This document shows positions 1 to 64,000 of a stretch of DNA of 64,000 nt, one piece after another. The first letter of the stretch is position 1, and every line of letters begins with the position of its first letter. Origin of the DNA: Phycisphaerae bacterium. GTDB lineage: Bacteria; Planctomycetota; Phycisphaerae; UBA1845. The position numbers were made by a program, and so were the translations under genes. The stretch covers positions 1 to 64,000 of the forward strand of contig CAXXGO010000001.1 of assembly GCA_963666835.2 (NCBI GenBank). Direction: 5' to 3'. Below the pieces are notes generated by a model that was not told the origin of the DNA, searched no databases, and saw only the letters and a list, made by a program, of their open reading frames with translations.

Positions 1-474
1 AACTCCGGGGGGCCGCTCCTGGATAGCTCCGGCCGCCTCATCGGGGTTAATACTCAGATTGCCAGCCCGTCGGGGGCCAGCGCCGGTATCGGCTTTGCGG
101 TTCCGATCGACATCGTGAGTGAGGTCGTCCCGGATTTAATCAGGTACGGGCGGGTGATCCGGCCTGCCCTGGGTGTTGTCCTGTTTCAGGACTGGCAGAC
201 CCGCCGACTCCGTCTCCGCGGCCCGCTGATCGACGAAGTGGCCGACGGCAGCGGGGCCGCCAAAGCCGGTCTGCGCGGAACACGGCTTGATGGTCGGGGT
301 CGAATCCTCCGTATGGGGGACGTCATCGTGAAAGTGGGCGATGCAAACGTTCAGACCTCGATCGACCTGAGAGATGCGTTGGACCTGTACAAGGCCGGGG
401 ACGCCGTTCCGGTCACGTTCATTCGAGACGAGCGGATGCACACGGTCGACGTAACCCTGCAATCGCTGCGCTAA
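1..474 (+). CDS. HtrA/DegP-family serine protease with C-terminal PDZ domain (5'-truncated by window)
   Basis: Frame 1 from base 1 reads NSGGPLLDSSGRLIGVNTQIASPSGASAGIGFAVP (catalytic Ser motif), followed by a PDZ-like segment (GSGAAKAGLRG...GDVIVKVG). Confidence 0.93.
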   Translation, partial: NSGGPLLDSSGRLIGVNTQIASPSGASAGIGFAVPIDIVSEVVPDLIRYGRVIRPALGVVLFQDWQTRRLRLRGPLIDEVADGSGAAKAGLRGTRLDGRGRILRMGDVIVKVGDANVQTSIDLRDALDLYKAGDAVPVTFIRDERMHTVDVTLQSLR

Positions 475-975
475 CCTCGTGCTCGTTATGGGAAACAGGA
501 GCAGCGCGTACGCTCGCTGAGTTTCGGAATCGGGACGTCTTCACAGCCGCAGGGTGGTATGGGGCGGGCGTCGGCGGATGTGTCCTGATCGGGGCGCTAT
601 CGGGAAATCCTCGATAGTTACTGAAAGCGATTTCAGGGTTATCGTCACATCCGGAAGGTTCGCTTTCCGATCGTCCTATATTGCGACTCTGTGCAAGATG
701 TGGAAGCTGCCGATCGGTTGCTTGCAAGATGTTGTATTACCCTGTGAGTTTCTCGGACGGTGGGTTCATTTTCCCTCAAGATCGGAAAACGGCTCTGACG
801 ATACTACAAACGGCGGCGATGCCGTCCGGGGGTTGGCCGATGGATCGGGCTCTTCGTTGTGGTGACACCCCTGATTCCTCACTGGCAATTCATGGATGAA
901 TGCCTGAGCGGGGCAGTGGGCGAAGGTGGTGGACTCCGGAAGGAGAGTCTATCGGCGCCGGTTGTGGCGGTGCGC

Positions 976-983
976 GCCGATAA
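976..983 (+). promoter_or_regulatory. Possible sigma-28 (FliA) -10 box upstream of flgM
   Basis: Exact GCCGATAA about 60 nt upstream of the flgM-like start; no matching TAAA -35 at the expected spacing. Confidence 0.3.
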
Positions 984-1043
984 TCGACTGCCTGGCCTGT
1001 AAAGGACGATCAGCCAAGGCGGGTCGCTCAAGGACGTGGCGCA

Positions 1044-1319
1044 ATGAGTGAGATTACCAATATTGGCAGCTTGTATGCCTTGCCTCCCCTAAGCCGGGAA
1101 TCGTCGGCTTCGACGATTTATCGGCCTCAGACATCTACGCCGACGGTGGATACCGTCGAGTTCTCCAGGAGGGGGACCGACCTCGCCAAGGCCATGGAAG
1201 AGTCGAGCATGCGGATTGCGCGAACCAGGGCCATCCGCGAGCAGATTCAAAACGGCACATTCGAGACTCCCGAACGTATCAATGGCACGGTAGATCGCCT
1301 GCTCGACATCATTGTCTAG
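1044..1319 (+). CDS. flgM: Anti-sigma-28 factor FlgM family protein
   Basis: 91 aa; DTVEFS...RIARTRAIREQIQNGTFETPERINGTVDRLL fits the FlgM pattern (D.V.lS...R..kV..ik..I..G.Y). Confidence 0.8.
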   Translation: MSEITNIGSLYALPPLSRESSASTIYRPQTSTPTVDTVEFSRRGTDLAKAMEESSMRIARTRAIREQIQNGTFETPERINGTVDRLLDIIV

Positions 1320-1458
1320 CTGACCCGGGGTGGCACTCTGCTGCTTCGCCGCCTCGTTTGCCCCGGGCTAAGTCGTTGATCGCTTTCGGTGCACGTTTGG
1401 CCTCTCTTGGCGTGTCGACAAAAGACCCGCCGCCGTGACGCGTGATGCAGCGCTCCGT

Positions 1459-1488
1459 GGCAGGTCTCGTTCCTCGACCGTGCCCTAC
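1459..1488. repeat. REP-like family A, single copy
   Basis: ggcaggtctcgttcctcgaccgtgccctac matches the family-A unit of the 3173-3833 array. Confidence 0.85.
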
Positions 1489-1638
1489 ACTCGCCCGCGC
1501 TGCCCTGCAGACCCGGGGCGAGTGGCTCAGGTCCTGTGCGATTCAGCAGCGGCAGAGCAGGTGATTCACCTGCCTTCAATCCTGTATTCGGCGAGCACGG
1601 TGAGTAATCCACCGTTTGCGTCATTTCGGCGATTACGG

Positions 1639-3144
1639 ATGATGATCGCCATGAATCCTGAGTCTGCGCCGCCCGTCATCGACCGACGTCGTCGCTTGGC
1701 GACCGTTGCCGTTCTGCTGGTGATTATCACCGCTTTCGGGGCCTATTTGCGATTCGCCGGGTTGGGGGTGCGATCCCTGTGGCATGATGAGTTCTGCACC
1801 TGGCATGTATCGCAAATGCCTTTAGGGGAGAGCCTACGTTGGGCTCCGGAGATCATCCCGCCGCTTTACCAATTCAGCGTGCGGCTTGTGACCAACGACG
1901 CCCATCCGTCGGAATGGGTCTTGCGATTCCCGGCCGCGGTTTGCGGGGTTTTGACGATCCTCGCGGCCGGGTGGCTCGGGCGGCAGGCGGGCGGCTGGTC
2001 GATTGGGCTTTCCCTGGCGGCACTGGTGGCCTGCTGCCCGTCTCAGATCGAATACAGTCAGGAGGCACGCTCGTACACGATGCTCATGTTGGGCACGGTA
2101 TTGTCCGTGGTGCTTTGGCGTCGCGTCGTGGAGGGCGGGCGGTGGAAGTACATAGCGGCCTATTCCGTCGCTACCGCGGCGACCTTGCACGCGCATTATC
2201 TGTGCGGCTTGACGATCATCGCCGAGATTCTCTGGGCGGTGTTCTGGTGGCTGCGGCACCGGACCCGAGCCGGTCGACCGCTTCTCGCGCTGAGCTTCGC
2301 CGGGCTGCTTTGCGTGCCGCTATTGATCCAACGCCTCTCCGCCCGCAATGTGATCCACGGGCTGACTTGGGTGGATCCGGCGACTTTTCGGCGGACGTTT
2401 GCCGTGCTGACGGACCTGACCTTCGGGGTCGAGTGGCTGGTTGTCTTGGCCGCGTCCTTGGTGCTCGCGGGGTTTACTCGGCGCATCTCGCGGCGCTATG
2501 GCGGCGACCGGGGTGGGCTGTCACGGAACGAGCGCAGCACGCTACTTCTGCTTGGCCTGTGGCTGGGCGTGGCCTGGCTCGGATTGGTGGTGATTTCGTG
2601 GCTGGGGCAACCGGCGTTGGTCGAGCGATATGCTCTGCCGGCCGCGGCTCCGGCGTTACTCATCCCCCTGCTTGTGGCACGATATTGGCACAAATATGCC
2701 CCGCCGATCGTTGCGCTGTTGATTATAGTGGCCGCGGCTCCTGAATGGGTATTGCAGGCCACCGAGTACGAATCGGGGTTCCGCGAACTGTCCGCCTATC
2801 TGCGAGAGAATGCGGACCCGGTGGACGAGCTGACCGTGCTGGCCGCCGACGGCACGGTCGACCCCCGTTGGACCGAGACCGAGCGGCTGGCCTTTGCGTA
2901 CTATCCGCCGGACGATCGTACGATTCACGTGGTCCGCTTCGATCCGGCGACCCCGCCGGAGCCGGGCAGTGTGCTGTTCGACCCCCGGCCGCTGAATCTG
3001 GTGGTCTTTCGCGGTGATCCTCGCGCCACACTCACCGCGGCCGGGCGCGAGATTCAGCCGATCCAGTTCGAAGGGGACGAGTACACTCGGCTGCCCTTTG
3101 CCGCCTACCGGCTGATCCGGGTGGCAGGTTTGGGGGGATCATAG
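1639..3144 (+). CDS. GT-C fold membrane glycosyltransferase (GT39/ArnT/PMT-like)
   Basis: SLWHDE, PPLY, LRFPAAVCG and YSQEARSY motifs with many TM segments. Start probably 1639-1651; the extension to 1435 runs through a REP. Confidence 0.85.
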   Translation: MMIAMNPESAPPVIDRRRRLATVAVLLVIITAFGAYLRFAGLGVRSLWHDEFCTWHVSQMPLGESLRWAPEIIPPLYQFSVRLVTNDAHPSEWVLRFPAAVCGVLTILAAGWLGRQAGGWSIGLSLAALVACCPSQIEYSQEARSYTMLMLGTVLSVVLWRRVVEGGRWKYIAAYSVATAATLHAHYLCGLTIIAEILWAVFWWLRHRTRAGRPLLALSFAGLLCVPLLIQRLSARNVIHGLTWVDPATFRRTFAVLTDLTFGVEWLVVLAASLVLAGFTRRISRRYGGDRGGLSRNERSTLLLLGLWLGVAWLGLVVISWLGQPALVERYALPAAAPALLIPLLVARYWHKYAPPIVALLIIVAAAPEWVLQATEYESGFRELSAYLRENADPVDELTVLAADGTVDPRWTETERLAFAYYPPDDRTIHVVRFDPATPPEPGSVLFDPRPLNLVVFRGDPRATLTAAGREIQPIQFEGDEYTRLPFAAYRLIRVAGLGGS

Positions 3145-3172
3145 GCAGTCTTCGCGCGATAGGCGTTTTTGC

Positions 3173-3833
3173 GGCAGGTCTCGTACCTCGACCGTGCCCT
3201 ACGAGGTCTTCGCACGACGCGCGCCATTGTGGCAGGTCTCGTACCTCGACCGTGCCCTACAGGAGTGACAACAGGGTGTCATGGGTCAACTTGTTGACCC
3301 GTGGAGCTTGGCGCGCCGCGGGCCTCCATGGCACCCGGCAGGTGTAGGGCATGGTCGAGGAACGAGACCTGCCGTAGTCCTCGCGCGACGTGCGGCTTCT
3401 GTGGCAGGTCTCGTGCCTCGACCGTGCCCTACGAGGTCCTCGCGCGATGTGCAGCTTCTGTGGCAGGTCTCGTACCTCGACCGTGACCAACGAGGTCTTC
3501 GCACGATGTGCAGCTTCTGTGGCAGGTCTCGTGCCTCGACCGTGCCCTACGAGGTCCGGGCGCGCCGCTCGCCATTGTGGCAGGTCTCGTGCCTCGACCG
3601 TGACCAACGAGGTCTTCGCACGACGCGCGGCCTTGATGGCAGGTCTCGTGCGTCGACCGTGCCCAACAGGGGTGCCACCTGGGTGTCATGGGGCAACTTG
3701 TTGAACCGTGACGCGTCAGGGACATAGGGCGGGTCGCTTACGCTCGCCGTCTGATGGCAGATCTCGTGCCTCGACCATGCCCTACAGGTGATGCCACCCC
3801 TCTCGGCAGGTCTCGTTCCTCGACCTGCCCTAC
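3173..3833. repeat. REP-like array 1 (family A, 30-nt GGCAGGTCTCGT(G/A/T)CCTCGACCGTGCCCTAC, period ~58-59 nt) with interleaved other families
   Basis: Copies at about 3173, 3231, 3344 (inverted), 3403, 3462, 3521, 3579, 3638, 3755, 3805. The reverse complement starts with GTAG followed by an imperfect palindrome, as in GTAG-type REPs. Confidence 0.9.
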
Positions 3834-3847
3834 AAGTGGGCCACGCA

Positions 3848-5275
3848 TTACGAGGTCCTGCGGGTCGAGAAAGCCAGTTTGCTTAGGGTCATTAGCAGAA
3901 GGGTTAGTACGACCAAGCCCCAGGTTGAGACGGTGGGGATGTACTGGGTGCAGTCCGGGATCCCGTTGTTGTCGTGGTCGTAGCGGTCGTCCAGACCTTC
4001 GCATTGGTCGATGCAGTCCGGAAAGGTATCTTGGTCGGCATCGTTGTCACTCACTCCGCAGCCGCAGATCCCCGGTTCGATCTTCTCCGGGTCGTTCTTG
4101 CAGGCGTCGAGGCAATCCATGGTGCCGTCGTTGTCAGAGTCAATATCCGGGCTGCTGCATCCGCATACGCCCGGTTCGAGCTTGTCACCGTTGTCGGGGC
4201 ACCCATCACCGCAGCTCCCGTCCAGGCCGTCGCCGTCGGCATCGCCTTCGCACGCGGTCAGTTCACCCTGCGGGATGCCGCCAGCCGTCGTGCAGTCTTC
4301 TGCCGGGAGGTTTGTGCAGCTACCGTCCGCCTGGCAGCAGGCCTCCACGGCTCCGTAGGTGTATTGCACCACATTGACGGCGGCGCCGTCGTCAAAGGTA
4401 AACGTCGTGGTCTCGCCCGTCGTCAGGGCACGGTCCAGGACGACCTGCACGGTATCGACGTCGTATTCCTCCAGCCGCAGCACTTGGGTGACCACGGGCA
4501 CGGGACCGCCGGTAGCCTCTACCGTTATTTCGTCGACATTCACGCTATTGGCCGAATCGAAGGTTATGCTGAACCGATCGAGGCCTGGGTACGAGGCGGT
4601 GTCGATTTGCCCGGCGGGTGGATCGGTTGCGATGATCTGCTCCCCGTGAGAAACGGTCCCGCACCGTATCGCATCCCACTCATGGGTCTTGTCAGTCGTG
4701 CAATCCGCGCAGGAGTTCTTCGCGGCGAACTGTACATAGGCTCTGTTCGTCACTTGATGTTGGGAGCCGGTGACAAAGACAGTACCATCGACCGAGAAAC
4801 GGTAGTCGACCCCGTCGAGGCTCTCAAACCGATATGTGTGGAACTTGTTGATGTCGAGGCCCGTAATCCACCCGCTCCCCGGCGAAAAGGCCGAATCCCC
4901 GTACATGTATATCCAATCCACTATCTCACCGTAGGTGACGGCTAGTGTCGCATCGCATGTCCACCAAATCGTCCCGACCGCAACATTGGAGCGGAAGCGT
5001 CCCTCGACCCAGAGGCTCGGAGGCTGCTCCTCGCCAAACTCGGTGATGTCGCGGTGATAGATGGCGCGCCCGCCACAATCGGACCATTGGTAGATGAAAT
5101 GGCCGTCCTCCACCCGTTCGGTGCACGGACTCTCACATGCGTGGGCAACGTGCCAACCCTCGGCCGGGTCGGTTGGCATGACATCGCCCTCGTAGCGGTA
5201 CAGGACGTCGTCGGCGAGAACGGAAACGGGTGAAACCGCAAGAAGAACAACCAATAACGACAGTTGCCTGGGCAT
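3848..5275 (-). CDS. Secreted Cys/Asp-rich protein with TSP3-like Ca-binding repeats and IPTL-CTERM sorting signal (copy 1)
   Basis: Signal peptide MPRQLSLLVVLLAVSPVSVLA; DxDxDG...C and KxEPGxCGCG repeats; C-terminal IPTVSTWGLVVLTLLLM plus basic tail. Confidence 0.85.
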   Translation of the reverse strand: MPRQLSLLVVLLAVSPVSVLADDVLYRYEGDVMPTDPAEGWHVAHACESPCTERVEDGHFIYQWSDCGGRAIYHRDITEFGEEQPPSLWVEGRFRSNVAVGTIWWTCDATLAVTYGEIVDWIYMYGDSAFSPGSGWITGLDINKFHTYRFESLDGVDYRFSVDGTVFVTGSQHQVTNRAYVQFAAKNSCADCTTDKTHEWDAIRCGTVSHGEQIIATDPPAGQIDTASYPGLDRFSITFDSANSVNVDEITVEATGGPVPVVTQVLRLEEYDVDTVQVVLDRALTTGETTTFTFDDGAAVNVVQYTYGAVEACCQADGSCTNLPAEDCTTAGGIPQGELTACEGDADGDGLDGSCGDGCPDNGDKLEPGVCGCSSPDIDSDNDGTMDCLDACKNDPEKIEPGICGCGVSDNDADQDTFPDCIDQCEGLDDRYDHDNNGIPDCTQYIPTVSTWGLVVLTLLLMTLSKLAFSTRRTS

Positions 5276-5307
5276 GACCTACCTCCCTCCATAGAAGACC
5301 GCCCACT

Positions 5308-5336
5308 ACGATATCCAATCTCGACGCCCATGTCAA
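5308..5336 (-). promoter_or_regulatory. Putative sigma-70 promoter of the IPTL-CTERM gene (identical copy at 7483-7511)
   Basis: Minus strand TTGACA-N17-TATCGT, followed by a GGAGGGAGGT RBS. Confidence 0.5.
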
Positions 5337-5438
5337 GGTGAATTAACAATATGTCAGTGGGCGGACCGCCGCTCGATCGGTATCGCGACTGGTGAGAGAG
5401 TGGGCACGATGCGTGGCCAGGTCGCTACGTATCGCTCA

Positions 5439-6008
5439 TGGGCGGGTCGCTCACGCTCGCCGTGCTGAATTGGGCGGGTCGCTCACGCTTGCCGTACCTA
5501 TAAGGCAGCGCCGGCAGGTGTAGGGCATGGTCGAGGAACGAGACCTGCCGTAGTCCTCGCGCGACGTGCGGCTTCTGTGGCAGGTCTCGTGCCTCGACCG
5601 TGACCAACGAGGTCTTCGCACGACGCGCGCCATTGTGGCAGGTCTCGTGCCTCGACCGTGCCCTACGAGGTCCGGGCGCGCCGCGCGGCATTGTGGCAGG
5701 TCTCGTGCCTCGACCGTGCCCTACGAGGTCTTCGCGCGACGTGCGGCTTCTGTGGCAGGTCTCGTGCCTCGACCGTGACCAACGAGGTCTTCGCACGACG
5801 CGCGGCCTTGATGGCAGGTCTCGTGCGTCGACCGTGCCCAACAGGGGTGCCACCTGGGTGTCATGGGGCAACTTGTTGAACCGTGACGCGTCAGGGACAT
5901 AGGGCGGGTCGCTTACGCTCGCCGTCTGATGGCAGATCTCGTGCCTCGACCATGCCCTACAGGTGATGCCACCCCTCTCGGCAGGTCTCGTTCCTCGACC
6001 TGCCCTAC
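5439..6008. repeat. REP-like array 2 (family A plus gggcgggtcgctcacgctcgccgt family)
   Basis: Same units as array 1, offset by 2175 bp, with rearranged internal unit order. Confidence 0.9.
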
Positions 6009-6022
6009 AAGTGGGCCACGCA

Positions 6023-7450
6023 TTACGAGGTCCTGCGGGTCGAGAAAGCCAGTTTGCTTAGGGTCATTAGCAGAAGGGTTAGTACGACCAAGCCCCAGGT
6101 TGAGACGGTGGGGATGTACTGGGTGCAGTCCGGGATCCCGTTGTTGTCGTGGTCGTAGCGGTCGTCCAGACCTTCGCATTGGTCGATGCAGTCCGGAAAG
6201 GTATCTTGGTCGGCATCGTTGTCACTCACTCCGCAGCCGCAGATCCCCGGTTCGATCTTCTCCGGGTCGTTCTTGCAGGCGTCGAGGCAATCCATGGTGC
6301 CGTCGTTGTCAGAGTCAATATCCGGGCTGCTGCATCCGCATACGCCCGGTTCGAGCTTGTCACCGTTGTCGGGGCACCCATCACCGCAGCTCCCGTCCAG
6401 GCCGTCGCCGTCGGCATCGCCTTCGCACGCGGTCAGTTCACCCTGCGGGATGCCGCCAGCCGTCGTGCAGTCTTCTGCCGGGAGGTTTGTGCAGCTACCG
6501 TCCGCCTGGCAGCAGGCCTCCACGGCTCCGTAGACGTATTGGACCACATTGACGGCGGCGCCGTCGTCGAAGGTAAACGTGGTGGTCTCGCCCGTTGTCA
6601 GGGCGCGGTCCAGGACGATCTGCACCGTATCGACATCGTATTCCTCCAGCCGCAGCACTTGGGTAACCACGGGCACGGGGCCGCCGGTAACCTCTACGGT
6701 AATCTGGTCCGTGTACACGTTGTTGGCCGAATCGAAGGTCACGCTGAACCGATCGAGACCTGGGTACGAAGCGGTGTCGATTTGCCCGGCGGGTGGATCG
6801 GTTGCGATGATCTGCTCCCCGTGAGAAACGGTCCCGCACCGTATCGCATCCCACTCATGGGTCTTGTCAGTCGTGCAATCCGCGCAGGAGTTCTTCGCGG
6901 CGAACTGTACATAGGCTCTGTTCGTCACTTGATGTTGGGAGCCGGTGACAAAGACAGTACCATCGACCGAGAAACGGTAGTCGACCCCGTCGAGGCTCTC
7001 AAACCGATATGTGTGGAACTTGTTGATGTCGAGGCCCGTAATCCACCCGCTCCCCGGTGAAAAGGCCGAATCCCCGTACATGTATATCCAATCCACTATC
7101 TCGCCATAGATCACGGAGAAGGAAGCATCACATGTCCACCAAATCGTCCCGACCGCAACATTGGAGCGGAAGCGTCCCTCGACCCAGAGGCTCGGAGGCT
7201 GCTGCTCGCCGAATTCGGTGATGTCACGGTGATAGCGGGCGCGCCCGCCACAATCGGACCATTGGTAGATGAAATGGCCGTCCTCCACCCGTTCGGTGCA
7301 CGGACTCTCACATGCGTGGGCAACGTGCCAACCCTCGGCCGGGTCGGTTGGCATGACATCGCCCTCGTAGCGGTACAGGACGTCGTCGGCGAGAACGGAA
7401 ACGGGTGAAACCGCAAGAAGAACAACCAATAACGACAGTTGCCTGGGCAT
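6023..7450 (-). CDS. Secreted IPTL-CTERM protein (copy 2)
   Basis: 475 aa; differs from copy 1 at 14 residues by manual comparison. Confidence 0.85.
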   Translation of the reverse strand: MPRQLSLLVVLLAVSPVSVLADDVLYRYEGDVMPTDPAEGWHVAHACESPCTERVEDGHFIYQWSDCGGRARYHRDITEFGEQQPPSLWVEGRFRSNVAVGTIWWTCDASFSVIYGEIVDWIYMYGDSAFSPGSGWITGLDINKFHTYRFESLDGVDYRFSVDGTVFVTGSQHQVTNRAYVQFAAKNSCADCTTDKTHEWDAIRCGTVSHGEQIIATDPPAGQIDTASYPGLDRFSVTFDSANNVYTDQITVEVTGGPVPVVTQVLRLEEYDVDTVQIVLDRALTTGETTTFTFDDGAAVNVVQYVYGAVEACCQADGSCTNLPAEDCTTAGGIPQGELTACEGDADGDGLDGSCGDGCPDNGDKLEPGVCGCSSPDIDSDNDGTMDCLDACKNDPEKIEPGICGCGVSDNDADQDTFPDCIDQCEGLDDRYDHDNNGIPDCTQYIPTVSTWGLVVLTLLLMTLSKLAFSTRRTS

Positions 7451-7613
7451 GACCTACCTCCCTCCATAGAAGACCGCCCACTACGATATCCAATCTCGAC
7501 GCCCATGTCAAGGTGAATTAACAATATGTCAGTGGGCGGACCGCCGCTCGATCGGTATCGCGACTGGTGAGAGAGTGGGCACGATGCGTGGCCAGGTCGC
7601 TACGTATCGCTCA

Positions 7614-7978
7614 TGGGCGGGTCGCTCACGCTCGCCGTGCTGAATTGGGCGGGTCGCTCACGCTTGCCGTACCTATAAGGCAGCGCCGGCAGGTGTAGGG
7701 CATGGTCGAGGAACGAGACCTGCCGTAGTCCTCGCGCGACGTGCGGCTTCTGTGGCAGGTCTCGTGCCTCGACCGTGACCAACGAGGTCTTCGCACGACG
7801 CGCGCCATTGTGGCAGGTCTCGTGCCTCGACCGTGCCCTACGAGGTCCGGGCGCGCCGCGCGGCATTGCGGCAGGTCTTGTGCCTCGACCGTGCCCTACG
7901 AGGTCTTCGCGCTATGCGCGTAAGAGCTGGTCGCTCACGCTCGCCGTACCGACGGCTGGCGGGTCGCTTACGCTCGCC
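7614..7978. repeat. REP-like array 3
   Basis: Family A copies at about 7695 (inverted), 7754, 7812, 7870, flanked by gtcgctcacgctcgcc units. Confidence 0.9.
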
Positions 7979-8097
7979 ATCTGATAGGGCAGCGCCAGCG
8001 GGTGTAGGGCGGCGCAGGTGGGCGGAGGGCATGTCCGAGGCGGGATATCAACATGGTGCCGGGGCACGTGCAGCCGGGAGCCCGGGCAAGGCGTATA

Positions 8098-9213
8098 ATG
8101 GGCAACATGGCGATAGAAACGACGCAGACGAAGAACACGGTGGATCCCGATATGCTCGCCCTGCTGCATGCGGCGGCGGATCGAGGGGCCTCAGATGTAC
8201 ACCTGGTGCCGGGCTACCCGGTTTCTTATCGGGTCCACGGCCGGCTGGAGGCGGATGATGAAGTAGCCCTTACGGAGGAAGACATCCGCCGGATGGTCGA
8301 GTCTATTCTGCCCGAATCGGTGCGCGGGCGTCTGGCGGAGCACAAGAGCTACGACTGCTCCGTGGCCGTGGAACATCAGGGGGTTCCGTGCCGGTTCCGC
8401 GCCAATGTGTACCTGGCACAAGAGCGGTGGTGTGCGTGTTTGCGGCACGTGGCCAATGACATCCCCTCGTTCGAGTGGATGGGGTTCCCGGCGGGTCTGG
8501 CCGAGCGGCTGGTCGGGTATCACAACGGGCTCGTCATCATCACCGGGGTGACCGGTTCGGGAAAATCGACCACTCTGGCGGCTTTGATCGACCTGCTCAA
8601 TCGGCGCGGGGGAAGCCGCATTATTACGGTGGAGGAGCCGATCGAGTATGTACACAAGCCGGTCGGGACGAGCATCATCACGCAGCGCGAGGTCGGGCGT
8701 GATGTGGAGTCCTTCTACGACGGTCTGAAATCCGGGTTGCGGCAGGACCCCGACGTGGTACTGGTGGGCGAGATTCGCGATCGAGATACGGCGCAGATGG
8801 CCCTCAGCGCGGCCGAGACGGGTCATCTGATTATGGCGACCTTACATACCAAAGACGCCAAAGGGGCGGTAACCCGCCTGGTCGACCTGTTCCCGCACGT
8901 CGTCCAGGACGACGTCCGTACGCAGCTCAGCCTCAGTCTTCGGTCGGTGATCAGCCAGCATCTGTTGCCCCCGGTGGTCGCCGGCGAGAAGCGGGTGCTG
9001 GCCTTGGAGATCCTGCACACAAACAACCCGGTACGCGCTGCGATCAAGCAGGGCAAGATCGAATCCATCGACTCGGCGATTCAAACCGGCAAACGTGACG
9101 GAATGATGTCATTCGATGATGACCTGCAACGCGTGTTGAACGAGGGGCGAATAACCGTTCAGACCGCTCGCCGGTTCGCCAAGGACCCCGACGGGATTAC
9201 GGCGTTTCGTTGA
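8098..9213 (+). CDS. pilT: PilT/PilU-family type IV pilus ATPase
   Basis: ASDVHL, Walker A GVTGSGKSTT, ITVEEPIEY, QREVGRD, LRQDPDVVLVGEIRD, AAETGHL...TLHT. Confidence 0.9.
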   Translation: MGNMAIETTQTKNTVDPDMLALLHAAADRGASDVHLVPGYPVSYRVHGRLEADDEVALTEEDIRRMVESILPESVRGRLAEHKSYDCSVAVEHQGVPCRFRANVYLAQERWCACLRHVANDIPSFEWMGFPAGLAERLVGYHNGLVIITGVTGSGKSTTLAALIDLLNRRGGSRIITVEEPIEYVHKPVGTSIITQREVGRDVESFYDGLKSGLRQDPDVVLVGEIRDRDTAQMALSAAETGHLIMATLHTKDAKGAVTRLVDLFPHVVQDDVRTQLSLSLRSVISQHLLPPVVAGEKRVLALEILHTNNPVRAAIKQGKIESIDSAIQTGKRDGMMSFDDDLQRVLNEGRITVQTARRFAKDPDGITAFR

Positions 9214-9335
9214 GCGGGCGAAAGGGAGGCGACCGCGGTAGCGATTGACGGCAACCGGGCCGGCGTTGCGGCTGGCGCTTAACCGGGTATGGTGACGTTG
9301 CGGCGGGTTTGAGCCATCGTAGAGGAACGACGCCT

Positions 9336-10172
9336 ATGAACACCAAGAACGAGCCGGAGAATCCTCCGCCGGCGTCTAAGAGTATCCAACCGGGCCGGCG
9401 CATCTGGCCGGCGATCAGAGCCCTCCTGCGCACGCGGATCATGGCGGGATTGGCTACGGTTGTTCCCCTGTGGGTGACGTGGGTAATCCTCAAGTTTGTG
9501 TTTGATACCACGCGATCCGCCACTCAGCCCATCGTAGATTGGATAGTCAGCCGGTCGGAGGCGGCGGCGGAAGGAGCGGAGGCCGTATCCAACGCGGCGG
9601 TCGAGATGACGGCCGAGACTCAGGAGGTCGTTTCACAAGTCGTGCCGTCGTACGTGCCGTGGATCGTACCGATTGTGGCCGTAATGCTGACACTGTTCCT
9701 GCTGTACCTGTTGGGTTTGCTCACGGCCAACGTGATCGGTCGCCGGGTGGTTCTGCTCGTGGAGCGGCTCTTTGAGAGTCTTCCGCTGGTCAAGACCATC
9801 TATAGCTCGACGAAGCGTATCGTCCTGACCCTCGCCGGCGGGGGGGACTCGATGCAGTTTCAGAAGGTGGTGTTGGTGGAGTTTCCCAGGCCGGGGATGA
9901 AGTGCATCGGGTTCCTGACCTCGGTGATGGAGGATGTGGATACCGGTCGGAAGATGGCGACCGTGTTCATCTCCACCACCCCGAACCCCACTACCGGTTA
10001 CATGCAGATCATCCCGTTGGAGGAGGTCTCGGAGACCGGGTGGTCGGTGGAGGAAGCGGTCAAGCTGCTGATGTCCGGGGGGATTCTCAGTCCGGCCCGT
10101 GTGCCCTTCGACAAGGTCCATCCGGTGGTATCGGCCCCGGCAATCGTGGACGGGGTTTTGCCCAAGCCGTGA
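9336..10172 (+). CDS. DUF502 family membrane protein
   Basis: LPLVKTIYSSTK, FQKVVLVEFPRPGM, VFISTTPNPTTGY and AVKLLMSGG are typical DUF502 motifs. Confidence 0.88.
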   Translation: MNTKNEPENPPPASKSIQPGRRIWPAIRALLRTRIMAGLATVVPLWVTWVILKFVFDTTRSATQPIVDWIVSRSEAAAEGAEAVSNAAVEMTAETQEVVSQVVPSYVPWIVPIVAVMLTLFLLYLLGLLTANVIGRRVVLLVERLFESLPLVKTIYSSTKRIVLTLAGGGDSMQFQKVVLVEFPRPGMKCIGFLTSVMEDVDTGRKMATVFISTTPNPTTGYMQIIPLEEVSETGWSVEEAVKLLMSGGILSPARVPFDKVHPVVSAPAIVDGVLPKP

Positions 10173-10185
10173 TCCCGCCGGCCTG

Positions 10186-11283
10186 TTACTCGCTTGCTTT
10201 GACCTTGGACGAGGGCCGAACCTGCCGACAGAGTTTGACGAGTTCGTCGACATAGGCCCGAACTGCGTTGACCTCGGCCCCCCCGATTAGCGCGTCTTCA
10301 ATCTTGGCGGAGATTTCCGTGATTACGTCGAACCCGTAGCTGGTGCCCTGCCCTTTCATGTTCCGGGCTATGCTCTTGAGCAGGTTTGAATCGTCTTTCA
10401 CGGTAGCCTGCTCGATCTCGCGAACTCGGCTCGGCAGTTCGTCGACAAAGGCGTTAATCAGCTCCGACATGGACGGATCGTCGCTATAGGTGCTGAACAC
10501 CGGCTCCTCGCGTAACGCTTCGATCAAAGCGGCAAGGTCGGCCCGGACGATCGGCTTCTTCAGGTAGCGGGTCGCTCCGGCCGCAATGCACTCGTTGTGG
10601 TCCTTCTCCGAAGTCCTGGCGGTCGCGGCCACGATCATCCCGGAATACCCCTCGGCGCGGAGCTTCTTGATGGCCTCGATACCGTCCATCACCGGCATCT
10701 CGATGTCCATGAGGATGATGTCGTAGGTGTTCTTAAGGGCCAGATCGACGGCCACCTGCCCGTTGGGAGCATGATCGACATCGGCGTTGAGCTGTTCGAG
10801 ATGGAACGTGGCCAGGCGGACACTCGATGGATCGTCTTCTGCCAGGAGTACTCGAGGGGTAGTGGCCTCGGCGCAATACTCCACCGGGTCAATCAACTTG
10901 GTGAAGGCGATGTCGACGTCGTGGATGTTGTTTTCCACGTATTGGCAGCGGGCGACTTTCCCCGGGACGTGGTTCCAAGTCCCGTGTGACGTAATCAACT
11001 GAACGACCACGTTCGTTCCCGCGTGTACGAAACCACCGTGCAGGAAAGCCATCCCGGTCTTGCTCAGCCGGCGAGTGGGCACCAGGAAGGAGATCGGATC
11101 TCCCGAGCCGGGCTGGTGCATTCGAACGACCATCGCCTTGTTGCGATACCTGAAGGATTGGGCGTTTCGGGAGCCGGTGGCGGACTCCTCGGCGGCGTCC
11201 AGTTCATCGAGGATCTTGGCAACCTCGTCTTCGTCCAGGCGAATTGTCTTGACGGCCTTGGCCGAGGTTGTTCGATCGCCCAT
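10186..11283 (-). CDS. Response regulator: PilZ-like N-terminus + receiver + HPt domain
   Basis: RVLLAEDD...DIILMDIEMPVMDG...YLKKPI (REC) and a C-terminal helical HPt-like domain. The expected HPt His (AHxLKG) reads ARNMKG here. Confidence 0.8.
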   Translation of the reverse strand: MGDRTTSAKAVKTIRLDEDEVAKILDELDAAEESATGSRNAQSFRYRNKAMVVRMHQPGSGDPISFLVPTRRLSKTGMAFLHGGFVHAGTNVVVQLITSHGTWNHVPGKVARCQYVENNIHDVDIAFTKLIDPVEYCAEATTPRVLLAEDDPSSVRLATFHLEQLNADVDHAPNGQVAVDLALKNTYDIILMDIEMPVMDGIEAIKKLRAEGYSGMIVAATARTSEKDHNECIAAGATRYLKKPIVRADLAALIEALREEPVFSTYSDDPSMSELINAFVDELPSRVREIEQATVKDDSNLLKSIARNMKGQGTSYGFDVITEISAKIEDALIGGAEVNAVRAYVDELVKLCRQVRPSSKVKASE

Positions 11284-11665
11284 TTCGCCAACTCCAGAAA
11301 TTCGGACATAATGCCGGCGGGCCGCACGCTGTTCGCCCGAATACGATTCCCCTGAACGCAACTTGACCTACGCCCCCGGTTGAGCGTACGGCAAGCCCGC
11401 CGCCAAAGCCGTCCGCATCACCCGGCGCAGACGCCCCCCGAGTGATGCATGTACCCACCCCCGATGGCGTCTGAAGTGCTTATCGTCACATTGCGAAGGC
11501 GAGTTCTGACCGGTTGCGCCTACCGTGGGTTCTCGGACCATCAAGGACCGCGCGGGCCGTTTGCGGTCGGTCCTGCGGCATTATTGAAGCGCCCCGTGCG
11601 GCATCTTCGGTGTTGTCTTCAGCGGCTCGGCGAGAGGGGAAGGGCCTATAACCGCCCGGCGCTGC

Positions 11666-12490
11666 CTACCACGAGCGGACGAGCTGCGCCAGTTTCGCGA
11701 GTCGACCCAGCAGCTCGTCCAGTTTGTCTAACGGATAGACCGTTGCCGGGTCGCTCTTGGCGTGGTCCGGATCGTCGTGGACCTCCATGAAGAGGGCGTC
11801 CGTTCCCACGGCGACGGCCGCAGTTGCCAGAGTGCCGACGTATTCGCGCCTACCGCCGCTCAACGTCCCGCTTCCTCCGGGGAGTTGGCAGCTATGCGTA
11901 GCGTCGAATACGACCGGGGCGCAAGCGCGCATACGTTTAAGGGCCGTCAGATCATTGACCAGCCGGTTGTACCCGAAGAACGTGCCCCGCTCGGTCAGCA
12001 TGAAGTTGTCACTCCCGGACTCGGCCAGCTTGATGACAACGTTGTCCATCTCCTCCGGCGACATGAACTGCCCCTTCTTGACGTTCACGCACCGCCCGGT
12101 TTGCGCTGCGGCCGCCAGCAGATCGGTCTGCCGGCACAGGAATGCCGGGATTTGCACGCAGTCCACGGCTTCGCCGACCGGAGCGGCTTGTTCCGGGATG
12201 TGAATGTCCGTTACGACCGGGACGCCGATCGCGTTGCGCACATTCGCGAGAATGGATAGCCCCTCCTCGAGCCCCGGCCCGCGAAAACTGTGAATGCTGG
12301 ACCGGTTCGCCTTATCGAAACTGGCCTTGAAGACGAACGGAATCTCATGCCGCGCGCAGATTTTCTTGATTTCCTCCGCCAGCCGAAGGGAGTGATCTCG
12401 AGACTCGATCACACAGGGCCCGGCCAGTAACGCCAGAGGCCGCGCCTTCCCGATCTCAACAGGCCCGATCTTCGCAAGTTCGTATTTCAA
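11666..12490 (-). CDS. kdsA: 3-deoxy-8-phosphooctulonate (KDO8P) synthase
   Basis: AGPCVIES, FKASFDKANRSS, QIPAFLCRQTDLL, VKKGQF, FDATHS. Confidence 0.97.
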   Translation of the reverse strand: MKYELAKIGPVEIGKARPLALLAGPCVIESRDHSLRLAEEIKKICARHEIPFVFKASFDKANRSSIHSFRGPGLEEGLSILANVRNAIGVPVVTDIHIPEQAAPVGEAVDCVQIPAFLCRQTDLLAAAAQTGRCVNVKKGQFMSPEEMDNVVIKLAESGSDNFMLTERGTFFGYNRLVNDLTALKRMRACAPVVFDATHSCQLPGGSGTLSGGRREYVGTLATAAVAVGTDALFMEVHDDPDHAKSDPATVYPLDKLDELLGRLAKLAQLVRSW

Positions 12491-13049
12491 GGTAGTCGCC
12501 TCCTGCCGGTTCGCTCTGGGCGGGGGCCGGCTTCGACCAAGACCCGCAACATGTTACGCGAGGCCGCGTCCCGCCGGCTAGGGTGTCGACTTCCTAAGGC
12601 AGACCGGCGGTGGAACAGGCTCAACCGGTGACGCGGCGAGCCCGGCTTCGCAACTGTTCCCGACCCGATGGGAGACGGTATGTCGTGGTTGAAGGGGCGT
12701 CAAACCGAGTATGACCGTCAGCCGTCTTCCCGGGAACCGGGCGGATCCAATGGCCCCGGAGACCGGCGCCGCGGTTTCGACCTGGCGATGCAGAGCTCGC
12801 CCTATCTGGATTGTGGCTATCAAGCGTGGGTTGAATCGCGGCGTGGCGGGAGGGGTTCGTGTCAGTCTTCCCGGCACAGCCGGACCATGGCCGGTGGGTC
12901 GATTGATCTGATGTCGTGCAACCTCTCGGGCGTGTTGTTCGTACTAAACAGGCGGACAGGAGTCAGACCTTCCGGCCCGAAGTGATGCTGCGGTGACGAA
13001 GAGAGGATACCCCGAGCGCGCAAGCGGATTGACGCTAGGCGGTTTTGTT

Positions 13050-13078
13050 TTGACAGGTGCAACCTGACCCCGCATGAT
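13050..13078 (+). promoter_or_regulatory. Putative sigma-70 promoter for the peptidase-accB-accC operon
   Basis: TTGACA-N17-CATGAT about 80 nt upstream of the start. Confidence 0.5.
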
Positions 13079-13155
13079 ATCTCCGGCTTGGGTGAGGAAG
13101 CGTCGTTGGTTAGTCGGGGTTCTTGCTATTGTCCTTCGGGCAGATGGAGACAGGG

Positions 13156-14265
13156 ATGGCCAAGTCAAAGAAAGGTGGCCCGGCGCCGTTGTTCGCGGGT
13201 CGGCTCGCGCGGTGTCGTCGGCAGATGAAGAAGCACAAGATCGGCGCGTTTCTGATCTCTAAGGAAAGAGACTACTTCTATCTGCTTGGTTTCACCGGAG
13301 AGGACTCGGCGATTATGGTCACGCCGAAGGTGGTCCACGTTCTCAGTGACGGCCGGTTCGACGAGACCATTAACCTGGAATGCCCTTGGGTCACGCGCTG
13401 GATGAGGCGCGGCACGCTCAACGCCGAGATCGCCAAAGCGTGCAAGGAGTTGAAGATCAAGTCCCTGGCTATCCAGGGAGACCGGCTGACCGTAGCGGAC
13501 CAGACCGAACTGCGCAAGGCGAACCGGGGGACGAAACTGGTTGAGGCCCCTGATATTCTCGGCGAGATGCGGCTCAAGAAAGACGAGACCGAGCTAGCCC
13601 AGATCTGCAAGTCCATCCGGAATGCCGAAGAGGCCTTCAAGATCGCGCGGGCGGCGATAAAAGTCGGACAGACGGAGTCTGAGATTGCCGCACGGATCGA
13701 ATACGAGATGAAGCGGCGCGGGGCGTCGGGTCCGTCGTTCCCGACGATCTGTGCCGTGGGCGCCCGCGGGGCCTTGCCACACGCGGAGCCGGGCAACCGC
13801 AAGGTGAAGCGCGGCAGCGCGATTCTGATCGATTGGGGCGCTCGGCTGGGCAATTACTGCAGTGATTTGACCCGTATGGTGTTCGTCGGTAGCATCCCGC
13901 GGAAGATCGGTGAGATTTATCCGATCGTACTTGAAGCACAGCTACGCGCCATTGCGGCGATCCGCCCGGGGAAGCGGATGTGCGATATTGACGAGGTGGC
14001 CCGCGGATACATCAGGGACGCCGGTTACGGGGAGGCGTTCGGTCACGGGCTCGGTCACGGGATGGGGCTCGATATTCACGAGGCGCCTTCTCTGAGCTGG
14101 CGTTCGGACGCGAAGCTCGCCGCCGGAATGGTGGTTACCGTCGAGCCGGGGATTTACCTTCCGGGCATCGGCGGTGTCCGAATAGAAGATGACATTATAG
14201 TGACACCGACCGGAAGCCGCGTGCTGACTCGACTCAGCAAGAGAATCGAGGACGCGGTGATCTAG
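13156..14265 (+). CDS. Xaa-Pro aminopeptidase (M24B)
   Basis: YCSDLTR, FGHGLGHGMGLDIHE, VTVEPGIY, GGVRIEDD. Confidence 0.95.
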   Translation: MAKSKKGGPAPLFAGRLARCRRQMKKHKIGAFLISKERDYFYLLGFTGEDSAIMVTPKVVHVLSDGRFDETINLECPWVTRWMRRGTLNAEIAKACKELKIKSLAIQGDRLTVADQTELRKANRGTKLVEAPDILGEMRLKKDETELAQICKSIRNAEEAFKIARAAIKVGQTESEIAARIEYEMKRRGASGPSFPTICAVGARGALPHAEPGNRKVKRGSAILIDWGARLGNYCSDLTRMVFVGSIPRKIGEIYPIVLEAQLRAIAAIRPGKRMCDIDEVARGYIRDAGYGEAFGHGLGHGMGLDIHEAPSLSWRSDAKLAAGMVVTVEPGIYLPGIGGVRIEDDIIVTPTGSRVLTRLSKRIEDAVI

Positions 14266-14320
14266 CAGGATAACCGGAAGCGCGTCTGCGAAGCGGCGCC
14301 GGTCGATCGGAGTCTGAACG

Positions 14321-14794
14321 TTGCTCGACATTAAGAAGATCCGCGAACTGGTCGAGATGATGGTCACGAATGACCTGGTAGAGATCTCCCTGCGCGACGG
14401 TAATGAGGAGGTGAACCTGCGCCGGCCCAACACCGAGATGGCCGGGCTGCCTCCGGAGCTTCTCGTCCGCCCGGCATCGCCGAACCCCGGAAGCCCGGTG
14501 CCAACCGCCCCGGAGGCGCCCCTGTTTCCGGTGGTCGAGGAAGAGGACGCCGGCTTGGAGGAGATCTGCTCGCCCATGGTCGGGACGTTCTACTCGGCGT
14601 CCGATCCGGATTCCGACCCGTTCGTCACCGTCGGCCAAAGGGTGCAGTCCGGGATGGTTGTCTGCATCCTCGAAGCAATGAAGGTCTTCAACGAGATCAA
14701 GACCGAGGTGGCCGGTACGATTGAGCGCATTCTAGTAAAGAACGCCCAGTCGGTGGAGTACGGACAGCCGCTGTTTCTCGTTCGCCCCGAGTGA
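14321..14794 (+). CDS. accB: Acetyl-CoA carboxylase biotin carboxyl carrier protein
   Basis: SPMVGTFY and the EAMK biotinylation motif. Confidence 0.97.
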   Translation: MLDIKKIRELVEMMVTNDLVEISLRDGNEEVNLRRPNTEMAGLPPELLVRPASPNPGSPVPTAPEAPLFPVVEEEDAGLEEICSPMVGTFYSASDPDSDPFVTVGQRVQSGMVVCILEAMKVFNEIKTEVAGTIERILVKNAQSVEYGQPLFLVRPE

Positions 14795-14860
14795 TCCATC
14801 CGTTCCGGCCGCTTTGCCGGGGTGCGGCGGTAGCCGCCGCAGGATTGAGACCTACGAACA

Positions 14861-16201
14861 ATGTTCCGACGTATTTTGATTGCCAACCGAGGTGAGATCG
14901 CGCTGCGGATAATCCGCGCGTGCCACGAGTTGGACATAGAAGCCATTTGCGTAATCTCGGAAGAAGACCGCGGGGCGGCCTACTTGGATCTGGCGGACCG
15001 GACCATTTGTATCGGCGGGCCGGAACCGAGAGACAGCTATCTCAAGAGCGATCGGATTGTCGCCGCGGCGGAGGTCACCGGCGCTGATGCCCTTCATCCC
15101 GGTTATGGGTTCCTGGCCGAAAGCGCCGCCTTCGCCGAGAAATGCCGCGCGTCCAATATCGAGTTCATCGGACCCAGCGCCGAGGCCATGCGCCTGTTGG
15201 GTGACAAAGCCACCGCCCGCTCGGTCGCCAAGAAAGCCAAGGTTCCGACCACACCCGGCAGTGAAGGGATAATCACGGACGAGTCCGAGCTGGTTGAGAT
15301 TGCCGAGAAGATCGGATATCCGGTGATCATCAAGGCGTCGGCCGGCGGGGGCGGTCGCGGAATGCGAATCGTCCGCAAGAAGTCCGAGTTGGTGACGACC
15401 TTCAAACAGGCCGAACAGGAGGCCAAGGGCGCCTTCGACAGTACCGATCTGTACATGGAGAAGTACATCGAGAAGCCCAAGCACGTGGAAGTGCAGATGA
15501 TCGCCGATACCCACGGCAACGTCGTCCACCTGGGCGAGCGTGATTGCACTGTGCAGCGCCGGTATCAGAAGCTCATCGAGGAATCCCCGTCTCCGGCGAT
15601 TGACTCGCGCACGCGCAACAATCTGTGCGCGGCGGCCGTCAAGTTGACCAAAGCGGCCGATTATGCCGGGGCCGGGACCGTCGAGTTCCTCGTGGACGGC
15701 AAGGGGAAGTTCTACTTCATCGAGGTCAACACCCGGATTCAGGTGGAGCACCCGGTTTCCGAGATGACCACCGGCATCGATCTGATCAAGACGCAAATCA
15801 GAGTTGCCGCCGGTGAGCACCTGGGTTTCTCCCAGAGGGCCATCAAGCCTCGCGGGCATGCCATCGAATGCCGGATCAATGCCGAGGATCCCAGCGAGGA
15901 CTTCCGCCCCTGCCCGGGAGTGGTGACCAAGTTCCGCACCCCCGGTGGGCCCGGAGTCCGCGTGGATACGTACGGACACGATAACTGCCGGATCTCGCCA
16001 AGGTATGATTCACTGCTGGCGAAGGTGATCGTGCACCAACCCACGCGCGAAGAAGCCATCCAGAGTATGCGGCGGTGTCTGCGGGAGTTCATCATCGAGC
16101 CGATCCACACCACTCTGCCGTTTTTGCGCCGGGTACTCGCCCATCCCGACTTCACGGCCGGGAAGATCGACACCGGCTTCGTCGAACGCACACTTTCCTG
16201 A
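14861..16201 (+). CDS. accC: Acetyl-CoA carboxylase biotin carboxylase subunit
   Basis: ILIANRGEIA, HPGYGFLAE, KASAGGGGRGM, IEVNTRIQVEHPV, ECRINAED. Confidence 0.97.
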   Translation: MFRRILIANRGEIALRIIRACHELDIEAICVISEEDRGAAYLDLADRTICIGGPEPRDSYLKSDRIVAAAEVTGADALHPGYGFLAESAAFAEKCRASNIEFIGPSAEAMRLLGDKATARSVAKKAKVPTTPGSEGIITDESELVEIAEKIGYPVIIKASAGGGGRGMRIVRKKSELVTTFKQAEQEAKGAFDSTDLYMEKYIEKPKHVEVQMIADTHGNVVHLGERDCTVQRRYQKLIEESPSPAIDSRTRNNLCAAAVKLTKAADYAGAGTVEFLVDGKGKFYFIEVNTRIQVEHPVSEMTTGIDLIKTQIRVAAGEHLGFSQRAIKPRGHAIECRINAEDPSEDFRPCPGVVTKFRTPGGPGVRVDTYGHDNCRISPRYDSLLAKVIVHQPTREEAIQSMRRCLREFIIEPIHTTLPFLRRVLAHPDFTAGKIDTGFVERTLS

Positions 16202-16219
16202 CGAGCCACGGTGTCAGGG

Positions 16220-17125
16220 GTAGGGCACGGTCGAGGCACGAGACCTGCCTTTGCTTTCGCGTAGCGCAGGCATGTTTGCCTGCACTTGCTTTCGTGTAGC
16301 GCAGGCATCCTTGCCTGCAGCCCCTTGCGCGACGTGCATCTTCCGAACGTACGCCGCCGGCGGGTAGCCCCTTGGGGCGATAGATCCGCTAGCCCCACGG
16401 CGTAAGCCTGGGGGAACCGTGCGGCCGCTTCGCGCCAAGCCCCCTGTAAGCGGCAGAGGACCTCGAGGTTTCGATCGGACGCCGGTGATTCAACATCATA
16501 CGGAACGCACATTGGCGACCACCGGGACCTGTTCGAGTATCGAAGTGCCGCCCCTGGCGATCTTGACAATTGTCGCGCCGTGCCGATTAACAATGGTCAA
16601 GGTAGTTAGGGCTGGGGTCGCCATGGCGACGCGGTCCCGCGGCTTGCGCCGCGGGCTGGCGGAGCTGCCGCCCTGACGGGCTGGTTCCTCGAGCCACGCG
16701 GGTGGCACATATGTGTACGACTCGGGCGATTGCGGCCTTGATGGCAGGTCTCGTTCCTCGACCATGCCCTACGGGACTGCGTTCCGTCCGTGCACGTCAA
16801 CGGCGTTCCGTCCTCCAGCCCAGGGTTGCCGCGCAGCGGCGCCCCTGGGAGCATGGTTAGATCACGAATCAAGTTCGACGGGGTTACGGCGTGGTGGCGA
16901 GAGCTCCGAAGCTGATTGTCGTCGTCGGTGTGTGGCCATTCGGGCGATCTCTGAAACCGCCCTCCGGCCCTTCGGGACACCCCGTAGCGTAGGCTTCCAG
17001 CCTGCCTCGAGATCCCCTCTCCGCCGGCCCTTCGGGACGGGAGCGCGTGGGGAGCGAATCTCACCCACGAGTTCCGCTTCGCTCCACTCGTGGCTCCACG
17101 CCCAAAGTCCCTTCGGGACGGTTAC
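16220..17125. repeat. Intergenic mosaic of several palindromic repeat families
   Basis: Family A (16220, 16743); gtagcgcaggc...gcctgc units (16261, 16296, 16984); cagcccagggttgccgcgcagcggc (16816); cccttcgggac units (16968-17120, also found at ~22485). Confidence 0.8.
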
Positions 17126-17291
17126 CCGCATGGCGGCCTCATGAGGTTAGTACCATTGGGCAGAGCCCAACCTACCGGCTATGCCGACAACGGACATCTT
17201 CTTCATGCCGAAGGGTTACGGGTGGGAACACCCTCGACGTTCATCTGCGATACCCGCGACCGCAACCAACCGCCGGGGGAAGCCTTGACAA

Positions 17292-17720
17292 TCACAGGTG
17301 CGGACGGCACTCAGTTTCAATCGCTTTGGACCATTCGGCCGCCTCGTTGGGCTGAAAAGTCTCGCCGGACTGATCGTCGTGCAGAACTCCGCCCGCCAAC
17401 TCGGCCAGCACCCCTCCCGCAATGGCCGCAGAGACCGCCTCCGCGACGTCGGAGTGCGTGGTTAGCTCGACGCCTTTCGTCCATTTGCGGGCCGCCTCGC
17501 GTTTTGCTCCGTCGAACTCGTCGAGGTTGACGTCAAAAAGAGAAAACTCGAAGCCGGCCTTCCTGCCACAATACACTGCGGGCAGGAACCCGCTGAAGGC
17601 GCGTACATCGAAATCCTTATCCAACTGCAAATCGAAACCGCACCGGGTTATCGCGTTCTGCCACTCGACAGACTCGGGCACGGCATCGTCGGACAAGAAT
17701 ACGGATAACACGATGGACAT
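17292..17720 (-). CDS. Hypothetical protein (142 aa)
   Basis: Protein-like composition with a GGAG-type RBS upstream; family not recognised. Confidence 0.65.
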   Translation of the reverse strand: MSIVLSVFLSDDAVPESVEWQNAITRCGFDLQLDKDFDVRAFSGFLPAVYCGRKAGFEFSLFDVNLDEFDGAKREAARKWTKGVELTTHSDVAEAVSAAIAGGVLAELAGGVLHDDQSGETFQPNEAAEWSKAIETECRPHL

Positions 17721-18118
17721 CTTCGTTCTCCTTGGCCCTGCGCGGTTTCAACGCGGCCGGCCAGCGTACGCCTTCCCGCAGGTTGCGGCAAGAAAGCCAC
17801 TTGGAGTCGCTCGGGTGAGCGCCCGACCCAATTGGCAGGTTCCATTGCCCGCTTTCCCTGTCGCGGCACCGAAATCGACGCGCGCGGCTCGACAAACCAG
17901 GCGCGTCGGGGCCCGCCTTCCTCCTCGGGTTCGTTGAAGGGGGTCGCCGGCTTCTCTTTCAACGGGAATCGTAGCGGCCGTTGTCCGCTCCTTCGGGTGT
18001 CACCCGGGCGCGGATTGTCCGGCTTGCATCTTTGGGCGTCAGGGCGTCCAATGTTGGCGGTCTCGGCGCGGGATCCGGGACGCGCGCCGCGGCGCGTTAC
18101 GGATAGAAGGAACCGACG

Positions 18119-19936
18119 TTGGAAACGGCTGCCTCCAACTTGTGGCCTGTTCTGGGAATGGTCCCCAGCTCAGGCTTGTTGTTCGGGCTGATGCTGGTCG
18201 CGGCAATCGTGGGCGGGTACTCGGCCCGGCTCGTGCATGTTCCGCGGGTCGTCGGGTTTCTGTTGGGCGGTTTGGCGCTTCGAGCGATGTTGCACGGCCT
18301 GCTGGTGCCGGACGATGGCGACGGATCCGTGGCCAATGCCCTGCAATCCGCGGCCGCTCCGCTGAAGGCCATCAAGGACCTCGCCCTGGGTTTGATCCTG
18401 TTCACCATTGGCAGTGTCTTCGAGCGCTCGCGGCTGCGTACGGTGGGCGCGCGGGTGCTAAAGATCGGCGTTCTGGAGATCGGGCTGGTCGTCCTGCTTG
18501 TGTTTGTGGTGTGCGGCGTAGTCGCCCTGATCACGCAATCTCATTACGGGTTCTCGCAGAACCTGGTTTTGGCAGCACTGCTCGCCGCGGCCGGTATCGC
18601 GACCGCCCCGGCCGCCACGCTATTCGTCCTGCACGAATACGAAGCCAAAGGCCCGATCACCAACACGGTGCTCGGCGTCACCGGGCTGAACAATGTTGTT
18701 TGCATCGGGGTCTTCTATTCCACGTTTCTGGTTCTGGCTTCATGCGGAGTAGTAAGCACTTCTGAGGCGTTGAGCGAGCATCTGTGGCTGGCGCTGGCTT
18801 CGACAACGCTGGGCAGTGCGGCGTTAGGGATCATCTGCGGAACGCTAATCAGCATTATCCACGCAAAGCTGCCGCTTTCGGAAACGCTCTTGATTTTCTT
18901 CGCCCTGTTCATCGTGCTGGGTGCGGGCGAGGGCTGGCTGCTGGAGCATTACGGCACGTCCTTCAATTTTCTGCTGACCGCTCTGGTGATTGGGGGAGTG
19001 TTCGCCAACCTGGCGATCAACTCGCAGAAGCTCGAATCATCGCTCAAGACCGTGGGGGGGCCGATTTTCGCCGGGTTCTTCGTGATGGCCGGTTACGATC
19101 TGCACCTGTCCGAGCTGGCCCACATGGGCTGGCTCGGGGGGGCGTATGTTCTCGCCCGGTCGGCGGGCAAGATTCTCGGAGGCCGGATCGGCGTGCGTTG
19201 GGCCAAATCTCCGCAAAGGGCCGGAGACCGCCTGGGGACGACTTTGCTCTGCCAGGCGGCGGTGGTCATAGGCTTGGCTTCGTTCGTGACAGTTAATTGG
19301 CATAGCGAACTGGCTCGGCAGTTCAATACGATCATCCTGGGCAGCGTGGTGGTTTTCGAGCTGGTCGGCCCGTTGCTGATCAAGCGCTGCGTAGTCCTCG
19401 GGGGAGAGGTCAAGCTGACGTCCCTGTTGCGTCGGACGGGGCGGGCGGCCGAGGGTGGCGGGATCGTCCGGCTGACGCTTCGATCGCTGCTGCGGCTGTT
19501 CGGGATCCAGATCCATCGAGCCGCCCCCGGCAGCGAGGCCATGAACGTCAGCAAGATCATGCGCACGAACGTTCAATTCGTTCATGCTTCCGACGGCCTG
19601 GACGACGTGCTCCAGTTCATCGAGAGATCGACATACAACCATTTCACCGTGGTGGACGATGACGATGAGTTTGTCGGAGTGATTCACTTCAGCGACGTTC
19701 GCGACGTTATCTACGATCCGGCGATGAGAGAGCTCGTAACCGCCATAGACCTGGCCGACCCGTCGGCTAAGACCGTTCCGATGGACATGACGCTCGATGA
19801 ACTACTTGAGGTGTTCGGCAAGCAGAATGTCGGGGTACTGCCCGTCGTCGAGAGCCCGGAATGCCGACACATCGTTGGCGTGGTCGAGCAGCGCGATTTG
19901 CTCCGGACCCTGCACCTGTCGCGGATTTCCGGCTGA
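18119..19936 (+). CDS. Cation:proton antiporter (CPA2/Kef-like) with C-terminal CBS pair
   Basis: Many TM helices, ATAPAAT and LLCQAAVVIGL motifs, then tandem CBS domains. Start may be 18158. Confidence 0.88.
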   Translation: METAASNLWPVLGMVPSSGLLFGLMLVAAIVGGYSARLVHVPRVVGFLLGGLALRAMLHGLLVPDDGDGSVANALQSAAAPLKAIKDLALGLILFTIGSVFERSRLRTVGARVLKIGVLEIGLVVLLVFVVCGVVALITQSHYGFSQNLVLAALLAAAGIATAPAATLFVLHEYEAKGPITNTVLGVTGLNNVVCIGVFYSTFLVLASCGVVSTSEALSEHLWLALASTTLGSAALGIICGTLISIIHAKLPLSETLLIFFALFIVLGAGEGWLLEHYGTSFNFLLTALVIGGVFANLAINSQKLESSLKTVGGPIFAGFFVMAGYDLHLSELAHMGWLGGAYVLARSAGKILGGRIGVRWAKSPQRAGDRLGTTLLCQAAVVIGLASFVTVNWHSELARQFNTIILGSVVVFELVGPLLIKRCVVLGGEVKLTSLLRRTGRAAEGGGIVRLTLRSLLRLFGIQIHRAAPGSEAMNVSKIMRTNVQFVHASDGLDDVLQFIERSTYNHFTVVDDDDEFVGVIHFSDVRDVIYDPAMRELVTAIDLADPSAKTVPMDMTLDELLEVFGKQNVGVLPVVESPECRHIVGVVEQRDLLRTLHLSRISG

Positions 19937-20553
19937 TGAATCCGGTCACCGTGTACTTCAGTCCGCCCGCTGCATCAGATAAGGCACGTATCCGAAGCAG
20001 CGGTAGGTGTCGCAGCGCAGGCATCCTGCCTGCAGTATGTCAGATAACGCCGACGGCATGGGTAGAACTGCGGTGCCAGGTGTACGGCACGTTCGAGGTA
20101 CGAGACCTGCCGTTGGTCTTCGCGCGATGTGCATCTTGTGAACGTACGCCGAAGGCGTTCAACAGCAAAGCCCAGGGTAAACAGAGCGGCGCAGCCGCGT
20201 CAGTGCCACCCTGGGTCACAGAGCCCCCTTCTGCACCAACCCCGAAGTGGGTTGAACAACGGCGGAACCCCGTCGGGGTTCATCCTTGATGCAACCGTGA
20301 CCCCAGGGTAGCCGCTGCGCGGCAACCCTGGGCTGTAGGACGTAACGCCGTCGGCGTATTTCAGACGGTAGACCAGGTGATTCACCTGCCTTCGGTGCGA
20401 TCTTGATTCGGTGACGACTCTTGCGCCAACCCGGATGGTGAAGGCAGGTCTACGACCTGCCCTGCAGCACCTGTCGCGGATTTCCGGCTGATGAATCCGG
20501 TCGCCGTGTACTTCAGTCCGCCCGCTGCATCAGATAGAACACATACCCGAAGT
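19912..20553. repeat. ~70-87-bp direct repeats (19912-19998; 20467-20553) enclosing a composite REP module
   Basis: gcacctgtcgcggatttccggctgatgaatccggtc(a/g)ccgtgtacttcagtccgcccgctgcatcagata occurs twice. The interior 20100-20360 resembles 22690-22950. Confidence 0.9.
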
Positions 20554-21265
20554 ACTCGCCGTACCGGTCGACGAAGTCCATCTCTCGGTCGTTTTCGTCG
20601 AGCACGCGGGCCAGGTCCGGATCACCGGCGGCTTGGGCACGCAAGCTCTCGGCCCGTTTGCTGAGCGGTTCGTAATACTCGTCCCACCATGCCGACCGCG
20701 GCACGGCGAAGTGATCGAGAACGTCGAAGCCCGCGCGGCGGGCTGTAGCTATATTACCCGACACGTCCGTCATGGCCGGGTACTCCTTCTCCCAGAAGCT
20801 CACCGCTTCAACGGGACGGTCATCCGTAAGCCAACTCACTTCACTCGCGACCAGAAACCCCCGATCGCGCAGCAGAGGCCGCCAGCGCCGCAGCCCCTCC
20901 TCGAAACCGAGGAGGTAGATGGCAGCTTCCGACCAGATCAGATCTATGGAGCCCGGGTCATCGTCGAGACTTCCCATGTCCGCTTGCCGGATCTTGATAA
21001 GCTCGCCCAGCTCCTCGGCCTTTGCCGAATCGCGCAGTTGATCGAGGAACTGCTCGAAGATGTCGACCGCAACAATCGGCACGCCCAACTCCCGGGCCAA
21101 CACCAGCGTCTGCCGACCCGGCCCGCAACCGAGATCCAAGACCCGCGGAGACTCCGGCAGCGGCGGCAGCTTCTGCAGGGCCTTTCGAGTGCATTCATCG
21201 GAACCGGGTCCCTCGCGGGGAATACCGCGGTGGAGCGTCAAAAAAGCAGTCATGTCCGTTTCCAT
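20513..21265 (-). CDS. Class I SAM-dependent methyltransferase
   Basis: PREGPGS, VLDLGCGPG, DLIWSEAAIY, YFGYVFY. Confidence 0.92.
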   Translation of the reverse strand: METDMTAFLTLHRGIPREGPGSDECTRKALQKLPPLPESPRVLDLGCGPGRQTLVLARELGVPIVAVDIFEQFLDQLRDSAKAEELGELIKIRQADMGSLDDDPGSIDLIWSEAAIYLLGFEEGLRRWRPLLRDRGFLVASEVSWLTDDRPVEAVSFWEKEYPAMTDVSGNIATARRAGFDVLDHFAVPRSAWWDEYYEPLSKRAESLRAQAAGDPDLARVLDENDREMDFVDRYGEYFGYVFYLMQRAD

Positions 21266-21575
21266 CGCATGTCTCCTTGCTCTGGTACTCGAGGCCCGCC
21301 GGATTAGACCTGTTCGGCCATCGCCGTGCGGACTAAGCACCGCGGCCCGCGAAGCGGACTCTATCTTGTAGACCAGCGTCGAAGTACGCGGACCCTGGGA
21401 TCGCGTGCAATCAGTCCCTCGGCACGATCTCATCCGGCAAAAGCGCACCGTTTTTCTCACTGGCTATGTCCAGCATGTCGATATTGTACACGACCGGGAG
21501 GGGTAAACACCGCATCCCGCGCCATCGACCGCCATGCAGCATCGGGCTAGCCGAGTTCAATAGACGAGACGGGAA

Positions 21576-22397
21576 ATGACCGCAACGCAATACGAAATCG
21601 GGGTAATCGGAGCCGGGAATGCGGCCGAAGGAATCGTCCACGGGATCCTCCGCAACGCCATGTTGTTTGACGACCGCCTGATTGCCAGTGATCCGATCGC
21701 GGCCAGGCGACAGCTCTTCGCCGACCGATTCAACATCGCCGTGACCGAGGACAATCGCCACGTGGTCAAAGAAAGCTACGTGCTGATCCTGGCCGTGAAA
21801 CCTCAGCAATTCGTCGAGGTCTGCCGGGGTTTCGCCGATCTGATCCGCGAAGATCATCTGATCGTGTCGATCATGGCCGGGGTGTCCACGGCCGCCATCG
21901 AGGCGCAGTTCCCCAACGTCAAAACGCGGGTGGTGCGGGCAATGCCGAACCTGCCCGTTCACGTGGGAGCCGGGATGGCCGCGGTCTGTCGAGGGCAGCA
22001 CGCCAAGGAAGTTGATCTGCTCCGTGCCCAACGGGTGTTTGACGCCGGTGGTCGCTCCATCGTCGTGCAAGACGAAGCCAATATGGACGCCGTAACGGCG
22101 ATCTCCGGGTCCGGACCGGCGTACTTCTACTTTTTCGTCGAAGCGATGACCAACGCCGGAGCCCAGGCCGGGCTGAGTCGCCAGCAGGCGGAAGCCCTGG
22201 CCAAGCAAGCCTGCCTCGGGGCGGCTCGGATGATGCTCGAATCGGGCGATTCACCGAGCGTGCTTCGGGAGAAGGTGACCTCACCCGGCGGCACGACCCA
22301 GGCCGCGCTGGAATCCATGGCCAAAGACGGCGTGGCCACCCATCTGGAGAACGCCATCCTCTCCGCCTGGCGAAGAAGCGTCGAGCTGGGGCGGTAA
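21576..22397 (+). CDS. proC: Pyrroline-5-carboxylate reductase
   Basis: IGAGN, LAVKPQ, RAMPN, SGSGPAY, VTSPGGTT. Confidence 0.97.
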   Translation: MTATQYEIGVIGAGNAAEGIVHGILRNAMLFDDRLIASDPIAARRQLFADRFNIAVTEDNRHVVKESYVLILAVKPQQFVEVCRGFADLIREDHLIVSIMAGVSTAAIEAQFPNVKTRVVRAMPNLPVHVGAGMAAVCRGQHAKEVDLLRAQRVFDAGGRSIVVQDEANMDAVTAISGSGPAYFYFFVEAMTNAGAQAGLSRQQAEALAKQACLGAARMMLESGDSPSVLREKVTSPGGTTQAALESMAKDGVATHLENAILSAWRRSVELGR

Positions 22398-22424
22398 GCC
22401 CCCTCTGCGCCGGCATTGGCTGGT

Positions 22425-23316
22425 GTAGGGCAGCGTCGAGGAACGAGACCTGCCGTCGTTTTGCGCGTGATTCCGGTGACCGTCCGCCGGCCCTTCGGGA
22501 CGGGAGCACGTGGGGCGAACGGCACCCACGGGTTCCGTTGCACTCCACCCGTGGCGTGGGTGCCCCATTCACTCCGGTGTCTGTTGGGCTGGAATAGCCG
22601 CGCCGACTTATCGCCGGAGTGGGTGGGGGACGGATTGAAACCCGAGAGGGATTCGCCTTCCGCAATCAGGGCGTAGGGCAGCATCGTGGCACGAGACCTG
22701 CCGTTGTCTTTCGCGCGACGTGCGTTTTGTGAACGTACGCCGAAGGCGTTCAACAGCAAAGCCCAGGGTAAACGAAGCGGCGCAGCCGCTTCAGTGCCAC
22801 CCTGGGTCACAAAGCCCCTTCCCAGACCAACCCCGAAGTGGGTTGAACAACGGCGGGACCCCGTTGGGGTCCATTCTTGATGCGATCGTGAACCCAGGGT
22901 AGCCGCTGCGCGGCAACCCTGGGCTGTAGGACGTAACGCCGGCGTATTTCGGTACGGAGGAGTACTCTCGCCGGGTGAGGCATGCTCGCGCGGCGGCGTG
23001 TTTCGGTACGCCGGACATTCTCGCGCGGTGGCGCGTTCCCGTGTAGTGAAGCACTCCTGCGCCGTGAGGCATTCCGGTGCTGCGGAGCATTCGCACATTG
23101 CGCGGCGTTTTCGTAGGGGGAGACATTCCCGCGCGGTGCCGCATTCCGGCGTGGCGGGGCGCGAGCGAGTCGCGGCGTATCGGTCAAGGGCGGGTCGCTC
23201 ACGCTCGCCGTACTGATTACGCTGCCCTACCCGCGCCGTACGCGCGGGTGCCCATTCACTCCGGCGTCTGTTGGGCCGGAACAGCCGCGCCGACTTATCG
23301 CCGGAGTGGGTGGGGG
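22425..23316. repeat. Mosaic of REP-like families and an 18-nt degenerate tandem array upstream of the intron
   Basis: Family A (22425, 22673); hairpin family cccattcactccgg...ccggagtgggtgggg (22563-22629, 23250-23316); module shared with 20100-20360; 18-nt array at 23017-23160. Confidence 0.85.
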
Positions 23317-25244
23317 GAAAGCGCCGGTAAGCCGGTGAGGAGTAGTGGATGAGAGAGCCATACGGTGAAGGAATAGCGAACCACACCGACCCCGAGTCAT
23401 ACTGTGGTGTCCGCAAGGGCATGGCGGGAGCGTTGACAGGGGCACGTGCGGGCCGGCCATTGAGCCGTGAAAGCCTTTTACTCCGGAGTGCCGACGCCGT
23501 CCCCCAAGGCGGAAGGCAACACCGGAGGGCGTCGTTAACGCGAGACGCCTTTCGGACTCCGCGCGGTCTTAGAACCCGAGCACGCACGGAAACTCCTCAC
23601 GCGGAACCCGGGAGATCCCGCGTTCGGCCTCGAACATGGCATCGAGGTCCGCAGTGTGAATCCATAGGAGCACGACACTGATGCACGGGCGCGGGAAGTC
23701 GGACAGGCCCATAGTACCGAAGAAGACTGCGAACAACGGTGATCCCCCGGCGGGGAGGTCGTCCGCGGAGCAGTTGGAGGAAAGGGGCCTGGCCAAGGGC
23801 AACTCGATTCGACACGACAGGCACCGTACGCAGAGCCGGGATCGTCTGCAAAGCGGGTTGGATCGGGTACGACAGGCAGCGGTAAAGGATAAGGATTTAC
23901 AGTTCACCACGCTTTGGCACCATGTCTATGATGTCGCTCGCCTCCGGGAGGCGTACTTGAGCCTCAAGCATGCTTCGGCACCGGGGATGGACGGCATGAC
24001 ATGGGAGGCGTACGGCAGGGACCTAGAAGAACACCTCTTGGATCTGTCGGCACGTCTACAGCGCGGAGCGTACCGAGCGAGGCCGGTCAAGCGGGTCTAC
24101 ATTCCGAAACCCGATGGACGGCAGAGACCAATAGGGATTCCCGTGTTGGAAGACAAGATCGTCCAACGGGCGATGACCGATGTGCTCTCGGCTGTCTACG
24201 AGGCAGACTTCCTCGGGTTCTCCTACGGATTTCGACCAGGACGGGACGCCCATCAGGCGTTAAGTGCCCTGACTGTCGGCATCGAGAGGAAGAAGGTGAA
24301 TTGGGTGCTGGATGCAGACATTCGTGGATTCTTCGATGCCATAGACCACGATTGGCTGATCAAGTTCGTCGAGCACCGGATCGCAGACCAGCGTGTCGTG
24401 CGTCACGTGAAGAAGTGGCTGAACGCCGGCGTGCTGGAGGACGGGTGTCGAAGGGACACGGAGACGGGGACGCCGCAGGGGGGCAGTATCAGCCCGCTAT
24501 TGGCGAACATCTATCTCCATTACGCCTTCGACTTGTGGGCCCGCCAATGGCGACGGACGCAAGCTCACGGAGATGTGATTATCGTGAGATATGCGGACGA
24601 CTTCGTGGTGGGATTTCAACAGCGAGAGGATGCCGAGCGGTTTCGGGATGAGCTGACGGATCGCCTCCGGAAGTTCAAGCTGGAGCTACATGCGGACAAG
24701 ACTCGTCTGATTGAGTTCGGCCGTTTTGCGTCGACCAATCGCAAGCGAGAAGGCCGCGGCAAACCGGCGACCTTCGAGTTTCTGGGTTTTCGCCACATCT
24801 GTGGCAAGACCCGGCGTGGGAGGTTCACGGTACTACGGCAGACTGTCGCGAAACGACGGCGTGCGAAGCTCAAAGCGATTAAGCAAGAGCTTCGGCGACG
24901 TATGCATGCCCCCGTCCGAGAGGTGGGCGCGTATTTGCGGGCGGTGGTTCGCGGGGTACTATCAGTATTATGCGGTACCGCGGAACTACCCGGCCTTAAC
25001 GGCATTTCGGGATGAGGTTGTCCGTCTTTGGCGCTGGACGCTCCGGCGTCGCAGCGAGAAGACTCGGATTACCTGGGCCCGCATGAACCGTTTGGCCAAG
25101 CAGTGGATACCTGCTCCCAAAATCCTACATCCTTACCCCGACCGACACCAGGCCGTTATGACCCAAGGCAGGAGCCCAGTGCGGTAGTCCCGCACGCTGG
25201 GATCTGTGGAGGGGGTCCCGGGTAACCGGGATTCCTACTCCGAC
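23317..25244 (+). mobile_element. Group II intron (resembles bacterial class E)
   Basis: Domain V/VI gagcccagtgcggtagtcccgcacgctgggatctgtggagggggtcccgggtaaccgggattcctactccgac. Boundaries were set by comparison with the empty target copy at 22600-22668. Confidence 0.9.
23681..25187 (+). CDS. ltrA: Group II intron reverse transcriptase/maturase, apparent +1 frameshift near 24953-24956
   Basis: [50 protein letters not shown]. The X domain continues in another frame (GYYQYYAVP...LRRRS...ILHPYP). No endonuclease domain is visible. Confidence 0.92.
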
Positions 25245-25389
25245 ACGGATTGAAACCCGAGAGGGATTCGCCTTCCGCAATCAGCCTTTACGGCAGGTCT
25301 CGTTCCTCGACGCTGCCCTACATGCGCCATACGCTCAGGTTGGACGTCGCGGATTCCAATGTGTTGCCGTCAACAGTAGTATTCGGAGC

Positions 25390-26068
25390 ATGATCATCAC
25401 GGTTGACGGGCCGGCCGGCTCGGGGAAATCGACGGCGGCGCGAGGGCTGGCCGCAAGGTTGGGAATCGCATACCTGGACACCGGGGCGATGTACCGCGCC
25501 GCGGCCCATGCCATGCTGACGCGGGGGGGGCGATCCGGCGGACGGGGAGGCCTTGGCGGCGCTGACCAAATCGCTGCGGATCGAACTGGACTGCGGACCG
25601 AGCCATACGCGGGTGCTGGCCGACGGGCGCGACGTCAGCGACGCCATCCGCACGATGGCGGTAAGCCGGGTCACGTCGCAAGTCGCCTCGCACGCCGCGG
25701 TCCGGGCGGTGCTTGTCGAAGAACAAAAGAGAATCGGGCAGACGCTGGGATCCTTCGTGACCGAGGGACGCGATCAAGGCACTGCGGTCTTCCCGGACGC
25801 GGACGCGCGTTTTCTTCTTGAGGCATCTCTTGAGGAACGGGCCGCGCGCCGACATCTGGAGCTGACCCGCGGCGGCGAACAGGTCACCCGTAAGGAAGTC
25901 GCGGACAACCTCCGAGCGCGTGACCAGGCCGATTCGAAACACTGGGAGCCCCTGCGGACTTCCGGGAAGGTTCTGATCGTCGACACCTCTAACCTGGGGA
26001 TCAAGGAAGTGGTCGACCGGATGGTCGAACTCCTGGCCGACCGCGGACTGCTGAGCCGCAACACGTAG
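25390..26068 (+). CDS. cmk: Cytidylate kinase, apparent +1 frameshift in G8 run at 25523-25530
   Basis: [14 protein letters not shown]...[10 protein letters not shown] in one frame; [15 protein letters not shown]...ERAARR...RDQAD in the next. Confidence 0.9.
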
Positions 26069-26363
26069 GGGGGGGTACGGACCTGTGGCTTAGGAGCCGT
26101 CTCGCCTGCGTCAACGCTGGCGAATCGACGCCGTTTCTTTCACTCTGTCAGGGTGATTGGGGTCGTTGGGCCCCCACCCGGGGGCGGCGGCCGCTGCGCG
26201 GCCTTGCCCCCGTCTACTATCTTGCAGGCTTTCAGCCTGAACACGGGGCCGGCTTAACGCCCCTTGCTGAAGAAGAAGCCGCGCCATGCGGCCTTTCAGC
26301 CTGTGAAGGGAACCGCTACGGAGTCGGACGGATTCGCGGATTCGCTCGACTCTCCGGGCCTCG

Positions 26364-26392
26364 TTGACAGGAGGCTCACCGCATGGTAACCT
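26364..26392 (+). promoter_or_regulatory. Putative sigma-70 promoter upstream of aroF
   Basis: TTGACA-N17-TAACCT with a TG extended -10. Confidence 0.55.
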
Positions 26393-26516
26393 ACTTGGCT
26401 CGCGCTTCGAGGGACGTAACGCCTTATTTTAACGAAGTTTGCGCGATTCCGGTGACGGGCCGGCGCGGGGTCCGAGCCGAGAGTCCGTGCGGAACTTCAC
26501 AGGTGACATCCTCCCC

Positions 26517-27596
26517 ATGGACATGATCGTCATCATGCGGACGACGGCCACCGCCCACGATGTGGAGCGGGTGGTCGAGCGCGTCGAAGAGCTTGGCCTC
26601 ATCGCGCATCCGTCCAAGGGTGAGTTTCGTGCCATTGTCGGAGCGATTGGGGAGCGAACGCCTCAGGTCGAGCAACAGCTCGCCCAGTTGTCCGGGGTCG
26701 ATGAGGTCGTGGCGGTCGCTCAGCCGTACAAACTCGCCTCGCGCGAGTTTCAAGAGGCTGACACCATCCTGGATATTAAGGGCATCCGGGTGGGCGGGCC
26801 GCACGTGAATATCATCGCCGGCCCGTGTGCGATCGAGAGCCGGGAGATCCTGTTCAGCGTCGGTACGGTTGCCCGCGAGGCCGGGGCGGCCATCCTGCGG
26901 GGTGGGGCTTACAAGCCGCGGACGTCACCGTACTCGTTCAGCGGAATGGGGCGGGAAGGGTTGGAACTGCTCAAGGAGGCCGGGGAAGAGCTGGGTATGC
27001 CGACGATCACGGAAGTCGTCGATCCGCGCGATGTGGAAACGGTTTACGAGTTCGCGGACATTTTCCAGATCGGGGCTCGGAACATGCAGAACTTCAACCT
27101 CCTGTTGGAGGTTGGCAAGACTGACAAGCCGGTGTTCATCAAACGCGGGCTGGCCGCGTCGGTGACCGACCTGCTCATGTCAGCCGAGTATGTGCTGAGC
27201 CAGGGTAACCACCGGGTCATCGTGTGCGAGCGCGGTATCCGAACATTTTCCAGCGACACCCGTTTCACCCTGGATGTGTCGGCCGTGCCGGTGATTCAGG
27301 AGCGGTCGCACTTGCCGGTGTACATTGACCCGTCGCATGCGGCCGGCAAGCGTGATCTGGTACCGGCGCTGGCGCTGGCGGGGATTGCGGCCGGGGCGGC
27401 CGGAGCGATTGTAGAGGTGCACACCTGTCCGGACCGGGCTCTTTGTGACGGTCCGCAGGCGGTGTTGCCGAAGAGGTTTGTGACTCTGATGGAGCAGATT
27501 CGCGATATCGCCGAAGTCGTCGGGCATCGCGTGACCATGTGGGGGCGCGAGGAATCGCCCGCTCCCCGTCGCTCGGTTGGCGGCTGGGCGACGTGA
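26517..27596 (+). CDS. aroF: DAHP synthase class I-beta with N-terminal regulatory domain
   Basis: IAGPCAIES, RGGAYKPRTSPYSF, QIGARNMQN, ERGIRTF, DPSH. Confidence 0.95.
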   Translation: MDMIVIMRTTATAHDVERVVERVEELGLIAHPSKGEFRAIVGAIGERTPQVEQQLAQLSGVDEVVAVAQPYKLASREFQEADTILDIKGIRVGGPHVNIIAGPCAIESREILFSVGTVAREAGAAILRGGAYKPRTSPYSFSGMGREGLELLKEAGEELGMPTITEVVDPRDVETVYEFADIFQIGARNMQNFNLLLEVGKTDKPVFIKRGLAASVTDLLMSAEYVLSQGNHRVIVCERGIRTFSSDTRFTLDVSAVPVIQERSHLPVYIDPSHAAGKRDLVPALALAGIAAGAAGAIVEVHTCPDRALCDGPQAVLPKRFVTLMEQIRDIAEVVGHRVTMWGREESPAPRRSVGGWAT

Positions 27597-27702
27597 TCAA
27601 CCTGCTCGTTAGTTGAGATGGGGAATTGATACGCAGGACCGTTGCGGTCTGGCATCCGCGGCTTAAAGACTGGTTCGTGGTTCTTAAACGATGGAGCAAC
27701 CT

Positions 27703-28473
27703 ATGAGAACACCACTGATCGCCGGCAATTGGAAGATGCACAAGAACTTGGCCCAGGCCCACGAGCTGGTCTCGGGCATTCTCGACGGTGCGAAGGGCGT
27801 GCCGGGCGTTGATGTTCTGATCTGCCCGCCGTTCCAGCTTCTGGTTCCCATGGCCGAGGCGCTGGCCGGCACGAAGGTCATGCTGGGCGCCCAGAACGCG
27901 CACGAGGCGGACCAGGGGGCGTTTACGGGTGAGGTCTCGGTGCCGATGCTCAAGGACGCGGGCTGCTCGCACGTGATTATCGGTCACAGCGAACGCAGGC
28001 ACGTTTTCGGTGAGCCGGGCGACCGGCTGGCCAAGAAGGTGCAGGCGGTAGTGGGGCACGGGCTCACCGCAGTCTATTGCGTCGGCGAGACTCTTAAGGA
28101 GCGCGAGGCGGATCGGACGCATGCGGTGGTAGAAAACCAGATGGACGAGGTGGTCACGGCCGACATCCCGGCTGAACGTCTCATAATCGCGTACGAGCCG
28201 GTCTGGGCGATCGGAACGGGCAAGACGGCCTCTCCGGAGCAGGCTCAGGATGTTCACGCGATGATCCGGGCGAAACTGGCCTCAATCTATGGGCAAACGA
28301 CGGCTGACACGGTCCGGATTCTCTACGGTGGCAGTGTTAAGCCGGGTAATGCGGCGGATCTGGCCTCCCGGCCGGACATTGACGGGGCTCTGGTCGGCGG
28401 AGCTTGTTTGGTCGCGGCCGATTTTGTGGCTATCATAGCCGCCGCGGCAACGGTATTGACGGGTACTCGTTGA
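27703..28473 (+). CDS. tpiA: Triosephosphate isomerase
   Basis: IAGNWKM, GHSERR, AYEPVWAIGTG, YGGSVK. Confidence 0.98.
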   Translation: MRTPLIAGNWKMHKNLAQAHELVSGILDGAKGVPGVDVLICPPFQLLVPMAEALAGTKVMLGAQNAHEADQGAFTGEVSVPMLKDAGCSHVIIGHSERRHVFGEPGDRLAKKVQAVVGHGLTAVYCVGETLKEREADRTHAVVENQMDEVVTADIPAERLIIAYEPVWAIGTGKTASPEQAQDVHAMIRAKLASIYGQTTADTVRILYGGSVKPGNAADLASRPDIDGALVGGACLVAADFVAIIAAAATVLTGTR

Positions 28474-28567
28474 ACCTGCCCGCCGGTGGTAGGCGGGGGG
28501 CGAGTATGGCGATCGAGGCGGCGGCCCGCCGGATCGCGACACGGGTGTTTTTCGCAAGGGCGTTTTC

Positions 28568-29080
28568 ATGCATTCGCTTGCTGAAGTGAGTTGGCTACAG
28601 TGGTTCCTCATTATGGCGATCATCGCGGTCTGCCTGTTCTTGATGCTGGTTATTCTTCTGCAGCGCGGTCGCGGCGGCGGATTGGCCGGCGCGTTCGGTG
28701 GTGCGGGGGGTAGCAGTGCGTTCGGAGCCAAGACCGGCGACGTTTTCACCTGGGTTACGGTGGGCGTGGCGGTCGTGTTCCTCCTACTGACGGTGGCGGC
28801 CAACTTCGCGCTGGATCAGTCGCCCGACCGGCGCGTTCCGGCCTCGGACGTCGCTTCGGAGGAGAAGCCGAAGTCTACGACCGAGTCGACTGCCCCGGTT
28901 GATGTCCAACCGGTGACCGTTCCGGTGGAGGGGGCGGCGCCGATTGATACTACGCCGCCAGCCGAGGAAGAGACCGAGGCTCCGACTGAAGCGCCGACCG
29001 AATCCGGTGAGGCCGCTTCTGATGAGGGCGAGACTACGGAACCGGGTACGGTTGGGGGTGAGGAATCGCCCAGCCCATGA
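28568..29080 (+). CDS. secG: Preprotein translocase subunit SecG with acidic C-terminal extension
   Basis: [17 protein letters not shown]; located downstream of tpiA. Confidence 0.92.
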
Positions 29081-29961
29081 TTCAGTCCATGACGGGCTAC
29101 GGTGCGGCGGAGCACGTTGAGGGTGGCGTGCGTTACGCGCTGGAGGTCCGGAGTGTCAATCACCGCTACCAGAAGCTTCTGATCAAGCTTCCGGAGTATC
29201 TGCAGTTCACCGAGAGCACCGTCGAGAAGGCGGTGCGCAAACGGATTGTCCGAGGCAGTGCGAGCTGTACTCTCAGGGTCCAGGGTGAAGACGGCGGTGA
29301 TTTGTGCCCGATCAATGCGAGGGTGCTGCAAGCGTATCTGGAGCAGCTCAAAGACGTTCGGGTGCCTGACGGCCTCGAGGTCACTGTCGATCTCAGTGCG
29401 ATGGTGACGCTGCCGGGCGTGATTCACTCGCCCGAGCTCGACGACGAGGCCCGGCGCCGGCAGACGGAACTGGTTGCGGGGCTGGCCGGTCGGGCGGTGG
29501 ACGCTTTGATCGAGATGCGGCGTGAGGAGGGTCGGGCGCTGCGCGAGGCTCTGCTGTCCTGCACGGCGGTGATTCGGGAACGGTTGGAACGGATCACCGA
29601 GCGGGCTCCGGTCGTGATCAACGAGTATCACGAACGGCTGAAGTCGCGAGTTGCTACATTGATGGAGGCCGGGGGCTTCGAGCTGCAAGTGGACGGTCTG
29701 GCTCGGGAGGTGGCGGTCTTTGCGGAGCGATGTGACATCAGCGAGGAACTGACCCGTTTAGCCTCCCATCTCGATCAGTTTGTTGAACTGTGCGACAAGG
29801 GTGAGCCGGTGGGGCGGACGATGGACTTTCTGGCGCAGGAGCTTCTCCGGGAGGCCAACACGATCGCCTCGAAGAGCAACGACGCGGCAATCGCCCGGGA
29901 TATCGTGGAGACCAAAGCGATCATCGACCGGTTGAAGGAACAAGTGCAGAATGTCGAGTGA
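29077..29961 (+). CDS. yicC: YicC/YloC family endoribonuclease
   Basis: [39 protein letters not shown]. Confidence 0.95.
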
Positions 29962-30556
29962 GTCGCTCAGGGGTGCCTCGCCGGTTCCGGGACGCCTGAT
30001 CGTGATAAGCGGGCCGTCCGGAGCGGGCAAGACTTCGATCTGTCGGGCGCTGTTGGAGCGGCTGGACGATGCGGTGTGGAGCGTGTCGGCCACAACTCGG
30101 CCGCAACGTCCGGGGGAGACGGCGGGGGAGAGCTACGAGTTTCTGACGCCTGCCGAGTTTGAGCGCCGCCGCGCTGCGGGAGATTTTCTGGAGAGCGCCG
30201 AATACGTCGGACACTGGTACGGCACTCTGCGCAAGCCGGTGGAGGAGGCCCTGTCGCGCGGAAGCAACGTTTTGCTGGATATAGATGTGCAAGGCGGTCG
30301 GCAGGTGGCCGCGGCGATGCCTGATTCGGTTCGGATCTTCGTGCTGCCGCCGCAGCGAGCGGCGTTGCGGGCTCGGCTGGAGGGTCGCAAGACCGAAGGC
30401 GAGGATCAGCTCGCCAAGCGGGTCGCCGAGGCCGATCGAGAGATTTCCGTTGCCCGCGAGAGTGGGTGCTATCAGTATTTTGTCACCAACGACGTCCTGG
30501 AGACGGCGATCGAGGACGTCAGGGATATCATCCTGAAGGAGAGAATGCAGGCATGA
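29951..30556 (+). CDS. gmk: Guanylate kinase
   Basis: ISGPSGAGKT, SVSATTRPQRPGE, YGT, DIDVQGG. Confidence 0.96.
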   Translation: MSSESLRGASPVPGRLIVISGPSGAGKTSICRALLERLDDAVWSVSATTRPQRPGETAGESYEFLTPAEFERRRAAGDFLESAEYVGHWYGTLRKPVEEALSRGSNVLLDIDVQGGRQVAAAMPDSVRIFVLPPQRAALRARLEGRKTEGEDQLAKRVAEADREISVARESGCYQYFVTNDVLETAIEDVRDIILKERMQA

Positions 30557-30780
30557 TCGAAGCACTTCGTGACGATGACATTATCAAGAAGATGGGCGGG
30601 CGTTTCAAACTGGTCGCTCTGATTCAGCGCCGTTGGCTCCAGCTCATGCAGGGCGCCCCGCCGATGATCGAGACCAAGGGCTTGACCGACATGGAAGTCG
30701 TTGTGAGGGAGATTGTCGAAGGCAAGATCGACATGTCCCTGGAAGATTCGCCGGAGGTCGAGGATGACCTCGAAGTCTGA
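30553..30780 (+). CDS. rpoZ: RNA polymerase omega subunit
   Basis: MIEALRDDDIIKKMGGRFKLVALIQRR; lies between gmk and coaC. Confidence 0.88.
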   Translation: MIEALRDDDIIKKMGGRFKLVALIQRRWLQLMQGAPPMIETKGLTDMEVVVREIVEGKIDMSLEDSPEVEDDLEV

Positions 30781-31369
30781 CGCCTCTTCCCATTCGGTGG
30801 ATCTGTCCGGCTACAATGTTCTGGTCGGTGTGTGCGGCGGGATCGCTGCGTATAAGGTCTGCCAGGTTGTCTCTGAGCTTAATCAGCGCGGTGCGGACGT
30901 GACCGTGGCGATGACCCGAGCGGCGCGCCGGTTCGTCGGGCCGGTTACCTTTCAGGCGTTAACCGGGCGGGCGGTGCTGACCAGTTTGTGGGCGCGCCGC
31001 GCAGAGGAGTCCGTTCAGCATATCGAGCGTACCGAAGCGGCGGACCTGATGTTGATCGCGCCCGCTACGGCCAATCTGATCGGGAAGATCGCTGCCGGGA
31101 TCGCTGACGACCTCGTCTCGACCATGGTGATGAGTGCCGCTTCGCCGGTGATATTGGCTCCGGCAATGAACGAGCGGATGTGGGGCAATCCGATCGTGGC
31201 GCGCAACGTCGCCTTTCTGCGGGAACAGGGTTACGTTTTCGTGGGTCCGGGCGAAGGGCGGCTGGCCTGCGGGAGCGTCGGAGCGGGGCGAATGGTCGAA
31301 CCGCGCGAGATTGTCGACGCGATCGTCCCCCGGTTGAAATCGGCTCCACCCAAAGCAACATTGCCCTGA
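30764..31369 (+). CDS. coaC: Phosphopantothenoylcysteine decarboxylase (stand-alone CoaC half)
   Basis: GGIAAYK, APATAN, APAMN..MW, GRLACG..GAGRM. Confidence 0.92.
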   Translation: MTSKSDASSHSVDLSGYNVLVGVCGGIAAYKVCQVVSELNQRGADVTVAMTRAARRFVGPVTFQALTGRAVLTSLWARRAEESVQHIERTEAADLMLIAPATANLIGKIAAGIADDLVSTMVMSAASPVILAPAMNERMWGNPIVARNVAFLREQGYVFVGPGEGRLACGSVGAGRMVEPREIVDAIVPRLKSAPPKATLP

Positions 31370-31388
31370 TGCATTATAGTGCCGGAAT

Positions 31389-31760
31389 TATGGCACAACA
31401 CGGGCCGACACGTTGGCCCTTGCCACCCGTCAACAAGTTGGCCCATGCCACCCATCCGGCGGTGATGACGTGAGGATGGCATGGAAAAACTCATGAGAGG
31501 CGGGTGTGCCACTGCTCTTGAGCAGTGCAGGGGCATGATGGGTGGCATGGGCAAGCGTTGCCGGCTAGCAGTGGATAGTGCCGTTGATTGGCGATCACAC
31601 ACGAATGGTAGAGGTGGTTGCCGCTTGCCCGTGGCGGATGTTGCCGGGGGCGGCGGCGTTCAGCGGTTTCAGGGTGATCCGGCTACGTGGCGTGGTATCT
31701 AGTTTGTGTACTGCTAAGGGTGTGGCACAACACGGGCCAACAAGTTGGCCCATGCCACCC
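31389..31760. repeat. Palindromic repeat family (caacaagttggcccatgccaccc) between coaC and coaB
   Basis: Copies near 31395-31453, 31540 and 31725-31760; reverse-complement relatives at ~3274-3302 and ~3681-3710. Confidence 0.75.
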
Positions 31761-31847
31761 GCCAGGGACAAGCCCTGGCGCTACATTGGTTTACGGCCTC
31801 TTCTTCGCTTGGGTGAATAATCCGGGCTAGTTGGATGTCTTCGAACC

Positions 31848-32477
31848 ATGCGAATCCTCGTAACGGCCGGACCGACCAGAGAGTTCTTCGATTCCGTACG
31901 GTTCATCTCGAACCCCTCGAGCGGGAAGATGGGTTTCGCCATCGCCCGGGCAGCGGCCGGGCGGGGGCATGAAGTCGTCCTGGTGGCCGGTCCCGTCGAG
32001 CTGGCGGACCCCGCCGGCGTCGAGGTCGTCCGGGTGGTCAGCGCCGAGGAGATGTTCCTGGCTTCCACGTCCTTGTTCGATAAATGCCAGGCGGCCGTGA
32101 TGACGGCGGCCGTCTGCGATTACCGTCCCACGCGGCGGCTCGAGCACAAACTGAAGAAACGCAACGAAGTCCGCCCGATCCAGCTCCAGCCGACCAAGGA
32201 CATCTGCGCCCATCTGGGCCGGATCAAAGGAGATCGGGTCGTCGTGGGTTTCGCGATGGAGGACCACGACCATCATTCACACGCCGCGGATAAGCTCGCC
32301 CGCAAGTGCTGCGATGCCATCGTACTCAACGGTATAAGCAACGTGGCCGGGGACGACGCTGAGATTGAGATCCTCCGAGCCGATTCCGGCTGGTCACCGC
32401 CCAAGGCCGGGTCGAAGGAGACCCTGGCCGGGACGATAGTGGATCTGGTCGAGAGCTTAGCCGGGCATCAACCGTAG
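31848..32477 (+). CDS. coaB: Phosphopantothenate--cysteine ligase (stand-alone CoaB half)
   Basis: LVTAGPTRE..DSVRFISNPSSGKMG, AAVCDYRP, VGFAME. Confidence 0.92.
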   Translation: MRILVTAGPTREFFDSVRFISNPSSGKMGFAIARAAAGRGHEVVLVAGPVELADPAGVEVVRVVSAEEMFLASTSLFDKCQAAVMTAAVCDYRPTRRLEHKLKKRNEVRPIQLQPTKDICAHLGRIKGDRVVVGFAMEDHDHHSHAADKLARKCCDAIVLNGISNVAGDDAEIEILRADSGWSPPKAGSKETLAGTIVDLVESLAGHQP

Positions 32478-33651
32478 ATTCCCGTAGGTCGGGCTCATCC
32501 CGACGTTCTGCCGCCAGATGCGCGACTCGCGGTGCCCTCACCCATCGAACGTGATTCGGCATACAAGAAGCGTGCTCCACCTGTAAAGGCAAACCAACCC
32601 CGGGAGGTGTCGGGCTCATCCCGACGTTCTGCCTGTAGATTTCAGGGCATGCCAACAACGCCGATTGGACGAAACCCGAGCAACGACAGTGTAAAGGGAG
32701 GGTTGCGCGTGGACTGTTGGTGATGGTCGTGGCCTCGTTCGGCCTCTTGAGGCGGTTTGTCGGCAAGTGTCTGTACGCCTTGGGGACACTTGGTGTCGAG
32801 TTGTCGTAGGTCTGGGTGAAATGGCGTAAGTGGGTTGTTTTTTACATAGTGGTGCGGTTGGCTTGGCATGTGGCGGTGTTACACGAGTTGGCGCTCTTTC
32901 GGGTTATTCCCGGTGTCGTGGGTTGTTTTCCGCGTTCTTTCGAACGGCAGTCTCTTGCCGCTACGGCCGCTGCCTGTGAGAACAATCGGTAAAGGCTGTT
33001 AACGTACGTGTCGATAATAGCTTAGGCGCCTTATGGAAGATTGGCATGGTGAACTGGGCGTCATGGGTTGTGCTGTGCTGGGATTATAGTGTTCGTTTCT
33101 TGAATCAAATGCTCAAGATGTAACGGAGCATGGACCGATGAGCAGTGAACATTATCGATCGCGCGCGAGGCGTGTTTGGCGGTCTTGCGTGGTTCGCTGA
33201 TGGAGCTGTTGTGGGTGGAAATGTTTTGGATTCGATATTGACTTGCCAAGGTCGAAACCTACAATTCGCCCGCTGTAGACTTGGCTTTCCGTGCCCCGCC
33301 CGTTTAAGGTGGTGCGCGGGTCTTCCGACGCAGATGGAGGCGGCCGTTTCTGTTGTGGCGCGTTGGCGGAACGGTGTTGCCCCCAATTCAAAGGGCGTTG
33401 GTGAGTTCGGGTTTGACAGTCAGTGGGCCGTTTAGAAGGCGGCGTATAATTGGCGGAAGGAACGTTGGCTCTGGGACGGTTTGGGGCGTTTGCCCTCCGG
33501 CTCGTGATTTTCTGCGAGCATGCGGGCAAGTGTCACTCCGTTTCGGAGTGTGACAAGTATTAGGCAGTTTTCTGCGTAACGGTATTTTGGACGAAACGAT
33601 GAGCGTGTGTGACGGAGCACGCCACAGTCTCTTATCTGGAGGTTCACGAGA

Positions 33652-36585
33652 ATGTTAGGTATCAAGTTTGGTACGCTGTATCGCCTGGGAGCGCTCTGTG
33701 GCGCGTTCGCCATGCTCGTACTCGTAGCGGGGTGTCCGGGAGTGCAGCCGGTGGTATGCACAACCGACGCGGACTGCGATGACGCGGTCTTCTGCAACGG
33801 GGCCGAGACGTGCGGTGAGGACGGGGCTTGTGTGGCCGGGGAAGCGCCCTGCACCGCCGAGTACTGCGATGAAGAGAATGACGTCTGCTATGAGTGCATC
33901 GCTGACGCCGACTGCGACGACGGCGATCTCTGCACGGATGACACGTGCGTAGACAACGTTTGCGATTACGCAGACGTAGACTGCGGCGACAACTTCTGTG
34001 ATCCGGCCGACGGCGAGTGCGTCGAGTGTCTGGCCGACACGGATTGCGATGATGGAGATGCCTGCACCGATGACGCCTGCACCGACGGTGTGTGTGAGAA
34101 CACGGATGTCGAGTGCGAAGAGGGCGAGATCTGCGTCGAGGGTGTTTGCGAGCTCGCCTGCACCGAGGATGCGGACTGCGACGACGAGGATGCCTGCACG
34201 ACCGACACCTGCACGGACGGGATCTGCGTTTACGAGGACGTTACGTGTGATGACGAGGATCTGTGCACGACCGATACCTGCGATCCGGATACCGGTTGCG
34301 TATACGCGGACGTCGAGTGCGAGGACGGCTACGAGTGTGACGCGGAGACCGGTGAGTGCGTCGAGATCGAGGAGATCGCCTGCGAAGAGGACGCCGATTG
34401 CGACGACGAAGTCGACTGCACCGACGACACCTGTGGTGAGGACGGCTTCTGCGATTTCACCGACAACTGTGCCGAGGGCACGCTGTGCGATGAGGATAGC
34501 GGTGAGTGCGTCGAGTGTCTGACTGACGACGACTGCACCGTCGAAGGCGAAGTCTGCGACGAGAACAACGAGTGCAACGATCCGACCTGCGAGACCGAGA
34601 GTGTAGATCTCACGCTGAATCGCGATGAGCTCACCACCGGCTGCGGTGACGACATCTTCAACGCCTATGTTGAGTTCAACACCGGCGCGTTCGTGGCGAC
34701 TCTGCAGTCGCAGGATTCGCTTGACGGCGGCACCGGCGACGACATTCTCAATGTCGAGTTCGAGCACTCCGCGGTCAAGACCGTAACGCCGACCGTCACG
34801 GACATCGAGACGATCAGCATTACGGATACCGGTACTGCGGTCACCACCCTGGCCGGTACGAACTTCTCCGGCGTGACCACGATCAACAGCGTTAACAGTT
34901 CGTCGAACGTCACCATCACGGCGATGCCGATGTTGGTGGATTGCGGCCTGCAGGGGACGACCGGGGACTTGCTGTTCACCTTCGATACCGCCGCCACGAC
35001 CGGCTCGGTCGATGCGATGGCCGTTACGGTCAGCGGAGCGAAGGCGGGCACCACGCTGGGTATCACCACCGGTGCGGCCAATGGTATCGAGTCGATGTCG
35101 ATTGATTCGACGGGCTCGGCGAGTGTTATTGATGCCATCACGATGACGACCGGAACCACCTGGACGTCTCTGACGGTGACCGGTGACCAGAACCTGACGA
35201 TCACCGCGGATCTGCCTGATCAGGTCACGACGATCGACGGAAGTGCGATGACGGCCGGAAACCTGAAGGTCGGAACCGGTAACGGCGTTATGGCGGTGAC
35301 CGGTGGTGCCGGCGATGACCAGTTCACCTTCAGCACCGGCGAGTTCCTGATCACGCCGACCGCCACCCGCGATACCGTCAACGGTGGCGAAGGTACTGAC
35401 ACGTTGCGTCTGGCCACGGCCGATGCGGACAATGCCACGGTAACCGTTCCGGGTACCAACGTCGCCACGAGCATCGAGGCGCTGCGGATCACGGATGCGG
35501 TAGCCGGTGCGATCAACACCACCTGGTGGGGCACGATCGGTACGTTCACCACCGAGGACGGCTTCGGCAACAACACCAGCCTGACGGTCGCCAGCGGCAC
35601 GAACGTCGTCTGCGAGGACGGTACCGACAGTACCGCCAACGCCCGGTCGTTCATCGTCTCGGGCAGCGGAACCACGGATACGATGACGCTGACCCTGGCC
35701 GACCACGACTTCGGGGCGGCGGCGTTGACCTTCACGGGTGTTGAGACGCTCAACTTGGTGTCGAACCTGAACATCTCGGGTGCGGCGGCCGACGGTGGCG
35801 GTATCAACGTGATCGGCGGGGCGCTGACCATGACGAACACCGCCGCGGTCGAGACCGTCGTTGTCACCGGTACCGAGGCTCTCACGATCACCGGCGCGGT
35901 TACGGCCGACAAGATCGATGCGTCGGACTTCACGCATAACCTGACGATGACGCTGACTGCTCCGATGGTGGCGAGTGGTAGCGGAAGCATCGTCGGTGGT
36001 AGCGGCGACGACACCCTGGTAGGTTCCGGCAATGCCGACACCATCACCGGTGGCGACGGTGGCGACGTGCTCAGTGGTGGCGAGGGTAATGACATCCTGA
36101 CCGGTGAGGGTGGCCAGGACTACTTCCACTTCCTGGATACGACGGACAACATCGTGTATGCCGGTGGTACGAACACGATCACCGACTTCACGGCCGGTAC
36201 GGATTACCTGCGGTTCGACAAGAGTAACTACTTCTCCTCGGCCACTGGCGGTGGCGTTGCGGTTACCAGCACGAACTACTATGAGGGTGCTCCGGCCAGC
36301 CTGGGTGCGACGACGTACGAGGTAGTGGTGGTTACGAGTGCGTCGTACGCGACGGCGGGAGCGGCCGAGGACGCGGTTGTCGCGGGCTCGACCTCCGGCA
36401 ATGACGCGGTCGTGATCTACTACGATTCGACGCAGGGTTATGCTCGGATGTACTTTACGACGACGCTGGGTACCGATGTGAATATTGATGGAAACACCGA
36501 CCAGATCATGGCGAACTTCACCAATATCACGACGTTGGCTGCGCTGTCGAACTTCGCGTACACCGACTTCTACGTTGCTGACTAA
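33652..36585 (+). CDS. Large acidic surface lipoprotein: Cys-rich CxDDxxCTxDxC repeats fused to an S-layer/RTX-like beta-roll region
   Basis: Lipobox LVAGC; repeated CDDGD.CTDD.C units; Thr/Gly-rich region with GGxGxD nonapeptides (GGTGDD, GGAGDD, GGEGTD, GGSGDD, GGEGND) and TITDF. Confidence 0.85.
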   Translation: MLGIKFGTLYRLGALCGAFAMLVLVAGCPGVQPVVCTTDADCDDAVFCNGAETCGEDGACVAGEAPCTAEYCDEENDVCYECIADADCDDGDLCTDDTCVDNVCDYADVDCGDNFCDPADGECVECLADTDCDDGDACTDDACTDGVCENTDVECEEGEICVEGVCELACTEDADCDDEDACTTDTCTDGICVYEDVTCDDEDLCTTDTCDPDTGCVYADVECEDGYECDAETGECVEIEEIACEEDADCDDEVDCTDDTCGEDGFCDFTDNCAEGTLCDEDSGECVECLTDDDCTVEGEVCDENNECNDPTCETESVDLTLNRDELTTGCGDDIFNAYVEFNTGAFVATLQSQDSLDGGTGDDILNVEFEHSAVKTVTPTVTDIETISITDTGTAVTTLAGTNFSGVTTINSVNSSSNVTITAMPMLVDCGLQGTTGDLLFTFDTAATTGSVDAMAVTVSGAKAGTTLGITTGAANGIESMSIDSTGSASVIDAITMTTGTTWTSLTVTGDQNLTITADLPDQVTTIDGSAMTAGNLKVGTGNGVMAVTGGAGDDQFTFSTGEFLITPTATRDTVNGGEGTDTLRLATADADNATVTVPGTNVATSIEALRITDAVAGAINTTWWGTIGTFTTEDGFGNNTSLTVASGTNVVCEDGTDSTANARSFIVSGSGTTDTMTLTLADHDFGAAALTFTGVETLNLVSNLNISGAAADGGGINVIGGALTMTNTAAVETVVVTGTEALTITGAVTADKIDASDFTHNLTMTLTAPMVASGSGSIVGGSGDDTLVGSGNADTITGGDGGDVLSGGEGNDILTGEGGQDYFHFLDTTDNIVYAGGTNTITDFTAGTDYLRFDKSNYFSSATGGGVAVTSTNYYEGAPASLGATTYEVVVVTSASYATAGAAEDAVVAGSTSGNDAVVIYYDSTQGYARMYFTTTLGTDVNIDGNTDQIMANFTNITTLAALSNFAYTDFYVAD

Positions 36586-36644
36586 ACTCGGATAAGAACG
36601 GCTCGCTAAGTGCGGGTCAGGCTCATCTGAACGGCAGTACGAAA

Positions 36645-36689
36645 CACGGAGCTCGGCGGGAACAACCTCGCCGGGCTCCGTGCCTTTTT
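36645..36689 (+). terminator. Rho-independent terminator
   Basis: cacggagctcggcg / cgccgggctccgtg stem followed by ccttttt, 60 nt after the stop. Confidence 0.75.
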
Positions 36690-36774
36690 ACGGGCTCGTC
36701 GTTTTTCGGGCTCTCGTCCGCGCTTTTGGCCGCGAGTCTCTCTAGGGCCCTCATCCGCCCCCACCCACGCCCTC

Positions 36775-37050
36775 GTAGGGCAGCGTCGAGGTACGAGACC
36801 TGCCGTAACTGCTGCGCGACGCGCGCCTTCGAGGCAGGTCTCGTACCTCGACCGTGCCCTACTTGGCCTTGGGAATGCGAGTCTCCTTACAATCCCAATC
36901 CGTTTCCCACCGATTCCGGCGACGAGTCGATGCGGCTGTTCCAGCTCGCCAAACGCCGGTATGGGGCACCCGCGCGGATGTCTTTCGGGTTTTCGTCCGT
37001 CCCCCACCCATTCCGGCGGTGAGTCGTCGCGGCTGTTCCGACGCGGCAGA
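36775..37050. repeat. REPIN-like inverted family-A pair plus hairpin-family copies (including an empty intron target)
   Basis: gtagggcagcgtcgaggtacgagacctgcc...ggcaggtctcgtacctcgaccgtgccctac (36775-36862); minus-strand gggtggggg|acggacgaaaacccga near 36985-37010. Confidence 0.85.
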
Positions 37051-37574
37051 CGCCGGCACGCGCGCTGGAACGGGGTACTCGCGCGGGTGGTCCCCGGCGA
37101 TACCAGCATTGGGGCGAAGCGGGTCAGGCCCGATAACCTCTCCGCCAGTATTGGTAACCTGCTCGGGGTTAAGCACTTGGGGAATGGTAGTTCGTGGCGG
37201 GAGACCGCAGCCCGCTTTTCTCCGCATTGCAGGCCTTGAAAAATCGTGCAAGTGAGCTCATCCTTAGGTGGCGCCGCAACAAGTATGTAACCGACATGTC
37301 ACAGAAGGCCGGGCGTTCCCGGCGCGGCGCGTAGGATGCAATCAGGCGGATCGCCTTGGTGTAGAAGAGAGGTGGACCGGGTCGGTTGTGCGCCGATGTC
37401 GCAGTCGATTCGCCTCCAGCGCTGATGGACGTAAGTCGGCTGCTGCGAAGCAGTTACGATCCGGTGGCCGGGTTTGCGTCCGTTGTGGTTCAGGTTGCCG
37501 GGGCGATGGTACGGCTTGCGCGGCGGGTGGTTGGACGACCGTGCGATAACCGGTGGTTTGAGTGAGGCGGTTTG

Positions 37575-38774
37575 ATGCCGAGTTTCACGTATAGAGCGGT
37601 CAATGAGGGCGGTGAGCAGGTCGCCGGGGTTCTGACGGCCGAGAACTACCAAGTAGCGCTGCGGATGTTGGATGAGCAGGCGCTCTACCCGGTAAACGTG
37701 TCCGAGGGCGTGGGGCAGATCGATACCCCGTTCTCAAGGGGCCGCAAGGTCAAGGCGCACCACCTTACGACGTTCTACACGCAGCTTGCGGATCTTCTCA
37801 AAGCTGGCGTTCCCATGCTGCGATCGCTCGACGTCCTCTCGCGGCAGGCGTCGCAGGGGACGTTGGGCCAGTTGATAAGAGAATTACGCGAGGACGTGGC
37901 CGGTGGTACTTCGCTGGGCGATGCGATGGGGAAGCACCCGTACGCGTTCTCGCCGCTGCACGCTTCGATGGTCCGGGCGGGGGAACAGGGTGGCTTTTTG
38001 GAGGACGTACTGGCCCGGATCGCGATTTTCTCGGAGAAGCAGGACGAGCTGCGCAACAAGGTCGTCGGCTCGATGATCTACCCGGTGATTTTGGTGTTGG
38101 CCGGGTCGCTCGTGATGTCGCTGGTGATGTTCGTGGTGGTCCCGAAGATCCGTCCGTATTTGCGGGAAGAGACCTTCAACCCCATGACGGTGGCGGTCTT
38201 TTGGGTGTGTGATCTGCTCAAGGACCACTACCTGGTGGTCATAGGCGCATTCGTCGGGGTCTTGCTGGCCTTGTCGACTTTTGCCAGGACGGAATACGGC
38301 AAGGCGTTGTTCGAGCGGGTTAAACTGCGGGCGCCGATCATGGGGAACATCCTCACGATGGTGGCGATTTGCCGGTTCTGCCGTATTCTTGGCACTATGT
38401 TGCACAATGGGGTGCCGATCCTGCAGGCTCTGAAGATCTCGAAGGACTCGGCCGGAAACGAGATTCTGGCCAAAGTGATCGAAGAGGCCGGCGACAGCGT
38501 GAAGAAGGGCGCTGCGCTCTCGGATCCGCTGGGAAAGAGTGGACTCTTTCCCCCAACGGTGGTGGACATGATCGCCGTGGCGGAGGAGAGCAACAATCTG
38601 GAGACCGTGCTGGTTCAGATTGCCGAAACTAACGAAGTGCGCACGGCGCGGCAGATCGATTTGGGGGTGCGAATCCTCGAGCCGGTTCTGCTGGTGATTA
38701 TGGCGTCGCTGGTGTTCTGCGTGCTCGTGGCGATTCTGTTGCCGATTCTGACGATGGGTTCGGCGGCGATGTAG
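37575..38774 (+). CDS. gspF: Type II secretion system F / PilC family platform protein
   Basis: QLADLLKAGVP, MVRAGEQGG.L, MIYP, GTMLHNGVPIL, MIAVAEES. Confidence 0.95.
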   Translation: MPSFTYRAVNEGGEQVAGVLTAENYQVALRMLDEQALYPVNVSEGVGQIDTPFSRGRKVKAHHLTTFYTQLADLLKAGVPMLRSLDVLSRQASQGTLGQLIRELREDVAGGTSLGDAMGKHPYAFSPLHASMVRAGEQGGFLEDVLARIAIFSEKQDELRNKVVGSMIYPVILVLAGSLVMSLVMFVVVPKIRPYLREETFNPMTVAVFWVCDLLKDHYLVVIGAFVGVLLALSTFARTEYGKALFERVKLRAPIMGNILTMVAICRFCRILGTMLHNGVPILQALKISKDSAGNEILAKVIEEAGDSVKKGAALSDPLGKSGLFPPTVVDMIAVAEESNNLETVLVQIAETNEVRTARQIDLGVRILEPVLLVIMASLVFCVLVAILLPILTMGSAAM

Positions 38775-38968
38775 GCGTTGTAGGGCGGCGCTTGCGGGCC
38801 GGTCTGCATGAGAGGTTGATTCCCCCGGAGGCGGGCGGGACTGCTTTCGGGATGACATAAGAACCCGGACGTCGGGCGAAGGTCAAGGTGCCGACCGGCG
38901 AAAGGAATGAGGCCGTATCGCGGTGGTTAAGTCTGCGAAACGGCAATGGACTACGAAGGAGAGATGTG

Positions 38969-39430
38969 ATGCGGCGTACGAAGAGACGGAACCGGTCGGC
39001 GTTTACCCTGATCGAGGTGCTGTTGGTCGCGGGGATTCTCGCGCTGTTGGCGGCGTTTGCGATTCCGCGGTTGTTCAGCCAGGCGGAAGAGGCTCGGATC
39101 AAGCTGGCCCAGGCGGCGGTGGGGCGAAACGGTCCGATTGGTAAGGCCCTGGGCAGTTACAAGTGGCACATGGGGGCGTATCCGGACACCGACGAGGGGC
39201 TCGCGGCGCTGTTTCAGGCGAAGGACAGCGTCGATGACGAGCGGTACAAGGGCCCCTATCTCGAGGGGACGTTTGAGGAACTGACTGATCCGTGGGGTAA
39301 GCCCTTCGAGTATCGCAGCCCGGGCGAGGTCAACGAGGACGGATTCGACCTGTGGAGCATCGGTCCCGACGGCAACGACGACAGCGGCAAAGAAGGCAGC
39401 GACGACATCAAGAACTGGGTAGAGAAGTAA
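38969..39430 (+). CDS. gspG: Major pseudopilin GspG
   Basis: A|FTLIEVLLV prepilin motif, YPDTDEGLAAL, GPYL, DPWGKPFEY, DLWSIGPDG. Confidence 0.95.
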   Translation: MRRTKRRNRSAFTLIEVLLVAGILALLAAFAIPRLFSQAEEARIKLAQAAVGRNGPIGKALGSYKWHMGAYPDTDEGLAALFQAKDSVDDERYKGPYLEGTFEELTDPWGKPFEYRSPGEVNEDGFDLWSIGPDGNDDSGKEGSDDIKNWVEK

Positions 39431-39488
39431 GCTCGACTCGTTACGTTCGGATCGTCTGAAGAGGGGGGCGGCTCCGACGCGCAATATC

Positions 39489-40442
39489 ATGAGGCATACT
39501 AGTGCCATTTCCAGTGAGGTTGGTCTGGGTTTTCCCCCCTTAGCAAGGGGGGATCGAGGGGGGTGTATTCGGACGGAGAAGAACCTCCCCCGGCCTCTCG
39601 TTATCACGGGGGGGGCAGGCTGGAAGCCTGCGTTACGGCGGGGCACTGCTTCCTCTCCTGGGAAGGAGGGGAGAAGAAGCGGCCACCTTTCTGGAAACGG
39701 CATCAGATCCAGCCGCGCGTTCACATTGATGGAGATTGTCCTGGTAGTCGGCATTCTGGTGGCCATCACTGCGATGGCGATTCCGACTTTCGTAAACGAA
39801 ATTCAACGAAACGAGTTGGAAGGCTCGGCTCGGCAGATGCGTTCTCTGCTTACGATGGTGGGCGCTAACGCTGCGCTGGACGGCGTGCGGTATCGGGTGC
39901 GGTTCCCTCAGGAGGACGAGGAGGACCCGCTGGGCGGTGATACTCAGCCGTTGATCGAGCGCGAAGACTTTCCGATTGAAGAGCCGGAGGAGTTCTATCT
40001 GGTTACGGCGCCGTGGGCGATTGGCAACACCTTGTTGGGGAACGTGTGGTGTGCCGAGGTGCGTCTGGGGCGTCCGACGGTGGACTCATTGCGGCGGACG
40101 CGCAGCGAGGTCGAAGACACTATCGAGGAGGCGTTCGAGGATTTCGAGCCGGAACGCCCTCCGCTTCTGTTTGATCCGGATTCCACGTGTGAGTGGGCCA
40201 CTTTCGTTCTGACCGATGCTCCGCGGGACATCAACCTCGACGATTTGGAGGACTACCCGTGCATCGAGGTGATCCTCGAAGGCAGTACCGGGCTCTCCTG
40301 GCTGCAGCGCCCGCTTTATGAAGAGGAATTGGATCTGTTCGAAGAGAAGAACTGGCCGGTCGTGCTCCGGCAGGACCTGCTCAGCTTACGCGAGCTAACC
40401 GAAGACGATGTACTGGAACTTCGCGAGGCGTTGCTCGACTGA
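39489..40442 (+). CDS. Minor pseudopilin (GspH-like) with an unusually long leader
   Basis: RA|FTLMEIVLVVGILVAITAMAIP at about residue 78; strongly acidic mature domain. Confidence 0.8.
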   Translation: MRHTSAISSEVGLGFPPLARGDRGGCIRTEKNLPRPLVITGGAGWKPALRRGTASSPGKEGRRSGHLSGNGIRSSRAFTLMEIVLVVGILVAITAMAIPTFVNEIQRNELEGSARQMRSLLTMVGANAALDGVRYRVRFPQEDEEDPLGGDTQPLIEREDFPIEEPEEFYLVTAPWAIGNTLLGNVWCAEVRLGRPTVDSLRRTRSEVEDTIEEAFEDFEPERPPLLFDPDSTCEWATFVLTDAPRDINLDDLEDYPCIEVILEGSTGLSWLQRPLYEEELDLFEEKNWPVVLRQDLLSLRELTEDDVLELREALLD

Positions 40443-41224
40443 TGAACGGTAGACGCTCAGGTTATTCCAGTAAGCGCATCAGCGCCGCGGTTCGCGGCAA
40501 CCGGTGGATGAGGCTCCGGCCGGGCTGGGTCCTGCTCGAGACGGTCATGGCAACCGGTCTGTTGATTCTCGGGCTCGCGGTGATCGGAGCGCAGGTGCAG
40601 GACGCCGATGCCTCGATCCGCCGGATGGAGCTGGAACTATGTGCCATGCGTCTGGCAGAGATGAAAATGGCGGAGCTGGACCTGGGGCTCGTGGAGCTGG
40701 ACAGCGTCGACGAGGAGCAGGAAGAGGAATTCGGCCCGCGCTTCCCCGACTTCGGCTGGCGGCTCATTACCGAAGAGACCGGCCTGGACGAGATGTACCT
40801 TCTGACGCTCGAGATTCTATACCTGCCTCAGTCATCGGCGGATTTCGGGGAGTATGAAGAGGGCGACTTCGACCACGACCTCGCGGAGAACATCTTCACG
40901 ATTCGGGCAATGCGGGCCACGCCGCGCCCGCTCAACCTCGAAGAGGAGTTCGGACTCGACGAGGACGAGTTCATTGAGATCAGCGACAAGTTGGCCGACT
41001 TGGGGATCCCCGGCCTCGACAACGCATCGGCCCTGAACCTGACTTTCCTGGCCCAGAGTGATCTGGAGGACGTGCTGGCGGCGCTGCCGATTCTCGAGGA
41101 GGTCTTTGGGATCGACCTGCAGAGCATGGCCGCGCTGCTACCGCCGGGGTTGCTGGAAACGCTCGAGGAAAGCGGAGTGCTCGAAGGTGAGGAGGGGGAG
41201 GAAGGCGCCGGTGAAGGCTCATGA
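40442..41224 (+). CDS. Minor pseudopilin (GspI-like)
   Basis: G|WVLLETVMATGLLILGL prepilin-like motif; operon position; acidic composition. Confidence 0.7.
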   Translation: MNGRRSGYSSKRISAAVRGNRWMRLRPGWVLLETVMATGLLILGLAVIGAQVQDADASIRRMELELCAMRLAEMKMAELDLGLVELDSVDEEQEEEFGPRFPDFGWRLITEETGLDEMYLLTLEILYLPQSSADFGEYEEGDFDHDLAENIFTIRAMRATPRPLNLEEEFGLDEDEFIEISDKLADLGIPGLDNASALNLTFLAQSDLEDVLAALPILEEVFGIDLQSMAALLPPGLLETLEESGVLEGEEGEEGAGEGS

Positions 41225-42192
41225 CCGGGCGTTGGTACATTGAACGCCGCCGCCGCGGCCTGACGTTGCTGGAAGTCGTGCTGGCGATGAGTTTGCTCGT
41301 CGTGCTGTCTACGATGACGTACTGGTTTTACTCCTCGTCGCTGGAGACGCGTGAGCGCGGGATGAAGGCGGCGCAGCGTCAGCGGTTGGTCCGGGTGATT
41401 CTGGACCGAATCGCGGCGGAGATTCGCCAGGCGAGTGCCATCGGTATTGGACAGCGCGCGGGGATTCGCGGCGAAGCCGAACGAATCTGGCTGACGACCA
41501 TGCGGGTGCCGAGCAAGGAGCTATCGAAGGAACGCCGCTCGCGGGAAGAGCCGCCGCCCGGCGAGTACGACCTGGCCAAGGTGGCCTACCACATCGTTCG
41601 CCATCCGGACATCCAGGACGAGGACGGTTACGACAAGCCGCTGGGGCTGGCGCGGGTGGAGATTACCGTTCCGCGTCCCGACAGCGCCGAGACGGGCGAA
41701 GCGTTCGAGGGGGAGTCGGGCCAAACGACGGATGGAGAAGAGTCGTCTTGGGATGCGTTCGAGGAAGCGCTGCTGACCGACGACGAGAGCGGCGGTATCG
41801 AGGCGGTGGAAGACATCAACTGGCAGGAGCTGTACTCGACGGATGTTCGTTATCTGCGGTTCTGCTACTTCGACGGCAATACCTGGTGGGACGAATGGGA
41901 TGTCCCCGGGGAGAACGCTCTTCCGCAGATGGTAATGGTGACGTTGGGGTTCTCGGGTCAGCCGCCCTGTGGTGAGGAGTTCGGACAGACGCCCAACGAG
42001 GAGTTCTGTGAGTGCCTCAACCGTGACCCGATGGACTGTGAACGGCTGCCGTTGGATCAGTACACCCGGGTCGTGCGGGTGACCCAGGCGGACCCGCTGT
42101 TTCGGTCGCGGGTTACGCGTGAGGGGCAGGAGCTTGCCCAGACGCTGGGGGCGTCTTCTGGGAAAACCGAGGGCGAAGAGGAGGGCGATTGA
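41221..42192 (+). CDS. Minor pseudopilin (GspJ-like)
   Basis: RRG|LTLLEVVLAM; FCYFDGNTWWDEWD...LPQMV motif typical of GspJ-like proteins. Confidence 0.8.
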   Translation: MTGRWYIERRRRGLTLLEVVLAMSLLVVLSTMTYWFYSSSLETRERGMKAAQRQRLVRVILDRIAAEIRQASAIGIGQRAGIRGEAERIWLTTMRVPSKELSKERRSREEPPPGEYDLAKVAYHIVRHPDIQDEDGYDKPLGLARVEITVPRPDSAETGEAFEGESGQTTDGEESSWDAFEEALLTDDESGGIEAVEDINWQELYSTDVRYLRFCYFDGNTWWDEWDVPGENALPQMVMVTLGFSGQPPCGEEFGQTPNEEFCECLNRDPMDCERLPLDQYTRVVRVTQADPLFRSRVTREGQELAQTLGASSGKTEGEEEGD

Positions 42193-43949
42193 TCGTGGCG
42201 CGTCGTGGGGTCATCCTGCCGGCGATTCTGTTTATGCTGCTGTTATTGGGGCTGCTGGGGGCAATGTTCGCGTTCCGGGTGAATGCGGATCACGCGGCCA
42301 CCCGGGCGGTGGCGTTGCGCTTGCAGACCCGCCTGGCGGCGGAGGCCGGGGTCGAACGGGTGAAGCTGCTCCTTCGTGACATGCGTTTTGATTCGACGCA
42401 ATGGTACAACAACCCGGACGAACTGCACCGGATTATCGTCTGGGCGCACGATGTCGATGCCACAATCCTGGGTACGAACGAGGAACTGGACGAAGGCGAG
42501 ATGGCCTTTCGGTTCAGCATCGTGGCGGATGACCCCAGCGACGATGAGAAGTACATCCGGTTCGGTATCACCGACGAGGCCGCGAAGCTCAACCTCAACG
42601 AGGCGACCGAATCGCAATTACTGAAGTTGGTAACGCGCGCGGTCGGCGATGACGAGGAGATCATTCCGAGTGAGATCGTCGCGGCCATCATTGACTGGCG
42701 CGATGAGGACTCCGTTGCTCTAAGTGAAGCGGGTGATACGGAGGGCGACTATTACGAGCAGTTGGTGCCGGCATACCTGGTCAAGAACGCCCCGTTTGAA
42801 ACGGTGGAGGAACTGCTCCTGGTCAAAGGGGTAACCGGTCAGATCCTCTTTGGTGAGGACTATGACCGCAACGGGCTACTCACTGACAACGAAGACGACG
42901 GCGACGACTCGTTCCCGCCGGACAACGAAGACGGGGAGCTTAATCAGGGTCTGTATCCGTATCTGACGGTTCACTCCTATGAGAGCAACGTCAGCAACAC
43001 GGGTCGTTCGCGGATCTACCTGTTCGGCGAGGAGAACACCTTGCGCGAGCAGTTGACGCCGGTGTTTGAGGATGAACCCGATGTTGTAGATTACATCGTT
43101 CAGGTCACGCGCGGGCAAAGTGGCAAGAAGGAAGCCGGCGAAGGTGAGGGCGGCGAGGAGGGCGGCAAGTCCGGCAGTACTGGTAGTGAGGGCGAAGCCG
43201 ACGGATCGCTGGAGGAGGCGGGCGAGGGCAGTACTGGCAAGGAGGGTTCGCTCGAAACGTCCAAGTCCGGACCGCGGCAGCAGTACAGGGAATCGGGTTC
43301 GGAGGAAGAGGAGAAGGACGAGGAAGACGCGGCAGAAGAGGAAGCCGAGGATGACTCGGGCGAAGAGGAAGAGGGCGAAACAAATCCCGAAGACGGGGGA
43401 GAAACGGATGATGTTCAAGGCGGGTCGGGACCGATCCGAACTCCAGCGGCATTGCTTCTGGCACGCTCGATAAGCGGCGAGGCTCGTTCCAGTCCCGTAG
43501 GACCGGAGCATCTGGCTCGGCTGATGGACCAGACGACAACGGTGTCGCCGGAAAAGAACGAGATTGCGGGTCTCATTAACGTTAACACTGCACCCGCGCC
43601 GGTTCTGAAGTGTATTGAGGAACTGTCGGGAGCGCAGATTCAGGCAATCCTCGAAGCGCGGGGGAGCCTGGAAGCCGAGGAGAAGGCGACGACCGCATGG
43701 TTGGTTACCGAAGACGTCGTTGATCTGGAGACATACGTGGCGATTGCCCCGCAGATTACGGCTCGCGGCCAGCAGTTCACGATTGAATCGCTTGGTTATG
43801 CGGACCATGTGGGGATGGTGTCGAGGCTGCAGGTGATTGTGGATATGGTCGGACCGATCGCACAGACGGTGTACTGCCGCGACGTGACGAACATCGGCGG
43901 CCATTTCCCAATACGCCAGGAAGATGAAGAGAATATCCGTGTCCGTTAA
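42189..43949 (+). CDS. gspK: GspK-like pseudopilin with acidic low-complexity insertion
   Basis: RG|VILP without Glu5; ITDEAAKLNLN, AAIIDWRD, KNAPFETVEELLLVKGV, INVNTAP. Confidence 0.88.
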   Translation: MIVARRGVILPAILFMLLLLGLLGAMFAFRVNADHAATRAVALRLQTRLAAEAGVERVKLLLRDMRFDSTQWYNNPDELHRIIVWAHDVDATILGTNEELDEGEMAFRFSIVADDPSDDEKYIRFGITDEAAKLNLNEATESQLLKLVTRAVGDDEEIIPSEIVAAIIDWRDEDSVALSEAGDTEGDYYEQLVPAYLVKNAPFETVEELLLVKGVTGQILFGEDYDRNGLLTDNEDDGDDSFPPDNEDGELNQGLYPYLTVHSYESNVSNTGRSRIYLFGEENTLREQLTPVFEDEPDVVDYIVQVTRGQSGKKEAGEGEGGEEGGKSGSTGSEGEADGSLEEAGEGSTGKEGSLETSKSGPRQQYRESGSEEEEKDEEDAAEEEAEDDSGEEEEGETNPEDGGETDDVQGGSGPIRTPAALLLARSISGEARSSPVGPEHLARLMDQTTTVSPEKNEIAGLINVNTAPAPVLKCIEELSGAQIQAILEARGSLEAEEKATTAWLVTEDVVDLETYVAIAPQITARGQQFTIESLGYADHVGMVSRLQVIVDMVGPIAQTVYCRDVTNIGGHFPIRQEDEENIRVR

Positions 43950-45543
43950 TGCTCGCTCAAAGAAGATCCTGGCTATTGACTGGGATGTGCGTACGTTGCG
44001 GATCGTCCATGCGCAGCTCGGCAAACGCGGGGCGACCGTGGAACAGGTGTTGGCGGTCCCGCTGGGCAAGGATGTCGACCCCGGCGATCCGGAACAGATG
44101 GGCCGGCACATCCGCCGGGCGCTGGATCAGGAAGGTATCCGCACGCGTCATGCGATGGTCGATGTTCCCCGCGATCAGGCGATTCTCAACACGTTGAACC
44201 TCCCGGTAGCCGTTCCCGAGGGACTCCCCGGAATGGTGGAGATCCAGGTCGCCAAGGAGCTGCCCTTTCCGATCAGCGACGCGGTGATCGATTATGCGGT
44301 CGGAGAGCCGGTTGATGGTTCGCCGACGGCCGAGGTGCTGGTAGCGGCGATTCGCCGCGAGGTTTTGGCCCAGTACGAGGCGACGCTGGTAACGGCCGGT
44401 CTGAGGCCGCTACGGATCGGGTTCCGGCCCTTTGCGGACAAGATCGCGGTTTGCGCGCTGCTAAAGCACGCGATGCCGGAGCGGGTTCTGTTCATCGATG
44501 TTCGGCCGACCCTTTCCGAGATCGATTTCCTGCGGCATGGAGCGTTGGAGTTCTCCCGTGCCGCCCCCGTAGTCATCCCCGAGAACCTTGATGACGGATC
44601 GCGTCTTTCGCTGGTGCGGCCGGCGAGTTCGGGGGAGGTCGGCGACGACGAATCTCCGGCGATTGACGAGCCTCGTGTGTCCGGCGGGGCGCTCGCCGAG
44701 GTGATTCGATCTCTGGTTATCGAGGTCCGCCGGTCGATCGAGGCTTATCGGGCCAGCGATCCCGGGGCGAGAATCGATCATGCGGTGATCGGCGGCGATC
44801 TCGGCATTGAAGAGCCTTTGGCCGAGGCAATCCAGCGCGAGCTGCAGATGACGGCCGAGGTGTTCAACCCGGCCTCGACGTTCGGGTGGGAACCTGACCA
44901 GGGTGCGGCGGCTTCGGCGTATGCGGCCACGTTGGGCATGGTGTTGGCCCAGGCGGATCCGGCTACGCTCCACTTCGATTTCCTTCACCCCAAGAAAGTG
45001 GAATCGGCGGCGAAGAAGCGACTCAAGAAGGCGCCGGTGTTGGCGGCGGCCGTGCTGTTGCTGGCCGCGGCGGGTCCGGTCTTTCTTTATGGGATAACCA
45101 AGGATGATCGCGAGGCGCTGGCGAGCATTGAGAAGCGAATCGCCGAGTTGAAGAGCAATTCCGGAAGTAACAAGAAGTTCCTCAAGTTGGTGGACGACCT
45201 TCGGGACTTCAACGAGCAGTATATCTGGGTGGATGTTCTGGCGGATGCCCTGAGCGTGTTGCCGTCGAATGAAGAGCTGGTCATCAACCACGCGTCGTTC
45301 AACCAGGAGGAGGGCCGCCTGGTCCTCAAGACGCAGACGAAGCGGCGCGAGATTGCCAGCGAGGTGATACGGATGCTGGAGGAGGAGTTTCGCAGACCCG
45401 GCAGTACGCTACCGCGGTTCAAGGTGACCATGCGGTCGCAATCGGAGAAGGACGGAGAGAAGTATCCGTATTCGCAGGATCTGCAGATTATGATTCTGGC
45501 GGACGGTTTGGTGCAAGAGGGGTTGGCCAGTCGTTCGCGGTAG
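43924..45543 (+). CDS. PilM(-PilN)/GspL-like assembly protein
   Basis: ILAIDW, KELPF, EVLVAA actin-like PilM motifs; then DFLHP, one TM, coiled coil and LS.LP periplasmic domain. Confidence 0.8.
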   Translation: MKRISVSVNARSKKILAIDWDVRTLRIVHAQLGKRGATVEQVLAVPLGKDVDPGDPEQMGRHIRRALDQEGIRTRHAMVDVPRDQAILNTLNLPVAVPEGLPGMVEIQVAKELPFPISDAVIDYAVGEPVDGSPTAEVLVAAIRREVLAQYEATLVTAGLRPLRIGFRPFADKIAVCALLKHAMPERVLFIDVRPTLSEIDFLRHGALEFSRAAPVVIPENLDDGSRLSLVRPASSGEVGDDESPAIDEPRVSGGALAEVIRSLVIEVRRSIEAYRASDPGARIDHAVIGGDLGIEEPLAEAIQRELQMTAEVFNPASTFGWEPDQGAAASAYAATLGMVLAQADPATLHFDFLHPKKVESAAKKRLKKAPVLAAAVLLLAAAGPVFLYGITKDDREALASIEKRIAELKSNSGSNKKFLKLVDDLRDFNEQYIWVDVLADALSVLPSNEELVINHASFNQEEGRLVLKTQTKRREIASEVIRMLEEEFRRPGSTLPRFKVTMRSQSEKDGEKYPYSQDLQIMILADGLVQEGLASRSR

Positions 45544-45578
45544 GGTCGGACGCGAGGCGATCGAGTTTGAGGTGATCG

Positions 45579-47129
45579 ATGGATCGGCGTACTAAGATTC
45601 TAGGCGGCGTGTTTCTCGCGATCGTCTGCTACGCGTTGATTGCCAACGTGGCCTATCCGAGCTGGATCAAACCACTCCTCGAGACCGGTGAGCGCGTCGC
45701 CGAGCAGCAGGAAGAACTCGACAAACTGGAGGCCGGGGAAGCTGAAGTCCAGATGGCGAAGCTGGAATACGGCGAGTTACTCGATCGGATGAGTTCGTTT
45801 GACGCGGCCAAAGCGGAGAACGACCTGCGCGAGCGGCTGAACCAGTTAGTGGGAAAGCACGGACTGGAGGAAGTGACCACATCGGGCGGCGGTCGGGTCA
45901 GCCGGTACAAGAAGACCGACTTCGAGACAATGAACCTCTCGCTCAGTGCCACCGGCACTCTGCGTGGGGTGATCGGGTTCCTGAAGGACCTTTCGGAACT
46001 GCCGCACGTGCTCCGGCTGGGTAATGTGGCGATGTTTCCGTCCCGGTCTTCGCGCAAGGGACGGGCGGGTACACAGATTCAACTGCGGGTGCCGCTCGAA
46101 GTGGCCGTGCTTCCGCAGCAGAGGATTCTCGGGAATCTGCTGAAGGACGAGGATCTCAAACAACCCGAGTCATACGTACGGCACGAAGGGCGCAATTACT
46201 CGGAGATCTGGGAGCGGACTCCCTTTACCGAGTTCGTGCCGCCCGAACCGTTGGTCGCCAACGCCGGGCGGACCATCAATGTGGAGTTGAACACGCCGAC
46301 GTCCATGCAGGGTTCTGCGACCGGGGGGGACGGCAACTACACTTACCTCTGGTCTCCGGAGGAGGGGTTGAGTGATCCGAATACCGCGCGCCCGAAGCTC
46401 GACACGTCTACGACGTGGAAGCGGGACTATACCTTGACGGTCACCGACGGGCTGGAGGAGAAGTCGACCTCGACCGTCACGGTGACGATTCGCGAGAAGG
46501 CTCCGGCGGTCACCGAGACGCGTCCGACGGAACCGCCCAAGCCGGTCGGACCGCAGCGCTGGGCGGAAAACAACCGGATGAAGCTGCTTATGGCGCTGAT
46601 GCATAGGGAGGGTGACGTTCGCCTCGACGAGGTGATGGTCTTCCACCTGAAGTCGAAGGAGACGACTTATCACGAGTTGGGGGCCGAGTTCGACGGCGGC
46701 GAGTTGGTCTTTGTGCATCCGCGCGGCGCGATCAGCCGCCGGAAGGACGACTACTTCATCTACCCGCTGGGCTGCACGCTCAATCAGGACATCCGTATGG
46801 AGGAGGCCGGCGACTATCCTGTGCTCCAGGCTGCCGCCTACAGATTGAGTGGCATAGTCCTGGAGACGACCCCGGAAACCGGGGCGGTTTTGGGGCAACC
46901 TGCTTCGACCCCGTCGGGTGGCGGCCCGGAAGAGGAAGAAACGCCCGTGGTCGAGGAGCAGGGCAGTGCCACAACCGAGACTCCGAGCGCGCCTGGGCCC
47001 AAAGTTGCCCCTGCGGCGGCGCCGGCGTCCCGCGATCCTAACGAAGACCGTACTGAGCGAGTAGCCGACAAGCCCAAAAAGAAGAAGAAGAGCAGCCGCC
47101 GTCGGGGCGGGCGAAAGAAGGGGCGTTAG
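45579..47129 (+). CDS. PilO/GspM-like protein fused to PKD/Ig-like and GspC-HR-like domains
   Basis: N-terminal TM + coiled coil + LSATGT...FL.DL; ANAG...YTYLWSP...YTLTVTD; C-terminal beta domain; basic tail. Confidence 0.6.
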   Translation: MDRRTKILGGVFLAIVCYALIANVAYPSWIKPLLETGERVAEQQEELDKLEAGEAEVQMAKLEYGELLDRMSSFDAAKAENDLRERLNQLVGKHGLEEVTTSGGGRVSRYKKTDFETMNLSLSATGTLRGVIGFLKDLSELPHVLRLGNVAMFPSRSSRKGRAGTQIQLRVPLEVAVLPQQRILGNLLKDEDLKQPESYVRHEGRNYSEIWERTPFTEFVPPEPLVANAGRTINVELNTPTSMQGSATGGDGNYTYLWSPEEGLSDPNTARPKLDTSTTWKRDYTLTVTDGLEEKSTSTVTVTIREKAPAVTETRPTEPPKPVGPQRWAENNRMKLLMALMHREGDVRLDEVMVFHLKSKETTYHELGAEFDGGELVFVHPRGAISRRKDDYFIYPLGCTLNQDIRMEEAGDYPVLQAAAYRLSGIVLETTPETGAVLGQPASTPSGGGPEEEETPVVEEQGSATTETPSAPGPKVAPAAAPASRDPNEDRTERVADKPKKKKKSSRRRGGRKKGR

Positions 47130-47255
47130 TCTCGCAGGCAGCGAGGACGAGACTGCCGGCGTCGTATGTTGGCGCCGTTGACAATAGCAGGCGAGGGCCA
47201 TTGAGCCACAGTAAGACCACCCCTGATGTGGGGTGTAGTAAGAGGAGAGGTTGCC

Positions 47256-50200
47256 ATGAACGCACGGCCGAATGACTCAATCCAGCAAACGCTACGTCGT
47301 CTCGGCGTGGGGCTGGCGGTTGTCGTGTTTGGCTTGTCGGCCGCGGTCGGTTATGCGCAGTCTCCGCCGCCGAGCGGAAACGAAAAGACCAACAAGAAGG
47401 CGCCAGGGGCTAAAGAGACTCCGGGCGACAAGACTCCGAGCAGCAAGAGGGCTTCGAGCCCCAGGCGGGCTCCGAAAGCCAAGGAGGACGCCGGCGATAA
47501 GAAACCGTCTCGACGTACGAAGCCTCCGAGTGACAAGAAGACGAGCGATTCCGACGAAAAAGCCGCGGACGGTTCGAAATCCGCCGAGGAAGAAGACTCC
47601 AAGAGTAGCCGACCGGCGCAGCGGACCCACCGTCGTCCCGCCGGTGAGGAGAAAGAAGACACCAAAGAGTCTGATCCGAAAGAGCCGAGCCCGACCGGCC
47701 CGAAGAAGGTCGAGGAGAAGCCGGAGATAGACGCCGACCTGCGGCGACAGGTCGATGCCTTGATAGACTCTCCACCGGAGGATGCCGAGGATTCCGAGAA
47801 GCCTGAACCGCGGAGTCGCGGGTCGAAGCGGGTGAGTCCCTCCGAGGTGGGTCTGGTCAAGCCGGGTATGGGTACGACCACTACAGGCCCTAGACCCGGT
47901 ACGGAAGGGCCGGAACCGAAGGGTCCGACCACGACGCTGGACATTCCGGCACGCGAGGCGAGTGTGCCGGCCGAAGAGCGCACCTACTGGTTCAGCATCA
48001 AGGACGGCAGTTACGAGCAGTTGGTGGAGGGAATCGCCCGTGAGACCGGGTTGGGCGTAATGGGGGAGAGCCCCAAGGACGGGAAGGTCACCTTCGTGAC
48101 CGAAGAGGAGCTTACGTTCGACCAGTTGATCAAGCGCGTTCAGATGGTGCTGTTCAACTACAAGCCGCACGATCCTTACTGGCTCCTGCGCGAAGACACT
48201 CATTTGGAAGTCATTCGGATTACTGACTACTACCGGCGGCTCCCACGGGAGCGGATGTATCCCAGCATTGAAGAGTATCGGGCGGCGAATCTACCCAAGG
48301 ACGAACTGGCCCTGGTGCTCTACACTCCCCAGGCCGGTTCCATCGCGGATCTGACCGTGATTCGCGACTTCATGCCCGACTACGTTCGGGTGACTCCGCT
48401 TGAAGAGCGCAATACGGTCAGCATCTTTGCGTTGTCGCGCGATATTGAAAAGTACATGGACCTGATCCCCATCTTTGTAGGGGACAACGACGATCCGCGG
48501 ACGTTGGAGCTGATTGACGTTGAGCACATCCTCGCCAGCGAGGCGTTGGAGAAGCTGCGCACGTTGATGGACCTGGAGGCGAGCGGCGCGGCGCGGCCCG
48601 CGCCTCGGCCCAAGGCACGCGGGGCGAGCCCTCTTACCGGAGCGGAAGCGCCGGAAGTCAGCGTCGTTCCGGATGATGCCCGCGGGGTGATTATCGTTCG
48701 GGCCATGCCGGACAAGATCCGCGAAATCAAACAGCTGTTGCCATACTTGGATGTGGATACGACGCGAAGCTACGACCCGGTAGTGATTAAGGTCGTACAC
48801 ACAGAGCCGACCGAGCTGGTCGCGACGATTCAGCAGTTGCTAAGCGCGGCGGAGCCGGCTGCCCAGCCGGGGACGCCGACGAGCAAGACGACAACGCGGA
48901 GACGCGACCGGAAGTCGAAGGGTAGCCGACGGGGATCGTCCGGGGCTTCCTCGGTAGTGCTGGACGAGATAACGCTAATGCCGCATCCCAGTGCCCGAGC
49001 GATTATTGTCATGGCTTCGCAGGACGATGTCGTCCGGGTTCGCCATTTTGTGGAGATGTTTGACGTCGAGGACGGCGTCCACAACCACTCCATTGCTCTG
49101 GAGTACATCGACGCCGAAGAGGTGGTTGCGACCATCACCGAGCTGATGGCGGCCGGGACGGCCGGGACGGACACTTTCACGCTGGTGCCGGACCCGAAAG
49201 GGCGGAACATGTGGTTCAGCGGCAGCGAGCACCTTCTGGCCCAGATTGAGGAGATCGTGGCGGCGGTCGACACGGCTGACGACGTCGTGACGCTGCACAT
49301 CCACCATCTGGTCAACCGGACCCCGTCGTTCGTGGTCGGGATCCTCGAGCAGATGGAGAACACCGGAGCGACGGCGACAGGGGGCAAGGCCAATAGGCCG
49401 ACCCGTCGGCGGGGAAGCAGAAAGGCCCCCAAGGCGACGCCGCAAGCGACGCCGGGCAGCAAGTTCACTGCGGACGATGAGCAGGGGCAGCTCTTCGTGC
49501 TTTGTACTGAGCAGGAGTGGGAGGAGTACCTGGTCATAATCGAGCAGCTCGAGAGTGAGACGATCAGCGAGGTGCCGGTGCTGATCACGGTGGAGAACCT
49601 GACTCCGGACGAGGCGATCAACAAGCTGGGGACGCTCTTGAGCGATCAACAGCTTGCCAAAATGCGCTTCGAGACGACCGAAGCCGAGATTATCGTCATG
49701 GGGGCGAGCGAATTGGACTTGGCCTCGATTCGGAGCCTGCTGGCGGAACTGGATCGCCCGCTGGACATCGTGCAACGCACCTTTGAGATCCTCTATGCGG
49801 ATCCTGCGGAGCTGGTCTCGGCGTTGAACACGCTGGTCAGCGATGAAGCAGGCGGCAACTCCGCCGCCAAGCCGGGCCCGCCGCGTAAGGGCGCAAGGGC
49901 GACGCGTCCGGTAGCTTCTCGGGCAAGCTCGTCCGAACTGACGATTGTGGAGCTCGGTAAGTTCCTGATTGTGCGGACTACCCCGGAGAAGATGGAACGC
50001 GTCGCCGAGTTCATTACCGAGTTCGACATTGAGGAAGATAAGCGAACGATCCGGGTGTATGACGACTTCCCGATCGGGACGGATCTCGAAGATCTGACTG
50101 ACACATTAACGTCACTTATGCCGGGCGATGCCCCGGAGACGGCTAAGCCTAAGGGTCGGGCCTCGCGTGCGACGACCACTGGAGCCGGCGGTTTGCGGAT

Positions 50201-53200
50201 CGTGCCGCGCCCGGCGCTGGGCAAGCTTATCGTGATCGCCACGCCGGAGGAGTTTGTGGAAGTCGAGAAACTCCTCGATGTGCTCCGCAGTGAGGATCAG
50301 CTCGGGCCGACCGAGATGGACTTCGTTAACGTCGAGTACGCCGATCCCGCCGAAGTGGTGGAGGCGATAGAGCCGCTGTTGGACCTACGGATCGAGCAGA
50401 TGATCCGCACCGGAGAACTCTCGGCCGCCTATGGCGGCGGCGGGGAGGCGACTCCCAAGATCAGTAGACACCGGGGCAAGAACGTGCCGGCGCCGGCGGC
50501 GGCGGCGAGCGGAGGAGGCGATTATCACCTCGCGGCCGATGAGCGGATGAGCCGGATTGTCGTTTTCGGACCCGGTCCGATCGTAGCGGCCGTGCGGGAT
50601 CTGGTACGTCAATTCGACGTACCGGGCGATACCCCGGACGCCGTGGACATTGCCTTCGTTCCGGTGGAGCACGGCGACCCGGAAGAGCTGGTCGAGATGG
50701 TCGAGCCTTTCCTGAGTATGCGGGTAGACGAGTTGGTTGCGGCGGGGTCACTGAGTGCCGGTACGGTGGAAGATCCTTCCGCGACGACGCCGAAAAGGGG
50801 CGTTAAGGGACCCAAACGCGGCACCACTCCGAGAAGCAAGAGTGGCGACGACAAGCGCTATCACCTGGCTCCGGACGAGCGGAATAACCGAATTGTAGTC
50901 GCCGCGCCGCAGATCGTGATTGAGGAGGCTACCCGGCTCATAGGGGAATTCGATCGCCCCGATGCCGAAACGGACATCACGTTCGTGACCGTAGAACTGC
51001 AGAACGCTGATCCGGACGAAATGGTCAAGGCTATCAAGGAGATGCTCGGCAGCGGCGGGCGAGCCGGGACTCGCCGGGCTAAAGGGGCGAAGGCTGCTGC
51101 GACGGCCGGCTCGACCGATACGGATAAGCTCACCGTCGCGGCTGCTCCGGGCGGAAGCGCGCTGATCCTACGTGGTCCGACGGAGGATGTTGAAACGGCC
51201 ACCGAGTGGATCGAGCACCTGGACAACATGTCGGCCAGCGGGCGGGAGATCAAGACTTATGAGATCCGCCGGGCGGACCTGCGGAGGCTGGTGGATCTGG
51301 TTATGTACGACGTGGACTCCGGCGGGTCCAAGCCTGCCGGAAAGAAACGCGCGGCGCCCAGGGGTAAGTCGCGCGGTGTTGCCGAAGCCCCGGTGGAGGA
51401 CGAGTTTGAGACGACGATCACCCGATCGGGGGCGGATCTCTACATCCAGGCGGATCTGATCGCGCGAACGATGGTGGTTTCCGCTCCGCCGATCAAGCTG
51501 GCCCGGATCGACGAGATCGTCGCCCAGATGGACACTGAAGAAGAGTCGGGCATAACGGGGAAAGAAGTTCCGAAGTTCTTCTACGAGCTCAAGCACGTAG
51601 ATGCTATCGACGCCCTCTTCGATTTGGAGGCGGTTCTGGATGTCATGTGGGAGCCGTCCACCGATCTGCCGAAGGTCGATTACGCCCCCTTTGGCGAGAC
51701 TCTGATCATCAAGTACCCCGACGAGCGGCGTTTCCCGGAGATCGAGGCTCTGATCGTCAAGTACGTCGATAAGGTGCCGCCGGAAGATCTCGTATTGGAC
51801 CGCGAGGCGTTCACACCGCCCACGGGGATGAGTCCGCGTGATACGTACCTGTGGCTGAAGATGAACTACCCGGATTACGAGTTCGAGCTGATCGACATCT
51901 CGACGATCAAAGAAAGTGACTATCCGATCACGGAAGTCCAGCCGGCGACACGGCAGGCGCAGGCTAACCCGTGTGTCCTGCCTTTGGCATTCAAGCAGAT
52001 GGCCGATGCCGCGCTGGCGATTGCTACCGGGCAAACCGAGCCGGACCAGCCCCAGGATGATCCACAGGAGGATCCCCCGAGCGATCGTGAGGAGGCCGAG
52101 GACGAGCCGGCCCCCGAGGATGACGACGGCGGGTATGAAGATTCGGACGACTATGAGGAATCCTACGAGGAACCGGTTGGCGGAGAAGCCGGCGCGCCTG
52201 AAGGTGCCAGGCCGGCCGGCATGACGGAAGCCGAGGAGCGGAGCAGGATTCGAGCGCTCCTCGATGAGAAGGAGAAACGGCGCACCGCGAAGCCGACCGG
52301 CGAGAAGATCAAGGTCTTCATTGACGAGTCCTCGGGTGGGGTCTTTTTAGAAGGCAAGGCGGGGATTCTCAAAGACGCCGACGAGTGGATGGACAAACTC
52401 AAGAAGGAAATAGAGACCCTCCCGACCATGCCCGACATCCGGGTCTTCCAGGTCAAGCACATTGACGTATACGCAGCCCAGGAAGTCCTCAACGAGATGT
52501 TCAACGCGACGCAATCGCAGCGGCAGGCGGTTACCGCAGCGCAACGCCGCGCCCAGCAGCAACAGCAGGCGGCCCAACGGCGGGCGCAACAGCAGAGAAC
52601 GGCGAAAGGACAGGAAGAGGAGCAGGATAAGGACGGACGGCAATCCCGGCGCGGACAGCAGACCCAGCAACAACAGGTCCCACAGCTCCCGGCCGAGTCG
52701 GTGCGCATCTTCCCGAACCCGCGCGATCGGACCCTGATCGTCCGAGCGGAGTCGACCCAGTTTGCGGTGATCAAGAAGCTGCTGGCCACGATCGATCGAC
52801 CGCAACCGATCGAGAGCATCCACCGGGTGTTCCAGTTAAAGAAGCTTAACGCCACCGAAGTCGAGGAACTGTTGCGAGACTGGCTCGGGCTTGATGAGCA
52901 GCAGACATCGCAGCGGCGGACTTCATCGAGCTCAAACCGGGCGAGAAACGCACGTAGCGGTGCTGCTCAAACACGGCAGACCCGAAGCACGGGCGCCGCC
53001 GGGCGGCTGCCCAAGACTTTGATGCAACACTCGCCGACGGCCGGGGAGCTCGGCGTCGACCCGCGCGACATCAAGATCAGCAGCAATCCGGAAACGAACA
53101 CCGTTTTGGCAATGGCTCCGAAGGTGGCGATCGAGTACATCGCCGACCTGATCGAGGATCTGGAGAGCCAAGAGATCGAGGAGCGTATTTGGAAGACTTA

Positions 53201-56200
53201 CGAACTCGAATACGCCGCGGTGGACGAAGTGGTCGAGTATCTGTCGAGCCGTTTCGGGGATTCCACCGGCTCCAGCACCGGCAAGAAGAACTCCAAAGGA
53301 CGCGGAAGTACGACGACCGCGACAACTGCTACGGGCGGGCTGCTGAATACGGCCAGCTTCGTAGCTTTTCCCACGCTCAATCTGATTTCGGCACAAGCGG
53401 TAGAAGAGCAGATTGCGGAGATTGATGAGCTGATCGCTCAGCTCGATGTGCCCAACGCGGGCGAGGTGTTCCAGTCGGTCGCTCTAACGTATGCCGATGC
53501 CGCCTTGGTGGCCGACACGCTTACGGCGATGTTTGGCAGCACGGGCTCCGCGGGCGGGGGGCGTAAGACCGGCGGAAGGAACCGCAGCGCAAACACCGCG
53601 ACAGCCGCTGCCGGGCCGACCTTCATCGGAGAAGAGGGCACCAAGATTGTTTTCTTCGCCGCGCCGGAGCGCATGCACGAGCGGATTCACGAGGTCATCC
53701 GGGAACTCGAGGAGCAATCCAAAGGCAGCAAGACGGTCCGCACCATCATACTGGCTCACGCCAAGCCCAGCGTGGTCGCCGAGGCTATCCAAGAGGCCTA
53801 CGGCGGAACCAGCGGCGGGCGAGGTGGCCGGGGCGGCAGGGGCCACCAGGCGACCACGACGGGTTTTACGGTAACGCCGTCGGACGATTCGAAGCGGATC
53901 TTCGTCATGGCCGACGACACGACCTTCGGCGAGATCAAGTCGCTGGCCGAGATGCTCGACGTGCCGCCGGAGATCGGGTTCGACTTCCGAATCTACAAAC
54001 TTGAGTACGCCAGCGCCAGAATAGTCTACGAGACCCTGAACAAGCTGGTTACGGATTTCGTGCGGGCTAAAGGGCGCGAAGGCGGGCAGATCGAAGCTTT
54101 TGCCGTCGAGGTCGACGACAAGGCCAACGCTCTGGTCGTGCTGGGTGGGCAGGTGGTCTTCGACTTCGTCGAGAATGCTTTGGTCAACATCGACACCCCG
54201 GCGAACGCGGCGAGCCCGCCGGGCTTCTTGATGGTGCCGCTGAAGACCGCGGACGCTACCGAGGTCGCCCAGAGCATCACCCGGCTCTGGAACCAGAAGA
54301 CCATGCCGCCGGGAGAGCTTCCTCCACAGGCGGAGGCGAACCGGCTCTTGAACGTTCTGATTGTCCGGGGTACGCAAGATCAGATTGACGAGATTCGACG
54401 CGATATCATCGACCCGCTGGATAGCTACACGCCTCCGGCGCTGCTCGCCGAGACGATTACGCTTAAGTATGCCCAAGCCGAAGAGGTGGCGGACGCGATC
54501 AGCCGGGTCTTCGAAGATACGCGCGAGGCGTACCGAACCATGGCCGGCGGCGGTGGCAAGCAGCCCCCGGCGCTGGAAATGACCGTAGCGATTACGCCCG
54601 ACGCCGCCACGAACCAGGTCATCGTGCAGGCGAGCGAAACGAACATGGGCAAGATCAAGGCCCGCATCGCCGAGCTGGATCGCGAGGACATCGCCAGCCG
54701 GTCGGCGACCTCGACCAAGGTTTACACTCTCGATACCGCCGATCCGAACGCCGTGGTGAACATGATCCGGGAGTGGACCCGCACCCAGCAGCAGCGGGCC
54801 GGGCGCAACCAGACCCCGACAGCGCGGGACACCATCGTGGCAGTGGCCGAACCGACCACGCAGTCCGTGGTGGTGACCGCCAGTGAGATGAACCACCGGC
54901 TGATTCAGGACGTCATCGACGGATTGGACAACGAAACCGTCGCAGCGCGGGAGCGCCAGCGCCATGTCATGCCGTTGCGGTTTGCCGCGGCCGGCGAGGT
55001 CGCCAACCAGTTGACCCAAGTGTTCAGGAACGTGACCCGGCGACGCGGAGATACGGGCCCGGCATTCGTGGCCGACACTATCGGCAATACCGTCGTTGTG
55101 AGTGTCAACGCCGAGGAGTATGCCGAGGTTGAACAGCTCGTCACCGCGCTCGACCAGGAGCCGGGGATTGATACCCAGCGCATTACGAAGGTCTACCCGC
55201 TGATCTATGCCGATCCGGCAAGCGTCAACACGGTTGTGGTGAATATGTTCCGCTCCACGGGGCGGGCGCAGACCGGCCCGCTGGACCAGGTCGCCTCTTC
55301 ACCCGAAACGGCGACGCGGGCGGTGGTGGTAACCGCTTCGACCAAGAACCAGGAAGTGGTGGCCGCGATGATCGAGGCGTTGGACAAGGAGTCCACGTTC
55401 ACCAAGGTCATGCACACGTACCAGCTTCAGAAGGCTAATGCCGAGGAAGTTGCTACTGCCTTGCAGGAAGTCTATCGCGCGCGGCGCTCGAACATCCGGG
55501 GCGATACTCCGGTGCAGATCACGCCCGAGGCGGCCACGAACTCGCTGCTGATTCTGGCGAACCAGACCGAAATGGACGAGCTGTCCGGGTTGATCAAATC
55601 GCTGGATGTCGAGCCGATGGCCGAGCGCCAGCGACAGGTTCGCAGCTTCCCTCTCGCCGACGCCGACCCATGGAGCGTGCAGGAAGCAATCAACAAGCTG
55701 TTCCGCGGAAGCGGGAGAAACGAGCGCGATCAGGTCACCGCGGTAGCCGAATGGGGTTCGCAGTCGGTGATCGTATCGGCCTCGCCCGAGAACATGGTCC
55801 GCATCGAAGAGCTGGTGGCCCAGTTCGATGTTGAAGGAGCGGCCGAGCAGGCCGTCCACGTGATCGCCCTGGAGAGCACCGATGCCGAGTCGGTGTCGCA
55901 GACCCTCAACGAGATTTTCGTGAAGTCGGCCCCGCGGCAGCAGGGCAATCAAGAGGTGCCGATCTCGATCGCGGCGCTGCGCGGCTCGAAGGCGGTCGTG
56001 GTTAAGTGCAAAGATGATGACTTCGCCCGAATCCAGGCCGCTGTGGCCGAGTTGGATCGCGAAGACGCGGTCATTGGCGAAGAGGTCCGCGTAGTGACCT
56101 TGCTGTACAGCAACGCGGAGGAAGTCAAGACGGCCGTGCAGGAGTATCTGCGCAAGCCCGGTGGCAGCGCGGGACGCGGCACCGCCGAGTTGGCCGGGGA

Positions 56201-56963
56201 TGTCCGGCTGGCCGTACTGGACCAGACCAACGCTGTGGTCGTCAGCGGGGATCTGACCCGGGTCGAGCACATCGAGAAGCTGATCACCGAGATGGACATC
56301 GCGGGCGAGAAGGGCTCGATTCCGCAGATCATTGTTCTGCAATACCTGAACGTCGGGCGGGTTCTGCCCAGCCTCGAAGAGATGTTCGAGGAACGTCGGG
56401 GCGGCGGACGCTCGGGGCAGCAGCCGCCGGTGATTGTGGCGAACGAGAACCTCAATGCCCTGGTTGTCCGCGGCAGTCCTACGGATGTGCGAGCGATTGA
56501 GGCGATTGTCGCGAAGCTCGATACGGAAGAGGCCGGGGACAAGCCCAACTACCGCGTGATCCGGGTCGCTACCGGGATCAATGTCGAGGACTTAGCCGAG
56601 AAGATCGAAACGACAATCAACGAAGGCGTGGCCGCCCAGCAAGGTTCCTCCGGCGGGCGCAGCGGAAGGCAGATGGCCGGAATCACGGTGACTTCGGATC
56701 GACGGACTAACTCGTTGATGGTGGCCGGGACGCCGACGCTCTTCGACGAAGCAGAGCAACTGGCTCGGGCGATGGAAGAAATGGGCCCCGCGGGCGGTTC
56801 GCAAATGCGGATCATCAAACTGCGCGGCACGCCTTCGGACGAGGTGATCCGATTGATCGAGCAGTTGAAGGGCGAGGAGAGCGGAAGCAGCAAGAAGTCC
56901 GGATCGTCGCGTCGGCGGAGTAGTAGCGGCGGTTCGCGAAGTGGCGGCAGCCGGGGGCGCTAA
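47256..56963 (+). CDS. Giant secretin N-domain repeat protein (~3235 aa) lacking the secretin pore domain
   Basis: AGGAGAGG RBS; signal peptide ending AVGYA; N0-like domain; about 31 NolW/secretin-N repeats by manual count; no PQV/IP.LGD.P motifs. Confidence 0.88.
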   Translation: MNARPNDSIQQTLRRLGVGLAVVVFGLSAAVGYAQSPPPSGNEKTNKKAPGAKETPGDKTPSSKRASSPRRAPKAKEDAGDKKPSRRTKPPSDKKTSDSDEKAADGSKSAEEEDSKSSRPAQRTHRRPAGEEKEDTKESDPKEPSPTGPKKVEEKPEIDADLRRQVDALIDSPPEDAEDSEKPEPRSRGSKRVSPSEVGLVKPGMGTTTTGPRPGTEGPEPKGPTTTLDIPAREASVPAEERTYWFSIKDGSYEQLVEGIARETGLGVMGESPKDGKVTFVTEEELTFDQLIKRVQMVLFNYKPHDPYWLLREDTHLEVIRITDYYRRLPRERMYPSIEEYRAANLPKDELALVLYTPQAGSIADLTVIRDFMPDYVRVTPLEERNTVSIFALSRDIEKYMDLIPIFVGDNDDPRTLELIDVEHILASEALEKLRTLMDLEASGAARPAPRPKARGASPLTGAEAPEVSVVPDDARGVIIVRAMPDKIREIKQLLPYLDVDTTRSYDPVVIKVVHTEPTELVATIQQLLSAAEPAAQPGTPTSKTTTRRRDRKSKGSRRGSSGASSVVLDEITLMPHPSARAIIVMASQDDVVRVRHFVEMFDVEDGVHNHSIALEYIDAEEVVATITELMAAGTAGTDTFTLVPDPKGRNMWFSGSEHLLAQIEEIVAAVDTADDVVTLHIHHLVNRTPSFVVGILEQMENTGATATGGKANRPTRRRGSRKAPKATPQATPGSKFTADDEQGQLFVLCTEQEWEEYLVIIEQLESETISEVPVLITVENLTPDEAINKLGTLLSDQQLAKMRFETTEAEIIVMGASELDLASIRSLLAELDRPLDIVQRTFEILYADPAELVSALNTLVSDEAGGNSAAKPGPPRKGARATRPVASRASSSELTIVELGKFLIVRTTPEKMERVAEFITEFDIEEDKRTIRVYDDFPIGTDLEDLTDTLTSLMPGDAPETAKPKGRASRATTTGAGGLRIVPRPALGKLIVIATPEEFVEVEKLLDVLRSEDQLGPTEMDFVNVEYADPAEVVEAIEPLLDLRIEQMIRTGELSAAYGGGGEATPKISRHRGKNVPAPAAAASGGGDYHLAADERMSRIVVFGPGPIVAAVRDLVRQFDVPGDTPDAVDIAFVPVEHGDPEELVEMVEPFLSMRVDELVAAGSLSAGTVEDPSATTPKRGVKGPKRGTTPRSKSGDDKRYHLAPDERNNRIVVAAPQIVIEEATRLIGEFDRPDAETDITFVTVELQNADPDEMVKAIKEMLGSGGRAGTRRAKGAKAAATAGSTDTDKLTVAAAPGGSALILRGPTEDVETATEWIEHLDNMSASGREIKTYEIRRADLRRLVDLVMYDVDSGGSKPAGKKRAAPRGKSRGVAEAPVEDEFETTITRSGADLYIQADLIARTMVVSAPPIKLARIDEIVAQMDTEEESGITGKEVPKFFYELKHVDAIDALFDLEAVLDVMWEPSTDLPKVDYAPFGETLIIKYPDERRFPEIEALIVKYVDKVPPEDLVLDREAFTPPTGMSPRDTYLWLKMNYPDYEFELIDISTIKESDYPITEVQPATRQAQANPCVLPLAFKQMADAALAIATGQTEPDQPQDDPQEDPPSDREEAEDEPAPEDDDGGYEDSDDYEESYEEPVGGEAGAPEGARPAGMTEAEERSRIRALLDEKEKRRTAKPTGEKIKVFIDESSGGVFLEGKAGILKDADEWMDKLKKEIETLPTMPDIRVFQVKHIDVYAAQEVLNEMFNATQSQRQAVTAAQRRAQQQQQAAQRRAQQQRTAKGQEEEQDKDGRQSRRGQQTQQQQVPQLPAESVRIFPNPRDRTLIVRAESTQFAVIKKLLATIDRPQPIESIHRVFQLKKLNATEVEELLRDWLGLDEQQTSQRRTSSSSNRARNARSGAAQTRQTRSTGAAGRLPKTLMQHSPTAGELGVDPRDIKISSNPETNTVLAMAPKVAIEYIADLIEDLESQEIEERIWKTYELEYAAVDEVVEYLSSRFGDSTGSSTGKKNSKGRGSTTTATTATGGLLNTASFVAFPTLNLISAQAVEEQIAEIDELIAQLDVPNAGEVFQSVALTYADAALVADTLTAMFGSTGSAGGGRKTGGRNRSANTATAAAGPTFIGEEGTKIVFFAAPERMHERIHEVIRELEEQSKGSKTVRTIILAHAKPSVVAEAIQEAYGGTSGGRGGRGGRGHQATTTGFTVTPSDDSKRIFVMADDTTFGEIKSLAEMLDVPPEIGFDFRIYKLEYASARIVYETLNKLVTDFVRAKGREGGQIEAFAVEVDDKANALVVLGGQVVFDFVENALVNIDTPANAASPPGFLMVPLKTADATEVAQSITRLWNQKTMPPGELPPQAEANRLLNVLIVRGTQDQIDEIRRDIIDPLDSYTPPALLAETITLKYAQAEEVADAISRVFEDTREAYRTMAGGGGKQPPALEMTVAITPDAATNQVIVQASETNMGKIKARIAELDREDIASRSATSTKVYTLDTADPNAVVNMIREWTRTQQQRAGRNQTPTARDTIVAVAEPTTQSVVVTASEMNHRLIQDVIDGLDNETVAARERQRHVMPLRFAAAGEVANQLTQVFRNVTRRRGDTGPAFVADTIGNTVVVSVNAEEYAEVEQLVTALDQEPGIDTQRITKVYPLIYADPASVNTVVVNMFRSTGRAQTGPLDQVASSPETATRAVVVTASTKNQEVVAAMIEALDKESTFTKVMHTYQLQKANAEEVATALQEVYRARRSNIRGDTPVQITPEAATNSLLILANQTEMDELSGLIKSLDVEPMAERQRQVRSFPLADADPWSVQEAINKLFRGSGRNERDQVTAVAEWGSQSVIVSASPENMVRIEELVAQFDVEGAAEQAVHVIALESTDAESVSQTLNEIFVKSAPRQQGNQEVPISIAALRGSKAVVVKCKDDDFARIQAAVAELDREDAVIGEEVRVVTLLYSNAEEVKTAVQEYLRKPGGSAGRGTAELAGDVRLAVLDQTNAVVVSGDLTRVEHIEKLITEMDIAGEKGSIPQIIVLQYLNVGRVLPSLEEMFEERRGGGRSGQQPPVIVANENLNALVVRGSPTDVRAIEAIVAKLDTEEAGDKPNYRVIRVATGINVEDLAEKIETTINEGVAAQQGSSGGRSGRQMAGITVTSDRRTNSLMVAGTPTLFDEAEQLARAMEEMGPAGGSQMRIIKLRGTPSDEVIRLIEQLKGEESGSSKKSGSSRRRSSSGGSRSGGSRGR

Positions 56964-57172
56964 CCCGGTTTCGCAGAGTGAGGTAAGGCATGTTGGATGG
57001 CCGAGTTCTCAGAGTCCGCCGAGCGGCGGGCACCCGCGTCGAGCGGATCCGGCTCATCAGAGCCGCCCGGGAGGCAGAAGCACGGATGGAGCCGACCGGT
57101 CTGCCGGAAAGCCTGATGAGTGGAAGCAAGCGGTCAGGGCGAGGATGCCGGACCGTAGAGAGGTTATAGATC

Positions 57173-60100
57173 ATGCGCGCGAGCAATAAGGTGTTGACTA
57201 TGCGGGCACACGTTTCAAGGCCGTCGGTCTGGTGGAGTGTTGTCGTTCTGGCGGTGGGTCTCATCGCCGCCCCTCCGGTCGTTAGAGCTGAGAACGGGAC
57301 CAACCCACCGAAGAAGCCGGCCGCCCCTGCGGCGGAGTCGGACGAACAGCGCGAACCGGATGCCGTCGATATGGGCGAGCTGCCGGCCGTGCAGGGCATC
57401 GACGACGTGACACTGTCCGGGGCGGAGCTGGACTATGAGATGGTCGGAGACCAGATCATCCTCAAGGGCGCCCAGCAGGACCTGGACTTGTTGGAAGCGT
57501 TGATCGGCACGTTGGAAGGTGCCCGAGAGCAGAAGGTCCTGCGGATCGTCACCGTAAAGGCCAAGGATGCCAATGAGATCGCCCGGACGGTGGAGCAGCC
57601 TCTGCGCGACATCTTCTACGAGCCTAACCAGCGCACGGAGGATCAGCTTTCGGTCACGGCCCTGTCGTCGAACATCTTATTGGTCGCGGCACTGCCCGAT
57701 CAGATCGACTTCGTGATAAGCGTGGTGGAGAGCGCCGACGCCGTACCGGACGACATCGGTAAGGTCGAGCAGCTCGTGTTCGCGGTCAAGCACCGCAAGG
57801 CCAGCGACGTGGCGGATCAACTGCGGGAGATGATCACGAAACTGCGTCAAAAGCAGGGTTCCAGCGGCGCCGAGGACGAGTTCCAGATCGTCCCGAACAA
57901 CGCCAACAACACCATTGTCGTTCTGGCTCCCGAGTCGGAGCGTAAGAAGATCCAGACCTTGCTGGACGGGATCGACGTAGAGCCGGTCAGCGGCTGGGGC
58001 GAGGTCAAACTGACGTTCTTCCCGCTGTTGCACTCGAAGTCCAACGAGTTGAGCCAAGTGATCGAGGATCTCCTGGAGTCTCAGCAGGATCGCGAGGCGG
58101 CCGAGGAGACGGTCTATCGCCTGCTCATCAGCAAGGCCATGCCCGACGGGCAACGCATCGAGCTTCCCCCGATCGACCTGCAAAAGCCGACCCGGGTGAT
58201 TCCCGACGAGGGGACGAACAGTCTGATCGTAGCCACGGTGGAAGAGAACGTCGGACCGATGGGCGAGCTGATCCGCTTGCTCGATAACGTGGCGATTGCC
58301 GAGGACGTGGAAGTCAAGCTGTTTCCGCTCCGATTCGCGGATGCCGAGACGGTGCGGGATCTGCTGCAGGATATGTTCGAGAACGCCACTGAGCTGACCG
58401 AGGACCCCGACGGCAGCGGAGAGAACGCCGTGCCGCCCGGAGAGGTTGGTAGGGCTTTAGTCTACAACCTGGGAACGGCCGCGGATACGCGGACGAACAC
58501 GCTGCTGGTGACCGGCCGGCCGGAGCAGGTTCAACTGGCCGAGCGAATCGTCAAGGACCTGGATCGCCCCGTAACGGCGTTGAAGTTCCCGCTCCGGCTC
58601 ATCCATCTGGAACACGTCGACGTGTCGCAGATCAGCCAGCTTATCCGGGATCTGCTCGACCAGCGGTTCGAGGCGCTGGAGGCTACGGGGGGCGGGAAAT
58701 CCGCAACGGAACTCGAGCGCGTGTTCCTCAACGTCGATCTGCGGAGCAATTCGCTGATCGTCGCGGCGTCGGAAGAGAACTACCAGGAGGTGGTTGAGAT
58801 CGCCCGGCGCCTCGATACCCGACCGGACCAGGTGTTCGACCAGATTCGGATAATCGAGTGCCAGCGGCTGGCCGCATTGGACCTGAAAGAGAAGATCGAG
58901 GAACTCTGGCAGCGCAAGTCGAGTTTGCGTCAGGACGCGGAATTGCCGGAAGATTCGCCGATCGTCGTTGCGGACGAGCGGAGTAACTCGCTGGTGGTGG
59001 CGTCGAACCGGGAGGATTTCGAAGAGATCAAGAAGCTGGTCGAGACGCTCGAGAAGCGGCCCTTGATCGACGATACCCGCCTGTTCAACCTCGAGCACAC
59101 CGATGCCATTGTTCTGGCAGAGATGCTCGATGAACTGTTCCAGGGCATGGAAGGCACTACGGAGGCGTTCAAAGCTCCGACCATTATCCCCGACGCACGC
59201 TCCAACGCTCTGGTGGTCGCAGCGACCCGGGACAGTATGGAGCGGGTGGAGGAGATCGTCGCCCGGCTCGACGTCGAAGCCGGGCCCATGACCGCGATCT
59301 TCAAGGTGTATCCGCTCAAGCACGGCTCGGCGAACAAGCTGGCTATGCGCATGCAGGAGCTGTTCGACTCTCGCGCCGAAGGGCAGGAGTTGAACCGCAC
59401 GCCGATCGTCGTCCTGGCGGATGAGTCGTCGAACAGCCTGGTGACCAGCGCTTCGCGCGACGATCACCGGGTGATGGCGGACCTGCTCAGTCTGCTGGAT
59501 CGCCCGTCCAGTATCGCCCGGCAGTTCGAGATCTTCCCGCTGAAGCTGGCCAGGGCTACGTCGGTCAAGGAACGTCTCGATACCCTGTTCGAGGCGCAAG
59601 CGGAAGGGACCGAGGGCAGCGCCGTGGCGATCGCCGCAGAGGCGGACGAGCGTACGAACTCGATCATCGTGTGGGCCTCGCCGGCGGAGATGGAGAACGT
59701 CGGGGAGGTCATCGGGCGGTTGGATAAGGCAAAGCCGGTCCGGGAGATGGCCGTCAGACTTATCCAGCTCAAGCAGGCGCTCGCCGAAGATTTCGCCACG
59801 CTGCTCGAAGAGTCCATCATCGGGGAGAACGCCGGCGAAGACGATGAGCCGGCCGTGATTCTGAAGCAGAAGTACACTGACAAGCACGGCAACCAGGCCG
59901 AACGCACGCTGCTTCGACAGGACATCTCGGTCAAGGCGGACCCGCGGACCAACTCACTGCTGGTTACCGCGCCGGCGGACAGCCTGGCCATGCTCGAGGA
60001 GATGATAAAAGACTTCGACCGGGTGAATCCGATTCGGTCGGAGATTCGCCTCTTCCCGCTGCTCAACAGCGACGCCGAGAGTATGGTCGATCAGCTCACC

Positions 60101-61810
60101 GACATTTTCAGCTCGGAGGGCGGCGAGGATGGGGAGACCAGGACCCAGTTGCTGTTCGGGGCGGGAATGGAGGATCTGGACTTCGCCAGCGTCGGGCAGG
60201 AGCTGCGCCTGGCGGCGGATCAAAGAACCAACACGCTTATCGCCGCCGGTGCGGAGGTCGACCTGCGCATGGTCGAGGACTTGGTGTATGCCCTCGATGC
60301 GCAGGAGGCGGAGGACCGGGTGGTGGAGGTCTACCACGCGAAGTTCCGCGATGGTCAGGATCTTTCCAACGCCATCCAGGGGTTCGTTCAGCAAGAGCAG
60401 GACGTGCTGGGCGAGCTAGACGACGAAGAGGCCCGGATGCGCCGCATGGAGCGGCAGGTTTCGGTCGAGAGTCTCGGCAACGAGGAGGACGGCAGCAGCA
60501 GCCTTATTGTCGGAATGAGCCGCCGCGAGCACCAACGCACGATGGAGATGATCGCCCAGCTCGATAGGCCGGAACCGCAGGTTATGATTCGCGTGTTGAT
60601 CGCCGAAGTGACTTTGAACGACAGTGCCGAGCTGGGAGTCGAGATCGCAGGGCAGGATTTGAACTTCTCCGACAGCGCCGTGCTCGGTCCCAACGGGATC
60701 GTGCAAGGACCGGACTTCGATTGGGTTGCGGGTACGGACTTGGGCTCGGCCGGGCTCGGTTTGGGTGGCTTCAACTTCACCCTGACCGGCGAGGACTTCA
60801 GTTTTCTGTTCCACGCTCTGCAGCAGAACAACCGGACGGAGATTCTGTCGCGGCCGCTGCTCGTCGTCCGCAACGGTGAGGAGGGTATGATCAAGGTCGC
60901 CGACGAAGTGCCGATTGTGGAATCCTCGCGATTGAGTGACACGGGGCAGACTCAGTCGACGATCGGGCGGGAAGACGTTGGTATCGTCCTGACGGCCACC
61001 CCGCACATCAGTCCGGACGGCTACGTTTCGATCCAGATCAAGCAGGAGATTTCGAACATTGCCGGTGAAGATGTGCAACTTACCGAGGGTGTAAGTTCGC
61101 CGATCTTCCAGTCGCGCGAGGTCGAGACCGACGTGACGGTCCGAGATGGTGAAACGGTGATCATTGGTGGGTTGATTCAGCACCGCAAGTCGGATGGGGA
61201 GAACAAGATCCCGATTCTCGGTGATCTGCCGCTGTTGGGCCCTCTGTTCCGTTCGACCAGTACGTCAGACGACCGGTCGGAGTTGATGGTCGTCCTGACG
61301 GTCGACATTCTGCGGACCGATGAGGATATGCACCGGATCTCCACCGAGCAGCGCGAAATGTACGATTTCAGTCCGTGGATGAGCCAGAGCCGGCTTATGG
61401 AAGGACTCCGGATCCTCCCGGAAGACACGAAGCTCGGCCCGACCGAGGATTCCCCGTCGAAAACCGAGCCGCGCTTACGCACTCGGCCGGATGAACGCCA
61501 ACTTTACGGTCCGAAGCCGCGGGTCTACGGCCCGACCATCAAGAGTCCGGCCGCCAAGACGAGTACGGCGAACGGTCCGGTCTACGGACCTGCGGTCAAA
61601 CGTTCGACGCGCGGTCCGGATGCGACTCCGCGGTCGGACTCACCGGCGCCCGTCAAGCAACCTCTGGCGTTGGCGGATACGGCGCTGGTGCCGGTTTTCG
61701 GTCCGGCTTGTCTGCAACCTCCGGAATCTAACGCGGAAGTCGAGCCGGTCTACGGTTCGACCCTGCGAAGCAGAACGGTAAAGCCCGTAATGGACGCTCC
61801 GCTGGAGTAA
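57173..61810 (+). CDS. gspD: Secretin (GspD-like) with ~12 N-domain repeats
   Basis: Signal peptide (start may be 57200); repeated D.R.N.LIV units; pore domain PQVMIRVLIAEV, ILSRP, DVGIVL.ATPHI, GETVIIGGL, KIPILGDLPLLGPLF. Confidence 0.93.
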   Translation: MRASNKVLTMRAHVSRPSVWWSVVVLAVGLIAAPPVVRAENGTNPPKKPAAPAAESDEQREPDAVDMGELPAVQGIDDVTLSGAELDYEMVGDQIILKGAQQDLDLLEALIGTLEGAREQKVLRIVTVKAKDANEIARTVEQPLRDIFYEPNQRTEDQLSVTALSSNILLVAALPDQIDFVISVVESADAVPDDIGKVEQLVFAVKHRKASDVADQLREMITKLRQKQGSSGAEDEFQIVPNNANNTIVVLAPESERKKIQTLLDGIDVEPVSGWGEVKLTFFPLLHSKSNELSQVIEDLLESQQDREAAEETVYRLLISKAMPDGQRIELPPIDLQKPTRVIPDEGTNSLIVATVEENVGPMGELIRLLDNVAIAEDVEVKLFPLRFADAETVRDLLQDMFENATELTEDPDGSGENAVPPGEVGRALVYNLGTAADTRTNTLLVTGRPEQVQLAERIVKDLDRPVTALKFPLRLIHLEHVDVSQISQLIRDLLDQRFEALEATGGGKSATELERVFLNVDLRSNSLIVAASEENYQEVVEIARRLDTRPDQVFDQIRIIECQRLAALDLKEKIEELWQRKSSLRQDAELPEDSPIVVADERSNSLVVASNREDFEEIKKLVETLEKRPLIDDTRLFNLEHTDAIVLAEMLDELFQGMEGTTEAFKAPTIIPDARSNALVVAATRDSMERVEEIVARLDVEAGPMTAIFKVYPLKHGSANKLAMRMQELFDSRAEGQELNRTPIVVLADESSNSLVTSASRDDHRVMADLLSLLDRPSSIARQFEIFPLKLARATSVKERLDTLFEAQAEGTEGSAVAIAAEADERTNSIIVWASPAEMENVGEVIGRLDKAKPVREMAVRLIQLKQALAEDFATLLEESIIGENAGEDDEPAVILKQKYTDKHGNQAERTLLRQDISVKADPRTNSLLVTAPADSLAMLEEMIKDFDRVNPIRSEIRLFPLLNSDAESMVDQLTDIFSSEGGEDGETRTQLLFGAGMEDLDFASVGQELRLAADQRTNTLIAAGAEVDLRMVEDLVYALDAQEAEDRVVEVYHAKFRDGQDLSNAIQGFVQQEQDVLGELDDEEARMRRMERQVSVESLGNEEDGSSSLIVGMSRREHQRTMEMIAQLDRPEPQVMIRVLIAEVTLNDSAELGVEIAGQDLNFSDSAVLGPNGIVQGPDFDWVAGTDLGSAGLGLGGFNFTLTGEDFSFLFHALQQNNRTEILSRPLLVVRNGEEGMIKVADEVPIVESSRLSDTGQTQSTIGREDVGIVLTATPHISPDGYVSIQIKQEISNIAGEDVQLTEGVSSPIFQSREVETDVTVRDGETVIIGGLIQHRKSDGENKIPILGDLPLLGPLFRSTSTSDDRSELMVVLTVDILRTDEDMHRISTEQREMYDFSPWMSQSRLMEGLRILPEDTKLGPTEDSPSKTEPRLRTRPDERQLYGPKPRVYGPTIKSPAAKTSTANGPVYGPAVKRSTRGPDATPRSDSPAPVKQPLALADTALVPVFGPACLQPPESNAEVEPVYGSTLRSRTVKPVMDAPLE

Positions 61811-61815
61811 GGACG

Positions 61816-62361
61816 ATGTCGACGGACAGGTTCCGATGTAGGCGTCAGGCCGTTTCCGTACTGACGCTGGCTGCGGTGGTTGTGATAGGAGGGTGTCAGT
61901 CACCGGGTGCCGGGGGCAGGGCGACGGCCGGCCGGAACACACCCGCCCGTGACCTGGTTCGCCGGGTACGGTGCGTTTACGATCAGAACCCCTGGATCAA
62001 TGTGGATCGACTCGGCGACCGCGACCCGGAGGGAGTACGGTTTCGGGTGTTTCTTGACCGTGGAACCGGGACGGGCGTTCTGCACGATGGGACTTTCCAC
62101 GTAGAGATGTATCAAGTTGAACGCAGTCAACAGGGGAAGAAGTCCCGCCGGCTGGTCAGCGATTGGCATTATCCCACCAGCCGAGTGGCGACCATTGCCA
62201 AGCCGGGGATGCTGGGGCGCGGGTATTACCTGCAATTAGTCTGGGCCAGCAAGGACATTGCCGGCAAAAACGTCGAGATGATCGTGTTCTTCGAAGACTC
62301 GCAAGGCAACATCGCCCGCTCGGAGACCAAGTCCTTCCGCGTGCCCAAGTATACTTCGTAA
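61816..62361 (+). CDS. Putative lipoprotein (candidate pilotin/accessory protein)
   Basis: Hydrophobic signal ending IGGC; starts 5 nt after the secretin stop; basic, beta-rich. Confidence 0.6.
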   Translation: MSTDRFRCRRQAVSVLTLAAVVVIGGCQSPGAGGRATAGRNTPARDLVRRVRCVYDQNPWINVDRLGDRDPEGVRFRVFLDRGTGTGVLHDGTFHVEMYQVERSQQGKKSRRLVSDWHYPTSRVATIAKPGMLGRGYYLQLVWASKDIAGKNVEMIVFFEDSQGNIARSETKSFRVPKYTS

Positions 62362-62394
62362 CGGCGCCGAAACCGGCCTGAGAGGACGCCGGCC

Positions 62395-63096
62395 ATGACG
62401 TGGGGAATCGTCCGGCGTACGGCGGTCAAAGCACTGGCTCTTACTGTCGGAGTAGTGTCACTAAGCTGCGAACGGTCCGCCCCGCCGGACGGATCGGTCA
62501 GAAGCGAACTCACTCGCGGAGCGACCGACCCTTCTGATACTCCGCTTTCACCAATCGATACCGTTCGCCGGATCCGGGAGCACCGCGCGGCCGGACGGTT
62601 TGCCGCGCTTCAAGAGCACCTTCTTCCCGACCAGAGGGCTTACGTGGTCGAGCTGGTTCAGTCGATGGATCGGCTGATATGGGCCAACGGGGTGCTGCAG
62701 GCCGCGGTGACCGACCGTTTCGGCCCGGCGACCGCGCGGGTGTTCGATCGTTCGGCCGCGGCCGATGCGATCGGCGTGCTGTCGCAGGATGTCGAGCTGT
62801 TTGGCGAACGCATTGATGGGGACTCGGCTGTAGTGTCGTTTCAGGTGGCCGGGCGCCTGCCGCTGGAGGAGGTGACGTTGGTGCGTCGTAACGGGCGTTG
62901 GCTGATGAGTACGGACGCACCCGTTGCGGGAGTGGCCGGGGTTCTCCGCGAGCTGGCCGACGTTTTGACCGCCTCTGCGCGCCTGATGGATGACCCGGCC
63001 GTATCCGCCGTCGATCTGCAACGCGAACTGGCGTTGCGCGAAGCTTCCATCGGGCGGAAACTCAAGGCCCTGACCGCTGCCGATACGACACCCTGA
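62395..63096 (+). CDS. Putative lipoprotein of unknown function
   Basis: Signal with VSLSC lipobox; IDGDSAVV...LVRRNGRW resembles NTF2-like folds. Confidence 0.6.
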   Translation: MTWGIVRRTAVKALALTVGVVSLSCERSAPPDGSVRSELTRGATDPSDTPLSPIDTVRRIREHRAAGRFAALQEHLLPDQRAYVVELVQSMDRLIWANGVLQAAVTDRFGPATARVFDRSAAADAIGVLSQDVELFGERIDGDSAVVSFQVAGRLPLEEVTLVRRNGRWLMSTDAPVAGVAGVLRELADVLTASARLMDDPAVSAVDLQRELALREASIGRKLKALTAADTTP

Positions 63097-63103
63097 CCGT
63101 ATC

Positions 63104-63174
63104 GCAGGGCACTGTAGACGTACGAGACCGGCCGTGGTTCTTGCGTAGGGCACGGTCGAGGCACGAGACCTGCC
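63104..63174. repeat. Family-A REP pair
   Basis: A degenerate copy followed by gtagggcacggtcgaggcacgagacctgcc (63145-63174). Confidence 0.8.
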
Positions 63175-63472
63175 GTGAGGGTTTGTTGCTCCACGATTCG
63201 TACGAATTCCACAGTCCTTAGTTGGGTACCGAACTACGCCGAAGATAGTGACATATGTCCACCGCGACCGTGTGGCGATCACCGGGGGCTTTGCCCCCAG
63301 ACCCCCAAGGTTTGTCGCTTGGGAGCCAGAACAGGCCAGGGAGAGCGAGAGCCCGCCGTGCATGCAGACTCCCGCGCCTGTCCCGGCACTGGTACGAGCG
63401 CTCGGGGTGCTCCTCAGCAGAGCCCTGTCCTCTCGACCAGCACACACAAGTCTGACGTGCTGTGCCATCGAG

Positions 63473-64000
63473 TCAAGCATGCTGGCCCTCCAACTCATGA
63501 TCGATCTCCAGGTACTCCTGAACCAGGAAGATGCTGCAACCTAAAGCATGGGCTGTCTCCTTTGCCGTCAGCCCCTGAAGATGGCAGTGGCGGACGCGAT
63601 CGTACTGGCCCAGGTAACGATCCACAGCCTCAAGGCTGTGGTACGTTTCCCGAGCCACTTCGTTAGCCGCTTTGCCTTCTGCGTAATGTTTGAAACAGAT
63701 GATCCGTTTGTGCGTAAGCCCTGTGCCGACATCGTGGACAGTAGCGCGACGTGGGACGATCTGACCGGTCTCGCGTTCGTACGCCGCCAACAATCGCGAG
63801 ACGTCCGACGCATTGACTGCTAACAACTCCGAGAGATCAGAGTTGGACAGAACGCCCCCTTGTTCGTACGCCTGTCGGCATAACCTCAAGCTCTTTTGTA
63901 AGAGCAACTCTCCACGTCCCTTCTTCTGCAAACGCATCTCGATATCCTCGAAGGTACTCACGTCCAAGACCACCGGAAGCAGATCGGTATCCTCAATCCG
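63473..64000 (-). CDS. DUF1670-like protein, probably mobile-element associated (5'-truncated by window)
   Basis: QAYEQGGVLS..DL, VPRRATVHDVGTGLTHKRII, ETYHS.EAVDRYL; the frame stays open to the window end. Confidence 0.7.
   Translation of the reverse strand, partial: RIEDTDLLPVVLDVSTFEDIEMRLQKKGRGELLLQKSLRLCRQAYEQGGVLSNSDLSELLAVNASDVSRLLAAYERETGQIVPRRATVHDVGTGLTHKRIICFKHYAEGKAANEVARETYHSLEAVDRYLGQYDRVRHCHLQGLTAKETAHALGCSIFLVQEYLEIDHELEGQHA

Follow-up and report, generated by a model that had tools for sequence, protein, structure and literature searches.

The locus described here raises the question of whether two neighbouring genes, one encoding N domains without a pore and the other a pore without an N0 domain, specify consecutive pieces of a single giant secretin and, if so, how the two chains are joined. 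In the secretins characterised so far, the number of periplasmic rings ranges from three to six. The sequence analysed (hereafter the window) is a 64,000-nt stretch of a Phycisphaerae genome (GCA_963666835.2, contig CAXXGO010000001.1, positions 1 to 64,000), and the host is an uncultured Phycisphaeraceae bacterium. Two same-strand ORFs of 3245 and 1545 aa form the end of an operon in this window (Table 1).

Domain content of the two proteins

A hidden Markov model iterated on these two proteins gave 29 N-type matches in the first protein and 12 in the second, and the total reaches approximately 42 to 44 when the terminal piece and a domain at one junction are counted along with divergent domains. 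The secretin N family PF03958 matched both the first (E 1.2e-202, 22 stretches) and the second (E 4.2e-110, 10 stretches), whereas no match of PF00263, the pore domain, was found in the first protein at E <= 0.01 in the Pfam search. Because the first protein lacks PF00263, only the gene pair, and not the first protein alone, constitutes a secretin. The first protein scored 591.4 bits with the GspD model TIGR02517 (cut-off, 351.35); this score adds up the contributions of 16 repeated stretches and therefore means that N domains of the GspD type are present, not that the protein is a full GspD. The second protein also exceeded this cut-off (532 bits) and fell below those of the PilQ (TIGR02515, 257 versus 284.35) and SctC (TIGR02516, 180.4 versus 238.45) models; its pore domain scored 169.2 bits in a profile search of the genome.

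The AlphaFold2 model of residues 245 to 520 of the first protein (mean pLDDT, 84.2) had as its best Foldseek match the N0-N1-N2 region of XcpQ (4e9j_B, E 2.6e-11, 261 alignment columns), and it also matched the N0 domain of PilQ (4ar0, 87 columns, rmsd 3.1). In a PDB profile search, the sequence of this region matched GspD (5wq7, E 5.5e-15), with the N0 part contributing weakly and in register (3.6 bits). By its predicted fold, the N-terminal head of the polymer is thus N0-N1-N2. No N0 domain was found in the second protein with our HMM and profile comparison. Signal peptides of both chains were recognised by eye in the translations from three features, namely a basic stretch, a hydrophobic one, and a small-x-small site; the segment of the first protein could alternatively be an uncleaved membrane anchor. 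The tails of both chains have counterparts in most relatives, whose pore-less chains finish in comparable basic tails and whose secretin chains finish in YGP-containing tails.

A sequence-only reading of this DNA had described two adjacent co-oriented genes, secretin N repeats in both, a first protein without a pore, and a second with about 12 repeats and a canonical secretin core. These descriptions agree with the above results, and its count of about 44 N domains was roughly right. The N0-like domain that it placed in the first protein was recovered by fold, but the Pfam N0 model gave no match to this protein. Its assignment of a separate signal peptide to each gene stands as a by-eye reading.

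Table 1. Positions of genes, domains, and junctions in the window
Feature	Position	Strand	Basis or remark
GspF-like platform protein	37572..38774	+	First visible operon gene; PF00482, E 8.2e-56
GspG major pseudopilin	38888..39430	+	PF08334, E 9.2e-24
Four genes at minor-pseudopilin positions	39489..43949	+	Weak GspH/GspJ matches, GspK match
H-like minor pseudopilin	39489..40442	+	Weak GspH match, below cut-off
Gene at I position	40442..41224	+	No family match (Pfam, NCBIfam)
J-like minor pseudopilin	41221..42192	+	Weak GspJ match, below cut-off
K minor pseudopilin	42189..43949	+	GspK, 95.3 bits, below cut-off
PilM/GspL-like platform protein	43924..45543	+	PF11104, E 3.4e-19
GspM-like protein with PKD-like domain	45579..47129	+	PF10741, E 2.6e-4; PF22352, E 7.4e-5
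Pore-less N-domain polymer	47226..56963	+	3245 aa from 47226; 3235 aa from ATG 47256 (public gene call P0003)
Signal-peptide-like N-terminus of polymer	47256..47357	+	Translation, by eye
Low-complexity K/P/E/S-rich stretch, ~200 residues	47358..47957	+	Follows signal-peptide-like segment
N0-N1-N2 head module (predicted fold)	47958..48785	+	AlphaFold2, Foldseek, PDB profile search
First N-domain block, residues 361-1437	48306..51536	+	12 own-HMM matches
Internal junction J1	51537..52445	+	Alignment with family relatives
Second N-domain block, residues 1741-3185	52446..56780	+	17 own-HMM matches
N-domain front part (strand 1, helix 1), polymer C-terminus	56790..56873	+	hhalign
Ser/Gly/Arg-rich basic tail and TAA stop	56874..56963	+	Translation
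Intergenic gap, 209 nt	56964..57172	.	Between polymer and secretin genes
Secretin subunit without N0, 1545 aa	57173..61810	+	ORF, Pfam, and NCBIfam matches
Signal-peptide-like N-terminus of secretin	57173..57289	+	Translation, by eye
N-domain back part (strands 2 and 3, helix 2), mature secretin N-terminus	57404..57535	+	hhalign
Array of 12 N domains, secretin residues 127-1132	57551..60568	+	Own HMM
Pore domain PF00263, residues 1215-1381	60815..61315	+	E 3.9e-48
Pro-rich C-terminal tail, repeated YGP motifs, at S-domain position	61430..61807	+	Translation
Lipoprotein-like gene, 181 aa, adjoining secretin	61816..62361	+	Lipobox-like N-terminus, by eye
Second lipoprotein-like gene, 233 aa	62395..63096	+	Seen in 7 of 44 relatives' loci

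The gene boundary and the split N domain

No consensus promoter or terminator was found in the 209-nt gap between the genes. The stop codon and the gap were identical base for base in three contigs, each from a different run; the runs cover two samples and two studies, and one of them is possibly the source of the present DNA. The split pair was present in 11 of 12 loci of the same family, the twelfth being truncated within the first gene by the end of its contig, and in five genomes from four other families of the same order. On the other hand, one ORF covers the region in 5 of the 10 genomes that represent other families of this order and in all 20 of the more distant Phycisphaerae loci (3474 to 6169 aa, 30 to 61 N domains). 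The gene split is real, and a single ORF is the usual state across the class Phycisphaerae. Among database relatives of the head module, 70 of 75 (1915 to 3794 aa) carry PF03958 and lack PF00263. For the one-ORF giant secretins, 130 pore-bearing database clusters of 2705 to 5000 aa were obtained.

The one-ORF relatives run from N0 through the N array to the pore and are colinear with both proteins of the window in BLASTP comparisons. In one of them (L019), residues 1826 to 3214 of the first protein align with 1401 to 2753, and residues 93 to 1467 of the second with 2701 to 4100. Of all the evidence, it is this shared order that speaks most strongly for the two chains acting in series. The sequence-only reading had placed both chains in a single secretin assembly, the pore-less one towards the inner membrane, and had taken the first protein for a distinct extender. 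The colinear relatives and the N0-less secretin chain favour the first proposal. The extender, however, has to be given up, because the first protein corresponds to the N-terminal two thirds of a one-ORF giant secretin; coding of the region by one ORF in related genomes, which the sequence-only reading had itself named as a refutation, was observed.

Profile alignment with hhalign located the gene break inside an N domain. The C-terminus of the polymer corresponds to columns 2 to 25 of the 84-column N-domain profile (P 70%, E 3.9e-5, a moderate match), and the N-terminus of the mature secretin corresponds to columns 47 to 84 (P 93%, E 3e-7); the two chain ends are thus complementary, non-overlapping parts of one N-domain fold. 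The front piece was kept in 16 of 16 split relatives aligned and the back piece in 14 of 14. Nine one-ORF relatives from the same order have a junction whose two ends align with these pieces; there, at the point that corresponds to the gene split of the window, the pieces are kept apart by a looped-out linker that includes a signal-peptide-like segment. In one-ORF relatives from more distant families, piece-specific HMMs did not detect the junction. AlphaFold2 modelling of a natural one-ORF junction (L111, 169 aa) gave pLDDT values of 86 to 96 in the two pieces and of about 50 in the linker; the pieces are covalently linked in this relative, and the alignment used was small (39 rows), with most rows spanning just one piece. 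In this model, 68 residues spread across positions 1 to 167 superpose on the N1 domain of ETEC GspD (3ezj_A, residues 101 to 168; Z 9.6, rmsd 2.1 Å), and the best 15 rows of the structure search were all secretins.

Since the gene break lies inside one N domain, the two chains probably snap together. We consider it probable, at roughly 60%, that the products of the two genes are successive parts of a single giant secretin, joined by an N domain rebuilt in trans. Each chain would be exported separately. In known systems, the N0-N1-N2 head of a secretin faces the inner-membrane platform, and the 3245-aa chain would accordingly provide this head and about 30 more ring-building N domains on the inner-membrane side, while the 1545-aa chain would add 12 further N domains and the outer-membrane pore. 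Strand 1 and helix 1 of the polymer most likely combine in trans with the secretin's strands 2 and 3 and helix 2 to rebuild one N domain. This would lock the chains head to tail at a 1:1 ratio, and the multimer's rings would run on from the first protein into the second. The N domains may form stacked rings, and extrapolation from their number, as made in the sequence-only reading, would give a conduit on the order of 100 nm or more.

The same machine might instead have another joint: the pore-less chain would form either a cage of its own near the inner membrane or a flexible tether of the beads-on-a-string type, in only loose contact with the N rings of the secretin, and the pieces would be leftovers of the split. 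The long low-complexity loops and linkers suit a flexible structure, and the internal junction J1 of the polymer also lends itself to this explanation. In J1, a divergent domain is followed by a conserved PCVLP motif accompanied by a weakly hydrophobic helix; an acidic linker then leads to an N-domain back part at about residues 1687 to 1727 (columns 49 to 82 of 84; P 84%, E 7e-6), and a matching front part was unsupported by profile comparison (P 0.6%). With the back part alone recognisable, some junctions are not a clean split domain. In the relative G022, two genes meet at the position of J1, and a real signal peptide is present there. Decay would be expected of mere leftovers, whereas both pieces at the gene boundary of the window are kept in every relative aligned, are complementary in fold, and fold together when linked in the L111 model. 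We therefore regard a different joint as unlikely.

A more general proposal, that giant secretins of this order are modular conduits of separately exported pieces joined via split N domains, is put forward tentatively and is more doubtful than the joint itself. If it holds, the signal-peptide-like segment inside the one-ORF relatives would mark export or cutting as modules, for example by signal peptidase, and the two-gene (elsewhere three-gene) and one-ORF forms would give identical sets of chains. With a non-covalent snap joint, a conduit at least 100 nm long could be put together piece by piece, and it would perhaps separate and re-form as the width of the planctomycete periplasm changes.

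Operon context and the type of machine

Both genes close an operon with the order gspF-G-H-(I)-J-K-L-M from upstream to downstream. The operon contains the platform proteins F, L, and M, the major pseudopilin G, and the minor pseudopilins H, J, and K, the set by which a type II operon was recognised. Of these components, GspG alone lies above its curated cut-off (TIGR01710, 98.7 versus 88.85 bits); the GspF-like protein (TIGR02120, 323.8 versus 424 bits) and the PilM/GspL-like protein (TIGR01175, 96.8 bits) lie below theirs, as do H, J, K, and M. Neither the GspE ATPase nor the GspC linker was found within the operon, and 12 PF00437 (GspE-family) matches occur elsewhere in the genome. In 18 of 44 relatives' loci, the GspM-like gene stands immediately 5' of the giant gene. 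The PilM/GspL-like gene lies upstream in 14 of the 44, with many of the 44 loci truncated on that side. By its gene content, and by a pore that fits the GspD model better than those of PilQ and SctC, the machine is probably of a type II secretion-like kind.

An envelope spacer, in which the N arrays mainly keep the outer and cytoplasmic membranes at a fixed or adjustable distance or anchor a fibre and export is secondary or absent, would accord with the lack of GspC and GspE in the operon and with a PilM-type platform protein, which is also typical of pilus machines. In Planctopirus, moreover, outer-membrane crateriform complexes are described as press-stud-like links between the two membranes with fibres attached (PMC5394234). 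Against this stand the GspG score, the GspK-, GspJ-, and GspH-like minor pseudopilins, and the preference of the pore for the GspD model; in addition, giant forms in the phylum sample were confined to the class Phycisphaerae and absent from the class of Planctopirus. A spacer thus appears less probable still than a different joint. That the locus is a broken or mis-assembled one-ORF giant secretin with a functionless first product is hardly credible: most forms in the class are one-ORF and one relative (G007, L033) has an extra in-frame stop within a Gln-rich loop, but the identical split with a second-gene signal peptide recurs in the 11 family loci, 70 database clusters are pore-less, split forms group on the tree with one or two changes for 17 rows, and the three contigs agree at every base.

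Two lipoprotein-like genes without a Pfam or NCBIfam family match follow the secretin gene. In 23 of 44 relatives' loci, tblastn located the 181-aa gene directly 3' of the gene for the pore; its product is a candidate pilotin.

Comparison with known secretins

The pair of the window shares with GspD, PulD, and XcpQ (15-mers 5wq7, 6hcg, and 5wln; N-terminal crystal structures 3ezj and 4e9j) the PF00263 pore, the N0-N1-N2 head, PF03958 domains, TIGR02517 scores above the cut-off in both chains, and a place at the end of a gsp-like operon. Secretins of this type form homo-multimeric outer-membrane rings of 12 to 15 subunits. The pair differs from them in having about 42 N domains instead of N0 to N3, in carrying N0 and the pore on separate polypeptides with one N domain divided between them, in its Pro-rich YGP tail at the place of the S domain, and in an operon without GspC and GspE. 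Such a number of ring domains raises the questions of how cargo or a pseudopilus travels so far, how the multimer is assembled, and how wide the Phycisphaerae periplasm is. The one-ORF giant secretins in Phycisphaerae database entries have the same head, arrays, and pore on a single polypeptide instead of two chains, and the internal signal-peptide-like segment in those of the same order raises the question of how very long periplasmic proteins are exported or processed. Since each chain, and likewise each of the short complementary ends, can be expressed on its own, the joint lends itself to tests with small fragments.

In the injectisome basal body, the N rings of the secretin SctC are stacked on SctD and SctJ rings, and a trans-periplasmic channel is likewise built from similar small alpha/beta ring folds of different proteins. 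The injectisome proteins belong to distinct families that meet ring to ring, whereas both chains of the window are of the secretin family and apparently share one domain. No description of giant secretins or of their split form was found in the literature searched. The mean size of the secretin family was 555 +/- 151 aa in a survey (PMC4827864). The PilQ of Thermus thermophilus (757 aa) has six stacked rings, N0 to N5, in a complex 350 Å long; the report on it calls the six rings unusual and the complex among the largest characterised (PMC5745081). According to the same report, it too is a secretin lengthened with extra beta-alpha-beta-beta-alpha rings to span a wide periplasm (PMC5745081). 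Its six rings come from one chain, while the two chains of the window together carry about seven times that number of domains. Thermus PilQ serves a pilus and DNA-uptake system, in contrast to the secretin of the window, which is encoded in a gsp operon.

Domain content of the two genes

A Pfam search detected PF03958 (Secretin_N) in both proteins, in 22 stretches of the first (E 1.2e-202) and 10 stretches of the second (E 4.2e-110). The pore domain PF00263 was located at residues 1215-1381 of the second protein (E 3.9e-48) and was not found in the first at E <= 0.01. These results agree with the sequence-only reading, in which the repeats were taken for secretin N domains and the pore was placed only in the second protein. 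An HMM iterated on both proteins recognized 29 N-type domains in the first and 12 in the second. The N domains of the first protein form two blocks (residues 361-1437 and 1741-3185), and the region between them does not consist of ordinary repeats. With the NCBIfam GspD model, the first and second proteins scored 591 and 532 bits, respectively (cut-off 351), and the PilQ and SctC models scored under their own cut-offs on the pore-bearing chain. We class the two-gene form as the secretin of a type II secretion-like system, with a pore-less first protein.

Features of the secretin region (window coordinates)
Feature	Position	Length	Remark
First ORF	47226-56963	3245 aa	Co-oriented with the second
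Intergenic gap		209 nt	Between first and second ORF
Second ORF	57173-61810	1545 aa	Co-oriented with the first
Pro-rich tail with repeated YGP motifs	61430-61807		C-terminus of the second protein
Lipoprotein-like gene	61816-62361	181 aa	Directly after the secretin; without family assignment
Second lipoprotein-like gene	62395-63096		Without family assignment

In the public gene call, the first gene starts at the ATG at 47256 (3235 aa), which is the start originally chosen from the sequence. Judged by eye, a basic stretch leads into a hydrophobic one and a small-x-small site at the N-termini of both proteins; the signal peptide originally claimed for each protein is retained as a signal-peptide-like N-terminus, and that of the first may be an anchor. 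A consensus scan of the intergenic gap found no promoter or terminator. The Pro-rich YGP tail of the second protein stands in place of the usual S domain, and most of the relatives' secretin chains have such a tail.

Residues 245-520 of the first protein were aligned with those of 20 relatives (alignment A1, 21 rows), and the head module was modeled by AlphaFold2 with a mean pLDDT of 84.2. In Foldseek, this model matched the N0-N1-N2 crystal structure of XcpQ from Pseudomonas best (4e9j_B; 261 alignment columns, E 2.6e-11) and ETEC GspD next; isolated N0 domains of PilQ and LspD were matched as well. The A1 sequence profile matched GspD 5wq7 with an E value of 5.5e-15, mostly from N1-N2; its N0 part was in register and contributed 3.6 bits only. 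The N0-like domain first noticed in this protein is therefore borne out at the level of the fold, with a weak sequence signal. The second protein has no N0 and begins with a partial N domain after the signal peptide and a short linker.

Split and one-ORF forms among relatives

Within positions 56400-57600, no difference was observed among three separately assembled contigs from three runs, two samples, and two studies, one of the runs possibly being the source of the window DNA. Of 12 loci compared, each from a different other genus of the family, 11 contained a pore-less frame of 2457-3381 aa (21-32 N domains) with a secretin (1454-1824 aa, 11-15 N domains) encoded directly behind it, and the 12th stopped at a contig end inside the first gene. 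One of these 11 split loci is cut at the 5' side by a contig end, and another has an extra in-frame stop in the first gene. At locus L033 of genome G007 (locus 6745-6749), a lone in-frame stop in a Gln-rich loop divides the pore-less gene into pieces of 1538 and 1105 aa, the second without a signal peptide; a sequencing error, read-through, or a nonsense mutation of recent date could explain this stop.

Among relatives of the head module in the protein database (1915-3794 aa), 70 of 75 carried PF03958 without PF00263, and their names, where given, were only 'hypothetical protein', 'secretin N-terminal domain-containing protein', or 'GspD/PulD'. Genome contigs were scanned with a profile from an 11-row family alignment (A2). 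The titles of 68 related loci were mostly those of Phycisphaerae, Phycisphaerales, or Phycisphaeraceae metagenome-assembled genomes. Two loci, L090 and L109, were titled Alphaproteobacteria and Hyphomicrobium, which are probably binning or labelling oddities; the other 66 were labeled Planctomycetota or Phycisphaerae or had no phylum label.

Ten genomes from other families of the same order were divided equally between one-frame forms and forms in two or three pieces. The five one-frame proteins (5029, 4115, 4577, 4434, and at least 3449 aa, the last cut by a contig end) contain 34-45 N domains plus the pore. Genome G020 encodes a 5512-aa pore-less chain with 59 N domains and an 1888-aa secretin with 15 at loci L023 and L024, and a three-piece example in the order consists of 1290, 1254, and 1605 aa. 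A profile search of 151 genomes of the class gave matches in 93, many of them in frames longer than 4000 aa; in each of the 20 loci examined, the system is encoded by one frame (3474-6169 aa) that carries 30-61 N domains and has the pore toward its C-terminus. In the class, a single ORF is the norm. The single frame of genome G170 (L122; 6169 aa, 61 N domains) and the G020 pair were the largest forms among the loci examined. In a phylum sample of 201 genomes searched with one profile, which is not proof of absence elsewhere, frames longer than 3000 aa occurred only in the window genome and six others of the same class, and matching frames in other classes were at most 1606 aa. A database search at 2705-5000 aa yielded 130 pore-bearing relatives, with both PF03958 and PF00263 in all 120 listed. 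In the literature outside subscription journals and supplements, we came across no account of split secretins, or of secretins with many N domains, in Planctomycetota.

The two window proteins are colinear with the one-ORF forms. The first protein had initially been proposed to be an extender, a proposal that one-ORF coding of the region in related genomes had been named in advance to refute; such coding was found, and, judged by this sequence comparison, the first protein is not a new kind of component. The same colinearity is the strongest argument that the two proteins act in series, and we consider them to be parts of one secretin assembly with a probability of about 0.8. The pore-less chain would lie on the inner-membrane side.

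Junctions within the giant secretins

At the C-terminus of the first protein, a short strand-helix unit precedes a Ser/Gly/Arg-rich tail, and the mature second protein starts with a strand-strand-helix unit. Both units were conserved in all split relatives aligned (16/16 and 14/14, respectively). In profile-profile comparisons, the strand-helix unit was placed on columns 2-25 (P 70%, E 3.9e-5) and the strand-strand-helix unit on columns 47-84 (P 93%, E 3e-7) of the 84-column N-domain profile. Between these columns lies the variable loop from helix 1 to strand 2, which bears long low-complexity insertions in many of these proteins' N domains. Pfam gave nothing meaningful for the N0 segment, the isolated end pieces, or the internal junction region of the first protein (J1, residues 1438-1740), the end pieces being too short.

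In nine one-ORF relatives of the order (L018, L019, L021, L022, and L110-L114), the same two units flank a linker of ~100-230 residues. The linker follows a pattern conserved across genera: a basic stretch, a signal-peptide-like hydrophobic segment with a small-x-small site at its end, and a stretch rich in Thr, Pro, and Gln. A conserved basic motif precedes the mid-protein signal-peptide-like segment in the one-ORF giants of the order. For a Sec-exported chain of ~4400 aa with such an internal segment, cleavage, anchoring, and re-initiation are all possibilities.

The natural junction of L111 (169 aa, sequence unchanged; alignment A5) was modeled by AlphaFold2, giving pLDDT values of 86-96 for both units and ~50 for the linker. 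In this model, 68 residues spread over positions 1-167 superpose on N1 of ETEC GspD (3ezj_A 101-168; Z 9.6, rmsd 2.1 A), the best match among 48,161 solved chains, and the 15 best rows of the search were all secretins. When covalently linked, the two units are therefore predicted to fold as a single N domain from which the linker loops out, and we infer that the two window chains rebuild the same domain in trans. Complex prediction with the last 121 aa of the first protein (A3) and the first 139 mature aa of the second (A4) scored 0.18 against a mark of 0.32, a score that counts neither for nor against binding. We favor an arrangement in which the rebuilt domain connects the two proteins head to tail, with less assurance than we have in their common assembly.

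In J1, a divergent domain is followed by a conserved PCVLP motif, accompanied by a weakly hydrophobic helix, and then by an acidic linker and the back part of an N domain (P 84%, E 7e-6 on the N-domain profile). The profile gave no support for a matching front part (P 0.6%). In genome G022, a gene boundary falls at this point, and the proper signal peptide of the downstream gene aligns with the weakly hydrophobic helix. Taken together with the split junction, J1 makes the system look like three modules, both boundaries of which appear as gene boundaries in some lineages and as in-frame junctions in others.

A tree of 42 proteins was built from the pore and ~450 upstream residues; it was rooted at the midpoint for drawing only, and 12 seamless distant rows were taken as the outgroup. 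One clade (98/98), that of the order, held all junction-bearing forms, namely 17 split, 11 one-ORF with the signal-peptide-like junction, and 2 unclassified, and the 12 seamless giants of other orders lay outside it. On the best tree a single change, with a support of only 39/26, accounts for the split state, and the bootstrap trees require one or two; 15 split rows formed one group (84/85). Because the seamless forms are taken as the outgroup, the simplest reading is that a junction was inserted into a loop of a seamless protein, which was still one ORF, and that the gene was split later. Alternatively, the split may have come first and been followed by repeated re-fusion.

Possible conduit length and neighboring genes

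In Thermus PilQ, six rings plus the pore give a 350-A complex (PMC5745081), which suggests ~3-4 nm per ring. If the N domains each build a ring, as those of solved secretins do, extrapolation of this scale to ~42 domains gives a conduit of perhaps ~100-170 nm, a length we regard as tentative. As a guess, the first chain might have an uncleaved anchor rather than a signal peptide in its hydrophobic N-terminus; this anchor and the low-complexity stretch of ~200 residues after it would link the head to the cytoplasmic membrane, replacing the missing GspC.

Immediately upstream of the giant gene are genes for GspF, GspG, four proteins at pseudopilin positions (one H-like, one J-like, and one K-like among them), a PilM/GspL-like protein, and a GspM-like protein with a PKD-like domain. 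Only GspG exceeded its curated cut-off among these upstream genes. Neither GspE nor GspC was found in the operon. The 6.02-Mb genome contains 12 GspE-family matches elsewhere and another four secretin pores, encoded by frames of 533-1091 aa.

Both split and one-ORF loci of relatives have the 181-aa lipoprotein-like gene at the same position (23 of 44 loci); its product is a candidate pilotin. A 977-aa protein with RTX calcium-binding repeats is encoded at 33652-36585, ~1 kb upstream of gspF, and may be a secreted cargo. ORF sets of equal lengths (207 aa on the plus strand and 475 aa on the minus strand) are present at 3754-5275 and 5929-7450, ~2.2 kb apart, and look like two copies of one element.

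Follow-up and report, generated by a model that had tools for sequence, protein, structure and literature searches.

The window, as we call the whole 64,000-nt stretch of DNA analysed here, encodes a giant periplasmic protein and a secretin that are best explained as the two pieces of a single, very long secretin for type II secretion in a Phycisphaerae bacterium. Gene fission inside one domain was well supported: the first protein ends with one half of an N domain and the second begins with the other half, and complementation between the two halves on separate chains is likely. For the whole explanation, in which a secretin was split by fission in a loop and the N domain is rebuilt between the chains, we would put the probability at about 0.7. 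Secretins are gates in the outer membrane, used by type II and type III secretion systems, by type IV pili and in the export of filamentous phages, and the rings made by their N domains are regarded as parts of one chain. GspD-type secretins are ring oligomers of 12–15 subunits in that membrane.

The two genes are neighbours on the forward strand, to which the coordinates given for them, their domains and the upstream cluster refer. They lie downstream of a cluster (37572..47129) coding for GspF, GspG, GspJ- and GspK-like pseudopilins, a PilM/GspL-like protein and a GspM-like protein. Pfam matches in this cluster were T2SSF (E = 8.2e-56), T2SSG (E = 9.2e-24), T2SSK_1st (E = 3.2e-10), PilM_2 (E = 3.4e-19) and T2SSM_b (E = 2.6e-4). 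The T2SSE ATPase was absent from the cluster, and its nearest match in the window was at 8161-8982.

The giant gene (47226..56963) encodes 3245 aa, comprising a signal peptide, a low-complexity region, an N0 domain, at least 26 complete Secretin_N domains, a half domain and a basic tail. Pfam gave 22 Secretin_N stretches (E = 1.2e-202), and an iterated repeat HMM of our own gave 29 matches, 26 of them complete. The last complete N domain (residues 3117-3185, 56574..56780) matched HMM positions 6-72 of 73 with 47.3 bits, and a fragment containing it matched Pfam Secretin_N with E = 3e-9. It is followed by strand β1 and helix α1 of a further N domain (Q3193-G3216, 56802..56873), referred to as half A. 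A Ser/Gly/Arg tail of 29 aa with a net charge of +6 (56874..56960) leads to the TAA stop (56961..56963). The tail resembles in composition the basic loops inside the giant protein's own N domains, and is most likely the first part of the former variable loop.

The N0 domain (residues ~252-332, 47979..48221) was recognized only by fold search. Its AF2 model, built from a 30-sequence alignment, had a mean pLDDT of 87.6; by VIA-align it matched GspD N0 (3ezj_A 3-80) with Z 10.8 and rmsd 1.9 over 74 aligned residues, and PulD (6hcg_A 27-235) with Z 11.7 and rmsd 8.3 over 174. For the N-terminal globular region that holds it, a PDB sequence search gave no match up to E = 10, and Pfam gave no N0 family. 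The N0 occurred as a single match per genome in 37/41 relatives.

The spacer between the giant gene's stop and the secretin ATG measures 209 nt (56964..57172). When it was scanned for a consensus promoter or terminator, none was found, and such consensus sequences may not suit the phylum; two ORFs overlapping it, of 82 and 194 aa, had no Pfam match. The secretin gene (57173..61810) is in a different frame from the giant gene, its frame opening just one codon ahead of the ATG at 57173, and this ATG is preceded by the Shine-Dalgarno-like GAGAGG. It encodes 1545 aa with a signal peptide, an acidic leader, a half domain, 11 complete N domains, a Secretin domain and a Pro-rich C-terminus. By inspection, residues 1-39 (57173..57289) read like a signal peptide, with a basic stretch, a hydrophobic stretch and a VRA end, and the secretin N-termini of relatives had the same layout with an AQ/AxA-type site at the end.

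Residues 40-79 of the secretin (57290..57409) form the acidic leader, with a net charge of -7, and most likely correspond to the rest of the former variable loop. In the mature protein, the first ordered segment spans residues 80-117 (57410..57523); it starts with TLSG and supplies β2, β3 and α2 of an N domain (half B). The first complete N domain follows at residues 127-190 (57551..57742), with 25.0 bits against our repeat HMM and E = 6.4e-5 for Pfam Secretin_N on a fragment. In total, Pfam found 10 Secretin_N stretches and our HMM 12 matches. The pore domain (residues 1215-1381, 60815..61315) covered profile positions 1-169 of 169 of PF00263 with E = 3.9e-48. The pore-bearing polypeptide thus starts with a half N domain, and the N0 sits on the giant protein. 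Because the secretin has none, the canonical domain order is obtained only from the two proteins together.

An earlier sequence-only reading of this DNA had described each N repeat as β-α, a variable loop and β-β-α, and had placed the break between the two proteins at that loop. Both points held. The AF2 model of the first N domain showed a strand at 122-127, a helix at 134-143, strands at 149-153 and 158-164, and a helix at 165-178. Nearly all insertions in the N repeats followed match state 35 of 73; they averaged 6.6 residues and reached 45 at most. The same reading held that the giant protein ends with the first part of a repeat plus a basic tail and that the mature secretin begins with the second part ahead of its first full repeat, and this agreed with the hhalign results: on the N-repeat profile, half A aligned to columns 1-21 (E = 7.7e-4) and half B to columns 29-77 (E = 3.1e-5). 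At the level of sequence it was confirmed that the halves are complementary, to a degree beyond chance, with the cut at the variable loop.

The single halves were beyond the reach of less sensitive searches. Pfam found no Secretin_N in either lone half (56 aa and 49 aa), and matched only the flanking domain when that was added; with our repeat HMM neither half scored at a domain E of ≤1. When fused and separate halves were aligned together by MAFFT (alignment A3), β3-α2 of half B was placed over β1-α1 of half A, and this alignment was discarded. The N domain is internally pseudo-repetitive, and half A was taken as the first part because of the hhalign result, its position and the outgroup proteins described below.

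The half/half junction was found to be kept in related genomes, as the sequence-only reading had proposed to check. Loci of relatives were gathered with a secretin-domain alignment (A7); a search with a single 130-aa fragment had given no relatives. All aligned sequences from 11 families of the order (Phycisphaerae) had the junction, namely 33/33 upstream ends and 31/31 secretin starts, and the half-B module was present in 149/151 genomes of the order. The mean pairwise identity was 28% for half A and 36% for half B, compared with 30-36% for the matching parts of adjacent complete domains. A single fused frame of at least 3449 aa was present in 58 of the 151 genomes. These fused frames retain half A, the basic tail, a hydrophobic stretch, a linker and half B, with 100-235 residues separating the halves. 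The split state (frames of at most 2215 aa) was observed in 74/74 listed genomes of families f1, f3, f5, f7, f8 and f11, and all 33 split rows of the gene tree fell within one clade.

These observations bear on whether a single gene merely looks divided here, through an error of sequencing or assembly, or has only recently decayed into a pseudogene. In favour of this, the assembly is a draft in 7 contigs, and many relatives do have a single frame. Yet the junction carries a stop codon, a frame change, a spacer, a Shine-Dalgarno-like motif and a full signal peptide, and the split recurs in every listed genome of six families and in a single clade of the tree. Because the split state is conserved, an artefact is refuted for practical purposes, and we regard it as having a negligible chance of being right. 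The spacer (~210 nt) and the new signal peptide, from which the earlier reading had argued against a simple sequencing frameshift, are both among these features.

Three genomes of family f6 with short frames were considered as independent splits and rejected, and they were left uncounted, all three being touched by contig ends. One was fused at the junction and cut by a contig end, one was open through the linker up to a contig end, and in one the contig ended 91 nt upstream of half B.

The ancestral state was indicated by three outgroup giants encoded by single genes (L046, L047 and L050). In each, the upstream and the downstream junction profile have their best matches directly next to each other, and one intact N domain (HMM positions 2-72, 38-44 bits) occupies the place of the junction. 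The loop of this domain is basic and 30-45 aa long, and its two flanking domains are the same as in the split pair. Half A is homologous to the first part of this intact domain. Together with the presence of N0 only on the giant protein, these intact domains bore out the suggestion that the pair arose by fission of an ancestral gene.

The charges around the junction were also compared among split relatives. The basic tails were net positive in 27/27, and the secretin leaders were net negative in 16/24 and net positive in 8/24. A general matching of charge between tail and leader was therefore rejected in view of the 8 positive leaders; it is a tendency only, which holds in the window (+6/-7).

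Whether the halves belong to one fold was examined in cis with the natural fused junction of one relative (L022, 177 aa), using an alignment (A4) of 6 fused sequences only. AF2 joined the two halves, with a strand at 10-15 and a helix at 21-36 from the first, and strands at 141-146 and 149-154 and a helix at 156-172 from the second. The pLDDT was ~87 for each half, and the overall pTM was 0.39. Over the model range 7..175, this model matched GspD N1 (3ezj_A 101-168) with Z 9.9 and rmsd 2.3 over 68 aligned residues. Other best matches, 5mp2_A (Z 9.7) and 3gr5 (Z 9.5), were likewise single secretin N domains spanning both halves. The complemented fold that the sequence-only reading had looked to structure prediction for was thus obtained in cis, and the model suggests that tethered halves can form one N domain; binding between separate chains lies beyond its reach.

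For the trans arrangement, a complex was predicted between half A and half B of the window itself (57 aa and 42 aa), using alignments of our own. The ipSAE was 0.33, and the highest value among 3 controls was 0.11. Runs shared at least 91% of contacts, and the partner pLDDT was at least 61, being ~61 for both chains. The mark for support was reached by 116/157 solved complexes and 2/215 mismatched pairs. At an ipSAE of ≤0.60 it was reached by only 18/157 solved complexes and by both of the passing mismatches. A pass as weak as this is mistaken more often than correct when the pairing was not already probable. The prediction thus lends weak support to trans binding of the window's own halves. 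Of the inter-chain fold complementation proposed earlier, the one-domain fold stood in cis, and the trans pairing of this particular pair was backed weakly.

This low trans score (0.33 vs 0.11), and the invisibility of the halves to Pfam, would suit a situation in which the gene was split within a domain and the halves are not rebuilt in trans. They would then be tolerated remnants or flexible ends, and any joint between the two proteins would consist of complete N-domain rings stacked on one another; in solved secretins, N-domain rings do stack without shared domains. Remnants would be expected to decay, however, and both halves are conserved across the order like parts of whole domains. Both halves persist in fused relatives and make up one domain in the AF2 model, and a lone β-α or β-β-α unit would presumably expose its hydrophobic core. 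We therefore consider it unlikely that the halves are mere remnants.

The lead-in to half B raises another possibility, that each half is completed by something other than its partner: half B by its own leader helix or strand, or either half by pairing with a different protomer or with a GspC-like or pilotin-like periplasmic protein. In 10/14 of the closest relatives (L002-L004, L006, L008-L014) an extra helix, xxLLxxIDPxxL, was predicted directly before half B. It is amphipathic and might replace α1. The window's secretin has a short strand-like DDVTLSG before half B, and in an alignment of half B and its lead-in (A2), L16 and G18 of the lead-in were near-invariant, as was G34. On the other hand, the helix is absent from the window, from L005 and L007 and from most other families; in the outgroup proteins both halves belong to one domain, and in the cis model it is half B, not the lead-in, that half A pairs with. 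Completion by another partner thus seems improbable, and mutual completion of the two halves remains the preferred explanation.

In the preferred scheme, an ancestral single gene would have been cut inside the variable α1-β2 loop of one N domain. The first protein would be the part proximal to the inner membrane, with a signal peptide, N0 and ~26-29 ring-forming N domains, and it would end with β1-α1 and the basic first part of the loop. The second would be the outer-membrane part, with ~11 N domains and the secretin pore; in its mature form it would open with the acidic remainder of the loop and continue into β2-β3-α2. In the periplasm, the two fragments would most likely pair 1:1, restoring a whole N domain. 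Across the oligomer, these restored domains would form a single shared ring by which the two stacks, set end to end, make up one unbroken conduit. The analysis shows the anatomy of the genes, the complementarity and conservation of the halves, the intact ancestral domain, the fused relatives and the N0 on the giant protein; trans binding of the halves, the 1:1 shared ring and the continuous conduit are what we infer.

An extension of this scheme to the whole order, which we consider doubtful, would be a periplasmic conduit of ~40 rings whose two chains are locked together through complementation of one N domain. In single-frame families, an internal signal-peptide-like stretch (basic tail, hydrophobic run and AQ/AxA-type site) might be cut by signal peptidase or serve as an internal start. 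A proteolytic or translational split would then have preceded the genetic split, which hard-wired it. If so, the half-domain joint would be a docking step between the inner-membrane stack and the outer-membrane stack.

GspD, PulD and XcpQ share with the window pair the Secretin pore, the Secretin_N ring domains, the GspD N0 fold and GspF/G/J/K/L/M-like genes alongside. They differ in being one polypeptide of the order N0-N1-N2-N3-secretin-S with 3 N domains, compared with ~38 here; in the window there are two genes, the cut lies inside an N domain, N0 and the pore are on separate chains and the cluster has no GspE. A secretin of ~4800 residues with ~38 N domains suggests a conduit far longer than any studied. 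The extra rings of PilQ have been linked to the width of the envelope. In PMC5745081, Thermus thermophilus PilQ is described as a secretin whose periplasmic part has a stack of additional rings. Like the window pair, PilQ exceeds the usual number of N-type rings and comes from a bacterium whose envelope is unusual. Unlike the pair, it is a single chain of 757 residues with far fewer rings, and it acts in a type IV pilus or DNA uptake system. In a literature library with few of the subscription journals, our searches gave no report of a giant or split secretin from planctomycetes.

Rhizobial type III systems already provide examples of split secretin genes, to which the planctomycete pair adds a further variant. 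In passages of PMC3574062 and PMC3973906, rhcC1/rhcC2 (and hrcIIC1/hrcIIC2) of the Rhc type III family are described as separate ORFs for the N- and C-terminal secretin parts, a family trait whose significance is stated to be unknown; the passages on rhcC1/rhcC2 make no mention of an in-domain cut or of fold complementation. Compared by these descriptions only, both systems have a secretin in two ORFs. Between the rhcC1 and rhcC2 ORFs other genes intervene, or the two are found in different regions; those in the window are adjacent, divided by a stop codon and the spacer. The window pair is considered an analogue and not an Rhc member because its neighbours are type II secretion and pseudopilus genes. 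The unexplained rhizobial split may nevertheless receive some light from the planctomycete pair.

Completion of a domain by another chain is itself familiar. In donor-strand complementation of chaperone-usher pili, an incomplete domain is filled in by a segment of another chain, and the resulting joint is very stable. In the pili a single strand finishes an Ig-like fold, and the fibre subunits so linked are alike. In the window, the missing piece of a KH-like N domain would be a strand together with a helix, supplied by a different protein that descends from the same gene. Such a half-domain joint would be a concrete and testable way to join two halves of an envelope-spanning machine. The in-domain cut at the same loop in 74 listed genomes, the fused relatives and the intact ancestral domain form a natural series on fission within a fold.

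Inspection of the 37.5–62 kb region with Pfam showed a run of type II secretion genes on the forward strand (GspF, GspG, pseudopilin-like proteins, GspK, a PilM/GspL-like protein and a GspM-like protein; 37572–47129), directly followed on the same strand by two very long ORFs of 3245 aa (47226–56963) and 1545 aa (57173–61810). By Pfam, the first protein contained 22 Secretin_N stretches (E 1.2e-202) and the second 10, along with a complete Secretin pore domain (residues 1215–1381, E 3.9e-48). A repeat HMM iterated on the two proteins gave 29 and 12 matches, respectively, of which 26 and 11 were complete. By a family search of the whole genome, the T2SSE ATPase was absent from the 37.5–62 kb cluster; 12 T2SSE-family matches were located elsewhere (contigs C1 and C6 involved), the nearest within the window at 8161–8982 in an open frame of 401 aa, ∼29 kb upstream of GspF. 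The GspM-like protein (45579–47129, forward strand; 516 aa, T2SSM_b E 2.6e-4) also contained a PKD-like domain (K319L-like_PKD, E 7.4e-5), exceeding a typical GspM in both length and complexity. The secretion genes are closely preceded by a gene for a 977-aa protein (33652–36585, forward strand) whose RTX calcium-binding repeats matched HemolysinCabind (E 1.3e-9); this protein may be a secretion substrate or may be unrelated.

The sequence-only reading had placed half of an N domain at the end of the first protein and the missing half at the start of the secretin, and this junction was borne out to the base. The last complete N domain of the first protein ends at residue 3185 and is followed by a short Gly/Pro linker, one strand and one helix (half A, Q3193–G3216, 56802–56873, forward strand, read from the sequence), and a Ser/Gly/Arg tail of 29 residues with a net charge of +6, before the TAA stop codon at 56961–56963 (forward strand). 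The anticipated spacer of ∼210 nt was found to be 209 nt, and the second gene lies in a different reading frame, whose open part starts a single codon ahead of the ATG at 57173; GAGAGG stands a few bases before this ATG. The anticipated new signal peptide, a putative one, was recognized by inspection from a basic segment, a hydrophobic segment and a final VRA. It is followed by an acidic leader of 40 residues (net charge −7), by two strands and a helix (half B, residues 80–117, 57410–57523, forward strand, read from the sequence) and by the first complete N domain of the secretin (∼residues 127–190).

In the first N domain, as modelled with AF2, the order was beta-alpha, loop, beta-beta-alpha, in agreement with the repeat unit described before, and length variation among the 37 complete repeats fell almost solely after HMM position 35 of 73 (mean 6.6 residues, maximum 45). 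Neither half scored alone with Pfam, nor with the repeat HMM. In an hhalign comparison of the repeat profile with alignments of each half across the relatives, half A matched columns 1–21 (E 7.7e-4) and half B columns 29–77 (E 3.1e-5), which places the halves on complementary parts of the profile, with the break at the variable loop, where the insertions cluster.

The same half/half junction was kept in orthologues. Forty relatives were searched and their junction regions fetched, yielding 33 upstream ends (27 split gene pairs and six fused frames, in which a single reading frame spans the junction) and 31 secretin starts. A strand-helix half followed by a Ser/Gly/Arg tail was present in 33/33 upstream ends, and an LSG-led strand-strand-helix half in 31/31 secretin starts. 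Left uncounted were locus L012 (upstream end outside the locus), loci L015–L020 (which stop short of the junction) and, for half B, L033, L037 and L040 (best match elsewhere or region not fetched; the half was visible by eye in L033). Half A had a mean pairwise identity of 28% and half B one of 36%, compared with 30–36% for the matching parts of two neighbouring complete domains. The module of half B plus first domain was found in 149 of the 151 genomes sampled from the order (E 1e-12 or better). The nearest named relative was a Phycisphaerae MAG, with 66% identity over the pore domain. On a named Phycisphaerae MAG contig (L061), the junction and secretin appeared as consecutive frames (32–2578, 2582–4102, 4032–5366 and 5670–6848), which suggests frameshifts or further splits.

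A frame survey, in which the best match and its surrounding open frame were listed for 144 genomes, divided the order by family. The frame was at least 3449 aa in 58 genomes (29/32 of family f2, 2/2 of f4, 25/31 of f6 and 2/4 of f9), and it did not exceed 2215 aa in any of the 74 genomes listed for f1 (31), f3 (7), f5 (4), f7 (29), f8 (1) and f11 (2). Twelve short frames occurred within the fused families, several at or near contig ends; of three inspected, one was fused at the junction, one was open through the linker to the contig end, and one ended 91 nt upstream of half B. No simple intact domain was found at the junction of seven fused frames (L021–L026 and L167). Their order was half A, basic tail, a hydrophobic stretch that ends in an AQ/AxA-like site, a Pro/Thr/Ala-rich linker and half B, with 100–235 residues between the halves. 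In L168 the frame was open through the linker with the hydrophobic stretch present, and the contig ended before half A. The signal-peptide-like element was internal in all seven fused frames showing both halves (hydrophobic run of 10–20 residues). In L022 it has textbook signal-peptide form and includes Met codons, and in L025 it is degenerate; it could be an internal start, a signal peptidase cleavage site or a relic.

Several Planctomycetota giants, on named contigs retrieved with the pore domain, were open across the whole 7-kb upstream flank, and half-domain HMMs gave no clear match in them. In three of these giants (L046, L047 and L050), the best matches to the profiles 'last complete domain plus half A' and 'half B plus first complete domain' abutted, and one complete N domain lay between the same two flanking domains (own HMM positions 2–72, 38–44 bits), with a basic Ser/Arg/Gly/Pro stretch of 30–45 residues as its loop. 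Judged by sequence, this domain represents the junction domain in its uncut state. MAFFT once placed the strand-helix of half B on that of half A, and the N domain is therefore internally pseudo-repetitive; which half is which is settled by the intact domain of the outgroup. In the first protein the N-domain loops (26 loops, 593 aa) shared the basic character of the tail, with an abundance of Gly, Arg, Thr and Ala (G 17%, R 13%, D+E 7%), and those of the secretin were acidic like the leader, so the loop charges fit an origin from an uncut domain. Secretin frames above 2550 aa, bounded only by the fetched flank, were also observed in L046, L047, L050, L052, L055, L056, L059 and L073, from other Planctomycetota and from contigs bearing the label Verrucomicrobiota or Anaerolineales; secretins of giant size in a single chain thus appear to have a wide distribution outside this order.

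In a quick maximum-likelihood tree built on the last 700 residues (51 rows, rooted on five giants without the junction), the junction-bearing proteins formed one clade (SH-aLRT 100). At its base, where the forks were without resolution, stood L022 and the groups from f2 and f6, all of them fused, and all 33 split rows fell in one clade with L022 (SH-aLRT 89). This topology, its basal forks poorly supported, favours a single fission after loop expansion. Gene fusion is generally the easier event; because of this, the poorly resolved basal forks and the textbook signal peptide of L022, several re-fusions are a possible alternative to the single fission. Under either order of events both halves descend from one domain. 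The fission of an ancestral gene, previously proposed as probable, was strengthened by the intact domain in the single-gene giants and by an N0 domain that the first protein carries and the secretin lacks. A cut within the variable N-domain loop has good support.

The complemented fold proposed before was predicted in cis. The unaltered fused junction of L022 (177 aa, AF2, 6-sequence alignment) was modelled with a strand at 10–15 and a helix at 21–36, followed by strands at 141–146 and 149–154 and a helix at 156–172; pLDDT was ∼87 in each half and <50 in the linker (overall pLDDT 59.5, pTM 0.39). Its top structural matches were single secretin N domains aligned over model range 7–175, namely GspD N1 (3ezj_A 101–168; Z 9.9, rmsd 2.3, 68 residues), XcpQ (5mp2_A, Z 9.7) and EscC (3gr5, Z 9.5), with KH-type folds ranking lower. 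Because the ordered part of the model is only ∼68 residues, both halves are needed for the match. In trans, the prediction for the two chains encoded in the window (57 and 42 residues, own alignments A2 and A1) was graded 'weak support', with an ipSAE of 0.33 (highest of three controls, 0.11); the runs shared at least 91% of their contacts, and partner pLDDT was at least 61. The pass mark was reached by 116/157 solved complexes and 2/215 mismatched pairs, and at 0.60 or under by 18 of the 157 and both passing mismatches. By the tool's own warning, a pass of this kind is more often wrong than right unless pairing is likely beforehand; here the conserved halves, the intact ancestral domain and the cis model were judged to make it so. 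Inter-chain completion of one N domain is the best explanation, a prediction with a probability of roughly 70%. Among relatives the tails were positive in 27/27 and the leaders negative in 16/24; oppositely charged loop remnants may help docking in the window's pair (+6, −7), not in general.

Split secretin genes as such are already known, being on record as rhcC1/rhcC2 and hrcIIC1/hrcIIC2 of rhizobial-type type III systems (PMC3574062, PMC3973906). In contrast to those, which belong to a different secretion system and whose two ORFs are not adjacent, the window's pair is adjacent and of type II; it is also cut inside a domain, a feature unmentioned for the rhc/hrcII genes in section 16 of PMC3574062 and section 11 of PMC3973906. 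A literature search, with most subscription journals outside its coverage, returned nothing relevant on giant or split planctomycete secretins or on fold complementation in secretins. The split giant secretin should be of good interest to researchers of secretion systems and protein evolution.

Apart from its repeats, the first protein has a single globular region (residues 240–440), present in one copy per genome in 37/41 relatives. Sequence methods gave no match there, and fold comparison revealed an N0 domain. In the AF2 model of this region (mean pLDDT 87.6, 30-sequence alignment), residues ∼252–332 superposed on GspD N0 (3ezj_A 3–80; Z 10.8, rmsd 1.9, 74 aligned), and the whole model on PulD N0–N1 (6hcg_A 27–235; Z 11.7, rmsd 8.3, 174 aligned). 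N0 was missing from the pore-bearing protein; only the two proteins combined supply the full canonical series (signal peptide, N0, N domains, pore). Both proteins would be exported via their own putative signal peptides, the secretin inserting in the outer membrane so that its 11 N rings extend into the periplasm and the first protein forming a long stack closest to the inner membrane. The N0 of GspD faces the inner-membrane platform, and that of the first protein may do so by analogy. Each C-terminal strand-helix would supply the missing part of the sheet and core to one N-terminal half of the secretin, the predicted outcome being one shared ring and a continuous channel of ∼38 N rings.

A low-complexity stretch of ∼200 residues (residues ∼45–240, 47350–47950), enriched in Lys, Pro, Ser, Glu and Asp, separates the signal peptide of the first protein from its N0; similar Lys/Pro/Ala-rich leaders sit on the secretin instead in loci L013, L014, L035 and L038. 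The repeat array was also interrupted by ∼300 residues without an N-domain match (residues ∼1438–1740, ∼51537–52445), part of which is of low complexity and strongly acidic, with an abundance of Asp, Glu, Pro and Tyr, and part of which resembles a divergent small domain.
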